Shown piece by piece: positions 1-64,000 of a stretch of DNA of 64,000 bases. The notes under the pieces were generated by a model. The model made no database searches. It worked only from the letters and a program-made list of their open reading frames with translations, and was not told where the DNA came from. The DNA comes from Macrostomum lignano. Taxonomy: Eukaryota. The stretch spans positions 372,001-436,000 of the forward strand of contig NIVC01000025.1 in the NCBI GenBank assembly GCA_002269645.1, given 5' to 3'. Position 1 is the stretch's first letter. The number at the start of each line of letters is the position of its first letter. The position numbers and the translations under genes are program-made.

Positions 1-763
1 GCTAGGGATAACTTCTGTCCTTACAAATGATTCCTTAGCTGTCACTAAGTTGTTACAAGGTTTGACTTCTGTCTCTATAAATTGTTCTAATGTTGGTAGC
101 TGCCACCAAGACTATTCTATTAATAAATTATAAGTTTATTAATCTTAGAATAAGTTTAAGAATGTTTCTTAGAATATGTCTAAGTATATTATTCAGTCCT
201 TTCAAGTATTTCTTTTCTATTATTCTGGTAGTGTTTACAATGTTCCTAGTAGTGTTCTAATGATTTGGCCTAAATGGTACATTGGCTTTACTGGTATATG
301 CATTGCATGTATTTTCCAAGTCGTGGGCATTACTGAGATCAAAGGGTCACAGCCTCTGGTTATTTTGTATATATAGATCTAGATCTACTTCGTAACTCTC
401 TTACTACTCAATACTTTCCTTTTTAGTAGTATATATAGTACACATTTCTGTCTACTTCACTCTTACTTCAGCAAATGAAAAACTCAGAAAACACTTCAAT
501 ATTTACTTGAAACACTTCTTAACTATGTTACTGTTTAAGCTGCGAGAGTGAGTTGTGAAATGAGACCAAATTGGTTGCTTCTCTCTCAGCAAAATTGGCT
601 TCTATTTATACCAATTTTTAGGTCTAGTTTTATCAAAAAAAATCATTAAAATATTTTGGAAAACATAAATAATAAAACAAAATGTCATTCTTAGTTTTAG
701 CGCAAGTTTGAAATGCATACTAGCAATTGAATTTTTTACATAAGACAAGAGGGGCTTTCCTCA

Positions 764-1671
764 TGAAGTACTTCTCCTTCTCAGGTTCTCTAAGATGTTC
801 CTAGAAAAAAGAACCCGCTGCTCCTGAAGAAGCTAGATAGCACCGCAGTACTACCTATTGATTTGCCTGAAATGAACCTAAAACGTTGCCATTACTTGGT
901 AGGGTTGCTGCCACCTTGGTGTGCGGACTCGACGCATTGGCAGAGTTGTCTATCTGTCACCTGAAAGAAAATTAACAAAGTCGCTCGGAGCAAGACAAAT
1001 CTGAAAAATGTCTCGACAGTCGATCGTCTTAGTAAATGCTGCTCGAACCTGAAAACCTGTAAAACCTGAAATGAGAGAGGAGAGCTCGGAGGCAGTGGCA
1101 GCTCCAATCTAGGAAGCTCCCGAACGCGGCTCATGATCTGGAGAAAAACGGCTCTCAGATACTCCATATTTATAGCCAAGCAGACCCCCAAAAGTCACGT
1201 GAGTTTCATGCGGTGAGCGCGTGAAACTTCCTTATTTGGGCATTGGAATCATGCGGGCGATGTGTGATCCAAGGCCAACTTCCAAATAAGGCAACCCTGT
1301 CATGCAGCAGTGGCGTGACTCAAGGTCAGTGGCCACGCACAGAGTGCGTGCACAGTCAAGTGCTTAGGCTGTGCTAAAAATAGAATCGTGGGCGGATGAG
1401 TCATCCTGTTTACTCCCTCTAGGCAGCCCTTACACTCCGCGCAGGTGATGAGTCATCCTGCTACGCCTCCTCAGCGCGAGTGGGAAGACATTGAGTGTGG
1501 CTGCCCACGCCTGCTCAGGCGATGAGTCATCAGGCAGTAAACACATAGGCCCAGCACAGAGTATCTCTCTCACTAGCTCAGGTGGACTGAGCTACTGTGC
1601 AGCGGATCACAGCGCCCTTAGGGAAAGCTAGTAAATGCTGCTGAATAGCCAGTTAGCAGCCAGTCACTACA
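764..1671 (-). repeat. 3' LTR
   Basis: Direct repeat of 9474-10381, ~23 substitutions by eye (~97.5% identity); termini TGAAGTA...CACTACA on plus. Confidence 0.96.
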
Positions 1672-1683
1672 CTCTCCCCGTCC
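1672..1683 (-). other. Polypurine tract
   Basis: Minus strand GGACGGGGAGAG directly abutting the 3' LTR. Confidence 0.85.
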
Positions 1684-2007
1684 AAATTAAATTGCAGCAG
1701 CGGAACAATGATTCAATTTTATTTGAAAACAAAAATCGGCTCTAATAAGGCCACTGCATAATAAGTATTTATTAGCTACAAAAGAAAAGTAAAATTTATT
1801 GCGCGCCAGTCAAAAAGATGGAAAACAAGGCCACACGAATTGCATACGGTATTGCGGATTAACCAGTGATAGTTTTTAGAGATTAGATTGATTAGCTGAG
1901 AGATGTATTAAATTTCGAGATTATTTTGAAATGGAGATGAATTCCTGATTATTGCATGTCAGCCTAATTGTAAAGATGTAAATGTTGTCATGTAATTTTA
2001 ATTTTTG

Positions 2008-3151
2008 TTAATAACAAATGAATTTTTCAAAGTCCGTTGGCACGTTGGCGGTTTGACCTAGGAAGAAAAGGGCCTTTAAGATGGCCAATTCTAGCGTAGT
2101 TGGATGCAGCGGTTGCGTTGGTAGGGCGGCGATGGTGCGGCGGGCCACTTCCGAGATAGCCTGCCGACGGGCGTTGGCAGTAGCCGCCGAGAAAGCCTCT
2201 CGAATGTTCGTGGGCCATTGGCGACTCAACTGCCCATTCAGGCCAGCCCTCACGAGCAGGCTGGTCAGCTGGCTGATGCCCTCCTCGCTGACTGTGGTTA
2301 GGTGGCTCACCTGTGTTGAGGCGTCAGCGTGCTGCGGCCTGGCCTTGATAGCGGCATTGATCGCTTCCACTAGCTCCGTTTTTGAAAACAACCTGGGCGG
2401 CGACAGGGCAGGCGACGGATGGCGAAAGTGCGGTCTCGGCGGAGTGGGCGGCGTGGGGATATCATCTAAATTGATGGTATCTGGCTGCGGCGGCGGCGTC
2501 ATCACACCTAAATATTGAGCCGGAGGTGGCGAATGCGGTTGCGGCGGAGTGAGCAGGATATCCATCTGCGGATCGAATAGAGCCGGTGGTTGGGCGTCTG
2601 GGGCGTCCTGTTCTCTTGGAGACAGCAGGTCCTGCAGCGGCGGCAGAAGATCGTCGCCCGGCTCCTCTTGAAGGGGAGCTGCTCAAGCTGCCCAGTAAGT
2701 TGAGAAGATCGCCAGCCGGCGATCGATCAGCCTTTGGCGTCTTATGCGGCTGGGCTGGCGAGCTGAGGGCCGGTCGATCGGTGGTCGGACTGGCTGGCGA
2801 CGCGGCTTTCTGGAAGTTCTTAGAGGCCGGTGGACGGTCGCTGGCCGAGACGGCCCTTGGCGGGTCCAGACGGAGCCGTATGGCCGCGGCGCGTTCTCTG
2901 GCTATGGCTAGCCGGTCGCTGAGTTGGGCGGGCTGGATCGGCGCCAACCGTCTTACCTCCGCCGTTGGCCGTTGCTGGGGCTGCGCATCCCATCGACTGC
3001 GGCGCCTGCGCATCGGGTCCTGCGCCGGTGTCGGTATGACACGGGCCGTGCCAGATGGTAGAGCAGGCCGGGTCCGCTTGCGCCCACTGGCCGGCGAGGG
3101 CGTTCTAGATGGTTCGCGGTCACGGCGTTTTCGGTTTTCCTTGCCGGTCAT
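2008..3151 (-). pseudogene. Retrotransposon third ORF (unknown function), split by a frameshift near 2673-2676
   Basis: ORFs 2462-3151 and 2008-2565; the downstream frame is open back to ~2680 (LQEEPGDDLLPPLQDLLSP...); ATG in CAAAATG context 9 nt after the pol stop. Confidence 0.65.
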
Positions 3152-3159
3152 TTTGCTGG

Positions 3160-5961
3160 TTAATTTTGCTTTTCAGCGCTGGAACAGGCACGAGGCCGGC
3201 GGAAAAGGTTAACTAAACGGCTCAAGTAGGACTTTGACTTTGGTTTTAGAACCAAGCGGTCAGGTTCCCTTCGAGCCCTAACTGGCCTGTCATTGACGGC
3301 CCACTCGATTTGACTGGTTGATGGCAAATTGGCCGACAAATCATGACTATTATTTGGCAAATTGGCCGACATAACATGACTATTACATTGATTATTCCTA
3401 TCAGAGTCTAGGTTAATCCTATCGCTAATTTCAATTTCAGGTCGCCTCAACGGTTCGATTGTAGGAGCGGATGGAGCGTCGCAAGAATCATACGGCAGTG
3501 ACTCAAGCTCAACTCTATTCTCCATAACTTCAGGTTCCTGGATGCGGACTTCGGTTGGACGCGCGCCTGGCTGAGCAGCTGATCGGAGTCGCCAGCGGTA
3601 GGCGGGTCTCATGTCCAGGTCGTCTTCTTCTTCGTCAGAGTCTTCAGAGATGGCGGGGAGTGTCGCAGCTCCGGCGTCAGCCTGTCGAACTCGGCGTTGC
3701 TTCTTCGGTTCAGCTGGCCCTTCGAGATCTGCAATTGGATAATCTGAAGTGGGCACAAGGAGGAGGTTCCGGCGATGAACTACCATTTCGTCCGGTCGTT
3801 CTCGAGGGTGACGAACCTTCCGTCGAATCTTGTAGACGACCTCTCCTTTGCTTTCCACCACTTCATACAACGATCTCCTTGGCCTGTGGAACTTTGCTGC
3901 TTCACCTTCGTGTAGGACCGGGTTGTTCAAGAAGACGAGATCTCCTGGCTGTAGCTTCTTAGCTGCTGGTCGGTTCTCGTAGTGCTCGTCTCGTGCTTGC
4001 TGATGCAGGCCTAGCCGTTCATTGGCGAGGTCCGTGGCGTGCTTGAGGCGTTGTTGAAACTCTGTGACGTAATCAGGCAGGTTGGCATACTCCGGGAGTA
4101 GCTTCAATGAATTGTCGAGAGGCATCCTGTATTCTCGGCCATAGACTAAGAAGTAAGGCGTATAGCCTGTGACTGGATGAACGCTGGATCGAAGAGCAAT
4201 CATGCACGCTGGCAGAAATGTGTCCCAATCACGATGATAGTGCTCGAGGAGACATGTCAGAATGCTCTTGATCTGCTTGTTCAAATTTTCTACCAGTCCG
4301 TTGGATGCTGGGTTGTACGGCGTCGTTGTCGTGTGCCTGATCGCGTAGAGATCACAGAACTTCTTGAAGGCGTTTCCTGTAAAGTTCGTGCCTTGGTCCG
4401 TGTGAATCCAAGCTGGAACTCCGTATTCCGGAATAAACCGGTCCTGTAGTAATCGTATAACGGTTTTAGCTTTCTGATTTCTCATCGGATAAGCTATCGG
4501 AAACTTTGATGTCGCACAGCAGAGTGTCAGGATGTACCGATGACCTCCTTTGGACGGTTGCGCAATCGGTCCGATCACATCCATGTGAAGTCTTCCAAAA
4601 ACTTCGCAGACTGGAAAACTCTGCACTGGCACTTGCTGTTTTCGTCGTGACTTGCTCTCTAGGCAGGTTCGGCATTTGCTGACGTAGGTCTCAATGGCTC
4701 GGACTAGACCTGTTCGCCAGAATCTTTTGCGCACACGTTGGGCGGTCTTTCGCTGTCCTTGGTGTCCTGCTAAAGGCGAATTGTGGAGCTCGTTAAAAAC
4801 TTCGTTGTCGAGAGCTACTGGTAAGACAATCTTCGGTGGAGTGTCTTTTTCCGTCATGTTGATCATGAGTAGATCTCGCTCGAGGAATAGTAACTCGTAG
4901 TATCCTAGCAGGTTCCGTTGCTCTCTGCTAAGTCGTAATCGATCGTCAAACGCTGGTTTCGGTTGATTCTCCTTGATCAACTTGTAAACGTAGCCAATAG
5001 CTGGGTCATCCTGTTGAGCTTTGATGAGCTTGTTGCGCGGCAATGGCGGCTTCAGATGATCCGTGAGCAATGCTCGACAGCGCGGCAGACTTTGAGAAGT
5101 TGCGAGCTGGGGAGATGCTTCAGCTGTACGTGCTCTGTCTTCCTCGTATGCAGACTTCGTCACCTCTGCATAGGAACGCGTCGGTTTCGGCGTGGGACGA
5201 AGGCGCTTCATGGCGCAAGACATATCGTCCACGCGTTGATAATGGGTGGTCGGCTGCAGGCTCATGGAAGAGCAACGAGACGGCTCGACCTGCTGAGTCT
5301 GTCGGCTCATGGAAGAGCAGCGAGACTCCTCAGCGGTAAATTTTCGACCGAGATCTGAGCAGTGGCGCTCGACTGGGAGGGCTGCTGGAGCGGTGGCCTC
5401 CGAATCTTCGTCCAAGTCAGTCTCCAAACTCTGTAGGTAGACCTGATGGCTGTCGTTGGAGAGGGCTGAGGGTACAGTGGCCTCTTGAACTTCATCCAGA
5501 TTGGTCTCCTTGAAGTGACGGCGAGCGTGGGTGGCTCGGCAGAGGGCTGCTGGTGCGGTGGCCTCTGTGTCTCCATCCAAGCTTACTGTCTCCTGGCGTT
5601 GGCGCGAACAGTGGAGAACTCGGCAGAGGGCTGCAGGTGCGGTGGCCTCTGGTTCGTTGTCCAAGTCGGTCTCTGCCTCTGGATCGCGATTGTGGGTCTT
5701 GATTGAGAGGGCTGCTGGTGCGGTGGCCTCTGAATCGATGCCCGGATCAGTTTCCTTAATGCGGGGACACTCACGCTGAGTGGTGTCTCCTGTCTCCTCG
5801 CGGTGGCAAGCCAGGACAGCGTCGACGTCTTGGAGTACTCCGTGATCGCATTCTAACGGAGGCGTGTCCGGGCGTCTTGATAGCGCGTCGGCGTTGGTGT
5901 GGTCAGTACCCTTGCGCGATGGGAGATGGTGAACTGAAATTCGCTGATCCTCTGGACCCAT
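3160..5961 (-). CDS. Pol 3' part: end of RNase H, repetitive spacer, integrase
   Basis: DALSR; HHCC (LHNSPLAGH...CRTC); DDE core LHMDVIGP / HTDQG / NGLVENLN. Confidence 0.92.
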   Translation of the reverse strand: MGPEDQRISVHHLPSRKGTDHTNADALSRRPDTPPLECDHGVLQDVDAVLACHREETGDTTQRECPRIKETDPGIDSEATAPAALSIKTHNRDPEAETDLDNEPEATAPAALCRVLHCSRQRQETVSLDGDTEATAPAALCRATHARRHFKETNLDEVQEATVPSALSNDSHQVYLQSLETDLDEDSEATAPAALPVERHCSDLGRKFTAEESRCSSMSRQTQQVEPSRCSSMSLQPTTHYQRVDDMSCAMKRLRPTPKPTRSYAEVTKSAYEEDRARTAEASPQLATSQSLPRCRALLTDHLKPPLPRNKLIKAQQDDPAIGYVYKLIKENQPKPAFDDRLRLSREQRNLLGYYELLFLERDLLMINMTEKDTPPKIVLPVALDNEVFNELHNSPLAGHQGQRKTAQRVRKRFWRTGLVRAIETYVSKCRTCLESKSRRKQQVPVQSFPVCEVFGRLHMDVIGPIAQPSKGGHRYILTLCCATSKFPIAYPMRNQKAKTVIRLLQDRFIPEYGVPAWIHTDQGTNFTGNAFKKFCDLYAIRHTTTTPYNPASNGLVENLNKQIKSILTCLLEHYHRDWDTFLPACMIALRSSVHPVTGYTPYFLVYGREYRMPLDNSLKLLPEYANLPDYVTEFQQRLKHATDLANERLGLHQQARDEHYENRPAAKKLQPGDLVFLNNPVLHEGEAAKFHRPRRSLYEVVESKGEVVYKIRRKVRHPRERPDEMVVHRRNLLLVPTSDYPIADLEGPAEPKKQRRVRQADAGAATLPAISEDSDEEEDDLDMRPAYRWRLRSAAQPGARPTEVRIQEPEVMENRVELESLPYDSCDAPSAPTIEPLRRPEIEISDRINLDSDRNNQCNSHVMSANLPNNSHDLSANLPSTSQIEWAVNDRPVRARREPDRLVLKPKSKSYLSRLVNLFRRPRACSSAEKQN

Positions 5962-6056
5962 CGACCTAGAATCCCGGTAGATTCAGTCTGACGTAACAGC
6001 CAGAGCAAGGCCTTGTGATCACTTCTTACTTCAAACTTCTTTCCTATTAAATATTC

Positions 6057-8135
6057 TCAAAAGTGTCGCATGGCATCGACAATAGCCAGTAGCTCCCGCT
6101 TGGTGACCGTGTAGCGAACTTCCGGGTCACGGAGCTTGCGACTGAAAAAGGCGATCGGTCGTTCTATTCCATCGGATTGCAGTTGTCCTAGACATGCACC
6201 GATTCGGGTGTCGGATGCGTCGGTATCCAGGATGAACTTGACCTTCGGATCCTCATTGAACTCTGGGAGGGCGAGTACTTCGGTTGAGCATAGCTTGCTC
6301 TTCAGAGTCTCAAAGGCAGTCTGATGCTGCTGCGTCCAATGACGCTGGAATCCTTGCAGGTCCTTGCGTGTCAATGCGTGTAACGGGGCAGCAATGCCCA
6401 AGTAATCCTCGACGAACTTCTTGTAGTAATTGGCGAGACCAAGAAAGCTTCGTAGTTGACGAACAGTCCGAGGCGTTGGCCAACTGCGTATCTGCTCAAT
6501 CTTGTCTTCGCTTGTCCGTAGGCCTTCCGGCGTAATCACGTGGCCTAGATAGTGGAGCTCCTTGAATAAATGGCATTTCTTCGGCTTTAGTTTTAAGTTG
6601 GCGGCTATGATTCGGTTTAGGACTTGTCGTAGACGGTCTAAGTGATCATCGAACGTCACTGCGTGTACAACGATGTCGTCCATGTAACCAAGAGCGGCCT
6701 GCGGTTTTAGTCCTTCTAGCAGTTGGTTAATACAACGCTGGAACGATCCGGGGCTGTCGGTGAGTCCCATTGGTAGCACCTTGAAGCAGAATTGTCCACG
6801 ATCGAGCACAGAGAAGGCAGTGATGTCCTGGTCTTCCTCGCGGAGAGGGATCTGGTAAAAGCCCTGTACCAGGTCGAGGCTTGAGTACCACTGCGCTCCT
6901 TTGAGTTTGGCGAAAGTTTCCTGAATGTGCGGGATCGGGTACGTATGCTTCAGCGTCACATCGTTGATCGCTCTGAAGTCGTGCACAATACGAATCGTCT
7001 TGTCCTTCTTTGGCACTAGGATCATCGGCGAATTGTAACTGGAGTACGTTGGCCGTATGATGCCTTTCTTCAGCATATCGTCGAGCATCTGATCCAGTTG
7101 TGGTCGTAGATGCGGAGGTATCCGGCGAGGAGGAATCGCGATTGGCGTCGAGTCTGTGAGCACAATCTCATGAGTTACCAGGTGTGTCAATCCGTGGTCC
7201 AACGGAGTTAGGGAGAATGCCTTCTCGCATTCCTTGAGTACTTCTTGAACCTGGTGCTTCTGGTGGCTGTTCAGCTGGTCTCCGATGTCGACCTCGTTGA
7301 TCCAACTGTCAGTCGTTTCTTCAGTCGTATTCAGTTGACGGACTTCTGGCTCATTCGACTCGCTGAAGTACTCGAGGTCCTGGGTCTTGAGTGGCGTGGC
7401 TACTCCCAATAGCATGTTGCGACGCAAGTGAACCTCTGTGTCTGATGGGTTGAGTACTTCCATCACTCCTCGACCTTCTGACATCGTGTGCAGGACCGGG
7501 GCTGCGTCTAACTGGTGATGCTTCGCTCGCAGTCCTGATTTGAGCGGTTCGATAATCATCGGTGAACCGTAGTTCTGCTGATGACCTTCGGCTAGTTTAA
7601 TGGCGACGAGGCAGGAACATTGAGGCGGTAGAGTGCATTTTTCAGCGACGTACACTCGGCAGGCCTTCAGTTCTCTCCTTGAATAGCGTACCGGAAGTCG
7701 GGTGCCTTGTCGGAATGTGAGCATTCCTTGCTGGAAGTCCAGTCCTTGGCAGTGACTCCGCATGAAATCGATTCCTAAAAGATTTTCACAGTCTCCTTCG
7801 GCGACGAAGAATTCGGTTTCCGCGACATAGTCCCCGAATTCTATTGATAGGATAACCTTAGCGGCGAGACTTAACTCGGTCCCGTCGTACATAGCGACTC
7901 GGTTAGGATAAGCAGGTGCGACTATACAACGTGGTGAACGACGCCTAATGGCGGCCCAAGTGGACGCTCCGAGGAAGTTTCTTCTGCTTCCGCTGTCTAG
8001 CAGAAAGGCGACCTCTCGTCGAGCCACTCGTCCTGTAATAAATGGGTCGACGTCACGCGCATGGCAGTATTTACAAAGGAGGCGTCCACGAAACCTCCAT
8101 CGTCCGTTTCTTCGATTACTGACAACTCGGACGAG
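6057..8135 (-). CDS. Pol 5' part: aspartic protease, reverse transcriptase, RNase H (premature TGA at 6057-6059)
   Basis: FLLDSGS protease; PIAIPPRR, SPMILVPKKD, DFRAIN, LDLVQGFYQI, LPMGL, YMDD RT motifs; LDTDAS and TKRELLAIV RNase H; frame open from ~8135; frame continues after the TGA (EYLIGKKFEVRSDH) until a 2-nt insertion near 5915. Confidence 0.95.
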   Translation of the reverse strand, partial: LVRVVSNRRNGRWRFRGRLLCKYCHARDVDPFITGRVARREVAFLLDSGSRRNFLGASTWAAIRRRSPRCIVAPAYPNRVAMYDGTELSLAAKVILSIEFGDYVAETEFFVAEGDCENLLGIDFMRSHCQGLDFQQGMLTFRQGTRLPVRYSRRELKACRVYVAEKCTLPPQCSCLVAIKLAEGHQQNYGSPMIIEPLKSGLRAKHHQLDAAPVLHTMSEGRGVMEVLNPSDTEVHLRRNMLLGVATPLKTQDLEYFSESNEPEVRQLNTTEETTDSWINEVDIGDQLNSHQKHQVQEVLKECEKAFSLTPLDHGLTHLVTHEIVLTDSTPIAIPPRRIPPHLRPQLDQMLDDMLKKGIIRPTYSSYNSPMILVPKKDKTIRIVHDFRAINDVTLKHTYPIPHIQETFAKLKGAQWYSSLDLVQGFYQIPLREEDQDITAFSVLDRGQFCFKVLPMGLTDSPGSFQRCINQLLEGLKPQAALGYMDDIVVHAVTFDDHLDRLRQVLNRIIAANLKLKPKKCHLFKELHYLGHVITPEGLRTSEDKIEQIRSWPTPRTVRQLRSFLGLANYYKKFVEDYLGIAAPLHALTRKDLQGFQRHWTQQHQTAFETLKSKLCSTEVLALPEFNEDPKVKFILDTDASDTRIGACLGQLQSDGIERPIAFFSRKLRDPEVRYTVTKRELLAIVDAMRHF

Positions 8136-9299
8136 TCAGCTGCCGCGGCTGCGGAGCCATACTCTTCCGGGGCGTGTTCGGTGTCGGCTGCATAGCCTGG
8201 GCTGGAGCTCGGGGGGCGTTGCCGTTTACGTCCTCCGGCCGGCCGTTTCCCGTAAACTGCTGAGATGATTGGCGTCTGTACGGACAATCTCCCGCCTTGT
8301 GTCCTTCTTGCTGACACTCGTAGCACGTGTAGTGCGGCGGTCGGTTCGCTTGACCGATCACTTGATTGGCTGTGACTTGCTGAGCCAACCTGTTCAGCAG
8401 TTGCTGCTGCGGCTGCATCATGGCGGCTTGTTGCTCAACGACCTTTTCCAACTTCGAGAGGGCGCTGTTGTTGTTCTCCTTCGAGGCTTGTCCCTCCCCG
8501 TCCAACATTCTGACCGGGGGCTCCTTCGAACGATGAGCCAGGTCTTTGGCTAATTCCATCCTCTTCAGTGCTCGCAAGGCTTCGCTGAGTGTCGTAGGTC
8601 GGATCCAGAAAAGTTTCTCGCGGCAGTCTGATGACGTGCGAATCCCGCGCAGGAACTGGTCAATCAGTTCTTGCTCTAGATGGCGAGGCTCGAGCCAAGG
8701 GAAGGCTTGCTCTGCTCTCCTAGCTCCTGCAGAGCATCGGCGTAATCTTCCGTTGATTCGTTCTTGCGCTGGCTGCGACCTCTGAATTCCTCTCGATATT
8801 CGTCTGGTCCTGAGAGTCGTGCGAATCTCTCTATTAGTCGTTGCTGAAGCTGTCGATAGCTGATGCGGTCGGGCAGCCTCATGCAAAGCACCGCAGCATA
8901 GGCCGAATTTAAGTCTAAATTCGCCAGCAATTGGGCCTTCTTGTCGTCTTCATCCTGTAGATCTTCTGCCTCACATCGTAGGTCGAAAGCCTTTAACCAA
9001 ACGCGGATGTCCTGCGATGGCGTATAGCTCTTCATCTTAACTTGCTTCTTAGGCTGTAGATTGAGCTGACGTTGCATGGCCTGCAGCATCCTGCGGATCA
9101 TGTCCGGGTTGGTGTCGCATCCGAGGTTGTTGAGTCCTGCAAATATATCTTCTTCCTCTTCTCCTGAGTCATCCCTAAAATTAAATCCTCTACTGCAATG
9201 TACGGGTGAACCCGCAGCAGCTGCGGCGGAGTTTCCGTTGTCCTGACGCGTGTGCTGTTGATCACCGATGAAATCTTCTCGATCACTGTCGTGAGACAT
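8116..9299 (-). CDS. Gag, split by a frameshift near 8720
   Basis: ORF 8676-9299 (capsid-like ...RSQRKNESTEDYADALQEL) continues in ORF 8116-8886 (AEQAFP...LIDQFLRGI...CYECQQEGHKAGDC zinc knuckle). Confidence 0.88.
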
Positions 9300-9448
9300 C
9301 TTGGTACTGACTAATTAGTCGTGGTAGGCGTGATTGATGACGTGTCCGAAAGGGTGATAGTTGAGTGACGTTGACGTCGATTCGGTGACGTTCTCCTGCT
9401 TGCTTGTTGTATCCCGAATCTCGTATCCTTTGTCTCGAATCTCGAATC

Positions 9449-9472
9449 TCGAATCCCACCGCTGTTCCACCA
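9449..9472 (-). promoter_or_regulatory. Primer-binding site, tRNA-Leu-like
   Basis: Plus strand TCGAATCCCACCGCTGTTCCACCA, 1 nt from the 5' LTR, resembles the recalled 3' end of tRNA-Leu (...TCGAATCCCACCGCTGCCA-CCA) with a 2-nt insertion. Confidence 0.8.
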
Positions 9473-9473
9473 G

Positions 9474-10381
9474 TGAAGTACTTCTCCTTCTCGGGTTCTC
9501 TAAGATGTTCCTAGAAAATAGAACCCGCTGCTCCTGAAGAAGCTAGATAGCACCGCAGTACTACCTATCGATTTGCCTGAAATGAACCTAAAACGTTGCC
9601 GTTACTTGGTAGGGTTGCTGCCACCTTGGTGTGCGGACTCGACGCGTCGGCAGAGTTGTCTATCCGTCACCTGAAAGAAAATTAACAAAGTCGCTCGAAG
9701 CAAGGCAAATCTGAAAAATGTCTCGACAGTCGATCGTCTTAGTAAATGCTGCTCGAACCTGAAAACCTGTAAAACCTGAAATGAGAGAGGAGAGCTCGAA
9801 GGCAGTGGCAGCTCCAATCTAGGAAGCTCCCGAACGCGGCTCACGATCTGGAGAAAAACGGCTCTCAGATACTCCGTATTTATAGCCGAGCGGACCCCCA
9901 AAAGTCACGTGAGTTTCATGCGGTGAGCGCGTGAAACTTCCTTATTTGGGCATTGGAATCATGCGGGCGACGCGTGATCCAAGGCCAACTTCCAAATAAG
10001 GCAACCCTGTCATGCAGCAGTGGCGTGACTCAAGGTCAGTGGCCACGCACAGAGTGCGTGCACAGTCAAGTGCTTAGGCTGTGCTAAAAATAGAATCGTG
10101 GGCGGATGAGTCATCCTGTTTACTCCCTCTAGGCAGCCCTTACACTCTGCGCAGGTGATGAGTCATCCTGCTACGCCTCCTCAGCACGAGTGGGAAGACA
10201 TTGAGTGTGGCTGCCCGCGCCCGCTCAGGCGATGAGTCATCGGGCAGTAAACACTTAGGCCCAGCACAGAGTATCTCTCTCACTAGCTCAGGTGGACTGA
10301 GCTACTGTGCAGCGGATCACAGCGCCCTTAGGGAAAGCTAGTGAATGCTGCTGAATAGCCAGTTAGCAGCCAGTCACTACA
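9474..10381 (-). repeat. 5' LTR with TATA box (9879-9884) and four AP-1-type TGAG/CTCA sites in U3
   Basis: Direct repeat of 764-1671; minus-strand TATAAA; TGACTCA at 10026, TGAGTCA at 10107, 10159, 10233. Confidence 0.95.
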
Positions 10382-11276
10382 CTCAAATATATATTTTTAA
10401 TTTTTTGCTAGGCTCCCTATTGAATAAATGTTGAAAACCCACAGATGTGCACTTTAGAAAAGAGTCAAAATTTTTACCATGCTTTAGGATTATTAGACTT
10501 AAAGATATTCCATTTCATCAAAATAAAAATTTGCCAACTTTCTAAAATCAAAATTGAAATTTCCAAAATCAAAATTCAGAAAAACAAAGTTTAGTATGAC
10601 CAATACTCACTTTTTTACTTTCAATTCACTGCTTATGCAAAACAAAATACATGTATACGTAGCAGATATTAGTTTATTTTTAATGACTTTTTAGACACTT
10701 CAAAATTTGAACTTCAAATTTTTTTCAAACTTAAAATTCGGATTTTCAAATTTAAATTTTCAGAACTTCTCTAAGATTTATAAATTACAAGTGTATAGGC
10801 CCCTTCCACAGAGGTTTTAGACCCCTTTCCATGTATATGTATTTGCTAGAGCAGCAGCCAGTAGGAAAGGGCAGCATATGCATAGGCGCTGCATATCTGT
10901 ACAAACACTGCGCTTTAAAAAAATTTCAAAAGTGCACCAAATGCCATCTGTGGTTTTACAATTTTTCCTATAAGGGCTAGGTTAGTAGCTAATAAATGTT
11001 TTCAATTTTTTCTTTCTCTTATAGTAAAAGACAATTTAGCATATTAAAACCACACTCAAATCTATTATATGGTATGCCAGAAAAAATTACCCCCCCCCTT
11101 ATACTATATATTCAAATTTATGACAGAAAAACAAATTTGCTCATGATCTATATGCCGTACATTATCAAAAAAGTGTTATAACAATATAGGACCTTTTTTG
11201 TTGCAATAATAAATGACCTTTTTTGTTGCAACAATATGAGACACTTTCTTGCATTACCACATTTGGTCTTTTATAT

Positions 11277-11538
11277 GATAACAGCTATGCCATATGCTGG
11301 CTCTGCAGCACAATTTTCTAGTAGATTGTTCTGTATGCCAGATACTCTGCCAACTATTTTTTCAAGTCTGTTATATGCTAGAATTTTCTAACATATATAT
11401 AAGATTTGATAACAGCTATGCCATATGCTGGCTCTGCAGCACAATTTTCTAGTAGATTGTTCTGTATGCCAGATACTCTGCCAACTATTTTTTCAAGTCT
11501 GTTATATGCTAGAATTTTTTAACATATATATAAGATTT
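11277..11538 (+). repeat. Near-perfect tandem duplication, 2 x ~131 bp
   Basis: GATAACAGCTATGCCATATGCTGG...ATAAGATTT repeated back to back. Confidence 0.9.
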
Positions 11539-13764
11539 GAGAGTGGGACATTAAAAACCATAGCATAGAGGGCCTAGTCTATTTCATACTTAAAGCTACA
11601 TCAAAAGAAAATTGATGAGATATTGTCATTTATATTAGACCTATGCTAGGCTTAGGCCATTATATACTAGGTATCTAATCTAAATATACTAAATCTCTTC
11701 TAAATATACTAAATCTCTAAGGTTTGTTTGTATGCTTGAATGTCCATAATGCTCTAGAACTCGCATTTCTTGACCAATAATATACTAAATCTGAAAATTT
11801 AATAGACTATGGGGGTCAATGTCTCTAATAGTGACAAATATAATCCACTTTAATAACAGCCACTTTGGTAACTACCTTTTTGGTAATAAAAAAGACAACT
11901 TCTATATACTATTATTCTCACTTGTTACTGAAATAGACTTTTACCAATAGTGACTAGGTCTTCTATACTTCTAAACATGATGGCCATGTCCATAATATAA
12001 AATGTTTTATGTGTAACCATGTCTATCATGTCAATGAAGCCTATATAGTGCTAGCTTTTGGGTTATTAATATTTAATAGGTTTATACTTAGAGATACAAA
12101 TGCCAAATGGTGGCTTAATGGCGGTGTTGCTAATATAGAATCCATTTGCACAGTAGCTATCTCTATTAGAAAAATGTAGAGCCATCATACATAAGTACAT
12201 GAAAAAAATGAGTATATGAGTACTAGTACATGAATTTTTTTGAAAGTAGAGACTCCAGTTAGATTTTGAAGGAAATTATTTTTTAGTATTTTTATCTTAT
12301 TTAATAAATCTCATTTGCCTAAATAAAAAGGGTTTTAAAAATTGGTCAAAAAATTTATAAAACTTTTTGTTATTTTAAATTTGCAACATTTTTAAAATGC
12401 ATTTGCCTATTCGGCACTGTTGCACTATGATCATCTAATATACTAAAAAATGGTTTGTTTGCCTGACTATCTAGGTATGTGATTGTTTTTGCTTTATAAC
12501 TTGAGATTTTTATTAATATTTTGGATATAACTTTTTTACTTAATGAATCTCTTTGCTTAATATCATTTTTAGCTTTTTTATCCCTTATTTATTGCTAAAA
12601 TACTAAATCTAATATAGCCAGAATTGTCAAAACCTTTACAATCAGCTTAAAAGTCATTTCTGGGCCTAAAATGCATGCAAGGACTATTAGCAAAGCATTT
12701 TTTGTCATTTTTTGGTATAACCAATGCCTTGGCTTTAGTTCTTAGTAGACATAATTTAGCATATAAAATTTGTTTCTTGACATGGTGCAATAAAAAACCC
12801 TTTGAAAAAGTAAAAACAATAAAGATTTTTCTAAATCTCAAGGATAAGCCTATCAAAAAAGAATTAGTTAAAAATTGAAAAAAATCCTTGACTATATTGG
12901 CTTTGCATTTCTAATGATTTTTTATGGTAGAGTATAGCATTTTTTTGATTTTACAAATTCAAAATCACATTTTTTGTAAAATAGGTTTCTTCAAAAATGA
13001 ACAACTTTGCAATGCAAATACATAGCACAAACAATATAAAATAAGTAGAAGAGAAAAAATACTTTTCATACTAAAAACTTCATCATCTTTATCATAGAAC
13101 TGGCTTTTTAAAAAACTGTGACACTCATAAATCACATAAACTTAAGATAGAATTAGTTTGCTACACAAATGAATCTTTTAATCTAGGCTAGTTTCTGTAA
13201 AAAAATATGAGCTTATCTATTTTAACCTGTTTCTTATTATGGATTTTCATTTCAATACTTCATATAAATTATTTTTTATAATAATTTTTTATGCATACAC
13301 TTGTACAAAGTATGAAGCATGTCAATGCTGTAACAATCTGTGCATCAATCATTTAATAGAGGAAATATCTTAGCTTGATCTGTGCATAGTTAAAAAGTTA
13401 TTTCTTGCATGAGAGAAAGCTGAGACAAAATATATCGAATGTGGATGGCAGTTAGATTTAGTTAGAGGCAAGTCGGCTAAGCGACATTGTCACACAACTG
13501 GCGACAGTCATTTCTGCCCAGTCCACTGGCATTCATTTGTCATGTGGGGCTTGTGTTCAAACTTCACACACATGAAGGCCGACCCCCAAGGCGCACTGAG
13601 TGTACATGAGTGTGTAAAAGTGCGATACTGCGTACAGTATTGACGTACTTGTATGTGCCCAGGTGCTTATAATGCTTCTGCAATTAATATTGATGTTAAT
13701 ATCAGACAGAAGGCACTAGTGTAAACTATCTGGGTTTATTTCAGCTATAGAAGACTCAGTAACT

Positions 13765-14493
13765 ATGCTGCATAGCAACGATATTAAGCTAGACATGGGC
13801 GGCGGTCTAGCCGAAGATTTCATGTACAGCAACAATGTGGCCTCGGCCCAGATCTACATCCGCATGGGATTCTTGCGCAAAGTGTACGGCATCCTGTCTG
13901 CTCAGCTGCTGGTCACCAGCCTGGTCTGTGCCGCATTCTTGACTAACGCCGAAGCGGTGAAAGCCTCGCTTCATGGTGGCATGTTCGGCCTATTGGTGTT
14001 CTGCTTCCTTGCCACTATGGGCCTCGTGTTTGCCCTGCACTGGAAGGCCAGGGAGACCCCTATTAACTTTGTGCTGCTGTTCGCCTTCACCCTGTGCGAA
14101 TCTGTCACCGTAGGATTCTGCGTTGTGCATTATTCAGTTGGCCTGGTGCTGCAGGCTCTGCTGCTTACTCTGCTTGTGACCGTTGGCCTGACACTCTTCA
14201 CTCTGCAGACTAAACGCGATTTTAGCGCTTGGGAAGCTCCGCTACTGGTGGCTCTGCTGCTGCTATTAGGAGGCTGCGTTATTCAAATGTTTGTACAGAG
14301 CAGCGCCCTTCATCTGGCCATTTCTCTTGGCGGAGCCTTCTTATTCTCGCTGTTTATTGTGTTTGACACGGCCAATATTATGCACAAGGTCAGCCCCGAG
14401 GAGTACATCTTGGCTAGCGTTGATCTCTACCTGGATATCATCAACTTGTTTCTCTACATTCTGCGCATTCTCAACGCTTTGAAGAAAGATTAA
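13765..14493 (+). CDS. TMBIM4: Transmembrane BAX inhibitor motif protein 4 (lifeguard 4 / GAAP), single coding exon, 242 aa
   Basis: DFMYSNNVASA..IRMGFLRKVYGILSAQL N-terminal signature, multiple hydrophobic segments, di-aspartyl motifs IVFDT and LYLDIINLF. Confidence 0.92.
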   Translation: MLHSNDIKLDMGGGLAEDFMYSNNVASAQIYIRMGFLRKVYGILSAQLLVTSLVCAAFLTNAEAVKASLHGGMFGLLVFCFLATMGLVFALHWKARETPINFVLLFAFTLCESVTVGFCVVHYSVGLVLQALLLTLLVTVGLTLFTLQTKRDFSAWEAPLLVALLLLLGGCVIQMFVQSSALHLAISLGGAFLFSLFIVFDTANIMHKVSPEEYILASVDLYLDIINLFLYILRILNALKKD

Positions 14494-15521
14494 TCCGACT
14501 TTTCAATTGAAAGTTGATGACTAGACTGACTTATTAAAGGGTTAAGACTGTTGAAAACGTTACTGTGACAAGAATTGCTAAAGAGTCATTGAAAACAAAT
14601 CAGTGGGGACTTTAGCAACTCTGGTGCGACTGTTGAGTCACGAGAGCGCATCACGTGAGCTACAGAATCGTCAAAAGAGTCGTTGTGTTAGCGCTTAACT
14701 TTCTACTGACTCAAGTAGACTAAATAGAGTTGTTATAGTGACGCAGATGCGCTGTAGATGCAACTCAATGATTCTACAGGGACTCCAGAAAGCCTCAGAG
14801 GCCCAGAGTCGTTTCAGAGTCGCAGACAATAAAAAAACGTCTCAAATAGACTCTTAGGCGACCCTTGGACGACTTTTTTGTGACTTGTACCGTCACAGCC
14901 CGTCTTTTTAAAGTCGTCTAGAGTCACTTATTTCCCATTTCACCTGTGTTACCTGCAACGACTTTGGAGCGACGCAAATGACTAAAAGATACATGTCTAA
15001 AAGATTATATTAAAAGGGTAAAAAATGTTTTTATGTTTTAATTTAGGTTTTAAAATTAATAAAGAATAATTCTTCAGCTATTAATAATTAAAGAACGGCA
15101 GTGCTACTGTAACCTTTGTGATAAATTCACAGCTTTACTAATGTATAGAGAGTTTCTATTTTAAGTTTTTCAACTTCTTGGTAAAAAAACTGGCACATCA
15201 AAGATTTTATTTATTCAGAAAATTATTGTTATTCAGACTTGAGCTGCTACTAAGGCAAGTAGACTTTTGCGCGTGTTTTTCCTCTTTTTATTTTTCCTCT
15301 AGTTTTTTTCTTGAAATCTGCAGATAATTTAATACAGTAATTTTTTGACCAATAATAAGTGTTGACTGTACTTTTGTCTAATATTCACATTGCTATATGG
15401 CACTTATTATTTGTCCAGAGCAGTAACTTTCCTTAAATTTGTTTTTTTTTAATTAAGCGCGTTGTTGGGTATTTTGTTTTTTTTGCCGTAACAAACCGAT
15501 GTGTTATACTCCTGTCTGCAG

Positions 15522-15978
15522 CACAGATACTTATAATAACTAAGACTAGATGGGTCACTCAGCACATTTGCGTGTAAGCTACTTTTCAGTAGTAAATTAA
15601 ACTGAAGAATTTTATGTATTTTTACTTAGACTTATTTATTGGCTCTTAATTACCCCTCCACCCCAAGCTAAACCTTCCAACTCCACACTTAGCCTCTACC
15701 CCCACCCCGCCACCCAATTTTTATTGCCTTTCTCGGAATTCCAGCCTAAAGCTGCCATGTACATTTCAGTGGACTGGCCAATGTACATTATGGCGAACCA
15801 ATTAGCAAGCTGTTTACGCCAGCAAGATTGGACTTCTAAACTTATCAAAGTCATTTCAGCTGCCTCTATTTTTATAAAATAGCTTATGTATTCTTCTTTG
15901 CTACTGAACTGAAAATAGAAAGCTGTTTTACTAAGCATATAAGTCTGAGTGACCCATCTGGTTATTTTAGTATCTGTG
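15522..15978. mobile_element. MITE-like element with imperfect ~35-bp TIRs (copy 1)
   Basis: CACAGATACT...AGATGGGTCACTCAG versus CTGAGTGACCCATCT...AGTATCTGTG; a second, inverted copy lies at 16931-17092 + 22442-22718; no clear TSD. Confidence 0.7.
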
Positions 15979-16254
15979 GCCCTCTGCAGTTAGCTTAATC
16001 AACACTTCATTATCTTTGTTTGCTTTTTGCTGCTGAAGAAAAAACTTTAACTTCATATAAGCTACACAGCTTTTTCGAGTCTTATTTTCCAACCAAAGCC
16101 ACTGGGATTAATCTGAGTTGCATTAAATTTTGCTAATTGACACTTCAAGACTGGTAACCCCACTTTTTGTCATTTTTGTTCTTCGCATCGTCAATTGGGT
16201 TCTTTTTGAGTTAAATATTTCTTGTATCAAATTTATTAGTTTTTGTTACACGCT

Positions 16255-16515
16255 CGGGGAATCGAGTCTAGAACGTCCTGGTTAATTCCAATTTAAATTA
16301 TTTAAGCTGAGATTTGAGGATACAAGGAATCGAACCTAGGACCTCTAAGCTATCCGAACTATTTAAATTTAAATGGTCACGGAATGGCCTTGGATTTGAG
16401 GAGTCTAGGAATCGAACCTAGGACCTCTGATTTATCCAAACTATTTAAATGGTCACTGCTAAATGCTTTTAGATTTAAGGAGTCTAGGAATCGAAACTAG
16501 GACCTCCGATCTACC
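16255..16515. repeat. Degenerate ~70-80-bp tandem repeat (4 units) carrying a reverse tRNA B-box-like motif
   Basis: GGAATCGAACCTAGGACCTC recurs at ~16258, 16326, 16408, 16487. Confidence 0.65.
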
Positions 16516-16567
16516 ATATAAAATGGATAATTCTGCAATATTTGAATTCGCACAGCAGAGCATTGGC

Positions 16568-16867
16568 ATGGCACGGCGCAAGGCACAGCCGCGTAACAGT
16601 CGGAGTCGTGGATCTACAGATCAGACCAGCTCGGCAACTCCGCATCAGCGACAGCTGCCGCAGCAACTAGGAGAGTCTGTAGCCCTGCCGTTCCGACCAT
16701 TCTGGGCCAGTACGCCAGCTGATCCAATGTCGGCCAATGTCCGAACCTCCTCGGCTGGAGCTGCGCCGCCTCCGCCAGAACGGGCGGCAGCTTCGGCAGC
16801 GTCTGCCGCGGTGCTGTCTGGCATGCGCAACAACTCATCTGCTGGGGACAGCCGGCGGCAGGGCCGG
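16568..16867 (+). CDS. CENPA: cenH3/CENP-A-like histone, exon 1 (100-aa N-terminal tail)
   Basis: Starts MARRK (H3 starts MARTK); GC-rich low-complexity coding; phase-0 donor CGG|GTGAGT matches the phase-0 acceptor at 22933. Confidence 0.6.
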
Positions 16868-19490
16868 GTGAGTTGCTAGGGATTTCACTGGTCTCTGGTA
16901 GAGTGTTTAGTGTCCCTGTCACCTGATGCAAGATACTAGAATAACTAGATGGCCACTCGGGCATATATAACTTAGTGAAACAGCTTTCTACTTTCAGTTC
17001 AGTAGCAATAAAGAATACAGAAGCAATTTTATAAAAATAAAGCCAGCTTAAATGACTTTGATTAGTTTAGAAGCCCAATATTGCTGGCGTAACCCTCTGG
17101 TAAACAAACCAGATAACACCACAAGATAACATTCGCTCAAACAAGATAACATGCCCTATTCCGGTTATGCAAAATGTTATCTTGTATGAATCTTGTTTGC
17201 GTGACGAAATCTTACGTTTCCTTGTTTCAAACAAGATTCAAAAAGGATTTGCTGACCAGATAACAGTCGGGTGGGTAATTCATGCGAATCCTGCAGGGAA
17301 ACACCGTGTTATCCTGTTTGTTATCTTGTTTGTTATCCTGTCTGGCAAACAGGATTCGTTGACCAGGTAACAGTCGGGTAATTCATGCGAATCCTGCAGG
17401 GAAACACCGTATTATCCTGTTTGTTATCTTGTTTGTTATCCTGTCTGGCAAACAGGATTCGCTGACTAAGGTAACAGTCGGGTAATTCATGCGAAAAAAG
17501 CCGGAAGGCATTGACATCAAATTTCGCAGTAAAGAAGCGTATAAAAAAGTTGGTGCTTCAAGATGTTGTGAGTAGCATCTATTAACAGTGGGTGTCATTT
17601 GTAAGCGCCTTATACAAACTAAACAAGGAACAGGAACAAGCTCTCAACAGGAACGGAAACTTCTGGAGAACAGCGTGGCATACGTCTGAGTTTCGGGAGT
17701 CCAGTTATAAGTAGACCTACTTATACTGTGGATACTAATTGACACTACTGAATTGGTGATCTGCTGCGAGCTGGTGCTGAGTCGCAGGTCGGACCTGCTG
17801 TACTCGGACGCGACTCTGATGGCAGTCGACGCGTGGGCCAGACGTTTGAAAGATCGGGTTGCGCGCGTGGAAGGCGATTAATGAGACCACTGACGGGGGC
17901 TTGCATTATAATCCGGCGCAATGGAACGACTCTGCATTATTAAAGTTAAATTAAATGGCGATGGAAAGCAGTTTATCCGAAATATACACAATTATAAAGA
18001 AACAGTAATGTACATACACACTCGATCGTCTAGCTCTAACAGACAGCGACGGTTCGCCGACAATCATTGCCAGATTGTACGACTGTTCACTAGTAATGTC
18101 AGCTGCGTCGATAGAATTGTCATTCGTAGCATAGTCGTCGTCCGGAATCAACTGGCTTTCGTTGATCGGCTGCTCGTAGACCGGAGACAAAGTGAATGGT
18201 GTATCATTTGATGCGTCGGCTCGCGCGGCGATGGCTTCGTTGCGTCCACGAAATGCCGACTGCGCTGGAAACTCGTACCTGATTGTCTTCGCAATCCCGT
18301 GCGCCAACGGTGATATCCAACCGACTTGGCGTTGCAGATGTCGCTAGTGCGATGGACGATCGTCCAACGGCGTCATCAACTGCGTCGTTCGAAGCAGTGA
18401 CACCCTCCGGAAAAAGTGGCTGACAAGATTGCCGACACTCATGGTCTGTAACGACTACTCTCTTGACTTGTTCGAGGATTTATTAAATCTCGACAAGATT
18501 ACCGACACTCGTAGTCTGTAACGACTACTCTCTTGACTTGATCTGCTCACGGCTGGTGCAACTGCAAACGCCTTAGACAAACCAATGGAGCATGCACCGA
18601 CAAAAATCGGATTAGCGTCTATCTTAATAGGAAAGCTGCTTTGCATACTGGGCCAGTTAGAGCTATTTAAAACTATGCCACAGTCTCCGTCTAGACACCC
18701 AGCTGTGCCAAACAATATGGTTGGCTGACTATGTTTCTAAGCGTCAAATATGACGATAGAATCATTCAGCCCGTTGACACACTAAGCAGCTGTGACAGAC
18801 TACATGCCAGTGGAAGTCAAACCTCTCGCACACAATCAGGGCGCAACAATTTTTCAATTGTCACCTGTACGGAGGATGGGCACAGCCTCACATTACGGAC
18901 GCTACAGTGCCGCCGTAAAGCAGATCAATTCACCTTGCAATTTCGAGGCTTTTTTACCCCTCGGATTAAAGATTGACCCGCATAGTCAAAAAAAGTGACT
19001 ACTCTTAGCAGCTGCCTTGAGCTACAAAAGACGCGAGGATTGATTACCCCTCGTAGGTCAGCATTTTCAGTCAACTGCTCAACTCTGATTCATCGGTTGA
19101 AGCGGGGTTCCATTATCCCTTGCTGGTGGCCATACACCAACACTGCAGACGCTTTAGACAACCCAATGGAGCATGCTCTAGCAAGAGCTAGAATAACGTC
19201 TGTCTTAAAAAAGGCTACCTTAGAACTGGGCCAGTAGGAGCTTTTGGAACCATGCCACAGCTCCATCTAGACACCCAGCTGCACCAGATAATAGGGTAAT
19301 CTGATACACTAAGTAACCGCGACAGACTACATGCCATTGGGAGTCAAACCTCTCCAGCACAATAGGAATGCAATAGTTTGTCGGAGAGCCAACAAAGCTA
19401 TCACCTGCAGGGAGGGTGGGCACGGCCTCACATTACGAGCGCTAGCGTTTGCTGATATATGGTACTTTACCCCTCGCAGGTCAGCTCATC

Positions 19491-20414
19491 AGCTGCCTTG
19501 AGCCACAACAGAAGCGAGGATTGATTATCCATCGCAGGTCAGCTTATAAAAGCTGCCTTGAGCCACACTAGAAGCGAGGATTGATTATCCATCGCAGGTC
19601 AGCTTATAAAAGCTGCCTTGAGCCACACTAGAAGCGAGGATTGATTATCCATCGCAGGTCAGCTTATAAAAGCTGCCTTGAGCCACACTAGAAGCGAGGA
19701 TTGATTATCCATCGCAGGTCAGCTTATAAAAGCTGCCTTGAGCCACACTAGAAGCGAGGATTGATTATCCATCGCAGGTCAGCTTATAAAAGCTGCCTTG
19801 AGCCACACTAGAAGCGAGGATTGATTATCCATCGCAGGTCAGCTTATAAAAGCTGCCTTGAGCCACACTAGAAGCGAGGATTGATTATCCATCGCAGGTC
19901 AGCTTATAAAAGCTGCCTTGAGCCACACTAGAAGCGAGGATTGATTATCCATCGCAGGTCAGCTTATAAAAGCTGCCTTGAGCCACACTAGAAGCGAGGA
20001 TTGATTATCCATCGCAGGTCAGCTTATAAAAGCTGCCTTGAGCCACACTAGAAGCGAGGATTGATTATCCATCGCAGGTCAGCTTATAAAAGCTGCCTTG
20101 AGCCACACTAGAAGCGAGGATTGATTATCCATCGCAGGTCAGCTTATAAAAGCTGCCTTGAGCCACACTAGAAGCGAGGATTGATTATCCATCGCAGGTC
20201 AGCTTATAAAAGCTGCCTTGAGCCACACTAGAAGCGAGGATTGATTATCCATCGCAGGTCAGCTTATAAAAGCTGCCTTGAGCCACACTAGAAGCGAGGA
20301 TTGATTTCCATCGCAGGTCAGCTTATAAAAGCTGCCTTGAGCCACACCAGAAGCGAGGATTTATTATCCATCGCAGGTCAGCATAGGAGCTGCCTTGAGT
20401 CACAACAGACGCGA
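19491..20414 (+). repeat. 60-bp minisatellite, ~15 copies, ~12 identical
   Basis: AGCTGCCTTGAGCCACACTAGAAGCGAGGATTGATTATCCATCGCAGGTCAGCTTATAAA; consecutive 60-nt lines are identical. Confidence 0.98.
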
Positions 20415-20929
20415 AGACCAGTCTTATCCATAACTTCATCGAGATTCGAGTCCATGGGAGCTGATTCCTGTGGATTTGCCGAATCACTTGGGCTAGATAA
20501 CTGAGGAATTCCGACTGAACTCCTGAAATCCCATTCAGAACATTTTCATTTGGAAAACCTGAAATTTGGGTCTACAATCAGAATTTAGCAGTGTTGAACA
20601 ATGAAAAATTTTGGAAAGTGCAGCCGGAACAGCTTTCCTTTTTCCCGAACTTTTGCAGGATCACATTTCCGGAAAAAGGGGCTATTCCGGGCCAAAAATG
20701 CTGATCCGGGCCTTCACTTGGAAATCAATTAATAAATCGGGTCTGGATCACGAAATTCTGGAAAAAATTCTGGGTGAAAAGTACAACGGGATCTTACAGA
20801 CCGGATAACACATCTTGATTAAAATATTTTCCATTATCTGGTTTGCAAACCAGATTCGCATCATGTTATCCGGTAAATTTCAGATTCACACAGGTTTCTT
20901 ACAGACTAGATGACACACAGTTATCTCGA

Positions 20930-22260
20930 TTTAAATCTTGTACTGTTATCTGATTTTCAAACAAGATTCGCGCCATGTTATCCTGCGAAATTCCGATTCA
21001 AACAAGATTCAATCAAACAAGATAACAGAGAATTATCTGGTGGCGAATCTTGTACTGTTATCTGATTTTCAAACAAGATTCGCGCCATGTTATCCTGCGA
21101 GATTCCGATTCAAACAAGATAACAGAGAATTATCTGGTGGCGAATCTTGTACTGTTATCTGATTTTCAAACAAGATTCGCGCCATGTTATCCTGCGAAAT
21201 TCCGATTCAAACAAGATTCAATCAAACAAGATAACAGAGAATTATCTGGTGGCGAATCTTGTACTGTTATCTGATTTTCAAACAAGATTCGCGCCATGTT
21301 ATCCTGCGAGATTCCGATTCAAACAAGATAACAGAGAATTATCTGGTGGCGAATCTTGTACTGTTATCTGATTTTCAAACAAGATTCGCGCCATGTTATC
21401 CTGCGAAATTCCGATTCAAACAAGATTCAATCAAACAAGATAACAGAGAATTATCTGGTGGCGAATCTTGTACTGTTATCTGATTTTCAAACAAGATTCG
21501 CGCCATGTTATCCTGCGAAATTCCGATTCAAACAAGATTCAATCAAACAAGATAACAGAGAATTATCTGGTGGCGAATCTTGTACTGTTATCTGATTTTC
21601 AAACAAGATTCGCGCCATGTTATCCTGCGAAATTCCGATTCAAACAAGATTCAATCAAACAAGATAACAGAGAATTATCTGGTGGCGAATCTTGTACTGT
21701 TATCTGATTTTCAAACAAGATTCGCGCCATGTTATCCTGCGAGATTCCGATTCAAACAAGATAACAGAGAATTATCTGGTGGCGAATCTTGTACTGTTAT
21801 CTGATTTTCAAACAAGATTCGCGCCATGTTATCCTGCGAGATTCCGATTCAAACAAGATAACAGAGAATTATCTGGTGGCGAATCTTGTACTGTTATCTG
21901 ATTTTCAAACAAGATTCGCGCCATGTTATCCTGCGAAATTCCGATTCAAACAAGATTCAATCAAACAAGATAACAGAGAATTATCTGGTGGCGAATCTTG
22001 TACTGTTATCTGATTTTCAAACAAGATTCGCGCCATGTTATCCTGCGAAATTCCGATTCAAACAAGATTCAATCAAACAAGATAACAGAGAATTATCTGG
22101 TGGCGAATCTTGTACTGTTATCTGTCTTTCAAACAAGATTCGCGCCATGTTATCCTGCGAATTTCAGATAACTCACCAGATAACAGTCAAACAAGAAAAC
22201 AAAAAATTACCTGGTGGCGAATCTTGTCGTGTAATCTGATTACTCAACAAGATTCGGGCC
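20930..22260 (+). repeat. 112/97-bp two-variant tandem array in the transposon's right subterminal region
   Basis: Unit starts at 20938, 21050, 21147, 21259, 21356, 21468, 21580, 21692, 21789, 21886, 21998, 22110. Confidence 0.97.
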
Positions 22261-22721
22261 ATGTTATCTGGTGAAATTCAGATAACTCACCAGATAACAG
22301 ACAAATCAGATAACACTAAAATTACCTGGTGACGAATCTGGTGGTTTCACCAGTTTCGCACCTCAAACAAGGAAATCGGTAGTGAATCTGCCAAGATTCG
22401 CAAATTATCTTGTGGTGTTATCTGTTTTATTTACCAGAGGGAAATAGCTTGCTAATTGGTTCGCCATAATGTACATTAGCAAGTCCACTGATATGTACAT
22501 GGCAGCTTTAGGCTGGAATTCCGAGAAAGGCAATAAAAAGGGGTGGGGTGGAGGGTTATGTGGAAAGGCGCTGTTGAAGGGTTTAAGCTGGGGAGGGAGG
22601 TAAGAGCCAATAAAATGAGCCTTGGCTTTAATAAAACATTAAAATGCTCAGTTAAACTTACTACTGAACTGAAAGTAGTTTACACGCAATTGCGCTGATC
22701 CAGTTATTCTAGTATCTGTTG

Positions 22722-22915
22722 TCTCAGGTAGTGTCTAGAGTCTATCTGCCATCACCTGAAGCACGGGTCTCAGGTAGGGTGTTTAGGGTCTATCTTTCAT
22801 CACCTGAAACACAGGTCTCAGGTAGGGTGTTTAGGGTCTATCTTTTATCACCTGAAGCACGGGTCTCAGGTAGGGTGTTTAGGGTCTATCTTTCATTACC
22901 CGAAGCACGAGTGTC
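22722..22915 (+). repeat. 48-bp tandem repeat (~4 copies) at the 3' end of the cenH3 intron
   Basis: CAGGTAGGGTGTTTAGGGTCTATCTTTCATCACCTGAA(A/G)CAC(A/G)GGTCT; a related unit lies at ~16885-16930. Confidence 0.9.
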
Positions 22916-22932
22916 TGCTGTTCAATCCTCAG

Positions 22933-23337
22933 AACTCAAAGCAACACCAGAAGCAGCATAAAAAGCAACAACACCAGCAGCGAAAACAGAAACAAAAATC
23001 TTCAAAGCCTGAGCCTCGAACTCATCGGCGGCGTAAAAATCACATCGACAGAGAAATTAGGTTTATGCAGACTACCACTAAACTGTTAATTCGCAAGCTG
23101 CCATTTATGCGCCTAGTCAAGGAGGTGACCGCGCATTTGAAGCACAATGGTCAGCTGCCCGCCGCGCCAGGTGTTGGCGAAACCTGGCAAGCTGCCGCCG
23201 TGCTGTGCCTGCAGACCGCCGCTGAAGCCTACGTTATTCAACTGCTGTCGGATGCTTATAAAATCTGCAGCCATTGCCGCAGGGTGACGCTAAAACGGGA
23301 GGATCTGGCGCTGGTCTGCGAACTGTGCCGCGTCTGA
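22933..23337 (+). CDS. CENPA: cenH3/CENP-A-like histone, exon 2 (Q/K-rich linker + histone fold)
   Basis: REIRFMQTTTKLLIRKLPFMRLVKEV...WQAAAVLCLQTAAEAYVIQLLSDAY...RVTL; cenH3 diagnostics versus H3: Q68>M, F84>W, T107>A, lengthened loop 1; acceptor CCTCAG|AAC in frame. Confidence 0.85.
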   Translation, partial: NSKQHQKQHKKQQHQQRKQKQKSSKPEPRTHRRRKNHIDREIRFMQTTTKLLIRKLPFMRLVKEVTAHLKHNGQLPAAPGVGETWQAAAVLCLQTAAEAYVIQLLSDAYKICSHCRRVTLKREDLALVCELCRV

Positions 23338-23430
23338 ATTTTTAAAAACAATTTTTGTGTTGCACAAAGTTTTGTTTTCTTTAGTTGGATAGGAGCGCAA
23401 AATTTCGCAATTTTAATTGACCGAATCTAC

Positions 23431-23932
23431 GGCTAGCCAACGGAAAATTCCCAAGGCCGAAATAGGCAGCCAATAGAAAATTCCTAAGGTCGAAGTAGGC
23501 AGCCAATGGAAAATTCCTAAGGTCGAAGTAGGCAGCCAACGGAAAATTCCCAAGGCCGAAATAGGCAGCCAATGGAAAATTCTTAAGGTCGAAGTAGGCA
23601 GCCAATGGAAAATTCTTAAGGTCGAAGTAGGCAGCCAATGGAAAATTCCCAAGGTCATGGTAGGCAGCCGATGGAAAATCCCCAAGGTCATGATAGGCAG
23701 CCAATGGAAAATTCCTAAGGTCGAATTAGGCAGCCGATGGAAAATCCCCAAGGTCATGGTAGGCAGCCAATGGAAAATTCCCAAGGTCATGATAGGCAGC
23801 CAATGGAAAATTCCTAAGGTCGAATTAGGCAGCCGATGGAAAATCCCCAAGGTTATGGTAGGCAGCCAATGGAAAATTCCCAAGGCCGAAGTAGACAGCC
23901 AATGGAAAATTCCCAAGGCTCAAGTAGGCAGC
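23431..23932 (+). repeat. 33-bp minisatellite, ~15 copies
   Basis: GGCAGCCAATGGAAAATTCC(C/T)AAGGTCGAAGTA and variants. Confidence 0.95.
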
Positions 23933-24504
23933 AAAGCAGTAATTTTTCAACGATAAAAATATCGTTGGCTTTTACCTGTTATAGTTACTCAGCACAGAAA
24001 TAGATAGTTAATACACACTCACATGGCTGGTAAATATGTTTATCATATCTTATCATTGCAATTGTCATATTTTTGTATTGGTCTATTATGCAATTATTCA
24101 TCTAATTTGAGCTTATTCAATTTAGAAAACTCAATAGCCAATTTTTCAACTTTCATTCCGGCTTCCGTTATTACTCTATATTTAGTATTTTAGTCTGTAT
24201 TTAGTATTTATATAAGTAGCAATATCTGAATTACCTAGGTTGCATTTTATGAACAGCTAATTTTTATCAAATCCGATTACCCAAAACTGCTGTTCATTTC
24301 ATTCTCCATCTTTCTCTCATTGTTGTTTTTTTCTTAAAAAAATACTCTTTTTCCCACAAGCTGCTTTTGTCACCATTTTTTGCTCTGTTTTTAATATAAT
24401 TTGTTCAAATTATACTTTGTTTCTTTTGTTTCAGACTTGTTTTAATTTTACCGATCGGTTTCTGTATTGGCATCCTGTCTTCGCTTAGTCTCACACTTAT
24501 TAAT

Positions 24505-25520
24505 CTGTCACATGTGTCTGTCTGCCTGTCTCACCTGTCTGACTGTCTCACCTGTCTGTCTGACTGCTCACCTGTATGTCTGTCTGTCTGACTGTCTCAC
24601 CTGTCTGTCTGACTGCTCACCTGTATGTCTGACTGCTCACCTGTATGTCTGTCTGTCTGACTGTCTCACCTGTCTGTCTGACTGTCTCACCTGTCTGTCT
24701 GACTGTCTCACTTGTATGTCTGTCTGTCTGACTGTCTCACCTGTATGTCTGTCTGTCTGACTGTCTCACCTGTCTGTCTGACTGTCTCACCTGTCTGTCT
24801 GCCTGTCTCACCTGTCTGTCAGACTGTCTACCTGTCTGTCTGTCTGACTGTCTACCTGTCTGTCTGTCTGACTGTCTCACCTGTCTGTCTGACTCTCACT
24901 TCTGTCTGACTCTCACCTCTATTCTGACTCTCACCTGTCTGTCTGACTCTCACCTCTGTCTGACTCTCACCTCTATCTGACTTCCACCTGTCTGATTCAC
25001 CTCTATCTGACTCTCACCTGTCTGTCTGACTCTCACCTCTATCTGACTCCCACCTGTCTGATTCACCTCTATCTGACTCTCACCTGTCTGTCTGACTCTC
25101 ACCTCTATCTGACTTCCACCTGTCTAATTCACCTCTATCTGACTCTCACCTTTCTGTCTGACTCTCACCTCTATATGACTTCCACCTGTCTGATTCACCT
25201 CTATCTGACTCTCACCTGTCTGATTCACCTCTATCTGACTCCCACCTGTCTGATTCACCTCTATCTGACTCTCACCTGTCTGTCTGACTCTCACCTCTAT
25301 ATGACTTCCACCTGTCTGATTCACCTCTATCTGACTCTCACCTGTCTGTCTGACTCTCACCTCTATATGACTTCCACCTGTCTGATTCACCTCTATCTGA
25401 CTCTCACCTGTCTGTCTGACTCTCACCTCTATCTGACTCTCACCTGTCTGTCTGACTCTCACCTCTATCTGACTCCCACCTCTGTCTGACTCTCACCTGT
25501 GTGTCTGACTCTCATCTGTC
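24505..25520 (+). repeat. Compound CTGT / CTCACCTG / CTCTATCTGA low-complexity array
   Basis: Visible mosaic of short pyrimidine-rich units. Confidence 0.93.
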
Positions 25521-25608
25521 TTTTTAATAATGGCTATTTTCGGTCCTAGTTATAACAGTACAAAAGTCTGCCAACTTAATACTCAATAGACATTTACACT
25601 CATTCCAG

Positions 25609-26073
25609 GAGGGCCCTCGCGTACTCAGCGTGAGCTTCAACCAGGACTTCACCTCTTTAGCGGTGGGCCTGAGCTGCGGCTACCGACTCTACAGCCTGTC
25701 GCAGAATGCCGATCGCCTCGAAGAAGTGTTCCGTCACGACGGAGACGAAGTCTGCATAATCGAGCGACACTATTCGAGCTCATTAGTTGCCATGGTAACC
25801 CAGGCGGCGCCTAGGAAACTAAGAGTCTGCCATTTCAAAAAGGGCACAGAGATTTGCAGTTGCAGCTACTCTAACAGCATCCTGGCTGTTAGATTGAACC
25901 GGCAGCGGCTTGTCGTGTGCCTGGAGGACTCGCTGTACATTCACAACCTGCAGGATATGAAGGTGCTGCACACTATTCGGGAGACTCCGCCTAATAGGCT
26001 CGGCTTGTGCGCCTTGGGCTCAGCGAATGACAGCTCGCTTTTGGCTTATCCTGGTAGCGCTCAACTCGGCGAA
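25609..26073 (+). CDS. WIPI2: WIPI1/2 (Atg18 PROPPIN), first identifiable coding exon
   Basis: [12 protein letters not shown]...[47 protein letters not shown]; CCAG| acceptor, GAA|GTAATT donor. Confidence 0.92.
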
Positions 26074-26104
26074 GTAATTAACTGTTCTCCGCTTGTAATG
26101 ATTT

Positions 26105-27925
26105 ACGATTCACCGAGATTCACTAATCCCGGTTTGGAATCACTAATTCTCATCTAGATTCACTAATCCTTATCTGGATTCACTAATCCTCATCTGGATT
26201 CCCTAATCATCAACTACCTGGATTCACTAATCCTCATCTGAGATTCACTAATCCTCATCAGGATTCACTAATCCTTATCAGGATTCATTAATCCTCATCT
26301 GGATTCACTAATCCTCATCTGGATTCACTAATCCTTATCTGGATTCACTAATCCTCATCTGGATTCCCTAATCATCAACTACCTGGATTCACTAATCCTC
26401 ATCTGAGATTCACTATTCCTCATCTGAGATTCACCATTCCTCATCTGAGATTCACTATTCCTCATCTGAGATTCACTAATTCTTATTTGGACTCATAAAT
26501 CCTCACCTGGATTCACTAATTCTTATCTGGACTCATTAATCATCATCTTTATTTACTAATCCTCATCTGGATTCACTAATCCTTATCTGAGATTCACTAA
26601 TCCTCATTTGGATTCACTAATCCTCATCTGGATTCACTAATCCTCATCTGAGATTCACTAATCCTCATCTGAGATTCACTAATCCTCATCAGGATTCACT
26701 AATCCTTATCAGGATTCATTAATCCTCATCTGGATTCACTAATCCTCATCAGGATCCACTAATCCTCATCTGAGATTCACTAATCCGTATCAGGATTCAT
26801 TAATCCTCATCTGAGATTCACTAATCCTCATCTGAGATTCACTAATCCTCATCAGGATTCACTAATCCTTATCAGGATTCATTAATCCTCATCTGGATTC
26901 ACTAATCCTCATCTGGATTCACTAATCCTTATCTGGATTCACTAATCCTCATCTGGATTCCCTAATCATCAACTACCTGGATTCACTAATCCTCATCTGA
27001 GATTCACTATTCCTCATCTGAGATTCACTATTCCTCATCTGAGATTCACTATTCCTCATCTGAGATTCACTAATTCTTATTTGGACTCATAAATCCTCAC
27101 CTGGATTCACTAATTCTTATCTGGACTCATTAATCATCATCTTTATTCACTAATCCTCATCTGAATTCACTAATCCTCATCTGGATTCACTAATCCTTAT
27201 CTGAGATTCAATAATCCTCATTTGGATTCACTAATCCTCATCTGGATTCACTAATCCTCATCTGAGATTCACTAATCCTCATCTGAGATTCACTAATCCT
27301 CATCAGGATTCACTAATCCTTATCAGGATTCATTAATCCTCATCTGGATTCACTAATCCTCATCAGGATCCACTAATCCTCATCTGAGATTCACTAATCC
27401 TTATCAGGATTCATTAATCCTCATCTGAGATTCACTAATCCTCATCTGAGATTCACTAATCCTCATCAGGATTCACTAATCCTTATCAGGATTCATTAAT
27501 CCTCATCTGGATTCACTAATCCTCATCTGGATTCACTAATCCTTATCTGAGATTCACTAATCCTTATCTGAGATTCACTAATCCTCATCAGGATCCACTA
27601 ATCCTCATCTGAGATTCACTAATCCTCATCAGGATTCACTCATCCTTATCAGGATTCATTAATCCTCATCTGGATTCTGGATTCGCTAATCCTCATATGG
27701 ATTCACTAATCCTCATCTGGATTCTGGATTCGCTAATACTCATATGGATGCACTAATCCTCATCAAAATTCACTAATCCTTATCTGGATTCATTAATCCT
27801 CATCTGGATTAATCCTCACCAGGATTCACTAATCCTCACCTGAGACACTAATCCTCATCTGGATTCACTAATTCTCACATAGATTCACTAATTCTCACCT
27901 GGATTCACTAATCATCGCCTGGATT
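26105..27925 (+). repeat. 20-21-bp minisatellite filling a WIPI intron (~85-90 copies)
   Basis: (G/GA)GATTCACTAATCCTCATCT units. Confidence 0.96.
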
Positions 27926-27948
27926 AAACTATATGATCCCGATTCCAG

Positions 27949-28280
27949 GTGCACATATTCGACACCGTGGCTCTGAAGCCGCTCTGCGTAGTGGCCGCTC
28001 ACGACAGTCCACTGGCTGCCATCAGCTTCAACGCTCAGGCCAACAAGCTGGCCACAGCCTCGGAGAAGGGCACCGTTATTCGCATATTCTCTGTGCCCGA
28101 GGGCCAGCGTCTGTTGGAGTTTAGACGCGGCGTTAAACGTTGCGTCACCGTCTATTCTTTAGCGTTCAGCCGGGACAGCCGGCTGCTGGCCTGCAGCTCC
28201 AATACGGAGACGCTGCACGTGTTCTGCCTGCAGCCAACCACCGGGCAGGTTGCGGCTGCTGCGCCTGGACACGCTGGGAG
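27949..28280 (+). CDS. WIPI2: WIPI1/2 exon with the FRRG phosphoinositide-binding motif
   Basis: [17 protein letters not shown]...[32 protein letters not shown]...[10 protein letters not shown]; 3' boundary 28280 (alternative 28248) uncertain. Confidence 0.92.
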
Positions 28281-28284
28281 GTTG

Positions 28285-29135
28285 GTTGCTAGGGTATTGT
28301 CCAAGGTTGCTAGGGTGTTGTCCATGGTTGCTAGGGTGTTGTCCATGGTTGCTAGGGTGTTGTCCATGGTTGCTAGAGTGTTGTCCATGGTTGCTAGGGT
28401 GTTGTCCATGGTTGCTAGAGTGTTGTCCATGGTTGCTAGGGTGTTGTCCATGGTTGCTAGGGTGTTGTCCATGGTTGCTAGGGTGTTGTCCATGGTTGCT
28501 AGGGTGTTGTCCATGGTTGCTAGGGTGTTGTCCATGGTTGCTAGAGTGTTGTCCATGGTTGCTAGGGTGTTGTCCATGGTTGCTAGGGTGTTGTCCATGG
28601 TTGCTAGGGTGTTGTCCATGGTTGCAAACTGATTTTCGACGGTTTCTAATGATTTTAGATGGTTGCTAGGGTGTTGTCCATGGTTTCTAGGGTGTTGTCC
28701 ATGGTTGCTAGAGCATTTTCATGGTTGCAAACTGATTTTCGATGGTTTCTAATGATTTTAGATGGTTGCTAGGGCATTGTCATTTGTTGCTAGGGTGTTG
28801 TCCATGGTAGCTAGGGGATTTTTAATGGTTGCAAAAGGATTCTCGGTGGTTTCTAAAGATTTTAGATGGTTGCTAGGGCATTGTCAGTGGTTTCTATGGC
28901 ATTTTAAATGGTTGTTATAACATGTTCGGTGGTTTCTCAGGGATTTTCGATGGTTGCCAACCTTCATCATCGTCAATCAATAGTTGCTAAAGGTTATTTG
29001 ATGGTTTCTAGAGATACTTTTTTATGGTTGTTAGGGCATTGTCAATGGTTGCTAAAGAATTTTCGATGGTTGCTACGGCATTAGATGGTTGCTTAGGCAT
29101 TGGTTCGTTAGGCATTGTCAATGGTTGCTAGCCGA
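28285..29135 (+). repeat. 21-bp intronic minisatellite (~16 clean copies, then decaying)
   Basis: GTTGCTAGGGTGTTGTCCATG. Confidence 0.95.
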
Positions 29136-29187
29136 TAGATCAGAAGCGGCACTAACATAGCAAAGTGCATCTGCTCAATCATCTCAG

Positions 29188-29803
29188 CGGCGGCAGTAGC
29201 GGCTCGGCAGCAGTAGCGGCGGCCCCGGCCGAGGACTCGTGGATGGACTGGGCCTACAAAGCGTCGGCTTCGTATTTGCCGGCGGCGCTCAGCCAGGACC
29301 GCGACTTCGCCACCGCTCGACTGCCAGACGGCGGCGGTCGGACCCTCTGCTGTCTGGTCACCATCGGCAAGCACCTGCGCCTCCTCTGCGCCGGCCCAGA
29401 CGCCCATCTGAGCGTCTTCAACGTCAACGAGCACGTCGGCGGCGACTGCGGCCCCGTCGCCCGACTCGACCTGCGCGGCGAGCCGCCGATTCCTGGCAGC
29501 GCCGCTCCGGCCCCGGCAGCTGCCGCCGTCTCCGGCGCCGCTGTGCCGTCTCCCGCGACGCTGCCCTCGGCGCCTTCGCCAGTGCAGCAGCAGCAGCAGC
29601 TGACATCTCCGCCGACGCCGCCGCCGTCTCTGCCGCTGCCTCAGTCGTCGGCATCAGCATCGTCTCCGACGCCTTCGAACGGCGGCCGTCAGCATCGCCG
29701 ATCCAACGAAGCCGCAGTCGCGGAGACGACCGCCGCGGCTGGCCGGCTGAACCTGCAGGACAGTCAGGAGTTCCCGCCTCCGTGCGGCGCCTCGACCAAT
29801 TGA
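29188..29803 (+). CDS. WIPI2: WIPI1/2 last coding exon with a low-complexity C-terminal tail
   Basis: SWMDWAYKASASYLP..LSQDRDFATARLP blade-7 motif; phase-2 acceptor ~30 nt after a CTAAC branch point; stop at 29801-29803. Confidence 0.85.
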
Positions 29804-29988
29804 AATGTCGATTTTCAGCGCCGGGTGACAAAAATCTGCAACGCACTTTCTCTGCTTTGTAATGATTGATTTCGTGTGAGGTTGGTGTCTGATTGCTGCT
29901 CTTTTGTGTTCTTTTTTGTGGGTGGATGCATGGCTTGCTGCATTCTCTTTTTCTCTCGCTTCTGTTTTCTCTGTTTACTTTTCGTCAA

Positions 29989-31065
29989 CCAGTCTACTCC
30001 ACCCCTCTCCCAGTCTACTCCACCCCTCTCCCAGTCTACTCCACCCCTCTCCCAGTCTACTCCACCCCTCTCCCAGTCTACTCCACCCCTCTCCCAGTCT
30101 ACTCCACCCCTCTCCCAGTCCACTCCACCCCTCTCCCAGTCTACTCCACCCCTCTCCCAGTCTACTCCACCCCTCTCCCAGTGTACTCCACCCCTCTCCC
30201 AGGCTACTCCACCCCTCTCCTAGTCTACTCCACCCCTCTCCCAGTCTACTCCACCCCTCTCCTAGTCTACTCCACCCCTCTTCCAGTCTACTCCACCCAT
30301 CTCCCAGTCTACTCCACCCCTCTCCTAGTCTACTCCACCCCTCTCCCAGTCTACTCCACCCCTCTCCTAGTCTACTCCACCCCTCTCCCAGTCTACTCCA
30401 CCCCTCTCCCAGTCTACTCCACCCCTCTCCTAGTCTACTCCACCCCTCTCCCAGTCTACTCCACCCCTCTCCCAGTCTACTCCACCCCTCTCCCAGGCTA
30501 CTCCACCCCTCTCCCAGTCTACTCCACCCCTCTCCCAGTCTACTCCACCCCTCTCCCAGTCTACTCCACCCCTCTCCCAGTGTACTCCACCCCTCTCCCA
30601 GGCTACTCCACCCCTCTCCTAGTCTACTCCACCCCTCTCCCAGTCTACTCCACCCCTCTCCTAGTCTACTCCACCCCTCTTCCAGTCTACTCCACCCATC
30701 TCCCAGGCTACTCCACCCCTCTCCTAGTCTACTCCACCCCTCTCCCAGTCTACTCCACCCCTCTCCTAGTCTACTCCACCCCTCTCCCAGTCTACTCCAC
30801 CCCTCTCCCAGTCTACTCCACCCCTCTCCTAGTCTACTCCACCCCTCTCCCAGTCTACTCCACCCCTCTCCCAGTCTACTCCACCCCTCTCCCAGGCTAC
30901 TCCACCCCTCTCCCAGTCTACTCCACCCCTCTCCCAGTCTACTCCACCCCTCTCCCAGTCTACTCCACCCCTCTCCCAGTGTACTCCAACCCTTCCCAGT
31001 GTACTCCACCCCTCTCCCAGTCTACTCCACCCCTCTCCCAGTGTACTCCAACCCTTCCCAGTCTA
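29989..31065 (+). repeat. 21-bp C-rich minisatellite, ~50 copies
   Basis: CAGTCTACTCCACCCCTCTCC. Confidence 0.97.
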
Positions 31066-31905
31066 CTCTGCTTCTCTCTCGAGTCTACTCCGCCGCTCCC
31101 TGTCTACTCTTTTTCTCTTACTGTGCGACAATGCTGGGTGCTCTATATGCCAGTGTGTTCAGTTTCTAATGTACATCCTGAGTCCATGATCGAGAATGCT
31201 ACTGACTGACTGCAAGCTCTTATTTAGAATTAGTGGCATGCCATTCTCTCTTTGTAATCTATCTATACTTGCACACGTAGAACTTTAGAGATGTACAAAC
31301 AATTATTGATTTCAAGTACTTTCTAATAACACTGCTTGGGATTTAACGGTAATTATATAGTCGTTTATTAACAGTAAATGTTATAATAATACACAGATTT
31401 CGATATCCAATTTTGATTTGTTAATATAAGAACAAAAAGTTACCTTCTGCTGTGCTTTATATCAACTTAGTTGTACTGCTGATAGCTGGTAAGGGATTTG
31501 TTATTACCAAAACAGCGTTATTCTGATTCCAGTTACCTTTCCAGTCTAATATTAGTAATCTGTGTGTGTACAGTTCAAATCCTTACTCAGAAGCGTTATT
31601 GTGGTCTGCTATTTATAACTTGACTTTTAATCTTGTATACAATTAATAAGTAATTCTGGATTTGTTTGAATTCTCAAGCATTATTATGAAAATCGATTTT
31701 TTAGGTTTATCAATCACTTCTTTATAATTATGATTTGTCGTTTTGCAGTCAGGCACTTCGCTTCTTACTGATTGGCGCAATTATCTGTTGAACTACAATT
31801 AAATGATTTCGTGTACTCTGCATTGTATTTGTGTAACAGCGCGATTGTAAATTTTATTTCTAATTTATTTATTGATTGTAACTTTTCTGTTTTTTTACTT
31901 TGATG

Positions 31906-31979
31906 TGGCTGGGGTGTCAGCAAGGGTGTCAGCTGGGGTGTCAGCTGGGGTGTCAGCTGGGGTGTCAGCTGGGGTGTCA
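31906..31979 (+). repeat. 12-bp repeat (~6 copies) just past the sulfotransferase stop
   Basis: GCTGGGGTGTCA. Confidence 0.9.
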
Positions 31980-32318
31980 TTCGTATCGAAACTCCAAGCC
32001 AATGGCAGCCAGTCGCTCTTGAGCCGCCCTGTCAAACCGTTCGCTTTGCTCCTCGGTGAAGGAAGCCTTCCAGTCGCCGATAAGTCCTTTGCGCAGGAAT
32101 CTGAACCCGGTGCCGAAGGTGGTGTTCACATTGTCGTTGCTGGACATCGACTCGAAGCTGCAGTTGTGCATCACGCAGGCCAGCTGTTCGGTGCTTGGCT
32201 GAATGCCCAGATGGTCAGCTATGCGGCAGATGCTGTGCTGGGGGCTGCTCACAATGTCCTCGTACTTGAGCACCAGTACATTGGGCTTGTCGCGCTGTTG
32301 CCACCATTCTGAGGTGAC
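31977..32318 (-). CDS. Cytosolic sulfotransferase, exon 2
   Basis: EWW...NVLVLKYED...SFESM...FLRKGLIGDWK...F; acceptor CTGCAG|GTC; 114 codons. Confidence 0.92.
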   Translation of the reverse strand, partial: VTSEWWQQRDKPNVLVLKYEDIVSSPQHSICRIADHLGIQPSTEQLACVMHNCSFESMSSNDNVNTTFGTGFRFLRKGLIGDWKASFTEEQSERFDRAAQERLAAIGLEFRYE

Positions 32319-32540
32319 CTGCAGGCAGTGTCGATAGTTATTTATGACGTCACAGCCACAGTTATATGTACATGCTGATCCCAATCATTGGGAATCGAAA
32401 TCATCTAAGCAGAAATATCTCTAAGATATCGAGTTTCAGAAGCAAAAATATTGTCTACAAAAGCAAGTCTTGCCTTCAAAAGCAAACGTCTTGTCTACAA
32501 ATGCAAACTTGTCTTCAAAAGCAAGCAATCGAATCCTTGC

Positions 32541-33104
32541 CTGAAAGTAGTCTCCGCACATGGTTCTGCCGTTCAGAAACATGTCTACAAATTCTGGCCA
32601 ATCGCCAGGCCAAGGCCCGTACATCTCCAGGCCTTTGTAGAAATGGTACAACGAATTGCAGCAATCCTTCGGATTTCGAAGTACCGCAATAATCCGAGGA
32701 TTAGCGGAGTCCAGCGCGTTGCCAATCAATGAGTAGGGGCAGTGGGTCTTGATGAGGCGCTGCCGGTCCTGCGGCGCAGCCTCCAGCTCATCGATGCCCC
32801 ACCGGACTGGGCCGGAGGTGCCCCAGCCGTAGTTAAACTCCAGGAACGGGAATCGTTCGTCGATGGCGGCGAACTTGGCGCCCGGCTGGATGACGTCGCG
32901 GTGCACCAGCTGCCATACGATCTCCTGGGTGAGGGTGGTGCCGCAGCGGGGGAAAGTGCACACGCAGATGTCGCTGGGGCGGTAGCGGAACTCGCACACG
33001 GCTCTACGAAGCACCTCCAGCGTTGTGTAGTTGTTCCACAGGATGCCGCGCCACTCGAACTCGTCCAGTGTTGGAGTGTGCGATGAGCGTTTTGATGCAG
33101 ACAT
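32541..33104 (-). CDS. Cytosolic sulfotransferase (Sulfotransfer_1), exon 1; spliced product ~301 aa
   Basis: 5'-PSB TFPRCGTT, catalytic KTH, 3'-PB RNPKD..SLYHF; joins exon 2 via a GC donor (CAG|GCAAGG). Confidence 0.92.
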
Positions 33105-33182
33105 GCCCGGGTTTGTTCGGTTTGTCAGTCTGTCTCAGCTTCTCAGCTTGTTCACAGCTAGACTGGATTGCAGTTGAGAGGC

Positions 33183-33189
33183 TTTTATA
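33183..33189 (-). promoter_or_regulatory. Candidate TATA box of the sulfotransferase
   Basis: TATAAAA ~80 nt upstream of the ATG. Confidence 0.35.
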
Positions 33190-33857
33190 TACAGAATTTG
33201 GTGCCATACCGTACTATGCCTGCATTGTGCAGTCAATTGCACATCTGCTGGCTGAGGGTAGAGAGTGTCTTTCAGCGGGCGTTTTATCTACAGAACAGAC
33301 ACCCCGCTGGTCCGCCCTGCCTGGCCTGGGAGCCACACAGCAGAATTGATAGCTACGAGCGTAGCTGTTTAAGGAGCGATTGAAGGTCATTCAATAGCGT
33401 TATATACATGCGCAGATAAATTGTTATTCGCATGTCCATGGATGGTAGAAAGTGACGACTCCCTCAATGTGCTGCATCAGAGATATTCTTAAAGAAGGTA
33501 CTTCTTACTTAGGGTGATAGATTTTCAACGAGTAAATTTACTACTTTATAAAAAACAATAAAAGTCAAGGAAAACGAAGTTAATGTTTTTTCTGCACATA
33601 AAAGTGGCAATTATGGTATATAGTAAACCACTATGAAGTTGTGAAACGCGCAATAGACTACTTAAAGCATTGGTCAGCATGTATTTCAACCAGGTGGACT
33701 GTTGCAGCCATGAAATAGCGGTCAGGTCAGCAGATACATGTAAAAACGACAAGAAATGCAGTCCAGAATTTATACGATAAAAAAACAGTACGCTAAGTAT
33801 CAACTTGCAGAAACAAAAATATGTACAAGAAAGACTAGCAATCCCACTGAAAATACT

Positions 33858-34135
33858 GAAACCGGCTAGCCTCCCAGCTAAAAGAAAGCCGGCTAACTTC
33901 CCAGCCAATAAAAAAAGGGCAAACCTCTCAGCCAATAGAAAGCCGGCTAACATCCCAGCTAATAGAAAGCCGGCTAACCTACCAGCCAATAGAAAACCGG
34001 CTAACTTCCCAGCCAATTGAAAGCCGACTAACCTCCCAGCCAATAGAAAGCCAGCTGACCTAGCAAATAGAAACCCGGCTAACCTCCTAGCCAATAGAAA
34101 GCCGGCTAACCTCCTAGCCAATAGAAAGCCGGCTC
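33858..34135 (+). repeat. 27-bp minisatellite (~10 copies) downstream of the GLG1 stop
   Basis: CCAGCCAATAGAAAGCCGGCTAACCTC. Confidence 0.92.
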
Positions 34136-34194
34136 ACCCCCGCCTTTCATTTCTGAGCTAAAAGACTCCCAGTCCAAGTTACTACAAAAATTGA

Positions 34195-35026
34195 TCAGCG
34201 CAAACGACACCAGCGCCGCACCCGACGCCAGCTCAGTCTACGAAGTCGGCGCCCAATCCAAAAAGCGACAGCCGCTGACGCAGCGGTCAGACAGACCGAC
34301 AAAAAAGTCACGTGATAGGCGACGGCGGAGGCCTCCGCGGACTGCACTTTGACTGCAACATCCTGCATTTGTTGCTGCTGCTTCCGCTGCTCTTCTGTCA
34401 CAGCGGCCCGTGCCAGGAACAGTCGCTCAGCCAAGCGAGCTCGACATTCGTCAGACAGCAGCTTCTTCTTCTGCGGGCTGCTGCTGCTGCTCAGCCGAGC
34501 CAGACAGGCCATCAGACGGCCGCCGCCAGGCGACACGTCACCACAATGGGTGCGCAAGTCAGCAGCGCAAGCCCGAACCAGCGCAGTGTCCGAGTGTACG
34601 TCGCCGCTGTCGTCGACATGTCGCTGACCGGCGGCAATACCAGCGGCGGCTTCTCGACAAGCGGCGGCGTTGGCGGGAATTCGACCTTCGGACAGGGCGC
34701 GGCGCAGGCAGTCGGCGGCTGCCTGAGCGGCCAACTGCGGACTGTCGAAGCCGGACAGGCTGGCGGCGCAGCCCTCGGCCAGCAGGACCGGCCGGCAGTC
34801 GGCCAGCACGCGGTTTGGCTCCCAGCCGGCCGCAGGCAGCAGCTTGTCGATGCTGTGCTCGGCCAGGTGGCGCTGAACAACCCGACGGCAGGCTGGACGA
34901 AGTTGGGCGGCGGCGGAATCGGCGGAGCGGAGGCAGCGCAGGAGGCTCAGCTGGACGCCGGCAGCGTCAGCCGCGGCGGCGTCGACCGGCAGACGGGAGG
35001 CTTCACGGAGGACATCGCGGCAGCGG
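34195..35026 (-). CDS. GLG1: GLG1 exon 10 (last Cys-rich repeats, TM helix, basic cytoplasmic tail)
   Basis: LLRCLR...ACRRVVQRHL...GRLMACLARL...CRARL; TM VTFLSVCLTAASAAVAFWIG followed by RRLRR; phase-2 acceptor. Confidence 0.85.
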
Positions 35027-35070
35027 CTTGGAAGAGGGGAGATTGGCGATGGATTTCGGTTAGCTCACTG

Positions 35071-35072
35071 AG

Positions 35073-35169
<97 letters not shown>
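35071..35169 (+). repeat. (CTGT)n microsatellite, GLG1 intron 9
   Basis: ~25 perfect copies. Confidence 0.98.
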
Positions 35170-35170
<1 letters not shown>

Positions 35171-35179
35171 CCAGCCCAC

Positions 35180-35574
35180 CTGTTCATCTCGCCGCCGCAC
35201 TCAGTCTGCAGGTCGCCGCTGATGAGCCGCTGCAGGCGCCCGGCCCCGGCCGCCCTCGGCAGCAGGCGGCTGACCGCCAGCCGGCATTGGCCGTCAAAGT
35301 CGGCGTCGCTCAGGTGGCTGCTCAGGCAGGCCAGCAGCGTCAGCTCGTCAGCGCCGCGGCAGTGCAGGAAGGCCATGCGCTGGCAGTCGCGAAGCAATCG
35401 ACGATCGCCACCGACGCTGCCAGGCTGAACCGGCGCCGCCGGCTGATCGTCGACACCCGGCCGGAGCAGATCGTCGACCAGTCGGCGACGGCAGGCCTCG
35501 TCGACGCGGTGCTGGTGCGGCTTGACAATTTCGGCTGGCAGGCCGGCGGGGCCGAGTGTTGGGGACTCGGCGGC
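35180..35574 (-). CDS. GLG1: GLG1 exon 9
   Basis: HRVDEACRRRL...LLRDCQRMAFLHC...LLACLSSH...CRLAV; phases 0/2. Confidence 0.82.
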
Positions 35575-35597
35575 CTGTGCGGGATTGAAGGCGGAAC

Positions 35598-35895
35598 TGA
35601 GGTCACTCAGTGTGTCACACTGTCACTCAGTCACTCAGTCACTCAGTGTGTCACACTGTCACTCAGTCACTCAGTCACTCAGTGTGTCACACTGTCACTC
35701 AGTCACTCAGTCACTCAGTGTGTCACACTGTCACTCAGTCACTCAGTCACTCAGTGTGTCACACTGTCACTCAGTCACTCAGTCACTCAGTCACTCACAC
35801 TGTCACTCAGTCACTCAGTCACTCAGTCACTCAGTGTGTCACACTGTCACTCAGTCACTCAGTCATTAATAACTCAGTCACTCGGTCACTCGCTG
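35598..35895 (+). repeat. 36-bp compound CACTCAGT/GTGTCACACT repeat, GLG1 intron 8
   Basis: ~7 copies. Confidence 0.93.
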
Positions 35896-35901
35896 ACACA
35901 C

Positions 35902-36128
35902 CTGAATGGCCAGAGTGTCAGACAGCACGATGGCTGACAGGCAGCGCACAGCGGCCGCGTTCCCCACAGCGGCCCGGCAGTTGGCCATCAGGCTGGATTT
36001 GCAGGCCTCGGCGAATGCGGCGGTAAACCGCGGCTGCGGCAACCACAGCAGCTGCTGGTGCTGAAGGGCGGCCTTGCAGGAGCGCGGCATGTCGGGGCTC
36101 GCCTGTCGGTTCAGCAGGCAGCTGAGCG
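35902..36128 (-). CDS. GLG1: GLG1 exon 8
   Basis: LSCLL...MPRSCKAAL...FAEACK...VRCLSAIVLSDTL; phases 1/0. Confidence 0.82.
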
Positions 36129-36157
36129 CTGCGGTGATAAGAAATTGGAATTGTAAT

Positions 36158-36447
36158 TTAGTCAGTCAGTTAGTTAGTCAGTCAGTTAGTTAGTTAGTTA
36201 GGTAGTTAGTTAGTTAGTTAGTTAGTCAGTTAGTTAGTTAGTCAGTTAGTTAGTCAGTTAGTTAGTTAGTTAGTCAGTTAGTTAGTCAGTTAGTTAGTCA
36301 GTTAGTTAGTTAGTTAGTCAGTTAGTTAGTTAGTTAGTTAGTTAGTCAGTTAGTTAGTTAGTCAGTTAGTTAGTTAGTTAGTCAGTTAGTTAGTTAGTCA
36401 GTCAGTTAGTTAGTTAGTTTGTCAGTTAGTTAGTCAGTTAGTTTGTC

Positions 36448-36482
<35 letters not shown>

Positions 36483-36499
36483 CAGTTAGTTAGTTAGTC

Positions 36500-36534
<35 letters not shown>

Positions 36535-36719
36535 CAGTTAGTTAGTTAGTCAGTTAGTTAGTTAGTTAGTCAGTTAGTTAGTTAGTCAGTCAGTTAGTTA
36601 GTTAGTTTGTCAGTTAGTTAGTCAGTTAGTTTGTCAGTTAGTTAGTTAGTTGGTTAGTTAGTTAGTTAGTCAGTTAGTTAGTTAGTCAGTTAGTTAGTTA
36701 GTCAGTTAGTTAGTTAGTC

Positions 36720-36757
<38 letters not shown>

Positions 36758-36771
36758 CTAGTTAGTTAGTC

Positions 36772-36806
<35 letters not shown>

Positions 36807-36811
36807 CAGTC

Positions 36812-36866
<55 letters not shown>

Positions 36867-36901
36867 CAGTCAGTTAGTCAGTTAGTTAGTTAGTTAGTTA
36901 G

Positions 36902-36934
<33 letters not shown>

Positions 36935-36947
36935 CAGTCAGTTAGTC

Positions 36948-37046
<99 letters not shown>

Positions 37047-37047
37047 G

Positions 37048-37089
<42 letters not shown>

Positions 37090-37111
37090 CTAGTTAGTTA
37101 GTCAGTTAGTC

Positions 37112-37154
<43 letters not shown>

Positions 37155-37159
37155 CAGTC

Positions 37160-37198
<39 letters not shown>

Positions 37199-37236
37199 CA
37201 GTCAGTTAGTCAGTTAGTCAGTTAGTTAGTTAGTTT

Positions 37237-37310
<74 letters not shown>

Positions 37311-37407
37311 CAGTTAGTTAGTCAGTCAGTTAGTTAGTTAGTTAGTTTGTTTGTTAGTTAGTTAGTTAGTTAGTTAGTTAGTCAGTTAGTTAGTCAGTCA
37401 GTTAGTC

Positions 37408-37458
<51 letters not shown>

Positions 37459-37459
37459 C

Positions 37460-37510
<51 letters not shown>

Positions 37511-37695
37511 CAGTTAGTTAGTTAGTTAGTTAGTTAGTTTGTTAGTTAGTTAGTTAGTTAGTTAGTTAGTCAGTTAGTTAGTCAGTTAGTTAGTTAGTTA
37601 GTTAGTCAGTCAGTTAGTTAGTTAGTTAGTTAGTTAGTTATTTAGTTAGTTAGTTAGTTAGTTAGTTAGTCAGTTAGTTAGTCAGTCAGTTAGTC

Positions 37696-37746
<51 letters not shown>

Positions 37747-37747
37747 C

Positions 37748-37838
<91 letters not shown>

Positions 37839-37875
37839 CAGTCAGTCAGTTAGTTAGTTAGTTAGTTAGTTAGTC

Positions 37876-37908
<33 letters not shown>

Positions 37909-37917
37909 CTTAGTTAG
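36158..37917 (+). repeat. (TTAG)n/(TCAG) microsatellite, ~1.75 kb, GLG1 intron 7
   Basis: ~440 tetramers. Confidence 0.98.
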
Positions 37918-37975
37918 AGAGTCGGTCCCTACTCTACATCCCCCAGACGCCTCGCTGATGAGGCACGGGACTCAC

Positions 37976-38304
37976 CGCTGCTCCCAGCTTCCGTAGCAGA
38001 ACAATGCCGCTTTGCATAGTCCAAGCAATGGTCTACAACAGCTCGGTCAAGCGTGTCGCTATGGTTACCGTTGCTAGCAACGCCAGCGGAGCCGTTGCGG
38101 CTGCCAGAGCGCACCAGAGCTTTGCAAGCGGCACTCAGCGGCGGCCCCTTGCCAAGCCGAGCCAAGAGGTCAAACGAGGTCAAACTGCGATCGCCCCGCC
38201 GACGACGCCAAATATCGACGGCACAGGCAGCCGACAGCTTGCGGAATTTGAACTTGGGACCTTCTAGGCCTTGAATAAGTGACTCGGCGCATCGGTCTGA
38301 CAGC
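37976..38304 (-). CDS. GLG1: GLG1 exon 7
   Basis: RKLSAACAVDIW...LSAACKALV...LDRAVVDHCLDYAKRHC; acceptor TTAAAG|, donor GCG|GTGAGT; phases 2/1. Confidence 0.72.
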
Positions 38305-38395
38305 CTTTAACAGATGAAAAAGATAATATACTACACATTTTTAGATAAAAAATCTGCATCATCCTACTGAAGTCAGTAGACAACACAGCGCATAC

Positions 38396-38602
38396 TCATT
38401 AGCCAGCAGGCTCCGGTAGAGACAGGCCGATGCGCCAACTCGATCGTTGGAGCTCCGGCAGCGACGAACTGAGCAGGAAGTGTTGAAGGCGGCAGTCTGG
38501 AAGAACCGCAGCTGAGCGACTCGCTCGTCGCATTCGGGCGACAGCGCGGCGGAGTCTGAGAGGCAGGCCAGAGCCTCATCAAGAGATGACGAGATTGGGC
38601 AG
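38396..38602 (-). CDS. GLG1: GLG1 exon 6
   Basis: ALACLSD..LSPECDERVAQLRFF...ASACLYR; phases 2/2. Confidence 0.75.
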
Positions 38603-38664
38603 CTGAGCGGGGGAGGGGTAGTTAATAAAACCAAATGTTCGAAAAATGCATCCACAAAGAATCT

Positions 38665-39050
38665 CACCTATTTAGAATCTCATCTATCTGAAATCTCATC
38701 TACCTGGAATCTCATCTATCTTGAATCTCATCTACTTAGAATCTCATCTACCTAGAATCTCACCTATTTAGAATCTCATCTACCTGAAATCTCATCTACC
38801 TAGAATCTCATTTACCTAGAATCTCATTTACCTAGAATCTCATTTACCTAGAATCTCATCTACTTAGAATCTCACCTATCTAGAATTTCACCTATCTAGA
38901 ATATCATCTAACTAGAATCTCACCTACCCAGAATCTCACCTATTTAGAATCTCGTCTACCTGGAATCACATCTATCTAGAATCTCATCTACTTAGAATCT
39001 CATCTACCTAGAATCTCATTTACCTAGAATCTCATCCACTTAGAATCTCT
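38665..39050 (+). repeat. 16-bp minisatellite, GLG1 intron 5
   Basis: TAGAATCTCAT(C/T)TACC, ~24 copies. Confidence 0.93.
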
Positions 39051-39106
39051 TAGAAAGTCTTATTCGATCCTAAAACAGCCTTTTATATCTCCCGGAAGCA
39101 GCACAC

Positions 39107-39378
39107 CTGTTACTCAGCAGTTCAGTCAGGCAGGCGGCCGCCAGTTGGGTGCCAGCGGAACCAGCGGCCGCCGCGAATGCCGCTCGCAACAGGCGGCCGG
39201 CGGCCAAACCGCAAGTCGTCTCAGCAGCGGCCGCGGCTGCTCCAGCGATGCACAAAACCGGGCCAGCCTCGAAGCTGCTGCCGCTGTCCCGCAGCTGGCA
39301 CCGAGCCAGATGCCGTTCGGGGCAGGCCGCCAGCACCCCCGGATCGCCGGCAGGATCAAAGAGCAGCGCTGAGCGCAG
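39107..39378 (-). CDS. GLG1: GLG1 exon 5
   Basis: LRSALLFDPAGDPGVLAACPERHLARC...PVLC...ACLTELL; phases 0/2. Confidence 0.75.
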
Positions 39379-39454
39379 CTGAGCGGGCGAGTTGGGAATT
39401 GGCGACTCGTTTCGTTATTGCAATGTGCATTTTGAGTCCACTGAGGCTCTGTTG

Positions 39455-39945
39455 AATCCGCCCTGAGAATTCTCATTATCCGCCCCTGAGAATCGTCCCT
39501 TATCCGCCTTGAGAATCACCCCTTATCCGCCTTGAGAATCACCCCTTATCCGCCCCTGAGAATCGCCCCTTATCCGCCTTGAGAATCGCCCCTTATCCGC
39601 CCCTGAGAATCGCCCCTTATCCGCCCCTGAGAATCGGCCCTTATCCGCCCCTGGGAATCGCCCCTTATCCGCCCCTTATCCGCCCCTGAGAATCGCCCTT
39701 ATCCGCCCCTGGGAATCGGCCCTTATCCGCCCCTGAGAATCGGCCCTTATCCGCCCCTGGTAATCGCCCCTTATCCGCCCCTTATCCGCCCCTGAGAATC
39801 GCCCCTTATCCGCCCCTGAGAATCGCCCCTTATCCGCCCCTGAGAATCGCCCCTTATCCGCCCCTGAGAATCGCCCCTTATCCGCCCTGAGAATCACCAC
39901 TTATCCGCCGCTAAGAATCACCACTTATCCGCCCCTGAGAATCGC
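39455..39945 (+). repeat. 23-24-bp minisatellite, GLG1 intron 4
   Basis: CTTATCCGCCCCTGAGAATCGCCC; reverse complement of the intron-3 array. Confidence 0.95.
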
Positions 39946-39992
39946 TCTAGAAAGGCAACTACCAGCCGTCTCTGTCCCTCCAGCAGCCTCAC

Positions 39993-40352
39993 CAGCAGCA
40001 TGCGGTCCCAACAGTCAGCTTGCAGACCCTCAGAAGCAGCGCCAAGACAAGTCAGCAGGTCGACTGTCGACTCCGAGCAGCTCAGACGGACAGCGTCGGC
40101 CCGGCAGGCGTCGGCAAATTGACGTCGGACTTTATAATCGAAGCCCAGCGAAGCCCGCCGACCAGACCGCCTTCGGTCCTGCCGACGCAGCTCCGACCGG
40201 CAGTCGGCGCTCAGCGGGGAGGCGGCCTGGACCGACAGGAGGCAGCTGACAAGGCCGCCGTTGCCGATCTGATTCTCATCGGTCAGGCACCGGGACTCGG
40301 CGTCGTCCAGGCAAGCACCGAGGAGGCGCGGGTTGCCGTAAAACTGGTCCGA
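39993..40352 (-). CDS. GLG1: GLG1 exon 4 (360 nt, phase 0-0)
   Basis: SDQFYGNPRLLGACLDDAESRC...GGLVSCL...DCRSEL...DYKV..QFADACRADAVRLSC...LLTCL...DCWDRMLL. Confidence 0.85.
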
Positions 40353-40399
40353 CTGGGAAGGAAATGAATGGGTTTTAGGCTGCGACATGCGGTCTGTGA

Positions 40400-41115
40400 C
40401 CGATTCTCAAGGAGGATAAGTGGCGATTCTCAGGGCGGATAAGTGGCGATTCTCAGGGCGGATAAGTGGCGATTCTCAGGGGCGGATAAGTGGCGATTCT
40501 CAGGGCGGATAAGTGGCGATTCTCAGGGCAGATAAGGGGCGATTCTCAGGGCGGATAAGTGGCGATTCTCAGGTGTGGATAAGTGGCGATTCTCAGGGCG
40601 GATAAGTGGCGATTCTCAGGGCAGATAAGGGGCGATTCTCAGGGCGGATAAGGGGCGATTCTCAGGGCAGATAAGGGGCGATTCTCAGGGGCGGATAAGT
40701 GGCGATTCTCAGGGCAGATAAGGGGCGATTCTCAGGGGCGGATAAGTGGCGATTCTCAGGGCGGATGAGTGGCGATTCTCAGGGCGGATAAGTGGCGATT
40801 CTCAGGGCGGATGAGTGGCGATTCTCAGGGCGGATGAGTGGCGATTCTCAGGGCGGATGAGTGGCGATTCTCAGGGCGGATGAGTGGCGATTCTCAGGGA
40901 GGATAAGTGGCGATTCTCAGGGCGGATGAGTGGCGATTCTCAGGGCGAATAAGGGGCGATTCTCAGGGGCGGATAAGGGGCGATTCTCAGGGGCCGATTA
41001 GTGGCGATTCTCAGGGCGGATGAGTGGCGATTCTCAGGGCGGATAAGGGGCGATTCTCAGGGCGGATAAGGGGCGATTCTAAGGGTGGATAAGGGGCGAT
41101 ATGGGGCGATTCTGA
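40400..41115 (+). repeat. 23-24-bp minisatellite, GLG1 intron 3
   Basis: GGCGATTCTCAGGGCGGATAAGT, ~30 copies. Confidence 0.95.
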
Positions 41116-41139
41116 GCTCAAAGAAATAAAACGACCAAC

Positions 41140-41538
41140 CTCCAGAAGCGTCAGGCGTCGAACATGCGCGCGACACGACTCGCCAAGTTCGCCGTGGCCT
41201 TCCGTAGAATTCTTCGCTGAAGCCCCCAGCAGGCAGCGGACCACCTCAGACTGGCTGTGCAGCCCGCCAGCCGCACCGGCCAACGAGAACCGGCCGCAGG
41301 CTAGCCGGCGAATTTCCGACAAACAGGCGTCGATAAACTGACCAGCCGGCCGGAAGTCGGACACAAAAGCGACACTGGCTATCCGGTTGAGAAATCGCCG
41401 ACAAGCCGGCCGAAGAGGGTCGGAGAAGTCGGCCCTGCCGCCGGCCGCGAGGTTGTTGAAGCGCTCGGACAGGCAGGACAGTCGGAGGCCGCGGCCGTGA
41501 GGCAGAGAGTGACAGGACGGGTGCCTGGCGAGGTCCGG
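41140..41538 (-). CDS. GLG1: GLG1 exon 3
   Basis: LSCL...ACRRFLNRIASVAFVSDFR...FIDACLSEIRRLACGR...HSQSEVVRCL...SCRAHVRRL; phases 0/0. Confidence 0.88.
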
Positions 41539-41684
41539 CTGGCCAAGTTGGAGATGGGAGGTTAACTAAACTTTGCTGACTTTTATAAGTTTAAATGCAG
41601 TCACTCTACTTTCTGTAGTTTATAATAATACTTGTAGGTACTAAACAGCATAATAAAACCTATATATTTCTCAATACTATATTT

Positions 41685-42245
41685 CCTCAATCTCAACCCG
41701 GTATCTCCTCCATATCAACCTGGTATCTCCTCAATCTCAACCTGGTATCTCCTCTATCTCAACCCGTATCTCCTCCATCTCAAACCGGTATCTCCTCTAT
41801 CTCAAACTGGGATCTCCTTTATCTCAACCCGGTATCTCCTCAATCTCAACCTGGTATCTCCTCAATCTCAACCTGGTATCTCCTCTATCTCAACCCTTAT
41901 CTCGTCAATCTCAACCTGGTATCTCCTCTATCTCAACCTGTATCTCCTCCATCTCAAACCGGTATCTCCTCAATCTCAAACTGGGATCTTCTTTATCTCA
42001 ACCCGGTATCTCCTCTATCTCAACCCGGTATCGCCTCTATGTCAAACTGGTATCTTCTCTAAAACCGGTATCTCCTCTAACTCAACCTGGTATCTCCTCT
42101 ATCTCAACCCGCTAACTCCTCTATCTCAACCCGTCAACTCCTCTATCTCAAACCTGTATCTCCTCTATCTCAAACTGGGATCTCCTTCATCTCAAACCGG
42201 TATCTTTTCTATGTCAAACTGGTATCTCCTCTCTCTCAACCTCCA
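41685..42245 (+). repeat. ~22-bp minisatellite, GLG1 intron 2
   Basis: GGTATCTCCTCTATCTCAACC(T/C), ~25 copies. Confidence 0.93.
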
Positions 42246-42312
42246 TCCCTCCCACCCTGCCACCTGTCACCAGAAAGCAAAACATAAGAGAAAGTGATAA
42301 AAGCCAACCTAC

Positions 42313-42572
42313 CCCACAGATACCATCGCTATTTGCAGCTACTTCAAAGCGAGAGTCGTGTGTCAAGTTGTACTTCAGCAGCCAGATGGCATGTTGACAA
42401 ACTGGACCCACTGGTTCTTTTAATTCATGCGATTTCTGAAGGCATCGAATTGCTTCAAAATTGTCTTCAAGTGCTGATGTGGCGTTGCAGCTGTGCTGGA
42501 TTGCTTTGGCACAGGCAGGCAAGGTTGCTAGTGGCTGCTTGTGCAATTGCAACTCTAGTGAAGCTGACAGGT
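42313..42572 (-). CDS. GLG1: GLG1 exon 2
   Basis: LATLPACAKAIQHSC...DNFEAIRCLQ...CQHAIWLLKYNLTHDSRFE, a GLG1 first-repeat signature; phases 1/0. Confidence 0.88.
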
Positions 42573-43051
42573 CTTGATAGTTGGTGGAATAAAAGACAAG
42601 GGATATAGATGGTGATTGTCTATTAGTCATTTTGAAGGCTAGGTACTTGAAGAATTGAAACCATATATTTATTTTAAAAAGTTTACTTATTACTTAGTTT
42701 TCAACAATTATCATTTAATTTTTATCTATTTTATTAGTTTTAAATAATAACACTATAAAAATAAATCTATCTATGCTAGGTAAAATCAATAATAAGAAAT
42801 ACCATTAAAAACTTCTGTAAATATTATATAATTTTATATACAAGCTACAAACTAAGTTAAAGCTACTGAAAGTATATTACAGAATGCAAAATTTCAGTGT
42901 AAGATAAAAATAAATATTTGCTATTAGCAAAATAATATTGCATGATACTTTCAAACCTTATCTTTGAAAGCCTCTTTGTATTTAAAATGACTGCAATGTC
43001 ATGAAAAAAATTATTTACATGCTAATAAAGTAAGATCAACTATAAACTTAC

Positions 43052-43121
43052 CTTGTGGAACTCTATTTGCATAAGAGCAATATACTCCAAAAAAGAGTAA
43101 CAATATCATAGGTAGAGCCAT
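43052..43121 (-). CDS. GLG1: GLG1 exon 1 (signal peptide); 10 exons sum to 3351 nt = 1116 aa + stop
   Basis: MALPMILLLFFGVYCSYANRVPQ, donor AAG|GTAAGT; phases match through all exons. Confidence 0.75.
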
Positions 43122-44862
43122 TCTCCCACACCAAGATTAATAAATTTTGCTATTGCTATCACAACTTTTAAATAAATAATAGTTAGAAGTTTCTGCTAAA
43201 AGCCGGAAAAGAAACTTCGAAAGCTGTTAGTTTCATATTATTATTAATTATGTTAATTCTATCTAGACGTCATTCAAATTTATTATTGTGTAGTATAATA
43301 TAAAGGACGTAGGGCAAGTAGCTAAATGTTTATTTAGTTAAAAGAAATAAGTTTTGCGGAGTATTGATTGCACTATTTCTTACTCCATATTTTTTACGAT
43401 GTTATAAGGGAAACTTTAAAAAACGATGCGGCAGCCTAATTACATATTCTATTTGCAATTCGGTTTACTCATTATTTTTTTCATTGCATTTCCTTTAATT
43501 CCTGATTTATTTCTTAGAAAGTTTTCTATTTGAAATACACATGAACGCTTTAGCAAAAAATAACAAGCTTTAAACTTTTATTTCTACTGATTGAAATGCT
43601 GCATAAATTCAAGACATTTTCTGGATGAATATTATCTTTAAAAACTACTAACATAGTACCGTTTTAAATTGCTTGAGAAGTAATTCCGGAATTTTAACAG
43701 TTACTAACGTATTACCGACTACCCCACGTATGGACGGTGACAGTGCAAGTTAGTAGCAATACCGGCATACGAATTGCGGAACCGGTCGTTTTAAAATATA
43801 CTTTTATATATTTATGCACCGAATATAGTGAGCACTCAACCTGGACTAATGATTGTATGATCTACATATATGCATTGTGTATACGTAGCAACAAAATACG
43901 TATTACATCTATTATCATACTACATTAATTACTTGATCATATACACATACCAGCGGCGTACCCAGGATTTTCCTTTGGGGTTCAGTTGAAAAAATCGCTG
44001 CAATTTTGCTTTTACAGCTTAATTGACGGAACGGATTACGATCGAATTACATTTGTGGTGCACATGTACAAGTAGCTTCTGGTTTGTCAGCTCTTACGTG
44101 CCAGCGGCCCAACCCGCATTATTTCAAGTGCAAATCATTAATTTGGGCCTAAATTGGTATTTCTACAGAACAACCCCCCCCCCCTAGGCACAGTAAGGTT
44201 TATACGCCTAAACGATAATAAATGTAAATTCGTATAGCTTTTAATTATCGCCCACCATATACTTTCTTATACGTGTAGCCTTAGACTGAAAAAAAACTTC
44301 TCAAAATTATGCCGTTTCGTAGAGTAATTGACTCACAGGAAAATTGGATCGGACTTGAAATCTAGACGGGTCTCTCGGAATCCTACAATTGGTTTACAAT
44401 TGCTCGAATTGCTGACGTCCAACCCCCCACCAAAAGCCAGGAGTTTATTCAATGGGTTAGTGAGGTACTGCGGTAGGTTCTGCCAAAAGAAACGTAATAC
44501 ATATAAAAGAAGCACATGTGCGTGTCGGCTAACACTGAATGAACTATCAAATTGAGTCGCAGTATGGTAAGTCTCGATGTAATGTACACTTCACCAACAC
44601 ACGCAGCGGCTGTGAATAAAAATAAAAATGCTCATTTTAATACGAATAATGCATGTTACTGTATATAACCACGCAGTCCATAAAAATCTACCGTAAAACT
44701 TCAATACAAAGTCAATGTGCGCTTAAGAGCCTTACTATGGTTTTTAAGTAAAAACACTACTGAATATTGTACATGCACCTGTTGATCAAACAAAACAACG
44801 CACTGTGAAACCTAAATTCAGGAAATGATAACTCAAATAGTTCTCCATCACCAAAAGCGCAG

Positions 44863-45167
44863 CTAATCGGACACCGAGTAGACGGAATTGATTCCCTCGC
44901 CCCCGCATTTCTGGTTCATATCCCCGGGACAGGGAGTGCTGCACATAAAGTGTGCCGCTTTCCCGTAGCGCCCAAAAGTGCTGCCGCACCAGCAGGTGTT
45001 CCCTTGCAAGCCGAAGAAGCCAAAGTTTTGTGCCTTGCAGGACTTGTCGCACAGGTCCGCGGTCAGGTCTTCGCTTGTGCCGCCCATGATGGGCAGATCT
45101 CTGTCCAGTCCATTGTCACTGTAGCAGCCTCGGAACTGCGGAGTGGGCACTTCTACTTTCTTCTTGC
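44863..45167 (-). CDS. WSC (carbohydrate-binding) domain terminal exon; upstream exon(s) not identified
   Basis: FRGCYSD..RDL...LTADLCDKSC...FFGLQ..CWCG...CSTPCPGD..QKCGG...SVY with WSC cysteine spacing; acceptor AATATAG| at 45167. Confidence 0.82.
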
Positions 45168-45517
45168 CTATATTGATGGAGTTTGAAGCGTGTTATTCGA
45201 ATGCCTCATTCTGCACACGGGAACTACTCAAGTAGGACTGGAAACTACACGTTTCTAGGAAGTTTAAGGAAGCAGGTTTTACCGAAAAATACATTGTTTT
45301 CATTGTTTCAGTAAAAGTTGCTAATTGCTTCTGATACAGAATGATATAATAGATTCATAAAACCAATAAGTCGAGCTATCTGTGCCACTTTTATGATTTT
45401 TAGGCGCAGGACATGTGCGATGGTTTGTAGGATATGAGCAATATAAGAATTGAATAACATTTTCAAACATTTCAAACATTTCAAAAGATAGACATATTAC
45501 TGGATCTGCCTCCTATC

Positions 45518-45815
45518 CATACATGCGCAACCTCCAAAATTCGGTCGGCCATGCGACTTAGTTTTAACAAAAATGCGACGTAGTTTTTGGCCAAAAATGC
45601 GACTTGCATGTAAAAAAACCCTAAAGCAAAATCAACGCAACTTTGGGTAAACGGCAGGAGTAACTATGACTGTCTTATTAAGTAAAAATGCCTCGTCATC
45701 TACTTAGTACTACTACTTTGGTATTTTTTTGGGTGGGCATTTTTGCGACTTTCTTGATTGGCCGCCAAATCGGTCGGCCGGATCGGCCGACTCGGCCGAC
45801 TGTTGCGCATGTATG
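45518..45815. mobile_element. hAT-type MITE, 298 bp
   Basis: Perfect 14-bp TIR CATACATGCGCAAC / GTTGCGCATGTATG; perfect 8-bp TSD CTCCTATC at 45510-45517 and 45816-45823. Confidence 0.9.
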
Positions 45816-46739
45816 CTCCTATCAAAAGCAATAAAAGATTTTGGGCTGAAAGAAAACTCCATTCTCCGCAATGTATTTTTCGGCTATACCTTGCCTCCTA
45901 AAAAATTCCAAGAAACGTCACAGTTTATCGTCCGACACTCTGAATAGAATAAAACTTTATAAAGCACGCATGAACAAAGCAACTTACACGCATAGGCTAG
46001 ACAAAAAATGGTTGTCAGTAGAAATACCAAAAATGAAATTCGAGCATCGAGTCCATGCATTGTAGATCGACCGCTCGCGAGTGCAACTATCTCTTGAAGG
46101 GATTTGACAGCATTATGATATTCTACAAAAAGAGGACTGCATCAAATCTCAATTGCCACAGACAAAACATCTTTGTATAGAAGCAAAAGCTAAAAATAGA
46201 AAACTTTGCACTATAGCGTAAAACCGACGATAAAAAGCCAATGAAAGACTAAATTGAAAAACTGATAGAAACGCTATTTAGGTGTTAATTTAACGTTACT
46301 GAAATTCTGCATTGCCATTCCCAGCGCATTCGAAGTTAGAGATTCAATTGTGAAGAAATCTGTTGTTGCGAGACGTCGAGCAGCTGAAACAAAAGACAAA
46401 CAATGAAGCATTCGGATTTTGGCCATATTTTCAAACTCGTATTGCTAACAGTTCAGACAAGTAGCGATGACAAGCAAAAATTTGTCTTATCGATATTGTC
46501 TTATCGATGGCTTTGTACCTGCAGTTGCTGCATTATGGATGGCCCTGACTTAATGTCATGGAGTTAGATAAAGACAAAGCCTGTGTACTACAGTGATTGG
46601 TGTAATAAAAGGCATGTGTTTACATCACTGCGAAAAATGTGGACTTTACGGCTGATATAAAATAAAAGTATATGTTTAAAAAATCAATGTGCTGCATACA
46701 ATTAATTAGGTGGATCCAAAGCTATGTCTAAAGATATAG

Positions 46740-47250
46740 TAGTGCCCCCAAAAGACAGGGGCGCCCACCAAGAGACAGGGGCGCCCACCAAGAGACAGCA
46801 GCGCCCACTAAGAGACAGGGGCGTCCACCGAAAGACAGGGGCGCCCACCAAAAGACAGGGGCACCCACCAAGAGACAGGGGCGCCCACCAAGAGACAGGG
46901 GCGCCCACTAAGAGACAGAGGCGCCCACCAAGAGACAGGGGCGCCCACCAAGAGACAGGGGCGCCCACTAAGAGACAGGGGTCACCCATCAAGAGACAGG
47001 GGCGAACATCAAGAGACAGGGGCGCCCACTAAGAGACAGGGGTCACCCATCAAGAGACAGGGGCGAACATCAAGAGACAGGGGCGAACACCAAGAGACAG
47101 GGGCGAACACCAAGAGACAGGGGTGACCCATCAAGAGACAGGGGTCACCCATCAAGAGACAGGGGTCACCCACCAAGAGACAGGGGTCACCCATCAAGAG
47201 ACAGGGGCGAACACCAAGAGACAGGGGTCACCCATCAAGAGACAGGGAGC
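46740..47250 (+). repeat. 20-21-bp minisatellite, ~24 copies
   Basis: CAAGAGACAGGGGCGCCCAC drifting to CAAGAGACAGGGGTCACCCAT. Confidence 0.93.
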
Positions 47251-48059
47251 GCGGCCCACCAAGTGCCATCAAGACAGCTCAGGTCGTCATTAAGACTACC
47301 GGATAGATAACTCTAATTGGAGTTTACTATTAAATATAATATGCCTTCTAGCAGGCTTTCGGTAGGGTCTCCAAGAATCAAAATCGACTTAACAGACTTA
47401 ACTTAACTGTCGTCTTAACAGACTAAAGCCAGAAGTGCGGCATATCACTTACTTTTCAGACTAAGATTTCACAGGATGCAAATCTGTCAGGATTTAAGGC
47501 AATAAAATAAATTAAAAGAGATACAATACAGATAGCACAAATGATCGAAGTTAATATTTTAATTGGAAATAAAAAAGTAAAAAAAAGTTTTTCTGACTTA
47601 CCAAACATGAAACTTTAGGATGAAGTTGGCCGTTTCGATAGTACAAACATAAATAATATTCGATCTTATTAAGATATATCTAAGACAAGACAATAGACAC
47701 ATTAATAATTACGTTAATCATTCATTGAAATTTCTACAGCAAGAATCCAGTCATGACTGGACTTATGAATTAATCCTTCCTGCTATCTCGGACAACGTTA
47801 GAATCATGTATGTCAGTGTCATTTTGTGTTGTGAAATTTCCACTGGCCCGTAAAAGGGCCGTTTTAACCATAGAGTTCTAATAACATAGAACGTTCAGCA
47901 GCCTACTAACTAGCAGAGGCAGTAGAGTAGAACGCATGTGAATATGCGAGGCCGTGGTGTGAGTGGAAAGAAGGGCCATTTTTTGCGCCATGTTTGACAA
48001 AGTGAATTACCTGGGCTAATTTTATGTATATTATTATCCAATCTTCAACCTAATGTCTG

Positions 48060-51000
48060 TACCCTCCTGTCTTGAACCTCCTGTCTTGATTGTCCTGTCT
48101 TGACCCTCCTGTCTTGATTCTCATGTCTTGACCCTCCTGTCTTGATTCTCCTGTCTTGACCCTCCTGTCTTGATTCTCCTGTCTTGACCCTCCTGTCTTG
48201 ATTCTCCTGTCTTGACCCTCCTGTCTTGACCCTCCTGTCTTGACCCTCCTGTCTTGATTCTCCTGTCTTGACCCTCCTGTCTTGATTATCCTGTCTTCAC
48301 CCTCCTGTCTTGATTCTCCTGTCTTGACCCTCCTGTCTTGACCCTCCTGTCTTGAACATCCTGTCTTGATTGTCCTGTCTTGACCCTCCTGTCTTGATTC
48401 TCCTGTCTTGACCCTCCTGTCTTGATTCTCCTGTCTTGACCCTCCTGTCTTGATTCTCCTGTCTTGACCCTCCTGTCTTGACCCTCCTGTCTTGACCCTC
48501 CTGTCTTGATTCTCCTGTCTTGACCCTCCTGTCTTGATTCTCGGCCTGTCTTGATCCTCCTGTCTTGACCCTCCTGTCTTGACCCTCCTGTCTTGATTCT
48601 CCTGTCTTGACCCTCCTGTCTTGAACCTCCTGTCTTGATTGTCCTGTCTTGACCCTCCTGTCTTGATTCTCCTGTCTTGACCCTCCTGTCTTGATTCTCC
48701 TGTCTTGACCCTCCTGTCTTGATTCTCCTGTCTTGACCCTCCTGTCTTGATTCTCGGCCTGTCTTGATCCTCCTGTCTTGACCCTCCTGTCTTGACCCTC
48801 CTGTCTTGATTCTCCTGTCTTGATCCTCCTGTCTTGACCCTCCTGTCTTGACCCTCCTGTCTTGATTCTCCTGTCTTGACCCTCCTGTCTTGATTCTCCT
48901 GTCTTGACCCTCCTGTCTTGATTCTCGGCCTGTCTTGATCCTCCTGTCTTGACCCTCCTGTCTTGACCCTCCTGTCTTGATTCTCCTGTCTTGATTCTCC
49001 TGTCTTGACCCTCCTGTCTTGACCCTCCTGTCTTGACCCTCCTGTCTTTATTCTCCTGGCTTGATTCTCCTGTCTTGACCCTCCTGTCTTGAACCTCCTG
49101 TCTTGATTGTCCTGTCTTGACCCTCCTGTCTTGATTCTCCTGTCTTGACCCTCCTGTCTTGATTCTCCTGTCTTGACCCTCCTGTCTTGATTCTCCTGTC
49201 TTGACCCTCCTGTCTTGACCCTCCTGTCTTGACCCTCCTGTCTTGATTCTCCTGTCTTGACCCTCCTGTCTTGATTCTCGGCCTGTCTTGATCCTCCTGT
49301 CTTGACCCTCCTGTCTTGACCCTCCTGTCTTGATTCTCCTGTCTTGACCCTCCTGTCTTGAACCTCCTGTCTTGATTGTCCTGTCTTGACCCTCCTGTCT
49401 TGATTCTCCTGTCTTGACCCTCCTGTCTTGATTCTCCTGTCTTGACCCTCCTGTCTTGATTCTCGGCCTGTCTTGATCCTCCTGTCTTGATTCTCGGCCT
49501 GTCTTGATCCTCCTGTCTTGACCCTCCTGTCTTGACCCTCCTGTCTTGATTCTCCTGTCTTGATCCTCCTGTCTTGACCCTCCTGTCTTGACCCTCCTGT
49601 CTTGATTCTCCTGTCTTGACCCTCCTGTCTTGATTCTCCTGTCTTGACCCTCCTGTCTTGATTCTCGGCCTGTCTTGATCCTCCTGTCTTGACCCTCCTG
49701 TCTTGACCCTCCTGTCTTGATTCTCCTGTCTTGATTCTCCTGTCTTGACCCTCCTGTCTTGACCCTCCTGTCTTGATTGTCCTGTCTTGACCCTCCTGTC
49801 TTGATTCTCGGCCTGTCTTGATCCTCCTGTCTTGACCCTCCTGTCTTGACCCTCCTGTCTTGATTCTCCTGTCTTGACCCTCCTGTCTTGAACCTCCTGT
49901 CTTGATTGTCCTGTCTTGACCCTCCTGTCTTGATTCTCCTGTCTTGACCCTCCTGTCTTGATTCTCCTGTCTTGACCCTCCTGTCTTGATTCTCGGCCTG
50001 TCTTGATCCTCCTGTCTTGATTCTCGGCCTGTCTTGATCCTCCTGTCTTGACCCTCCTGTCTTGACCCTCCTGTCTTGATTCTCCTGTCTTGATCCTCCT
50101 GTCTTGACCCTCCTGTCTTGACCCTCCTGTCTTGATTCTCCTGTCTTGACCCTCCTGTCTTGATTCTCCTGTCTTGACCCTCCTGTCTTGATTCTCGGCC
50201 TGTCTTGATCCTCCTGTCTTGACCCTCCTGTCTTGACCCTCCTGTCTTGATTCTCCTGTCTTGATTCTCCTGTCTTGACCCTCCTGTCTTGACCCTCCTG
50301 TCTTGACCCTCCTGTCTTGATTCTCCTGTCTTGATTCTCCTGTCTTGACCCTCCTGTCTTGATTCTCCTGTCTTGACCCTCCTGTCTTGATTCTCGGCCT
50401 GTCTTGATCCTCCTGTCTTGATTCTCGGCCTGTCTTGATCCTCCTGTCTTGACCCTCCTGTCTTGACCCTCCTGTCTTGATTCTCCTGTCTTGATCCTCC
50501 TGTCTTGACCCTCCTGTCTTGACCCTCCTGTCTTGATTCTCCTGTCTTGACCCTCCTGTCTTGATTCTCCTGTCTTGACCCTCCTGTCTTGATTCTCGGC
50601 CTGTCTTGATCCTCCTGTCTTGACCCTCCTGTCTTGACCCTCCTGTCTTGATTCTCCTGTCTTGACCCTCCTGTCTTGACCCTCCTGTCTTGACCCTCCT
50701 GTCTTGATTCTCCTGGCTTGATTCTCCTGTCTTGACCCTCCTGTCTTGAACCTCCTGTCTTGATTGTCCTGTCTTGACCCTCCTGTCTTGATTCTCATGT
50801 CTTGACCCTCCTGTCTTGATTCTCCTGTCTTGACCCTCCTGTCTTGATTCTCCTGTCTTGACCCTCCTGTCTTGATTCTCCTGTCTTGACCCTCCTGTCT
50901 TGACCCTCCTGTCTTGACCCTCCTGTCTTGATTATCCTGTCTTGACCCTCCTGTCTTGATTCTCCTGTCTTGACCCTCCTGTCTTGATTCTCCTGTCTTG

Positions 51001-53325
51001 ACCCTCCTGTCTTGAACCTCCTGTCTTGATTGTCCTGTCTTGACCCTCCTGTCTTGATTCTCCTGTCTTGACCCTCCTGTCTTGATTCTCCTGTCTTGAC
51101 CCTCCTGTCTTGATTCTCCTGTCTTGACCCTCCTGTCTTGACCCTCCTGTCTTGACCCTCCTGTCTTGATTCTCCTGTCTTGACCCTCCTGTCTTGATTC
51201 TCGGCCTGTCTTGATCCTCCTGTCTTGACCCTCCTGTCTTGACCCTCCTGTCTTGATTCTCCTGTCTTGACCCTCCTGTCTTGAACCTCCTGTCTTGATT
51301 GTCCTGTCTTGACCCTCCTGTCTTGATTCTCCTGTCTTGACCCTCCTGTCTTGATTCTCCTGTCTTGACCCTCCTGTCTTGATTCTCCTGTCTTGACCCT
51401 CCTGTCTTGATTCTCGGCCTGTCTTGATCCTCCTGTCTTGACCCTCCTGTCTTGACCCTCCTGTCTTGATTCTCCTGTCTTGATCCTCCTGTCTTGACCC
51501 TCCTGTCTTGACCCTCCTGTCTTGATTCTCCTGTCTTGACCCTCCTGTCTTGATTCTCCTGTCTTGACCCTCCTGTCTTGATTCTCGGCCTGTCTTGATC
51601 CTCCTGTCTTGACCCTCCTGTCTTGACCCTCCTGTCTTGATTCTCCTGTCTTGATTCTCCTGTCTTGACCCTCCTGTCTTGACCCTCCTGTCTTGACCCT
51701 CCTGTCTTGATTCTCCTGGCTTGATTCTCCTGTCTTGACCCTCCTGTCTTGACCCTCCTGTCTTGATTCTCCTGTCTTGACCCTCCTGTCTTGATTCTCC
51801 TGTCTTGACCCTCCTGTCTTGATTCTCGGCCTGTCTTGATTCTCCTGTCTTGACCCTCCTGTCTTGATTCTCGGCCTGTCTTGATTCTCCTGTCTTGACC
51901 CTCCTGTCTTGACCCTCCTGTCTTGATTCTCCTGTCTTGACCCTCCTGTCTTGATTCTCCTGGCTTGATTCTCCTGTCTTGACCCTCCTGTCTTGATTCT
52001 CCTGGCTTGATTCTCCTGTCTTGACCCTCCTGTCTTGATTCTCCTGTCTTAATCCTCCTGTCTTGATTCTCCTGGCTTGACCCTCCTGTCTTGATTCTCC
52101 TGGCTTGATTCTCCTGTCTTGACCCTCCTGTCTTGATTCTCCTGGCTTGATTCTCCTGTCTTGACCCTCCTGTCTTGATTCTCCTGTCTTGATTCTCCTG
52201 TCTTGATTCTCCTGGCTTGATTCTCCTGTCTTGACCCTCCTGTCTTGATTCTCGGCCTGTCTTGATTCTCCTGTCTTGACCCTCCTGTCTTGACCCTCCT
52301 GTCTTGATTCTCCTGTCTTGACCCTCCTGTCTTGATTCTCCTGTCTTGATTCTCCTGTCTTGATTCTCCTGGCTTGATTCTCCTGTCTTGACCCTCCTGT
52401 ATTGACCCTCCTGTCTTGATTCTCCTGTCTTGACCCTCCTGTCTTGATTCTCGGCCTGTCTTGATTCTCCTGTCTTGACCCTCCTGTCTTGACCCTCCTG
52501 TCTTGATTCTCCTGTCTTGATTCTCCTGTCTTGACCCTCCTGTCTTGATTCTCCTGTCTTGATTCTCCTGTCTTGATTCTCCTGGCTTGATTCTCCTGTC
52601 TTGATTCTCCTGTCTTGATTCTCCTGTCTTGACCCTCCTGTCTTGATTCTCCTGTCTTGATCCTCCTGTCTTGATTCTCCTGTCTTGATTCTCCTGTCTT
52701 GACCCTCCTGTCTTGATTCTCCTGTCTTGATTCTCCTGTCTTGACCCTCCTGTCTTGATTCTCCTGGCTTGATTCTCCTGGCTTGACCCTCCTGTCTTGA
52801 TTCTCCTGTCTTAATCCTCCTGTCTTGATTCTCCTGGCTTGACCCTCCTGTCTTGATTCTCCTGTCTTGATTCTCCTGTCTTGACCCTCCTGTCTTGATT
52901 CTCCTGGCTTGATTCTCCTGTCTTGACCCTCCTGTCTTGATTCTCCTGTCTTGATTCTCCTGTCTTGATTCTCCTGTCTTGATTCTCCTGTCTTGATTCT
53001 CCTGTCTTGATCCTCCTGTCTTGATTCTCCTGTCTTGATCCTCCTGTTTTGATTCTCCTGTCTTGATTCTCCTGTCTTGATTCTCCTGTCTTGATCCTCC
53101 TGTCTTGATTCTCCTGTCTTGATCCTCCTGTCTTGACCCTCCTGTCTTGATCCTCCTGTCTTGATTCTCCTGTCTTGATCCTCCTGTCTTGATTCTCCTG
53201 TCTTGATCCTCCTGTCTTGATTCTCCTGTCTTGACCCTCCTGTCTTGACCCTCCTGTCTTGATCCTCCTGTCTTGATCCTCCTGTCTTGATCCTCCTGTC
53301 TTGATTCTCCTGTCTTGATCCTCCT
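48060..53325 (+). repeat. 15-bp satellite, ~5.3 kb (~350 monomers), with higher-order structure
   Basis: Invariant CCTGTCTTGA core plus a variable pentamer (TTCTC, CCCTC, TCCTC, TTGTC, ACCTC) and occasional 17-mers. Confidence 0.98.
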
Positions 53326-54022
53326 GCCTGCACTCTCCAACTTTTTGTCTGTTTCATTACCGTTACAGTTTACACAAAGAAACAAACCAGTTTATAATAT
53401 TTCGCGCCATAGATTACCAAGAAATTTGCGCCTAACTCACGCCACTGATGCGAGGCTATTGATATGTTTGCTCTTCGAAGAGGTCCAGTTATTGAAATAC
53501 AAAGGAAGCCAGAATGCTTCCGTGCGCCCTGTATGAAGAGTGATTTGCAAGCACAAATAAACTGCGTTACGTTCGATACTAAACAGAACAGTCAGGCTAC
53601 CTAAGAATGTATCATTTACAAAACATCTGACAGGAAATTTATATAACAACCTGAGCTCAAGTGACACTAGTGACAAGTCCAAAATATGAGTACACATAGC
53701 AAGTAACCTTAGACACAAACGTACTTAAAACTCACTTAGTATGTGCACTGAATAAATATTCTTATCATTCCAGGGGTGTGTGAGTTACGAGATTTAAGAT
53801 AGAAAAGCAGATTCAAGCACTTAAGTTCCTGCATAATCATAAAGTACAGCTGCCTAACACCATGCAATTACCTTTACTGTGCTGCAATACAAATATTAAT
53901 ACAAATAGCCGATGCAAATCTGTGGCTGTTTATGCAACGCACCATTTAAGCATCTGCCATCCCCTGCTCCCTAAAATACTTACTGAATCCATCTTTACCA
54001 ACATCTTTTTAGTCATACAATT

Positions 54023-54330
54023 GGGGATAGTAAGCCTAGCGGTTAGAGCGTCGTACTAACGACTGAAAGGTCAGGGATTCGATTCTCCACCCACTCAGAA
54101 TAAATCACATCCTTGAGCAAGACACTTAACTCTGCATTGCTTCAGTTCACTTAACTGTAAAATGGGTGCCAGCATTAGCTGGGGTAATTGAGGGTGCGTA
54201 TGGCGACCCCCCAGCCCTTGGACTGAACAGCAGTACACAAGTCCGCACAAAACATATGCGGCTGAGCTGGCGGTTGTACAGCTTAGATAAACAAATTACC
54301 TTTTTGAAAATAAAAGTAATATTTACTTCC
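54023..54330 (+). mobile_element. tRNA-derived SINE with a CORE-like central domain
   Basis: A box TAGCGGTTAGAG (54037), B box GGATTCGATTC (54075), then CCTTGAGCAAGACACTTAAC...TCAGTT...CTGTAAAATGGG (54111-54166), like the recalled MIR CORE; 3' end approximate. Confidence 0.75.
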
Positions 54331-57300
54331 AATTCTAACTTTGAAGAAACTTTAAAGGCTTTTTCCGTCAGCCAGCTAGTATCTTGCTAAGTACAATAGC
54401 GAGAGTATCTTGGACCGTTTAGCCATCCGGATACCAACTCAACCACTATCCAGATCCACAGCTAGATTTTTATTATCATCATTAAACAGACACACCAATG
54501 GTTTTGGTTTTTATATTTTAAATATTGTAAAGTATGAGACGACCTAATTAATATAACGAAAGAAAAAATAGACACAAAAGGTAGTGAATAAAAATACTTT
54601 TGATGTGACGGGAGTTTAAAAATCAAGTATGCAACATAATATTAAAGCTTATTTATTAGGCCTCAAAGCAGTTGCATTCTAGCTGGCGTCATGTCTAAGG
54701 GATTTTGCTAGAATTTCCATTTTGTCTCTATCATCAAGACTTGAGTCCATATGCAAAATAGAAACTTTAACTGAGATTTCCTGTTTAAACTTATCACAGG
54801 GAGCACAATTCTCGAAAGGGATTGAATTGGGGTTGGAAATTTGTAGGACAAACTTGCAACTTTATCAGCTACTTTTTCTACTACGAGATAGCAAGCAATC
54901 AAGGTGAAACAGAAATTTTCCAGTTTAAATGTATTCATATTATCAACCAATCAATGGGATCCAAAGCTGAGGACACGACCCCAGCCTCAGCCAATGAGAA
55001 ATGCCTTATAAACCACTGTTGAAATCAAGCAAGAAACTCGCGCATTTCTTCGACCCCGCTGTGATTTTGTCTTAGCTCACTCCTCGCTAATCTTTTGACT
55101 CGAATAGATTTAACAAACTGATCCATTGAGCTTTGAAGAACAACCAATCCCCTCCTTATAACAGATTGAAGTGTCAGTCTTCCTGAACAACAGAACCTTG
55201 TTACAAACTTGGAACAGTTGGTCGAATCTGCAGCCTGTTATTTGGCTCTCACACTCAAAGTTGAAGTTATTATAGAGCCATACCATAATAGTGAGTGTCC
55301 AGAAGACCAAGGACACCAACATAGTAAAGTAGTTTAAAGGAGGAAAGAAAATAGTTGTCCCTGCTTTTACTTGACTTGAATTCGCTCTTTCGCCACATGT
55401 TTATTGAAAACAAGCGAAACCAAACCTACAAGCCCAACTGCATGTCAACAAAATTGCAGCGACCAGAACATCAGGAGTGACATTGGCAACACAGTTAGCT
55501 GGAGAAATTTACGCAGACGTGGTGGATTTAACGACTGTCCAGAATACAAGGAAGCCACCGCGACATTCAGATCACTGGCTGTCAATGTACACGGTATTAA
55601 TTGAATCTGTGAACGCGATGCTGACCTTATGATTCCTGAATCTGTTGAAGCAACTCAGAAGCAATTCCAGCTACCTCAGAAGCAACAATATCAACATTAA
55701 AAATACGCTCGTAGAAGCAACAGTCCAATCACTTGAAATCTCATTAAAACCAGCTGCTTCAGATGACGAGTACCTTTTTTCAAAATTAACATGACGAATT
55801 ATGACATGGATTTGCGTTTTGACCTTTGTATTTCCTACTCTATATAATACTTTATACAATACATTTGTTGCTTTGTTGCTGCACATAATTAATCTATCGA
55901 TCTGCTACATGCCTTAATACGAGTATAATCCTTAAAGTTAAGTCTATCTTTGTTACCTCTTAAATACATGTATACTGTAATTTAATACAGACAACTAGTT
56001 GAGTCTTTATCTACATCAATTCGCAAATGTTTCTAACTAACTATTTTTTCACCAGAAGAGTAGGCTCAGCAGGACTCAGCAGGCTTTTTCACCAGGAAGA
56101 GGTCGGTATGTGATTAAGTGAAATAGCGACCGAAAAACCCATAGAATATCTTATTTAATTTAAACTATTTTAATTTTGCGGGATGTATTCAGATAAATCC
56201 CGGAGCCATACTTGTATGTCTATGGTTGAAGTTGGGGATGGGGGTGTGGGGGCGAAGCCCCACATTCTTACCATAGACAAAATTTCATTAAGAAATTTCT
56301 CGAGTCACGAAGGAAGAGAAGAGAGAAGCTCGCTTGTACGGGAAAGTGGTCGATTAAATCCCGCAAAATAAAATCTGTCAATAACCCCCCTGAAAGTGAG
56401 GTTTAAAGTGGTTTAAAAATCATTTAAAAAGTCATTAAACCATACCGACCTCAAACCCATAGAATATCTTATACGTATATGGCCGTCAGAATGATTGACA
56501 AGTTCGAATTCGTTTTAGCCATAGGCAAATTAATACGCTCGTAAACGGGAGGTATGGTACATGTACTTTCCCCCAACTTAGCCCAGTATTTTTGATAGAC
56601 GTAACAATCAGACAATAATTTTAAGCAGTTTAATTAAATCGCTTGTGCTCGAAGTATAAAATTTGCATGATTTTATTTGATAATTACGGACAGAACACTA
56701 CGGAGACATCTACAAGACCTCGCTTCAATTTTACGTTACATGTAGAACATGAACTCATGGAACTGTTGTCAATGGCTGTGTGCTAGAAGCTACTAAAAAG
56801 AAAGCTGCTTGGATAATTAACAAGTTCACGGAATGCCACAAGGAGAAGAGACAGTGGGCGTCTGGTAATCAACGTGGACTGATGGTGCTTAAAGAGCTGC
56901 ATGATGAGCAAATCGGATATAAAACGTTCTGTTGTTGGTCTTGCTGTCACTACTCTAGTGCTGTATGACTAGGTCAATAGTCTACGGTTCTGATCGCTGT
57001 TATGTTAAAATAACTCGTTTCTGTTTTAACACCAGACCATAGACTTAGTTGACCGGGACAAGTGAGAATACATTTTCAGACTCGGGACAGAGATTTGCGT
57101 TCTTGCTGAATTCGAATCCAGCAAGAATCTAGTATGTACTATGAGAGTCTGTGAACATTACATTGGATTGCACAATCCATTGCAAATAAATTTCTGTTTC
57201 TGCTACAATACAAGCCTGACAATGTCGTATAATTGTGCCAAAACGCGTCAAAGCAATTAAATAAATGCTGATGATTACATGTATAACTCAATTTACTGTT

Positions 57301-57961
57301 TCATTTCATAGTGCATTCACTGGATTTAGACCATTGCTGTTGGTGGCGCTGTCATACTATGGCTAAGGAATGTACAGCTTTCTCATTGATAAACATGCTA
57401 GTTGATTACGATATAGTTAGTGAACAGGGTGCCACTGCTCAAGTGAAGGTGGAAAATTTCTATGACCAAACGCCTCATAGCATGTGCACTTCTATAGTAC
57501 GGTCACCATCACCATTGTACTCCACACAATAGCGGCGGAATATACTCGTATCTATTTGTTGGAGTTGCTTAGGAACGGTGCGTTTTTCTGGCATTATGAA
57601 GTTGATTCATCCGACGACTTGAAAATTTTGGCTTTATTGATTGAAAGAAATCAGTCAAATTTAAGAACCAAGCTTATCCTATACATAGTGTCCGCTTTTT
57701 TCTAACACAAACGCGCCATAGACAAAATGACTTTGCCGCCAACAGCTATGGTGTAAGTGTGCATAATAAACTTTTATCTTTCTCTTTGCTGTCGTTTAAT
57801 TTACATCAGTAGTGTTATAACTGTTTGACTGCGTTGCTGTTTAACTTTCAAAGCATTGTTTAGCAATTTGACGATCATTATTCGCATATTTTATGCAGAA
57901 CAATCATTACTAAAAACAATGCATTGTCTGTAGGATTGTCAAACAGAAAAACAATGCAAAG

Positions 57962-58056
57962 AATCAGCGGTCGCAGCACGTGACAACGATTTGTCTATGC
58001 CTCGCGCCTACCGGCGCTCGCCAGACAATCGTTGTCACGCACCGGGACCGCTGATT
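57962..58056. repeat. 95-bp inverted repeat/hairpin (possible tiny MITE)
   Basis: AATCAGCGGTC..CGTGACAACGATT(T)GTCT arms (~34 bp) around a GC-rich loop with an inner GCGCC/GGCGC stem. Confidence 0.8.
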
Positions 58057-59501
58057 ATTTATCCATTATGATGCAGAAAATTTTTCGTAAGTCGTGCAAT
58101 CTTTAGACTCAGTCTATATCCGCGTTTCTACATTACATCCACACTTATGGCTTAGCCATAGAACTCTATGGACTCTTCCGTTTTGCATGCCCACTGTTTC
58201 GCATGGCATGACAAAAGCTGTATTTTAGTTAAGTGTTTATTAAATACTTACTGCAATTATCCTTTAGTCATCGGCACAAACGGAAGTTGATCAACAAGGA
58301 ATATTTCAAAGGATACATTTTTGCATAACTGTGCTGCTTATAAATATCCAAATACATAGAAAAATTGACATTTAATTTATATTCCAATGTTCGGTTCGAT
58401 ATCATAGTACATCAGTTCTGGCTACTTTTTCTGAAATAAATTAAGTGTTCCAATACATTTTCCAGCCAACATAAAGTGAATGCCATTGGGATGATATATA
58501 ATTAATTCATAGGAAAATGCACAGCCCTGCCCCGACGCAATTCAGACAATACTACCTAGACAAGTAGCAAGATTAGCAATAATTGGAGGAGTTGAAGCTT
58601 CAATTAGTTCGGAATTTGTAAACCTGAACCTGACACAAGAATTTATTTTGGACGACTTTAACGACCTAAAACGCCGACTTCAAAGTTCAAACCCGCGTTG
58701 TGTAAAATAAAAAATTCTGAGCTGAATCTAACAAATAAAAAACAAAACTTAAAGATGGGCTAGAATCGGCGGCCATTATTTCACGACAAAATTTGTTGTC
58801 TTTTTCATTAAGGTCACATTAAAGAAGGTACGGCATGACATTTATTAAAACGTCCGGCTTGAGTTGTTATGAAATTTGCAATACATATAGATAAGTATTG
58901 CAACAAGGAAACCTATCAACACGTTCGCATTCTTATTCAATTAACAAACTGTTTGCTTCGGGTAAGCAGTATATAATATTATACGAACATTTTTGTCCTT
59001 TTTAATAACACAACAACAATCCTACAATAACTGAACAGCACTTGATACAATGACGATATATAAAAAGCGTACCTACGAAATTTACCATTGAATTGTAGAA
59101 TATTAGGGGCCATTCGTACGGGGTCCGATTACGAAGCAGGATTTCAGGTGCATAATTCAAACCAATGTGATATTTAACAGAAAAATAATGAAACATTACT
59201 TGCAATGCTCTACTGCCCGGCGTTAGCAAATGAGACTTAGCATGGATGCCACGTGTAAGTTTGACCTGACCCATAGCTAGCAAATAAGACGATAGTTTTA
59301 CATACAGTACATAGCCTAGAGTTTAGAAACTACTTACATTATTTTCATAGTATCAGGACTTACACCTGAATAGTAATCGAGACAACACGACATAGTTACG
59401 ATAAATATGAATAAATATTTTAAACTTAAATTGTTAAAAAATAAAAAGATGACATTGAACCAGTCTTAGACCTACAGCAGTCTAAAATTTGTCCGCCTAA
59501 C

Positions 59502-60115
59502 TTAAACGTCCTCATCAACGTAATAAACGCACTGGTACACCATGGTGCCATCCAGCTTCAACACGTTGACACCGTTTTCGGATAGAAATCGGACAGACAC
59601 GACGCTTTGAAAGTTATTAGGCGTCTGGAGAATCTCGGAGGCCCTCTGCAGCACCGCCTGCTCGTTGCTCTGGATCTTGTGCACCTCAATAAACTTCGGG
59701 TCGCGATTGCCGACGCCTAATGCCGTGAGCTTGATAGTGCATTCTTGAATGACGTCAAGCTCGCGAGACTGCAGACTTTCCATTAGATATTTCTTCAGCT
59801 TAACAAAGAGATTAGTAAGAATGACGTGAATCTCGTCCTTGGAGAGATCACTTTGAAGCTGAACAGTTTTCGGACCGGGGCACGACACGCTTACAACAGG
59901 ATAGATGCCCACTTTAGTGCCCAGCATGAGGTACTCCTTGGCCTGGGCCTTCATGCCGTGCTTAAACGACGCGCACAATAGCATTCGCAGCACTGTGGCA
60001 CTAATAACTAGGGACGATTGGTGCGCTTTGGGAATAATTTCCACGCCGAGTTTCAGATCGTCGCTAGACGCTTCGCAGCAGGCGGCCAAGAAATCGTTGT
60101 AGACTTTATTGAGCT
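59502..60115 (-). CDS. TOPAZ1: TOPAZ1-like protein, last coding exon
   Basis: VYNDFLAACCE...VLRMLL...AKEYLMLGTKVGIYP...LSKDEIHVIL resembles the recalled TOPAZ1 C-terminal region; phase-1 acceptor TTTAG|. Confidence 0.6.
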
Positions 60116-62329
60116 CTAAAGTAACAGTTAATATAAAGTGCGCTAATACGGACTGTTTAAGGATTTGTTATAATATGATTATTTTCAAGCAAGCGTGTGC
60201 TAGTGTTAAGTTAAACCGATAAACCACAGATACTCGAACCCCTGATGGGCCACGCCCTTAGTTATTGTACGCTCGTATTCAGCCAAATCCGCACAACAAG
60301 AGATTCATTTTTCAATGATTAAATTTAAACTTTGACAAAATTCTTGGCATGGCCTGATGGTTAATCTTGAGAAGACAGAATGAATAATATTATTGTAAGC
60401 GTTTGTAAGCTAGAGGTCAACAGGCATTTTTTAGAGTGATTTAATAGACCATTGCATCAACTAGCTTACTTGTGCGGATTTGGCTGATAAAGCATGTAAC
60501 ATTCTAATTTTTTTATTTTCCTTACACTACCAATACAACTTCCTGCATCCATTTTGGTGCCTTGCAAATAGCCTAACAGAATTCTTATCTATCAATGACT
60601 AGGAACTGAAATCACCAGGCGATTTTGGCCTATTTTACAAACATCAAACTCAAAACCAGTCACGTATGTATGCATTCACTAATCCTCTCTCTGTCATCCA
60701 GACTGACTTTAGTTTAATGGTACTCCCTATGCCATTCTTTACTTTAGCAATGCCTTCCAGCTGTGGCCCAAATTGGTCGCAGTTAAAAGCAAATTTATTT
60801 CTGTTCTCTATGGCTCTCTATGGTTTGTCTGTGTAAATTCTCTAACCACATCACCAATTGGAATTAAGAAAAGGCCAAATAGGAGGCAAAAAAGTGAAGT
60901 TATCCTAATGCAAGACCGATTGCAAGAAATTGTTTTTTAAAATATGTGCCAAACATAAGAGTTAACATTAATTTTGTTATATTCTACTTAGCCTGAATTC
61001 AATTTAGGCCTGGAGGCATATTGAGCACTACTTTGCTACTGAAGAAAAACATTTAAAAATTTGTTAAACAGCTAGAAAGAATTTCTAGTCCTGCTAATGA
61101 ATTTAGTGGCGAATAGAGAATTAATAAAACTATTTTATAAATTTTATTAAATCTGTGAACATCATGTTGTATAAGATATATTAATGGTGTTCTTAGAAAC
61201 CTGTTTAGTTCTAATAATACTTTTCCGTATTTTTACATATTTTAAGTTAGAATTACCTAACTATATACAAAATTTAAACTATCACTTTTAAAGACGCATA
61301 AAAATATTGTTTTTGACATTTTACAATCAGAACTGTAAGAAACAAACGTATGTCAAAGCTCATTTTGAAACTGAAGAACCGTTACATCAATACTGATAGT
61401 CAGCATTTGTGTTTGTCTACCTAAAGCACTAGATTATAATTTAAAACTACTATAAGTAGCTTGCATAAACTGACATCATTAAATGTGTAAATCACACCAT
61501 CATTGGTTTATTTTTTATTCAACATACGTGCCCATGATATTGGTTAATTGTAGTAACAACTAAATTATTTTTATTTCTACAAATACGTTTCAGTAAAAAT
61601 AACTTAAAATTACACAGTATATAATACAGTATTATATATAATTATGAGCAATTACAAAAAAACAGTGTTACTAGATTCCTTAAAGATCTATGTGCTTGAT
61701 CCTAACAGTTACTAGTATATTTAATTGCAAATTATATTATGTATGGCAATTATATGCCAATAAATTCATTTGCCGTATAAAAATTTCTTAAAGTTATCTA
61801 ACATGAAAAGTTCAGTATTTACTAGACACTATCAAGCATATAATTTAATAGAAACTAATTATTTTAATATAAGCACGACTAATTAAATAATCATATAATA
61901 AAGTAAAACATTTAACCTACATGGTAAAGTGGATAACTTTTAGGGAAATTTAATAACTATTGTGCTTAATCTTTTCTACTTTCATTTTTATGAATATTGT
62001 CCCGATAAGATTGAGGTAAATCATTGTTGTTGTCTAATTTTCTGCATTCACCACAAATATTAATACTATAACTAGATTGGTCACTTCACATATTTACTAG
62101 CATACTACTCTTAGCACCCGACGTAAGTAATACAAAATTGACAAAATAAAGAATCACAGAATTTTCCTAGCTGTCCTACTGTCCTTAAATGTGGGGAGTG
62201 ACCAATCTAATTATATTACTTTCTCAAATATACTATGAGTAGCATGTTAAGAATCCATTTTATCAACAATCTAAAAATGTTTACACTATAGAATAAAATT
62301 CATATAGACTTTATTGAAAATTGTCTCAC

Positions 62330-62749
62330 CGCTACTCCGCGACACCGGATGCTGCATCATGGCGTTCAAAGCGGCCGCAGCATCCGCCAGCGTGCCCTCG
62401 GCTATGCAGGCGGTGCACAGCTCGTGCAACAGTTGAAACCTGGCGCTGGCGTGCTCACCAGTAGCTGGCAGGGCGATGCCAATAGGCGAGGTGTCTGCCG
62501 AGAGCATGCTGGCCGCAGTGGAGTAGCTCTGAGTCCGCATGTAGATTTGAAAGGCCATATTGGCTATGTAGGCCTCGGACATGTCCGGCTGAGTGGCACT
62601 GACGGCTTTCATCAGGCTGATGTTCAGGCCGCGCAGACTGCGCAGCAGCCTCAACGCGTCCGCCCATTGCATTCTGTCCACTGATTTCTTTAGTAGGCGA
62701 ACTGCCGTCTGGCTGATGAAGGCCTCCATAGCCGGGTTGCGGCTGCGAT
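62330..62749 (-). CDS. TOPAZ1: TOPAZ1-like protein, penultimate coding exon
   Basis: MQWADALRLLRSL..LNI...IANMAFQIY...RFQLLHEL helical-repeat pattern; CCCCCAG| acceptor, GCG|GTGAGA donor, phases 1/1. Confidence 0.6.
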
Positions 62750-62944
62750 CTGGGGGAAAAGCAAGGGGATCGGCGATAATATTGAGAAAAAAATTGATTC
62801 GAGTCTTCAGTCTGAATTGCGAGTTCGATGAGATTCTAGGTTTATAGGGATTGGGGATTCAAAGTTTATGGATTGGGATAATCAGGGTATGAATAGAGAT
62901 TATCAGTGCGGGGATTGGATTGAGATCATCGGGGTAGTGATCGA

Positions 62945-63575
62945 ATTTATTGGGGTAGGGATCGGGATTATCGGGGTAGGGATCGGGATTATCAGGATAG
63001 GATCGGGATTATCAGGATAGGATCGGGATTATCAGGATAGGATCGGGATTATCAGGATAGGATCGGGATTATTGGGGTAGGGATCGGGATTGTCAGGATA
63101 GGGATCGGGATTATTGGGGTAGAGATCGGGATTATCAGGATATGGATCGGGTTTATCGGGGTAGGGATCGGGATTATTAGGATAGGATCGGGATTATTGG
63201 GGTAGGGATCGGGATTATCGGGGTAGGGATCGGGATTATTGGGGTAGGGATCGGGATTATTGGGGTAGGGATCGGGATTATTGGGGTAGGGATCGGGATT
63301 ATTGGGGTAGGGATCGGGATTATCAGGATATGAATCGGGTTTATCGGGGTAGGGATCGGGATTATTGGGGTAGGGATCGGGATTATCGGGGTAGGGATCG
63401 GGATTATTGGGGTAGGGATCGGGATTATTGGGGTAGGGATCGGGATTATTGGGGTAGGGATCGGGATTATCAGGATATGAATCGGGTTTATCGGGGTAGG
63501 GATCGGGATTATTGGGGTAGGGATCGGGATTATCGGGGTAGGGATCGGGATTATCGGGGTAGGGATCGAGATTAT
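62945..63575 (+). repeat. 20-21-bp G-rich intronic minisatellite, ~30 copies
   Basis: GATCGGGATTAT(T/C)GGGGTAGG. Confidence 0.95.
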
Positions 63576-63641
63576 CAGTGTCGGGTCTGATATTTCGTAT
63601 CTAGGCATTGAGCCTTCGATAGAATCGCTTACACTTGTCAC

Positions 63642-64000
63642 CGATTGCCTTGCTAAGCAGCTCAAACTTGGCCTGCGGATCTTCGGCAACGTGAAACGCG
63701 TCGATGACGAACTCGGACAGAACTTCCAAATTGCTAACCGACGAGAAGAACCGACACAGCGTATCGAAATCGTTGCCCATGACCAGTTCGGTGACTTTCA
63801 CTCGAATCCGGTTCAGGAAGTTAGTCTGCTGAGTAGGGGTCAGATGAAAGATTGCCCTGATCTGTTCAATGCGGCCGACATTCTCCGTGCTGCCGTCTAA
63901 GGCGCAGCGAAGCCACAGGCGCTCGACGAGTTCCAGGCCGACCTGCTGCAGATTCTGCGGGTCCATGTTGCTGAGCAGGCCGATGCCCAGGTTCACGAAT
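63642..64000 (-). CDS. TOPAZ1: Upstream exon of the TOPAZ1-like gene (truncated by the window edge)
   Basis: Open GC-rich frame; phase-1 donor ATCG|GTGACA compatible with the 62749 acceptor. Confidence 0.55.

Follow-up and report, generated by a model that had tools for sequence, protein, structure and literature searches.

Which protein does a Ty3/gypsy element encode when a third open reading frame stands behind pol, in the position of an env gene, and what might the element use it for? This question is raised by a 9.6-kb element on the minus strand of a stretch of Macrostomum lignano DNA of 64,000 nucleotides (contig NIVC01000025.1, positions 372,001 to 436,000), which we call the window and whose coordinates are used throughout. 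A reading made from the sequence alone had proposed that this third frame (ORF3), which follows pol, encodes a nuclear accessory protein and no envelope. In this study we compared it with other copies of the element in the same genome, with sister families and with public databases.

The element and its surroundings

The element carries the LTRs, primer-binding site, polypurine tract, target duplication and gag of the Ty3/gypsy group, with pol in the order protease, reverse transcriptase, RNase H and integrase (Table 1). The window copy is decayed, with one break each in gag, pol and ORF3.

Table 1. Features of the element in the window, in the element's own 5' to 3' order
Feature	Position	Strand	Remark
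Target duplication, 4 bp	760-763 and 10382-10385		CTCA
5' LTR	9474..10381	(-)	TATA-like box at ~9884
Primer-binding site, tRNA-Leu	9453..9472	(-)	imperfect in window copy, perfect in other copies
gag, one zinc knuckle	8116..9299	(-)	frameshifted in window copy
pol: PR, RT, RNase H, integrase	3160..8135	(-)	single break near 5980-6060 in window copy
TTCCAG acceptor-like motif	3179..3184	(-)	27 nt before ATG; fits the host's top SL trans-splice acceptor [T/C]TNCAG
ORF3 N-terminal piece, from ATG	2684..3151	(-)	
Two basic clusters (KENRKRR, GRKRTR), predicted NLS	3068..3142	(-)	conservation 0.90
RRRRSRWD, ULM-like (U2AF ligand motif)	2987..3010	(-)	
VRRL motif	2945..2956	(-)	also in 6/7 rows of the 75-79% sister family
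ORF3 frameshift	2675..2683, approximate	(-)	window copy only
ORF3 C-terminal piece: Pro/SP/TP-rich linker and helical domain	2008..2682	(-)	
TINLDD, SIM-like	2461..2478	(-)	N in 29/29, L in 31/31 copies
Helical C-terminal domain, six predicted helices (low confidence)	2011..2382	(-)	model pLDDT 54
DASTQV, LC8/DYNLL-like TQ anchor	2308..2325	(-)	Q in 33/33, T in 31/33 copies covering the site
AT-rich 3' UTR	1724..2007	(-)	allele-specific past ~1780; moves with the C-terminal half of ORF3
AATAAA, predicted poly(A) signal of the ORF3 message	1718..1723	(-)	52 nt before 3' LTR
Polypurine tract	1672..1683	(-)	
3' LTR	764..1671	(-)	97.5% identical to 5' LTR; sense strand without AATAAA or ATTAAA

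Several further features of the element are recorded here in their own right. Between the RNase H and integrase parts of pol (5254-5755) there are five repeats of 81-84 nt (EATAPAAL) and two shorter ones. The tRNA-Leu primer-binding site is tandemly repeated with spacers of ~72 nt, two or three sites per copy, in the leaders of L062, L063, L065 and L085 (equivalent to window 9453-9473) and in L107 and L119. Downstream of the TATA-like box the LTRs hold several TTTCAG acceptor-like motifs (9590-9780 and 880-1070), and trans-splicing at these would cost the genomic RNA its 5' end.

Outside the element lies an intron-poor host gene (13720-14493) whose product we take to be a Bax-inhibitor-1/TMBIM-like membrane protein. 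Other stretches are presumably a divergent histone H3-like frame (22732-23337), a WIPI/Atg18-like host gene (25531-29803) that is broken up by tandem repeats, a sulfotransferase-like exon (32436-33134) and a GLG1-like cysteine-rich repeat gene (34195-42693). Large tandem arrays with units of 14 bp and of 4/8/12 bp, together with two 23-24-bp arrays inverted with respect to each other, were noted at 47900-53400, 36000-38000 and 39450-41060.

ORF3 is a real gene under purifying selection

The sequence-only reading had described an ATG in CAAAATG context just past the pol stop and two frames that would be the pieces of a single broken ORF, and on both counts it was right. The start at 3151 is separated by 8 nt from the pol stop (3160-3162), the first frame carries the basic N-terminus (KENRKRRDR, GRKRTR), the second (2008-2682) is Pro-rich with a helical C-terminal part, and the frameshift between them lies near 2675-2683. 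A search of the host's own genome gave at least 46 DNA and at least 40 protein matches, and 35 loci were fetched. In four of these 35 (L061-L064) ORF3 is whole from ATG to stop, with 370-378 aa, and in a fifth it is whole apart from a 0.9-kb insertion. The break is real and present in the DNA, since contigs of two public runs (X1, 2576-3011; X15, 2553-2845) cross it without a gap and with the same letters, which rules out an assembly error as its source; it is private to the window copy, since 25 of 36 copies read through that place in one frame. Among the other copies we also saw two unrelated 0.9-kb insertions within ORF3, one in L065 (~2600-3490, with a short flanking duplication) and one in L092-L094, and groups of 5'-truncated copies in which nothing but ORF3 or its C-terminal third remains (L068-L070, L066-L067 and L072-L073).

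The expectation that the frame would be intact elsewhere, with dN/dS below 1, was borne out. In a set of 15 chosen copies, 96 of 105 pairs had at least 100 codons and a computable dS; all 96 gave values below 1, with a median of 0.15, a rough figure because dS is close to saturation. An unfiltered comparison of whole copies agrees with it (pN 0.12-0.23, pS 0.43-0.67). Differences between alleles are two to three times more frequent at the third codon position (0.38-0.57) than at the first two (0.12-0.26), and the five other reading frames of the locus contain 5-18 stops each.

The protein is no envelope and matches no known family or fold

That ORF3 does not encode an errantivirus-type Env is confirmed: the protein is without a signal peptide, a Cys-rich glycosylated ectodomain or an Env domain. 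Its first 38 aa are hydrophilic and basic (best 8-residue hydropathy at most 0.29), it has one or two cysteines and at most one N-glycosylation sequon (0-1), and it matched no Env or fusion family in Pfam. Two of the arguments that had been used need rewording. Strings of the form R-x-K/R-R do occur, inside the basic motifs; the lack of a clear transmembrane anchor is a fair description but not an absolute one, with a best 19-residue hydropathy of 1.7-1.8 in whole copies and 1.2 in the window copy.

The helical domain is preceded by about 250 disordered residues that are rich in Pro and SP/TP; the protein has 13-15 SP/TP pairs. ORF3 matches no known family or fold. No homologue of the whole protein was found among 7996 candidates of 206-658 aa. 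One match, P0110 (190 aa, 44% identical to the window piece), was obtained among 1.84 billion representatives, and one, P0111, in a joint C-terminal profile search that is weak as evidence of absence. An Atlas search gave no usable match, Pfam nothing over its cut-off and a sequence search of the PDB nothing better than E 0.016. The structure models reached a pLDDT of 47 and 54, too weak to inform on the fold, and their best structural comparison gave Z 5.4 with an rmsd of 6.7 over 95 residues; a comparison with viral structures, which likewise says nothing on the fold, gave nothing under E 0.001. Of the proposed nuclear accessory protein, what stands is a real, selected, non-Env protein that has NLS-like motifs and whose helical C-terminal domain fits no known family.

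Many old alleles on a homogenised backbone

What the earlier reading missed is that ORF3 varies between copies in a way that the rest of the element does not. Across eight nearly complete copies identity is ~90-100%, mostly 95-99%, in gag-pol and the greater part of the LTR, and it falls to 50-75% in the stretch from ~3190 to 1780. Compared pair by pair, the elements show a dS of 0.05-0.16 in integrase and reverse transcriptase and of 0.45-3.0 in ORF3, except in pairs with the same allele. At a threshold of <88% identity 36 copies fall into 18 ORF3 types, and tree length is 0.22 for integrase as against 1.9 and 1.6 for the two halves of ORF3. These halves disagree with each other: L061 has the 3' half of L064 (99-100%) and a 5' half that is 90% identical to that of L090. 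Same-allele pairs differ by 1.9-2.5% in ORF3, 2.0-2.6% in integrase and 2.2-3.3% in reverse transcriptase; the diversity is therefore old and does not come from fresh mutation, and hypermutation of the block was rejected. Together with its 3' UTR, ORF3 makes up a block with sharp boundaries and many old alleles that have been shuffled by recombination, and this block, synonymous sites and UTR included, is coextensive with the predicted ORF3 message. The pattern is that of a long-kept polymorphism, and selection may well have been its keeper.

From 131 integrase matches listed we fetched 18 sister loci; two further stretches proved to be a continuation and a weak ORF3 match. In families at 73-79% integrase identity the equivalent region is read in frame with integrase, and the C-terminal domain of this fused tail is homologous to that of ORF3 (hhalign E 2.8e-6, probability 88%, 118 columns). 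P0111 is such a tail, given in the public annotation of the host as a stand-alone 416-aa protein that begins at a Met just past the acceptor; its sequence equals the ORF read from sister locus L119. A family at 59% has a separate ORF in ORF3's place for which homology is not supported (hhalign E 0.54 and 0.84), so that it shares only position, signals and variability. The allelic pattern is repeated in three sister families, where pol is 95-99% identical and the ORF3 equivalent 52-74% between types, and pN was far below pS in four of five domain pairs tested. A synonymous divergence 20- to 30-fold deeper in the ORF3 block than in pol, in four families, is unusual, and family-consensus annotation would hide it. 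As a separate observation, sister elements at L119, L107 and L121 stand head to tail with a common LTR.

Predicted signals for a separate ORF3 message

ORF3 is likely made from a spliced or SL-trans-spliced message of its own, as judged from the acceptor motif and the AATAAA just before the polypurine tract that bracket the block. The spacer between pol stop and ATG is 2-16 nt long and occurs in all three frames, which excludes expression by read-through or frameshifting. In 20 of 21 copies TTCCAG is found 21-35 nt upstream of the ATG (the remaining one has TTCTAG), and [T/C]TNCAG, which ranks first among the motifs at SL trans-splice acceptors of Macrostomum lignano according to the available part of the source (PMC8629364), lies 7-18 nt ahead of the corresponding ATG in each of the four sister families, whether the sequence there is coding or not. 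All five families thus carry YTNCAG 7-35 nt before the ATG, against a background of 10% (970 ATGs of these elements), although the families are related and as evidence for an acceptor not fully independent. A conserved cis donor after the TATA box was not found (GTRAG in 6 of 20 matches), which makes us lean towards trans-splicing. None of the joints examined (15 of 16, in contigs of four public runs of uncertain type) was at the acceptor.

At the other end, all 18 copies with a readable PPT-LTR junction have AATAAA 51-52 nt ahead of the 3' LTR. Three of the four sister families have it 49-62 nt before the LTR, amid unrelated neighbouring sequence, which makes four of five families overall; in the 73% family it was not seen at the matching place. 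Neither AATAAA nor ATTAAA occurs in the six LTRs of the window element's family and the one sister LTR checked, and in the two elements checked ~7 kb of the sense strand further upstream contain no AATAAA. With a poly(A) signal in front of the polypurine tract, the choice of 3' end would decide between messenger and genome.

Short motifs in the protein

The motifs in Table 1 were picked by eye once the alignments had been seen. The two basic clusters we take to match an NLS pattern. Conservation of the RRSRWD island is 0.93 as against 0.62 and 0.51 in its flanks, with W in 26 of the 28 copies covering the site; the strict pattern [RK]-x(0,3)-W-[DN]-[EQ] fits L061 and L064, while the window copy and L062 depart from it. 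The ULM definition is that of PMC5113200, which in the part available also describes these motifs as degenerate, with matches at near-random rates. The EVRRLA island is likewise conserved at 0.93. In the sister families the counterparts of the SIM-like motif are VIDLT, FIDLT or CIDLT, and VIDLT is given as a SIM in the text available from PMC4907222. An xTQT-like anchor is present in 6 of 7 rows of the 75-79% family; the LC8 TQT motif is defined in PMC6607443, which in the part at hand also states that TQT matches are often due to chance. The ULM-like motif was found in 0 of 13 sister-family rows scanned, and those families have Arg- or RS/SP-rich stretches. The host encodes a U2AF2 UHM, and a modelled complex of this domain with ORF3 residues 36-70 scored 0.21 against a mark of 0.34, in a run without folded controls.

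What ORF3 might do

The many-allele block, the ULM-like motif, the bracket of acceptor and poly(A) signal and the integrase-fused homologues, all of which had been missed, suit a regulator of the element's own RNA processing no less well than the roles suggested before (an anti-silencing or targeting factor). We favour, with a probability of roughly 0.4, the reading that ORF3 is a nuclear regulator comparable to Rev or CERV, which would let full-length RNA skip the bracketing acceptor and the early poly(A) signal. Both signals must be passed by genomic RNA. Cer1 faces a problem of this kind and solves it with CERV, which is why a feedback switch is favoured. Processing at the acceptor and at AATAAA would probably be the default, and would yield a short ORF3 mRNA whose end lies ahead of the polypurine tract; such an RNA could not be copied and would serve as a message only. 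The protein itself would very probably be nuclear and mostly disordered, with LC8-assisted dimerisation beside the helical domain. U2AF2 couples the last acceptor to polyadenylation. More tentatively, the ULM-like motif, or the RS/SP-rich stretches in the sister families, may engage U2AF2-type UHM factors of the 3' splice site and tip processing towards genomic RNA, so that full-length RNA passes. It seems reasonably likely that the alleles would be kept by negative frequency-dependent selection, with rare versions escaping host defence or freeloading copies.

The limitation of the ULM-like motif to one family counts against a ULM mechanism. We found no structured element in the 3' UTR, where folding was no better than in shuffles (z 0.40, 0.70, -0.33), and no cognate RNA element in the places scanned, the 3' UTR and the post-TATA patch. 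This patch, a short variable stretch just past the TATA-like box (1090-1150 and 9800-9860), has at least three types. Tat/TAR-like pairing with it was rejected, as the patch is unlinked to the ORF3 alleles (Mantel rho 0.17, p 0.12; U5 identities, which include some flank, were left out). The fullest version of the favoured reading joins all parts: a balanced many-allele regulator locus inside a transposon, similar to an S-locus or the MHC, with an operon-style SL-trans-spliced and early-polyadenylated ORF3 message, a protein that mimics a splicing-factor ligand to switch to genomic RNA, and rare alleles that escape host defence. We regard this whole as unlikely.

A chromatin role fits the core that is shared between families, namely the SIM-, LC8- and VRRL-like motifs and the helical domain, equally well. 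In flies SUMO and LC8 serve piRNA-guided silencing. Possibly, then, nuclear ORF3 might use its SIM and LC8 motifs to block or mimic SUMO-dependent, small-RNA-guided chromatin silencing, and the block that equals the predicted mRNA, with its synonymous sites and UTR, would diversify to escape small RNAs. The VANC proteins, as far as the available text of PMC5735166 goes, are a precedent of fast-diverging anti-silencing genes. Yet the ULM island would be left unexplained, linkage by itself would diversify synonymous sites too, and the post-TATA patch, the part of the LTR that was tested, showed no DNA target matched to the alleles (p 0.12); we hold anti-silencing to be somewhat unlikely.

The domain that stands in frame with integrase in the larger sister family makes a role in the integration complex possible. 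Chromodomains and the Ty5 targeting domain occupy this very position, and ORF3 could have originated as an integrase C-terminal extension that acts in the pre-integration complex as tether or nuclear-import module, fused in the 73-79% families and supplied in trans here; the homologous C-terminal domain and the NLS- and SIM-like motifs would suit such a function. It is made improbable by the fused families themselves, which retain the acceptor with an in-frame Met directly past it and of which one tail is annotated as a separate protein, and by the window element's family, which has a stop between the two genes and keeps no frame.

The allelic pattern could also be due to history and not to selection, whatever the role of ORF3. 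Retroelements recombine by template switching. One gag-pol-LTR backbone might have swept through old subfamilies and left their ORF3 blocks behind, as divergent blocks resist homogenisation and the integrase and ORF3 trees disagree. We consider this quite improbable, as two crossovers flanking exactly the block would be needed in each of four families, and as no divergent pol accompanies these ORF3 alleles among the 131 integrase matches listed, barring L086-L088 (~88%). A poison-antidote, exclusion or self-recognition locus, in which alleles favour their own type or exclude others, would fit the many old and sharply bounded alleles of four families but is very unlikely, since N- and C-terminal halves recombine freely (L061 with L064 and L090) where matched pairs would resist, and no second gene or cognate element was found.

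Comparison with known systems

Non-env third ORFs are already known; apparently new are the protein family and the many-allele block on a homogenised backbone. In the literature searched, with subscription papers and bioRxiv supplements outside its scope, there was no description of an ORF3 gene of this kind, of a many-allele ORF3 block or of a poly(A) signal before the polypurine tract. In PMC12801592 the strings 'ORF' and 'splic' are absent from the main text, and two short motifs were not found in five supplements, in which long alignment lines were cut.

The Env of errantiviruses lies after pol with an upstream acceptor. ORF3 resembles it in these two respects and differs from it in having no signal peptide, few cysteines and sequons and no Env domain. 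The ORF3s of bdelloid rotifer LTR retrotransposons are likewise non-env third ORFs in the env position for which a spliced message is assumed, but they carry recognisable captured domains (GDSL, DEDDy), of which the window element's ORF3 has none; a many-allele block on a homogeneous backbone was not found described for them in the part of the source available (PMC5408684). VANC of the Arabidopsis VANDAL elements is also a fast-diverging accessory gene of a mobile element, according to the available text of PMC5735166. However, VANDALs are DNA transposons. Their VANC types vary from family to family and evolve together with tandem-repeat targets, whereas the ORF3 alleles segregate inside a single family, and the LTR patch, where a matched target was sought, gave none.

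HIV-1 Rev, in the portion of PMC6511859 available, has a ULM within its arginine-rich motif and is a precedent for a ULM in such a regulator. ORF3 is similar in its Arg-rich stretch, which ends in Trp and fits the ULM pattern, and in its predicted nuclear location; its role for unspliced RNA would belong to our model. The two share no homology, the likeness stops short of a response element and an export signal, and ORF3, with ~375 aa in one exon after pol, is unlike Rev in layout.

A further likeness is to Cer1, the Ty3/gypsy element of C. elegans whose genomic RNA must skip strong splice and trans-splice sites (PMC3315495; PMC10309623, as far as available). As described in the latter, CERV is a nuclear accessory protein that this gypsy element makes from a spliced message, and its host uses SL trans-splicing; it bears sites for Pro-directed phosphorylation, to which the SP/TP pairs of ORF3 would correspond. 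However, CERV has three folded domains and a Cys loop, whereas most of ORF3 is disordered, with a single helical domain, and the protein contains 1-2 Cys; the two are set apart by description, and no Pfam or database match links them. The function of CERV is demonstrated, while that of ORF3 is predicted. Accessory genes of retrotransposons are rarely understood, and CERV is, in the text available, the only tested Rev-like case among those compared here. The 18 alleles of ORF3 on one backbone, in a tractable animal, are a natural panel for the pressure that a host puts on the accessory gene of a transposon.
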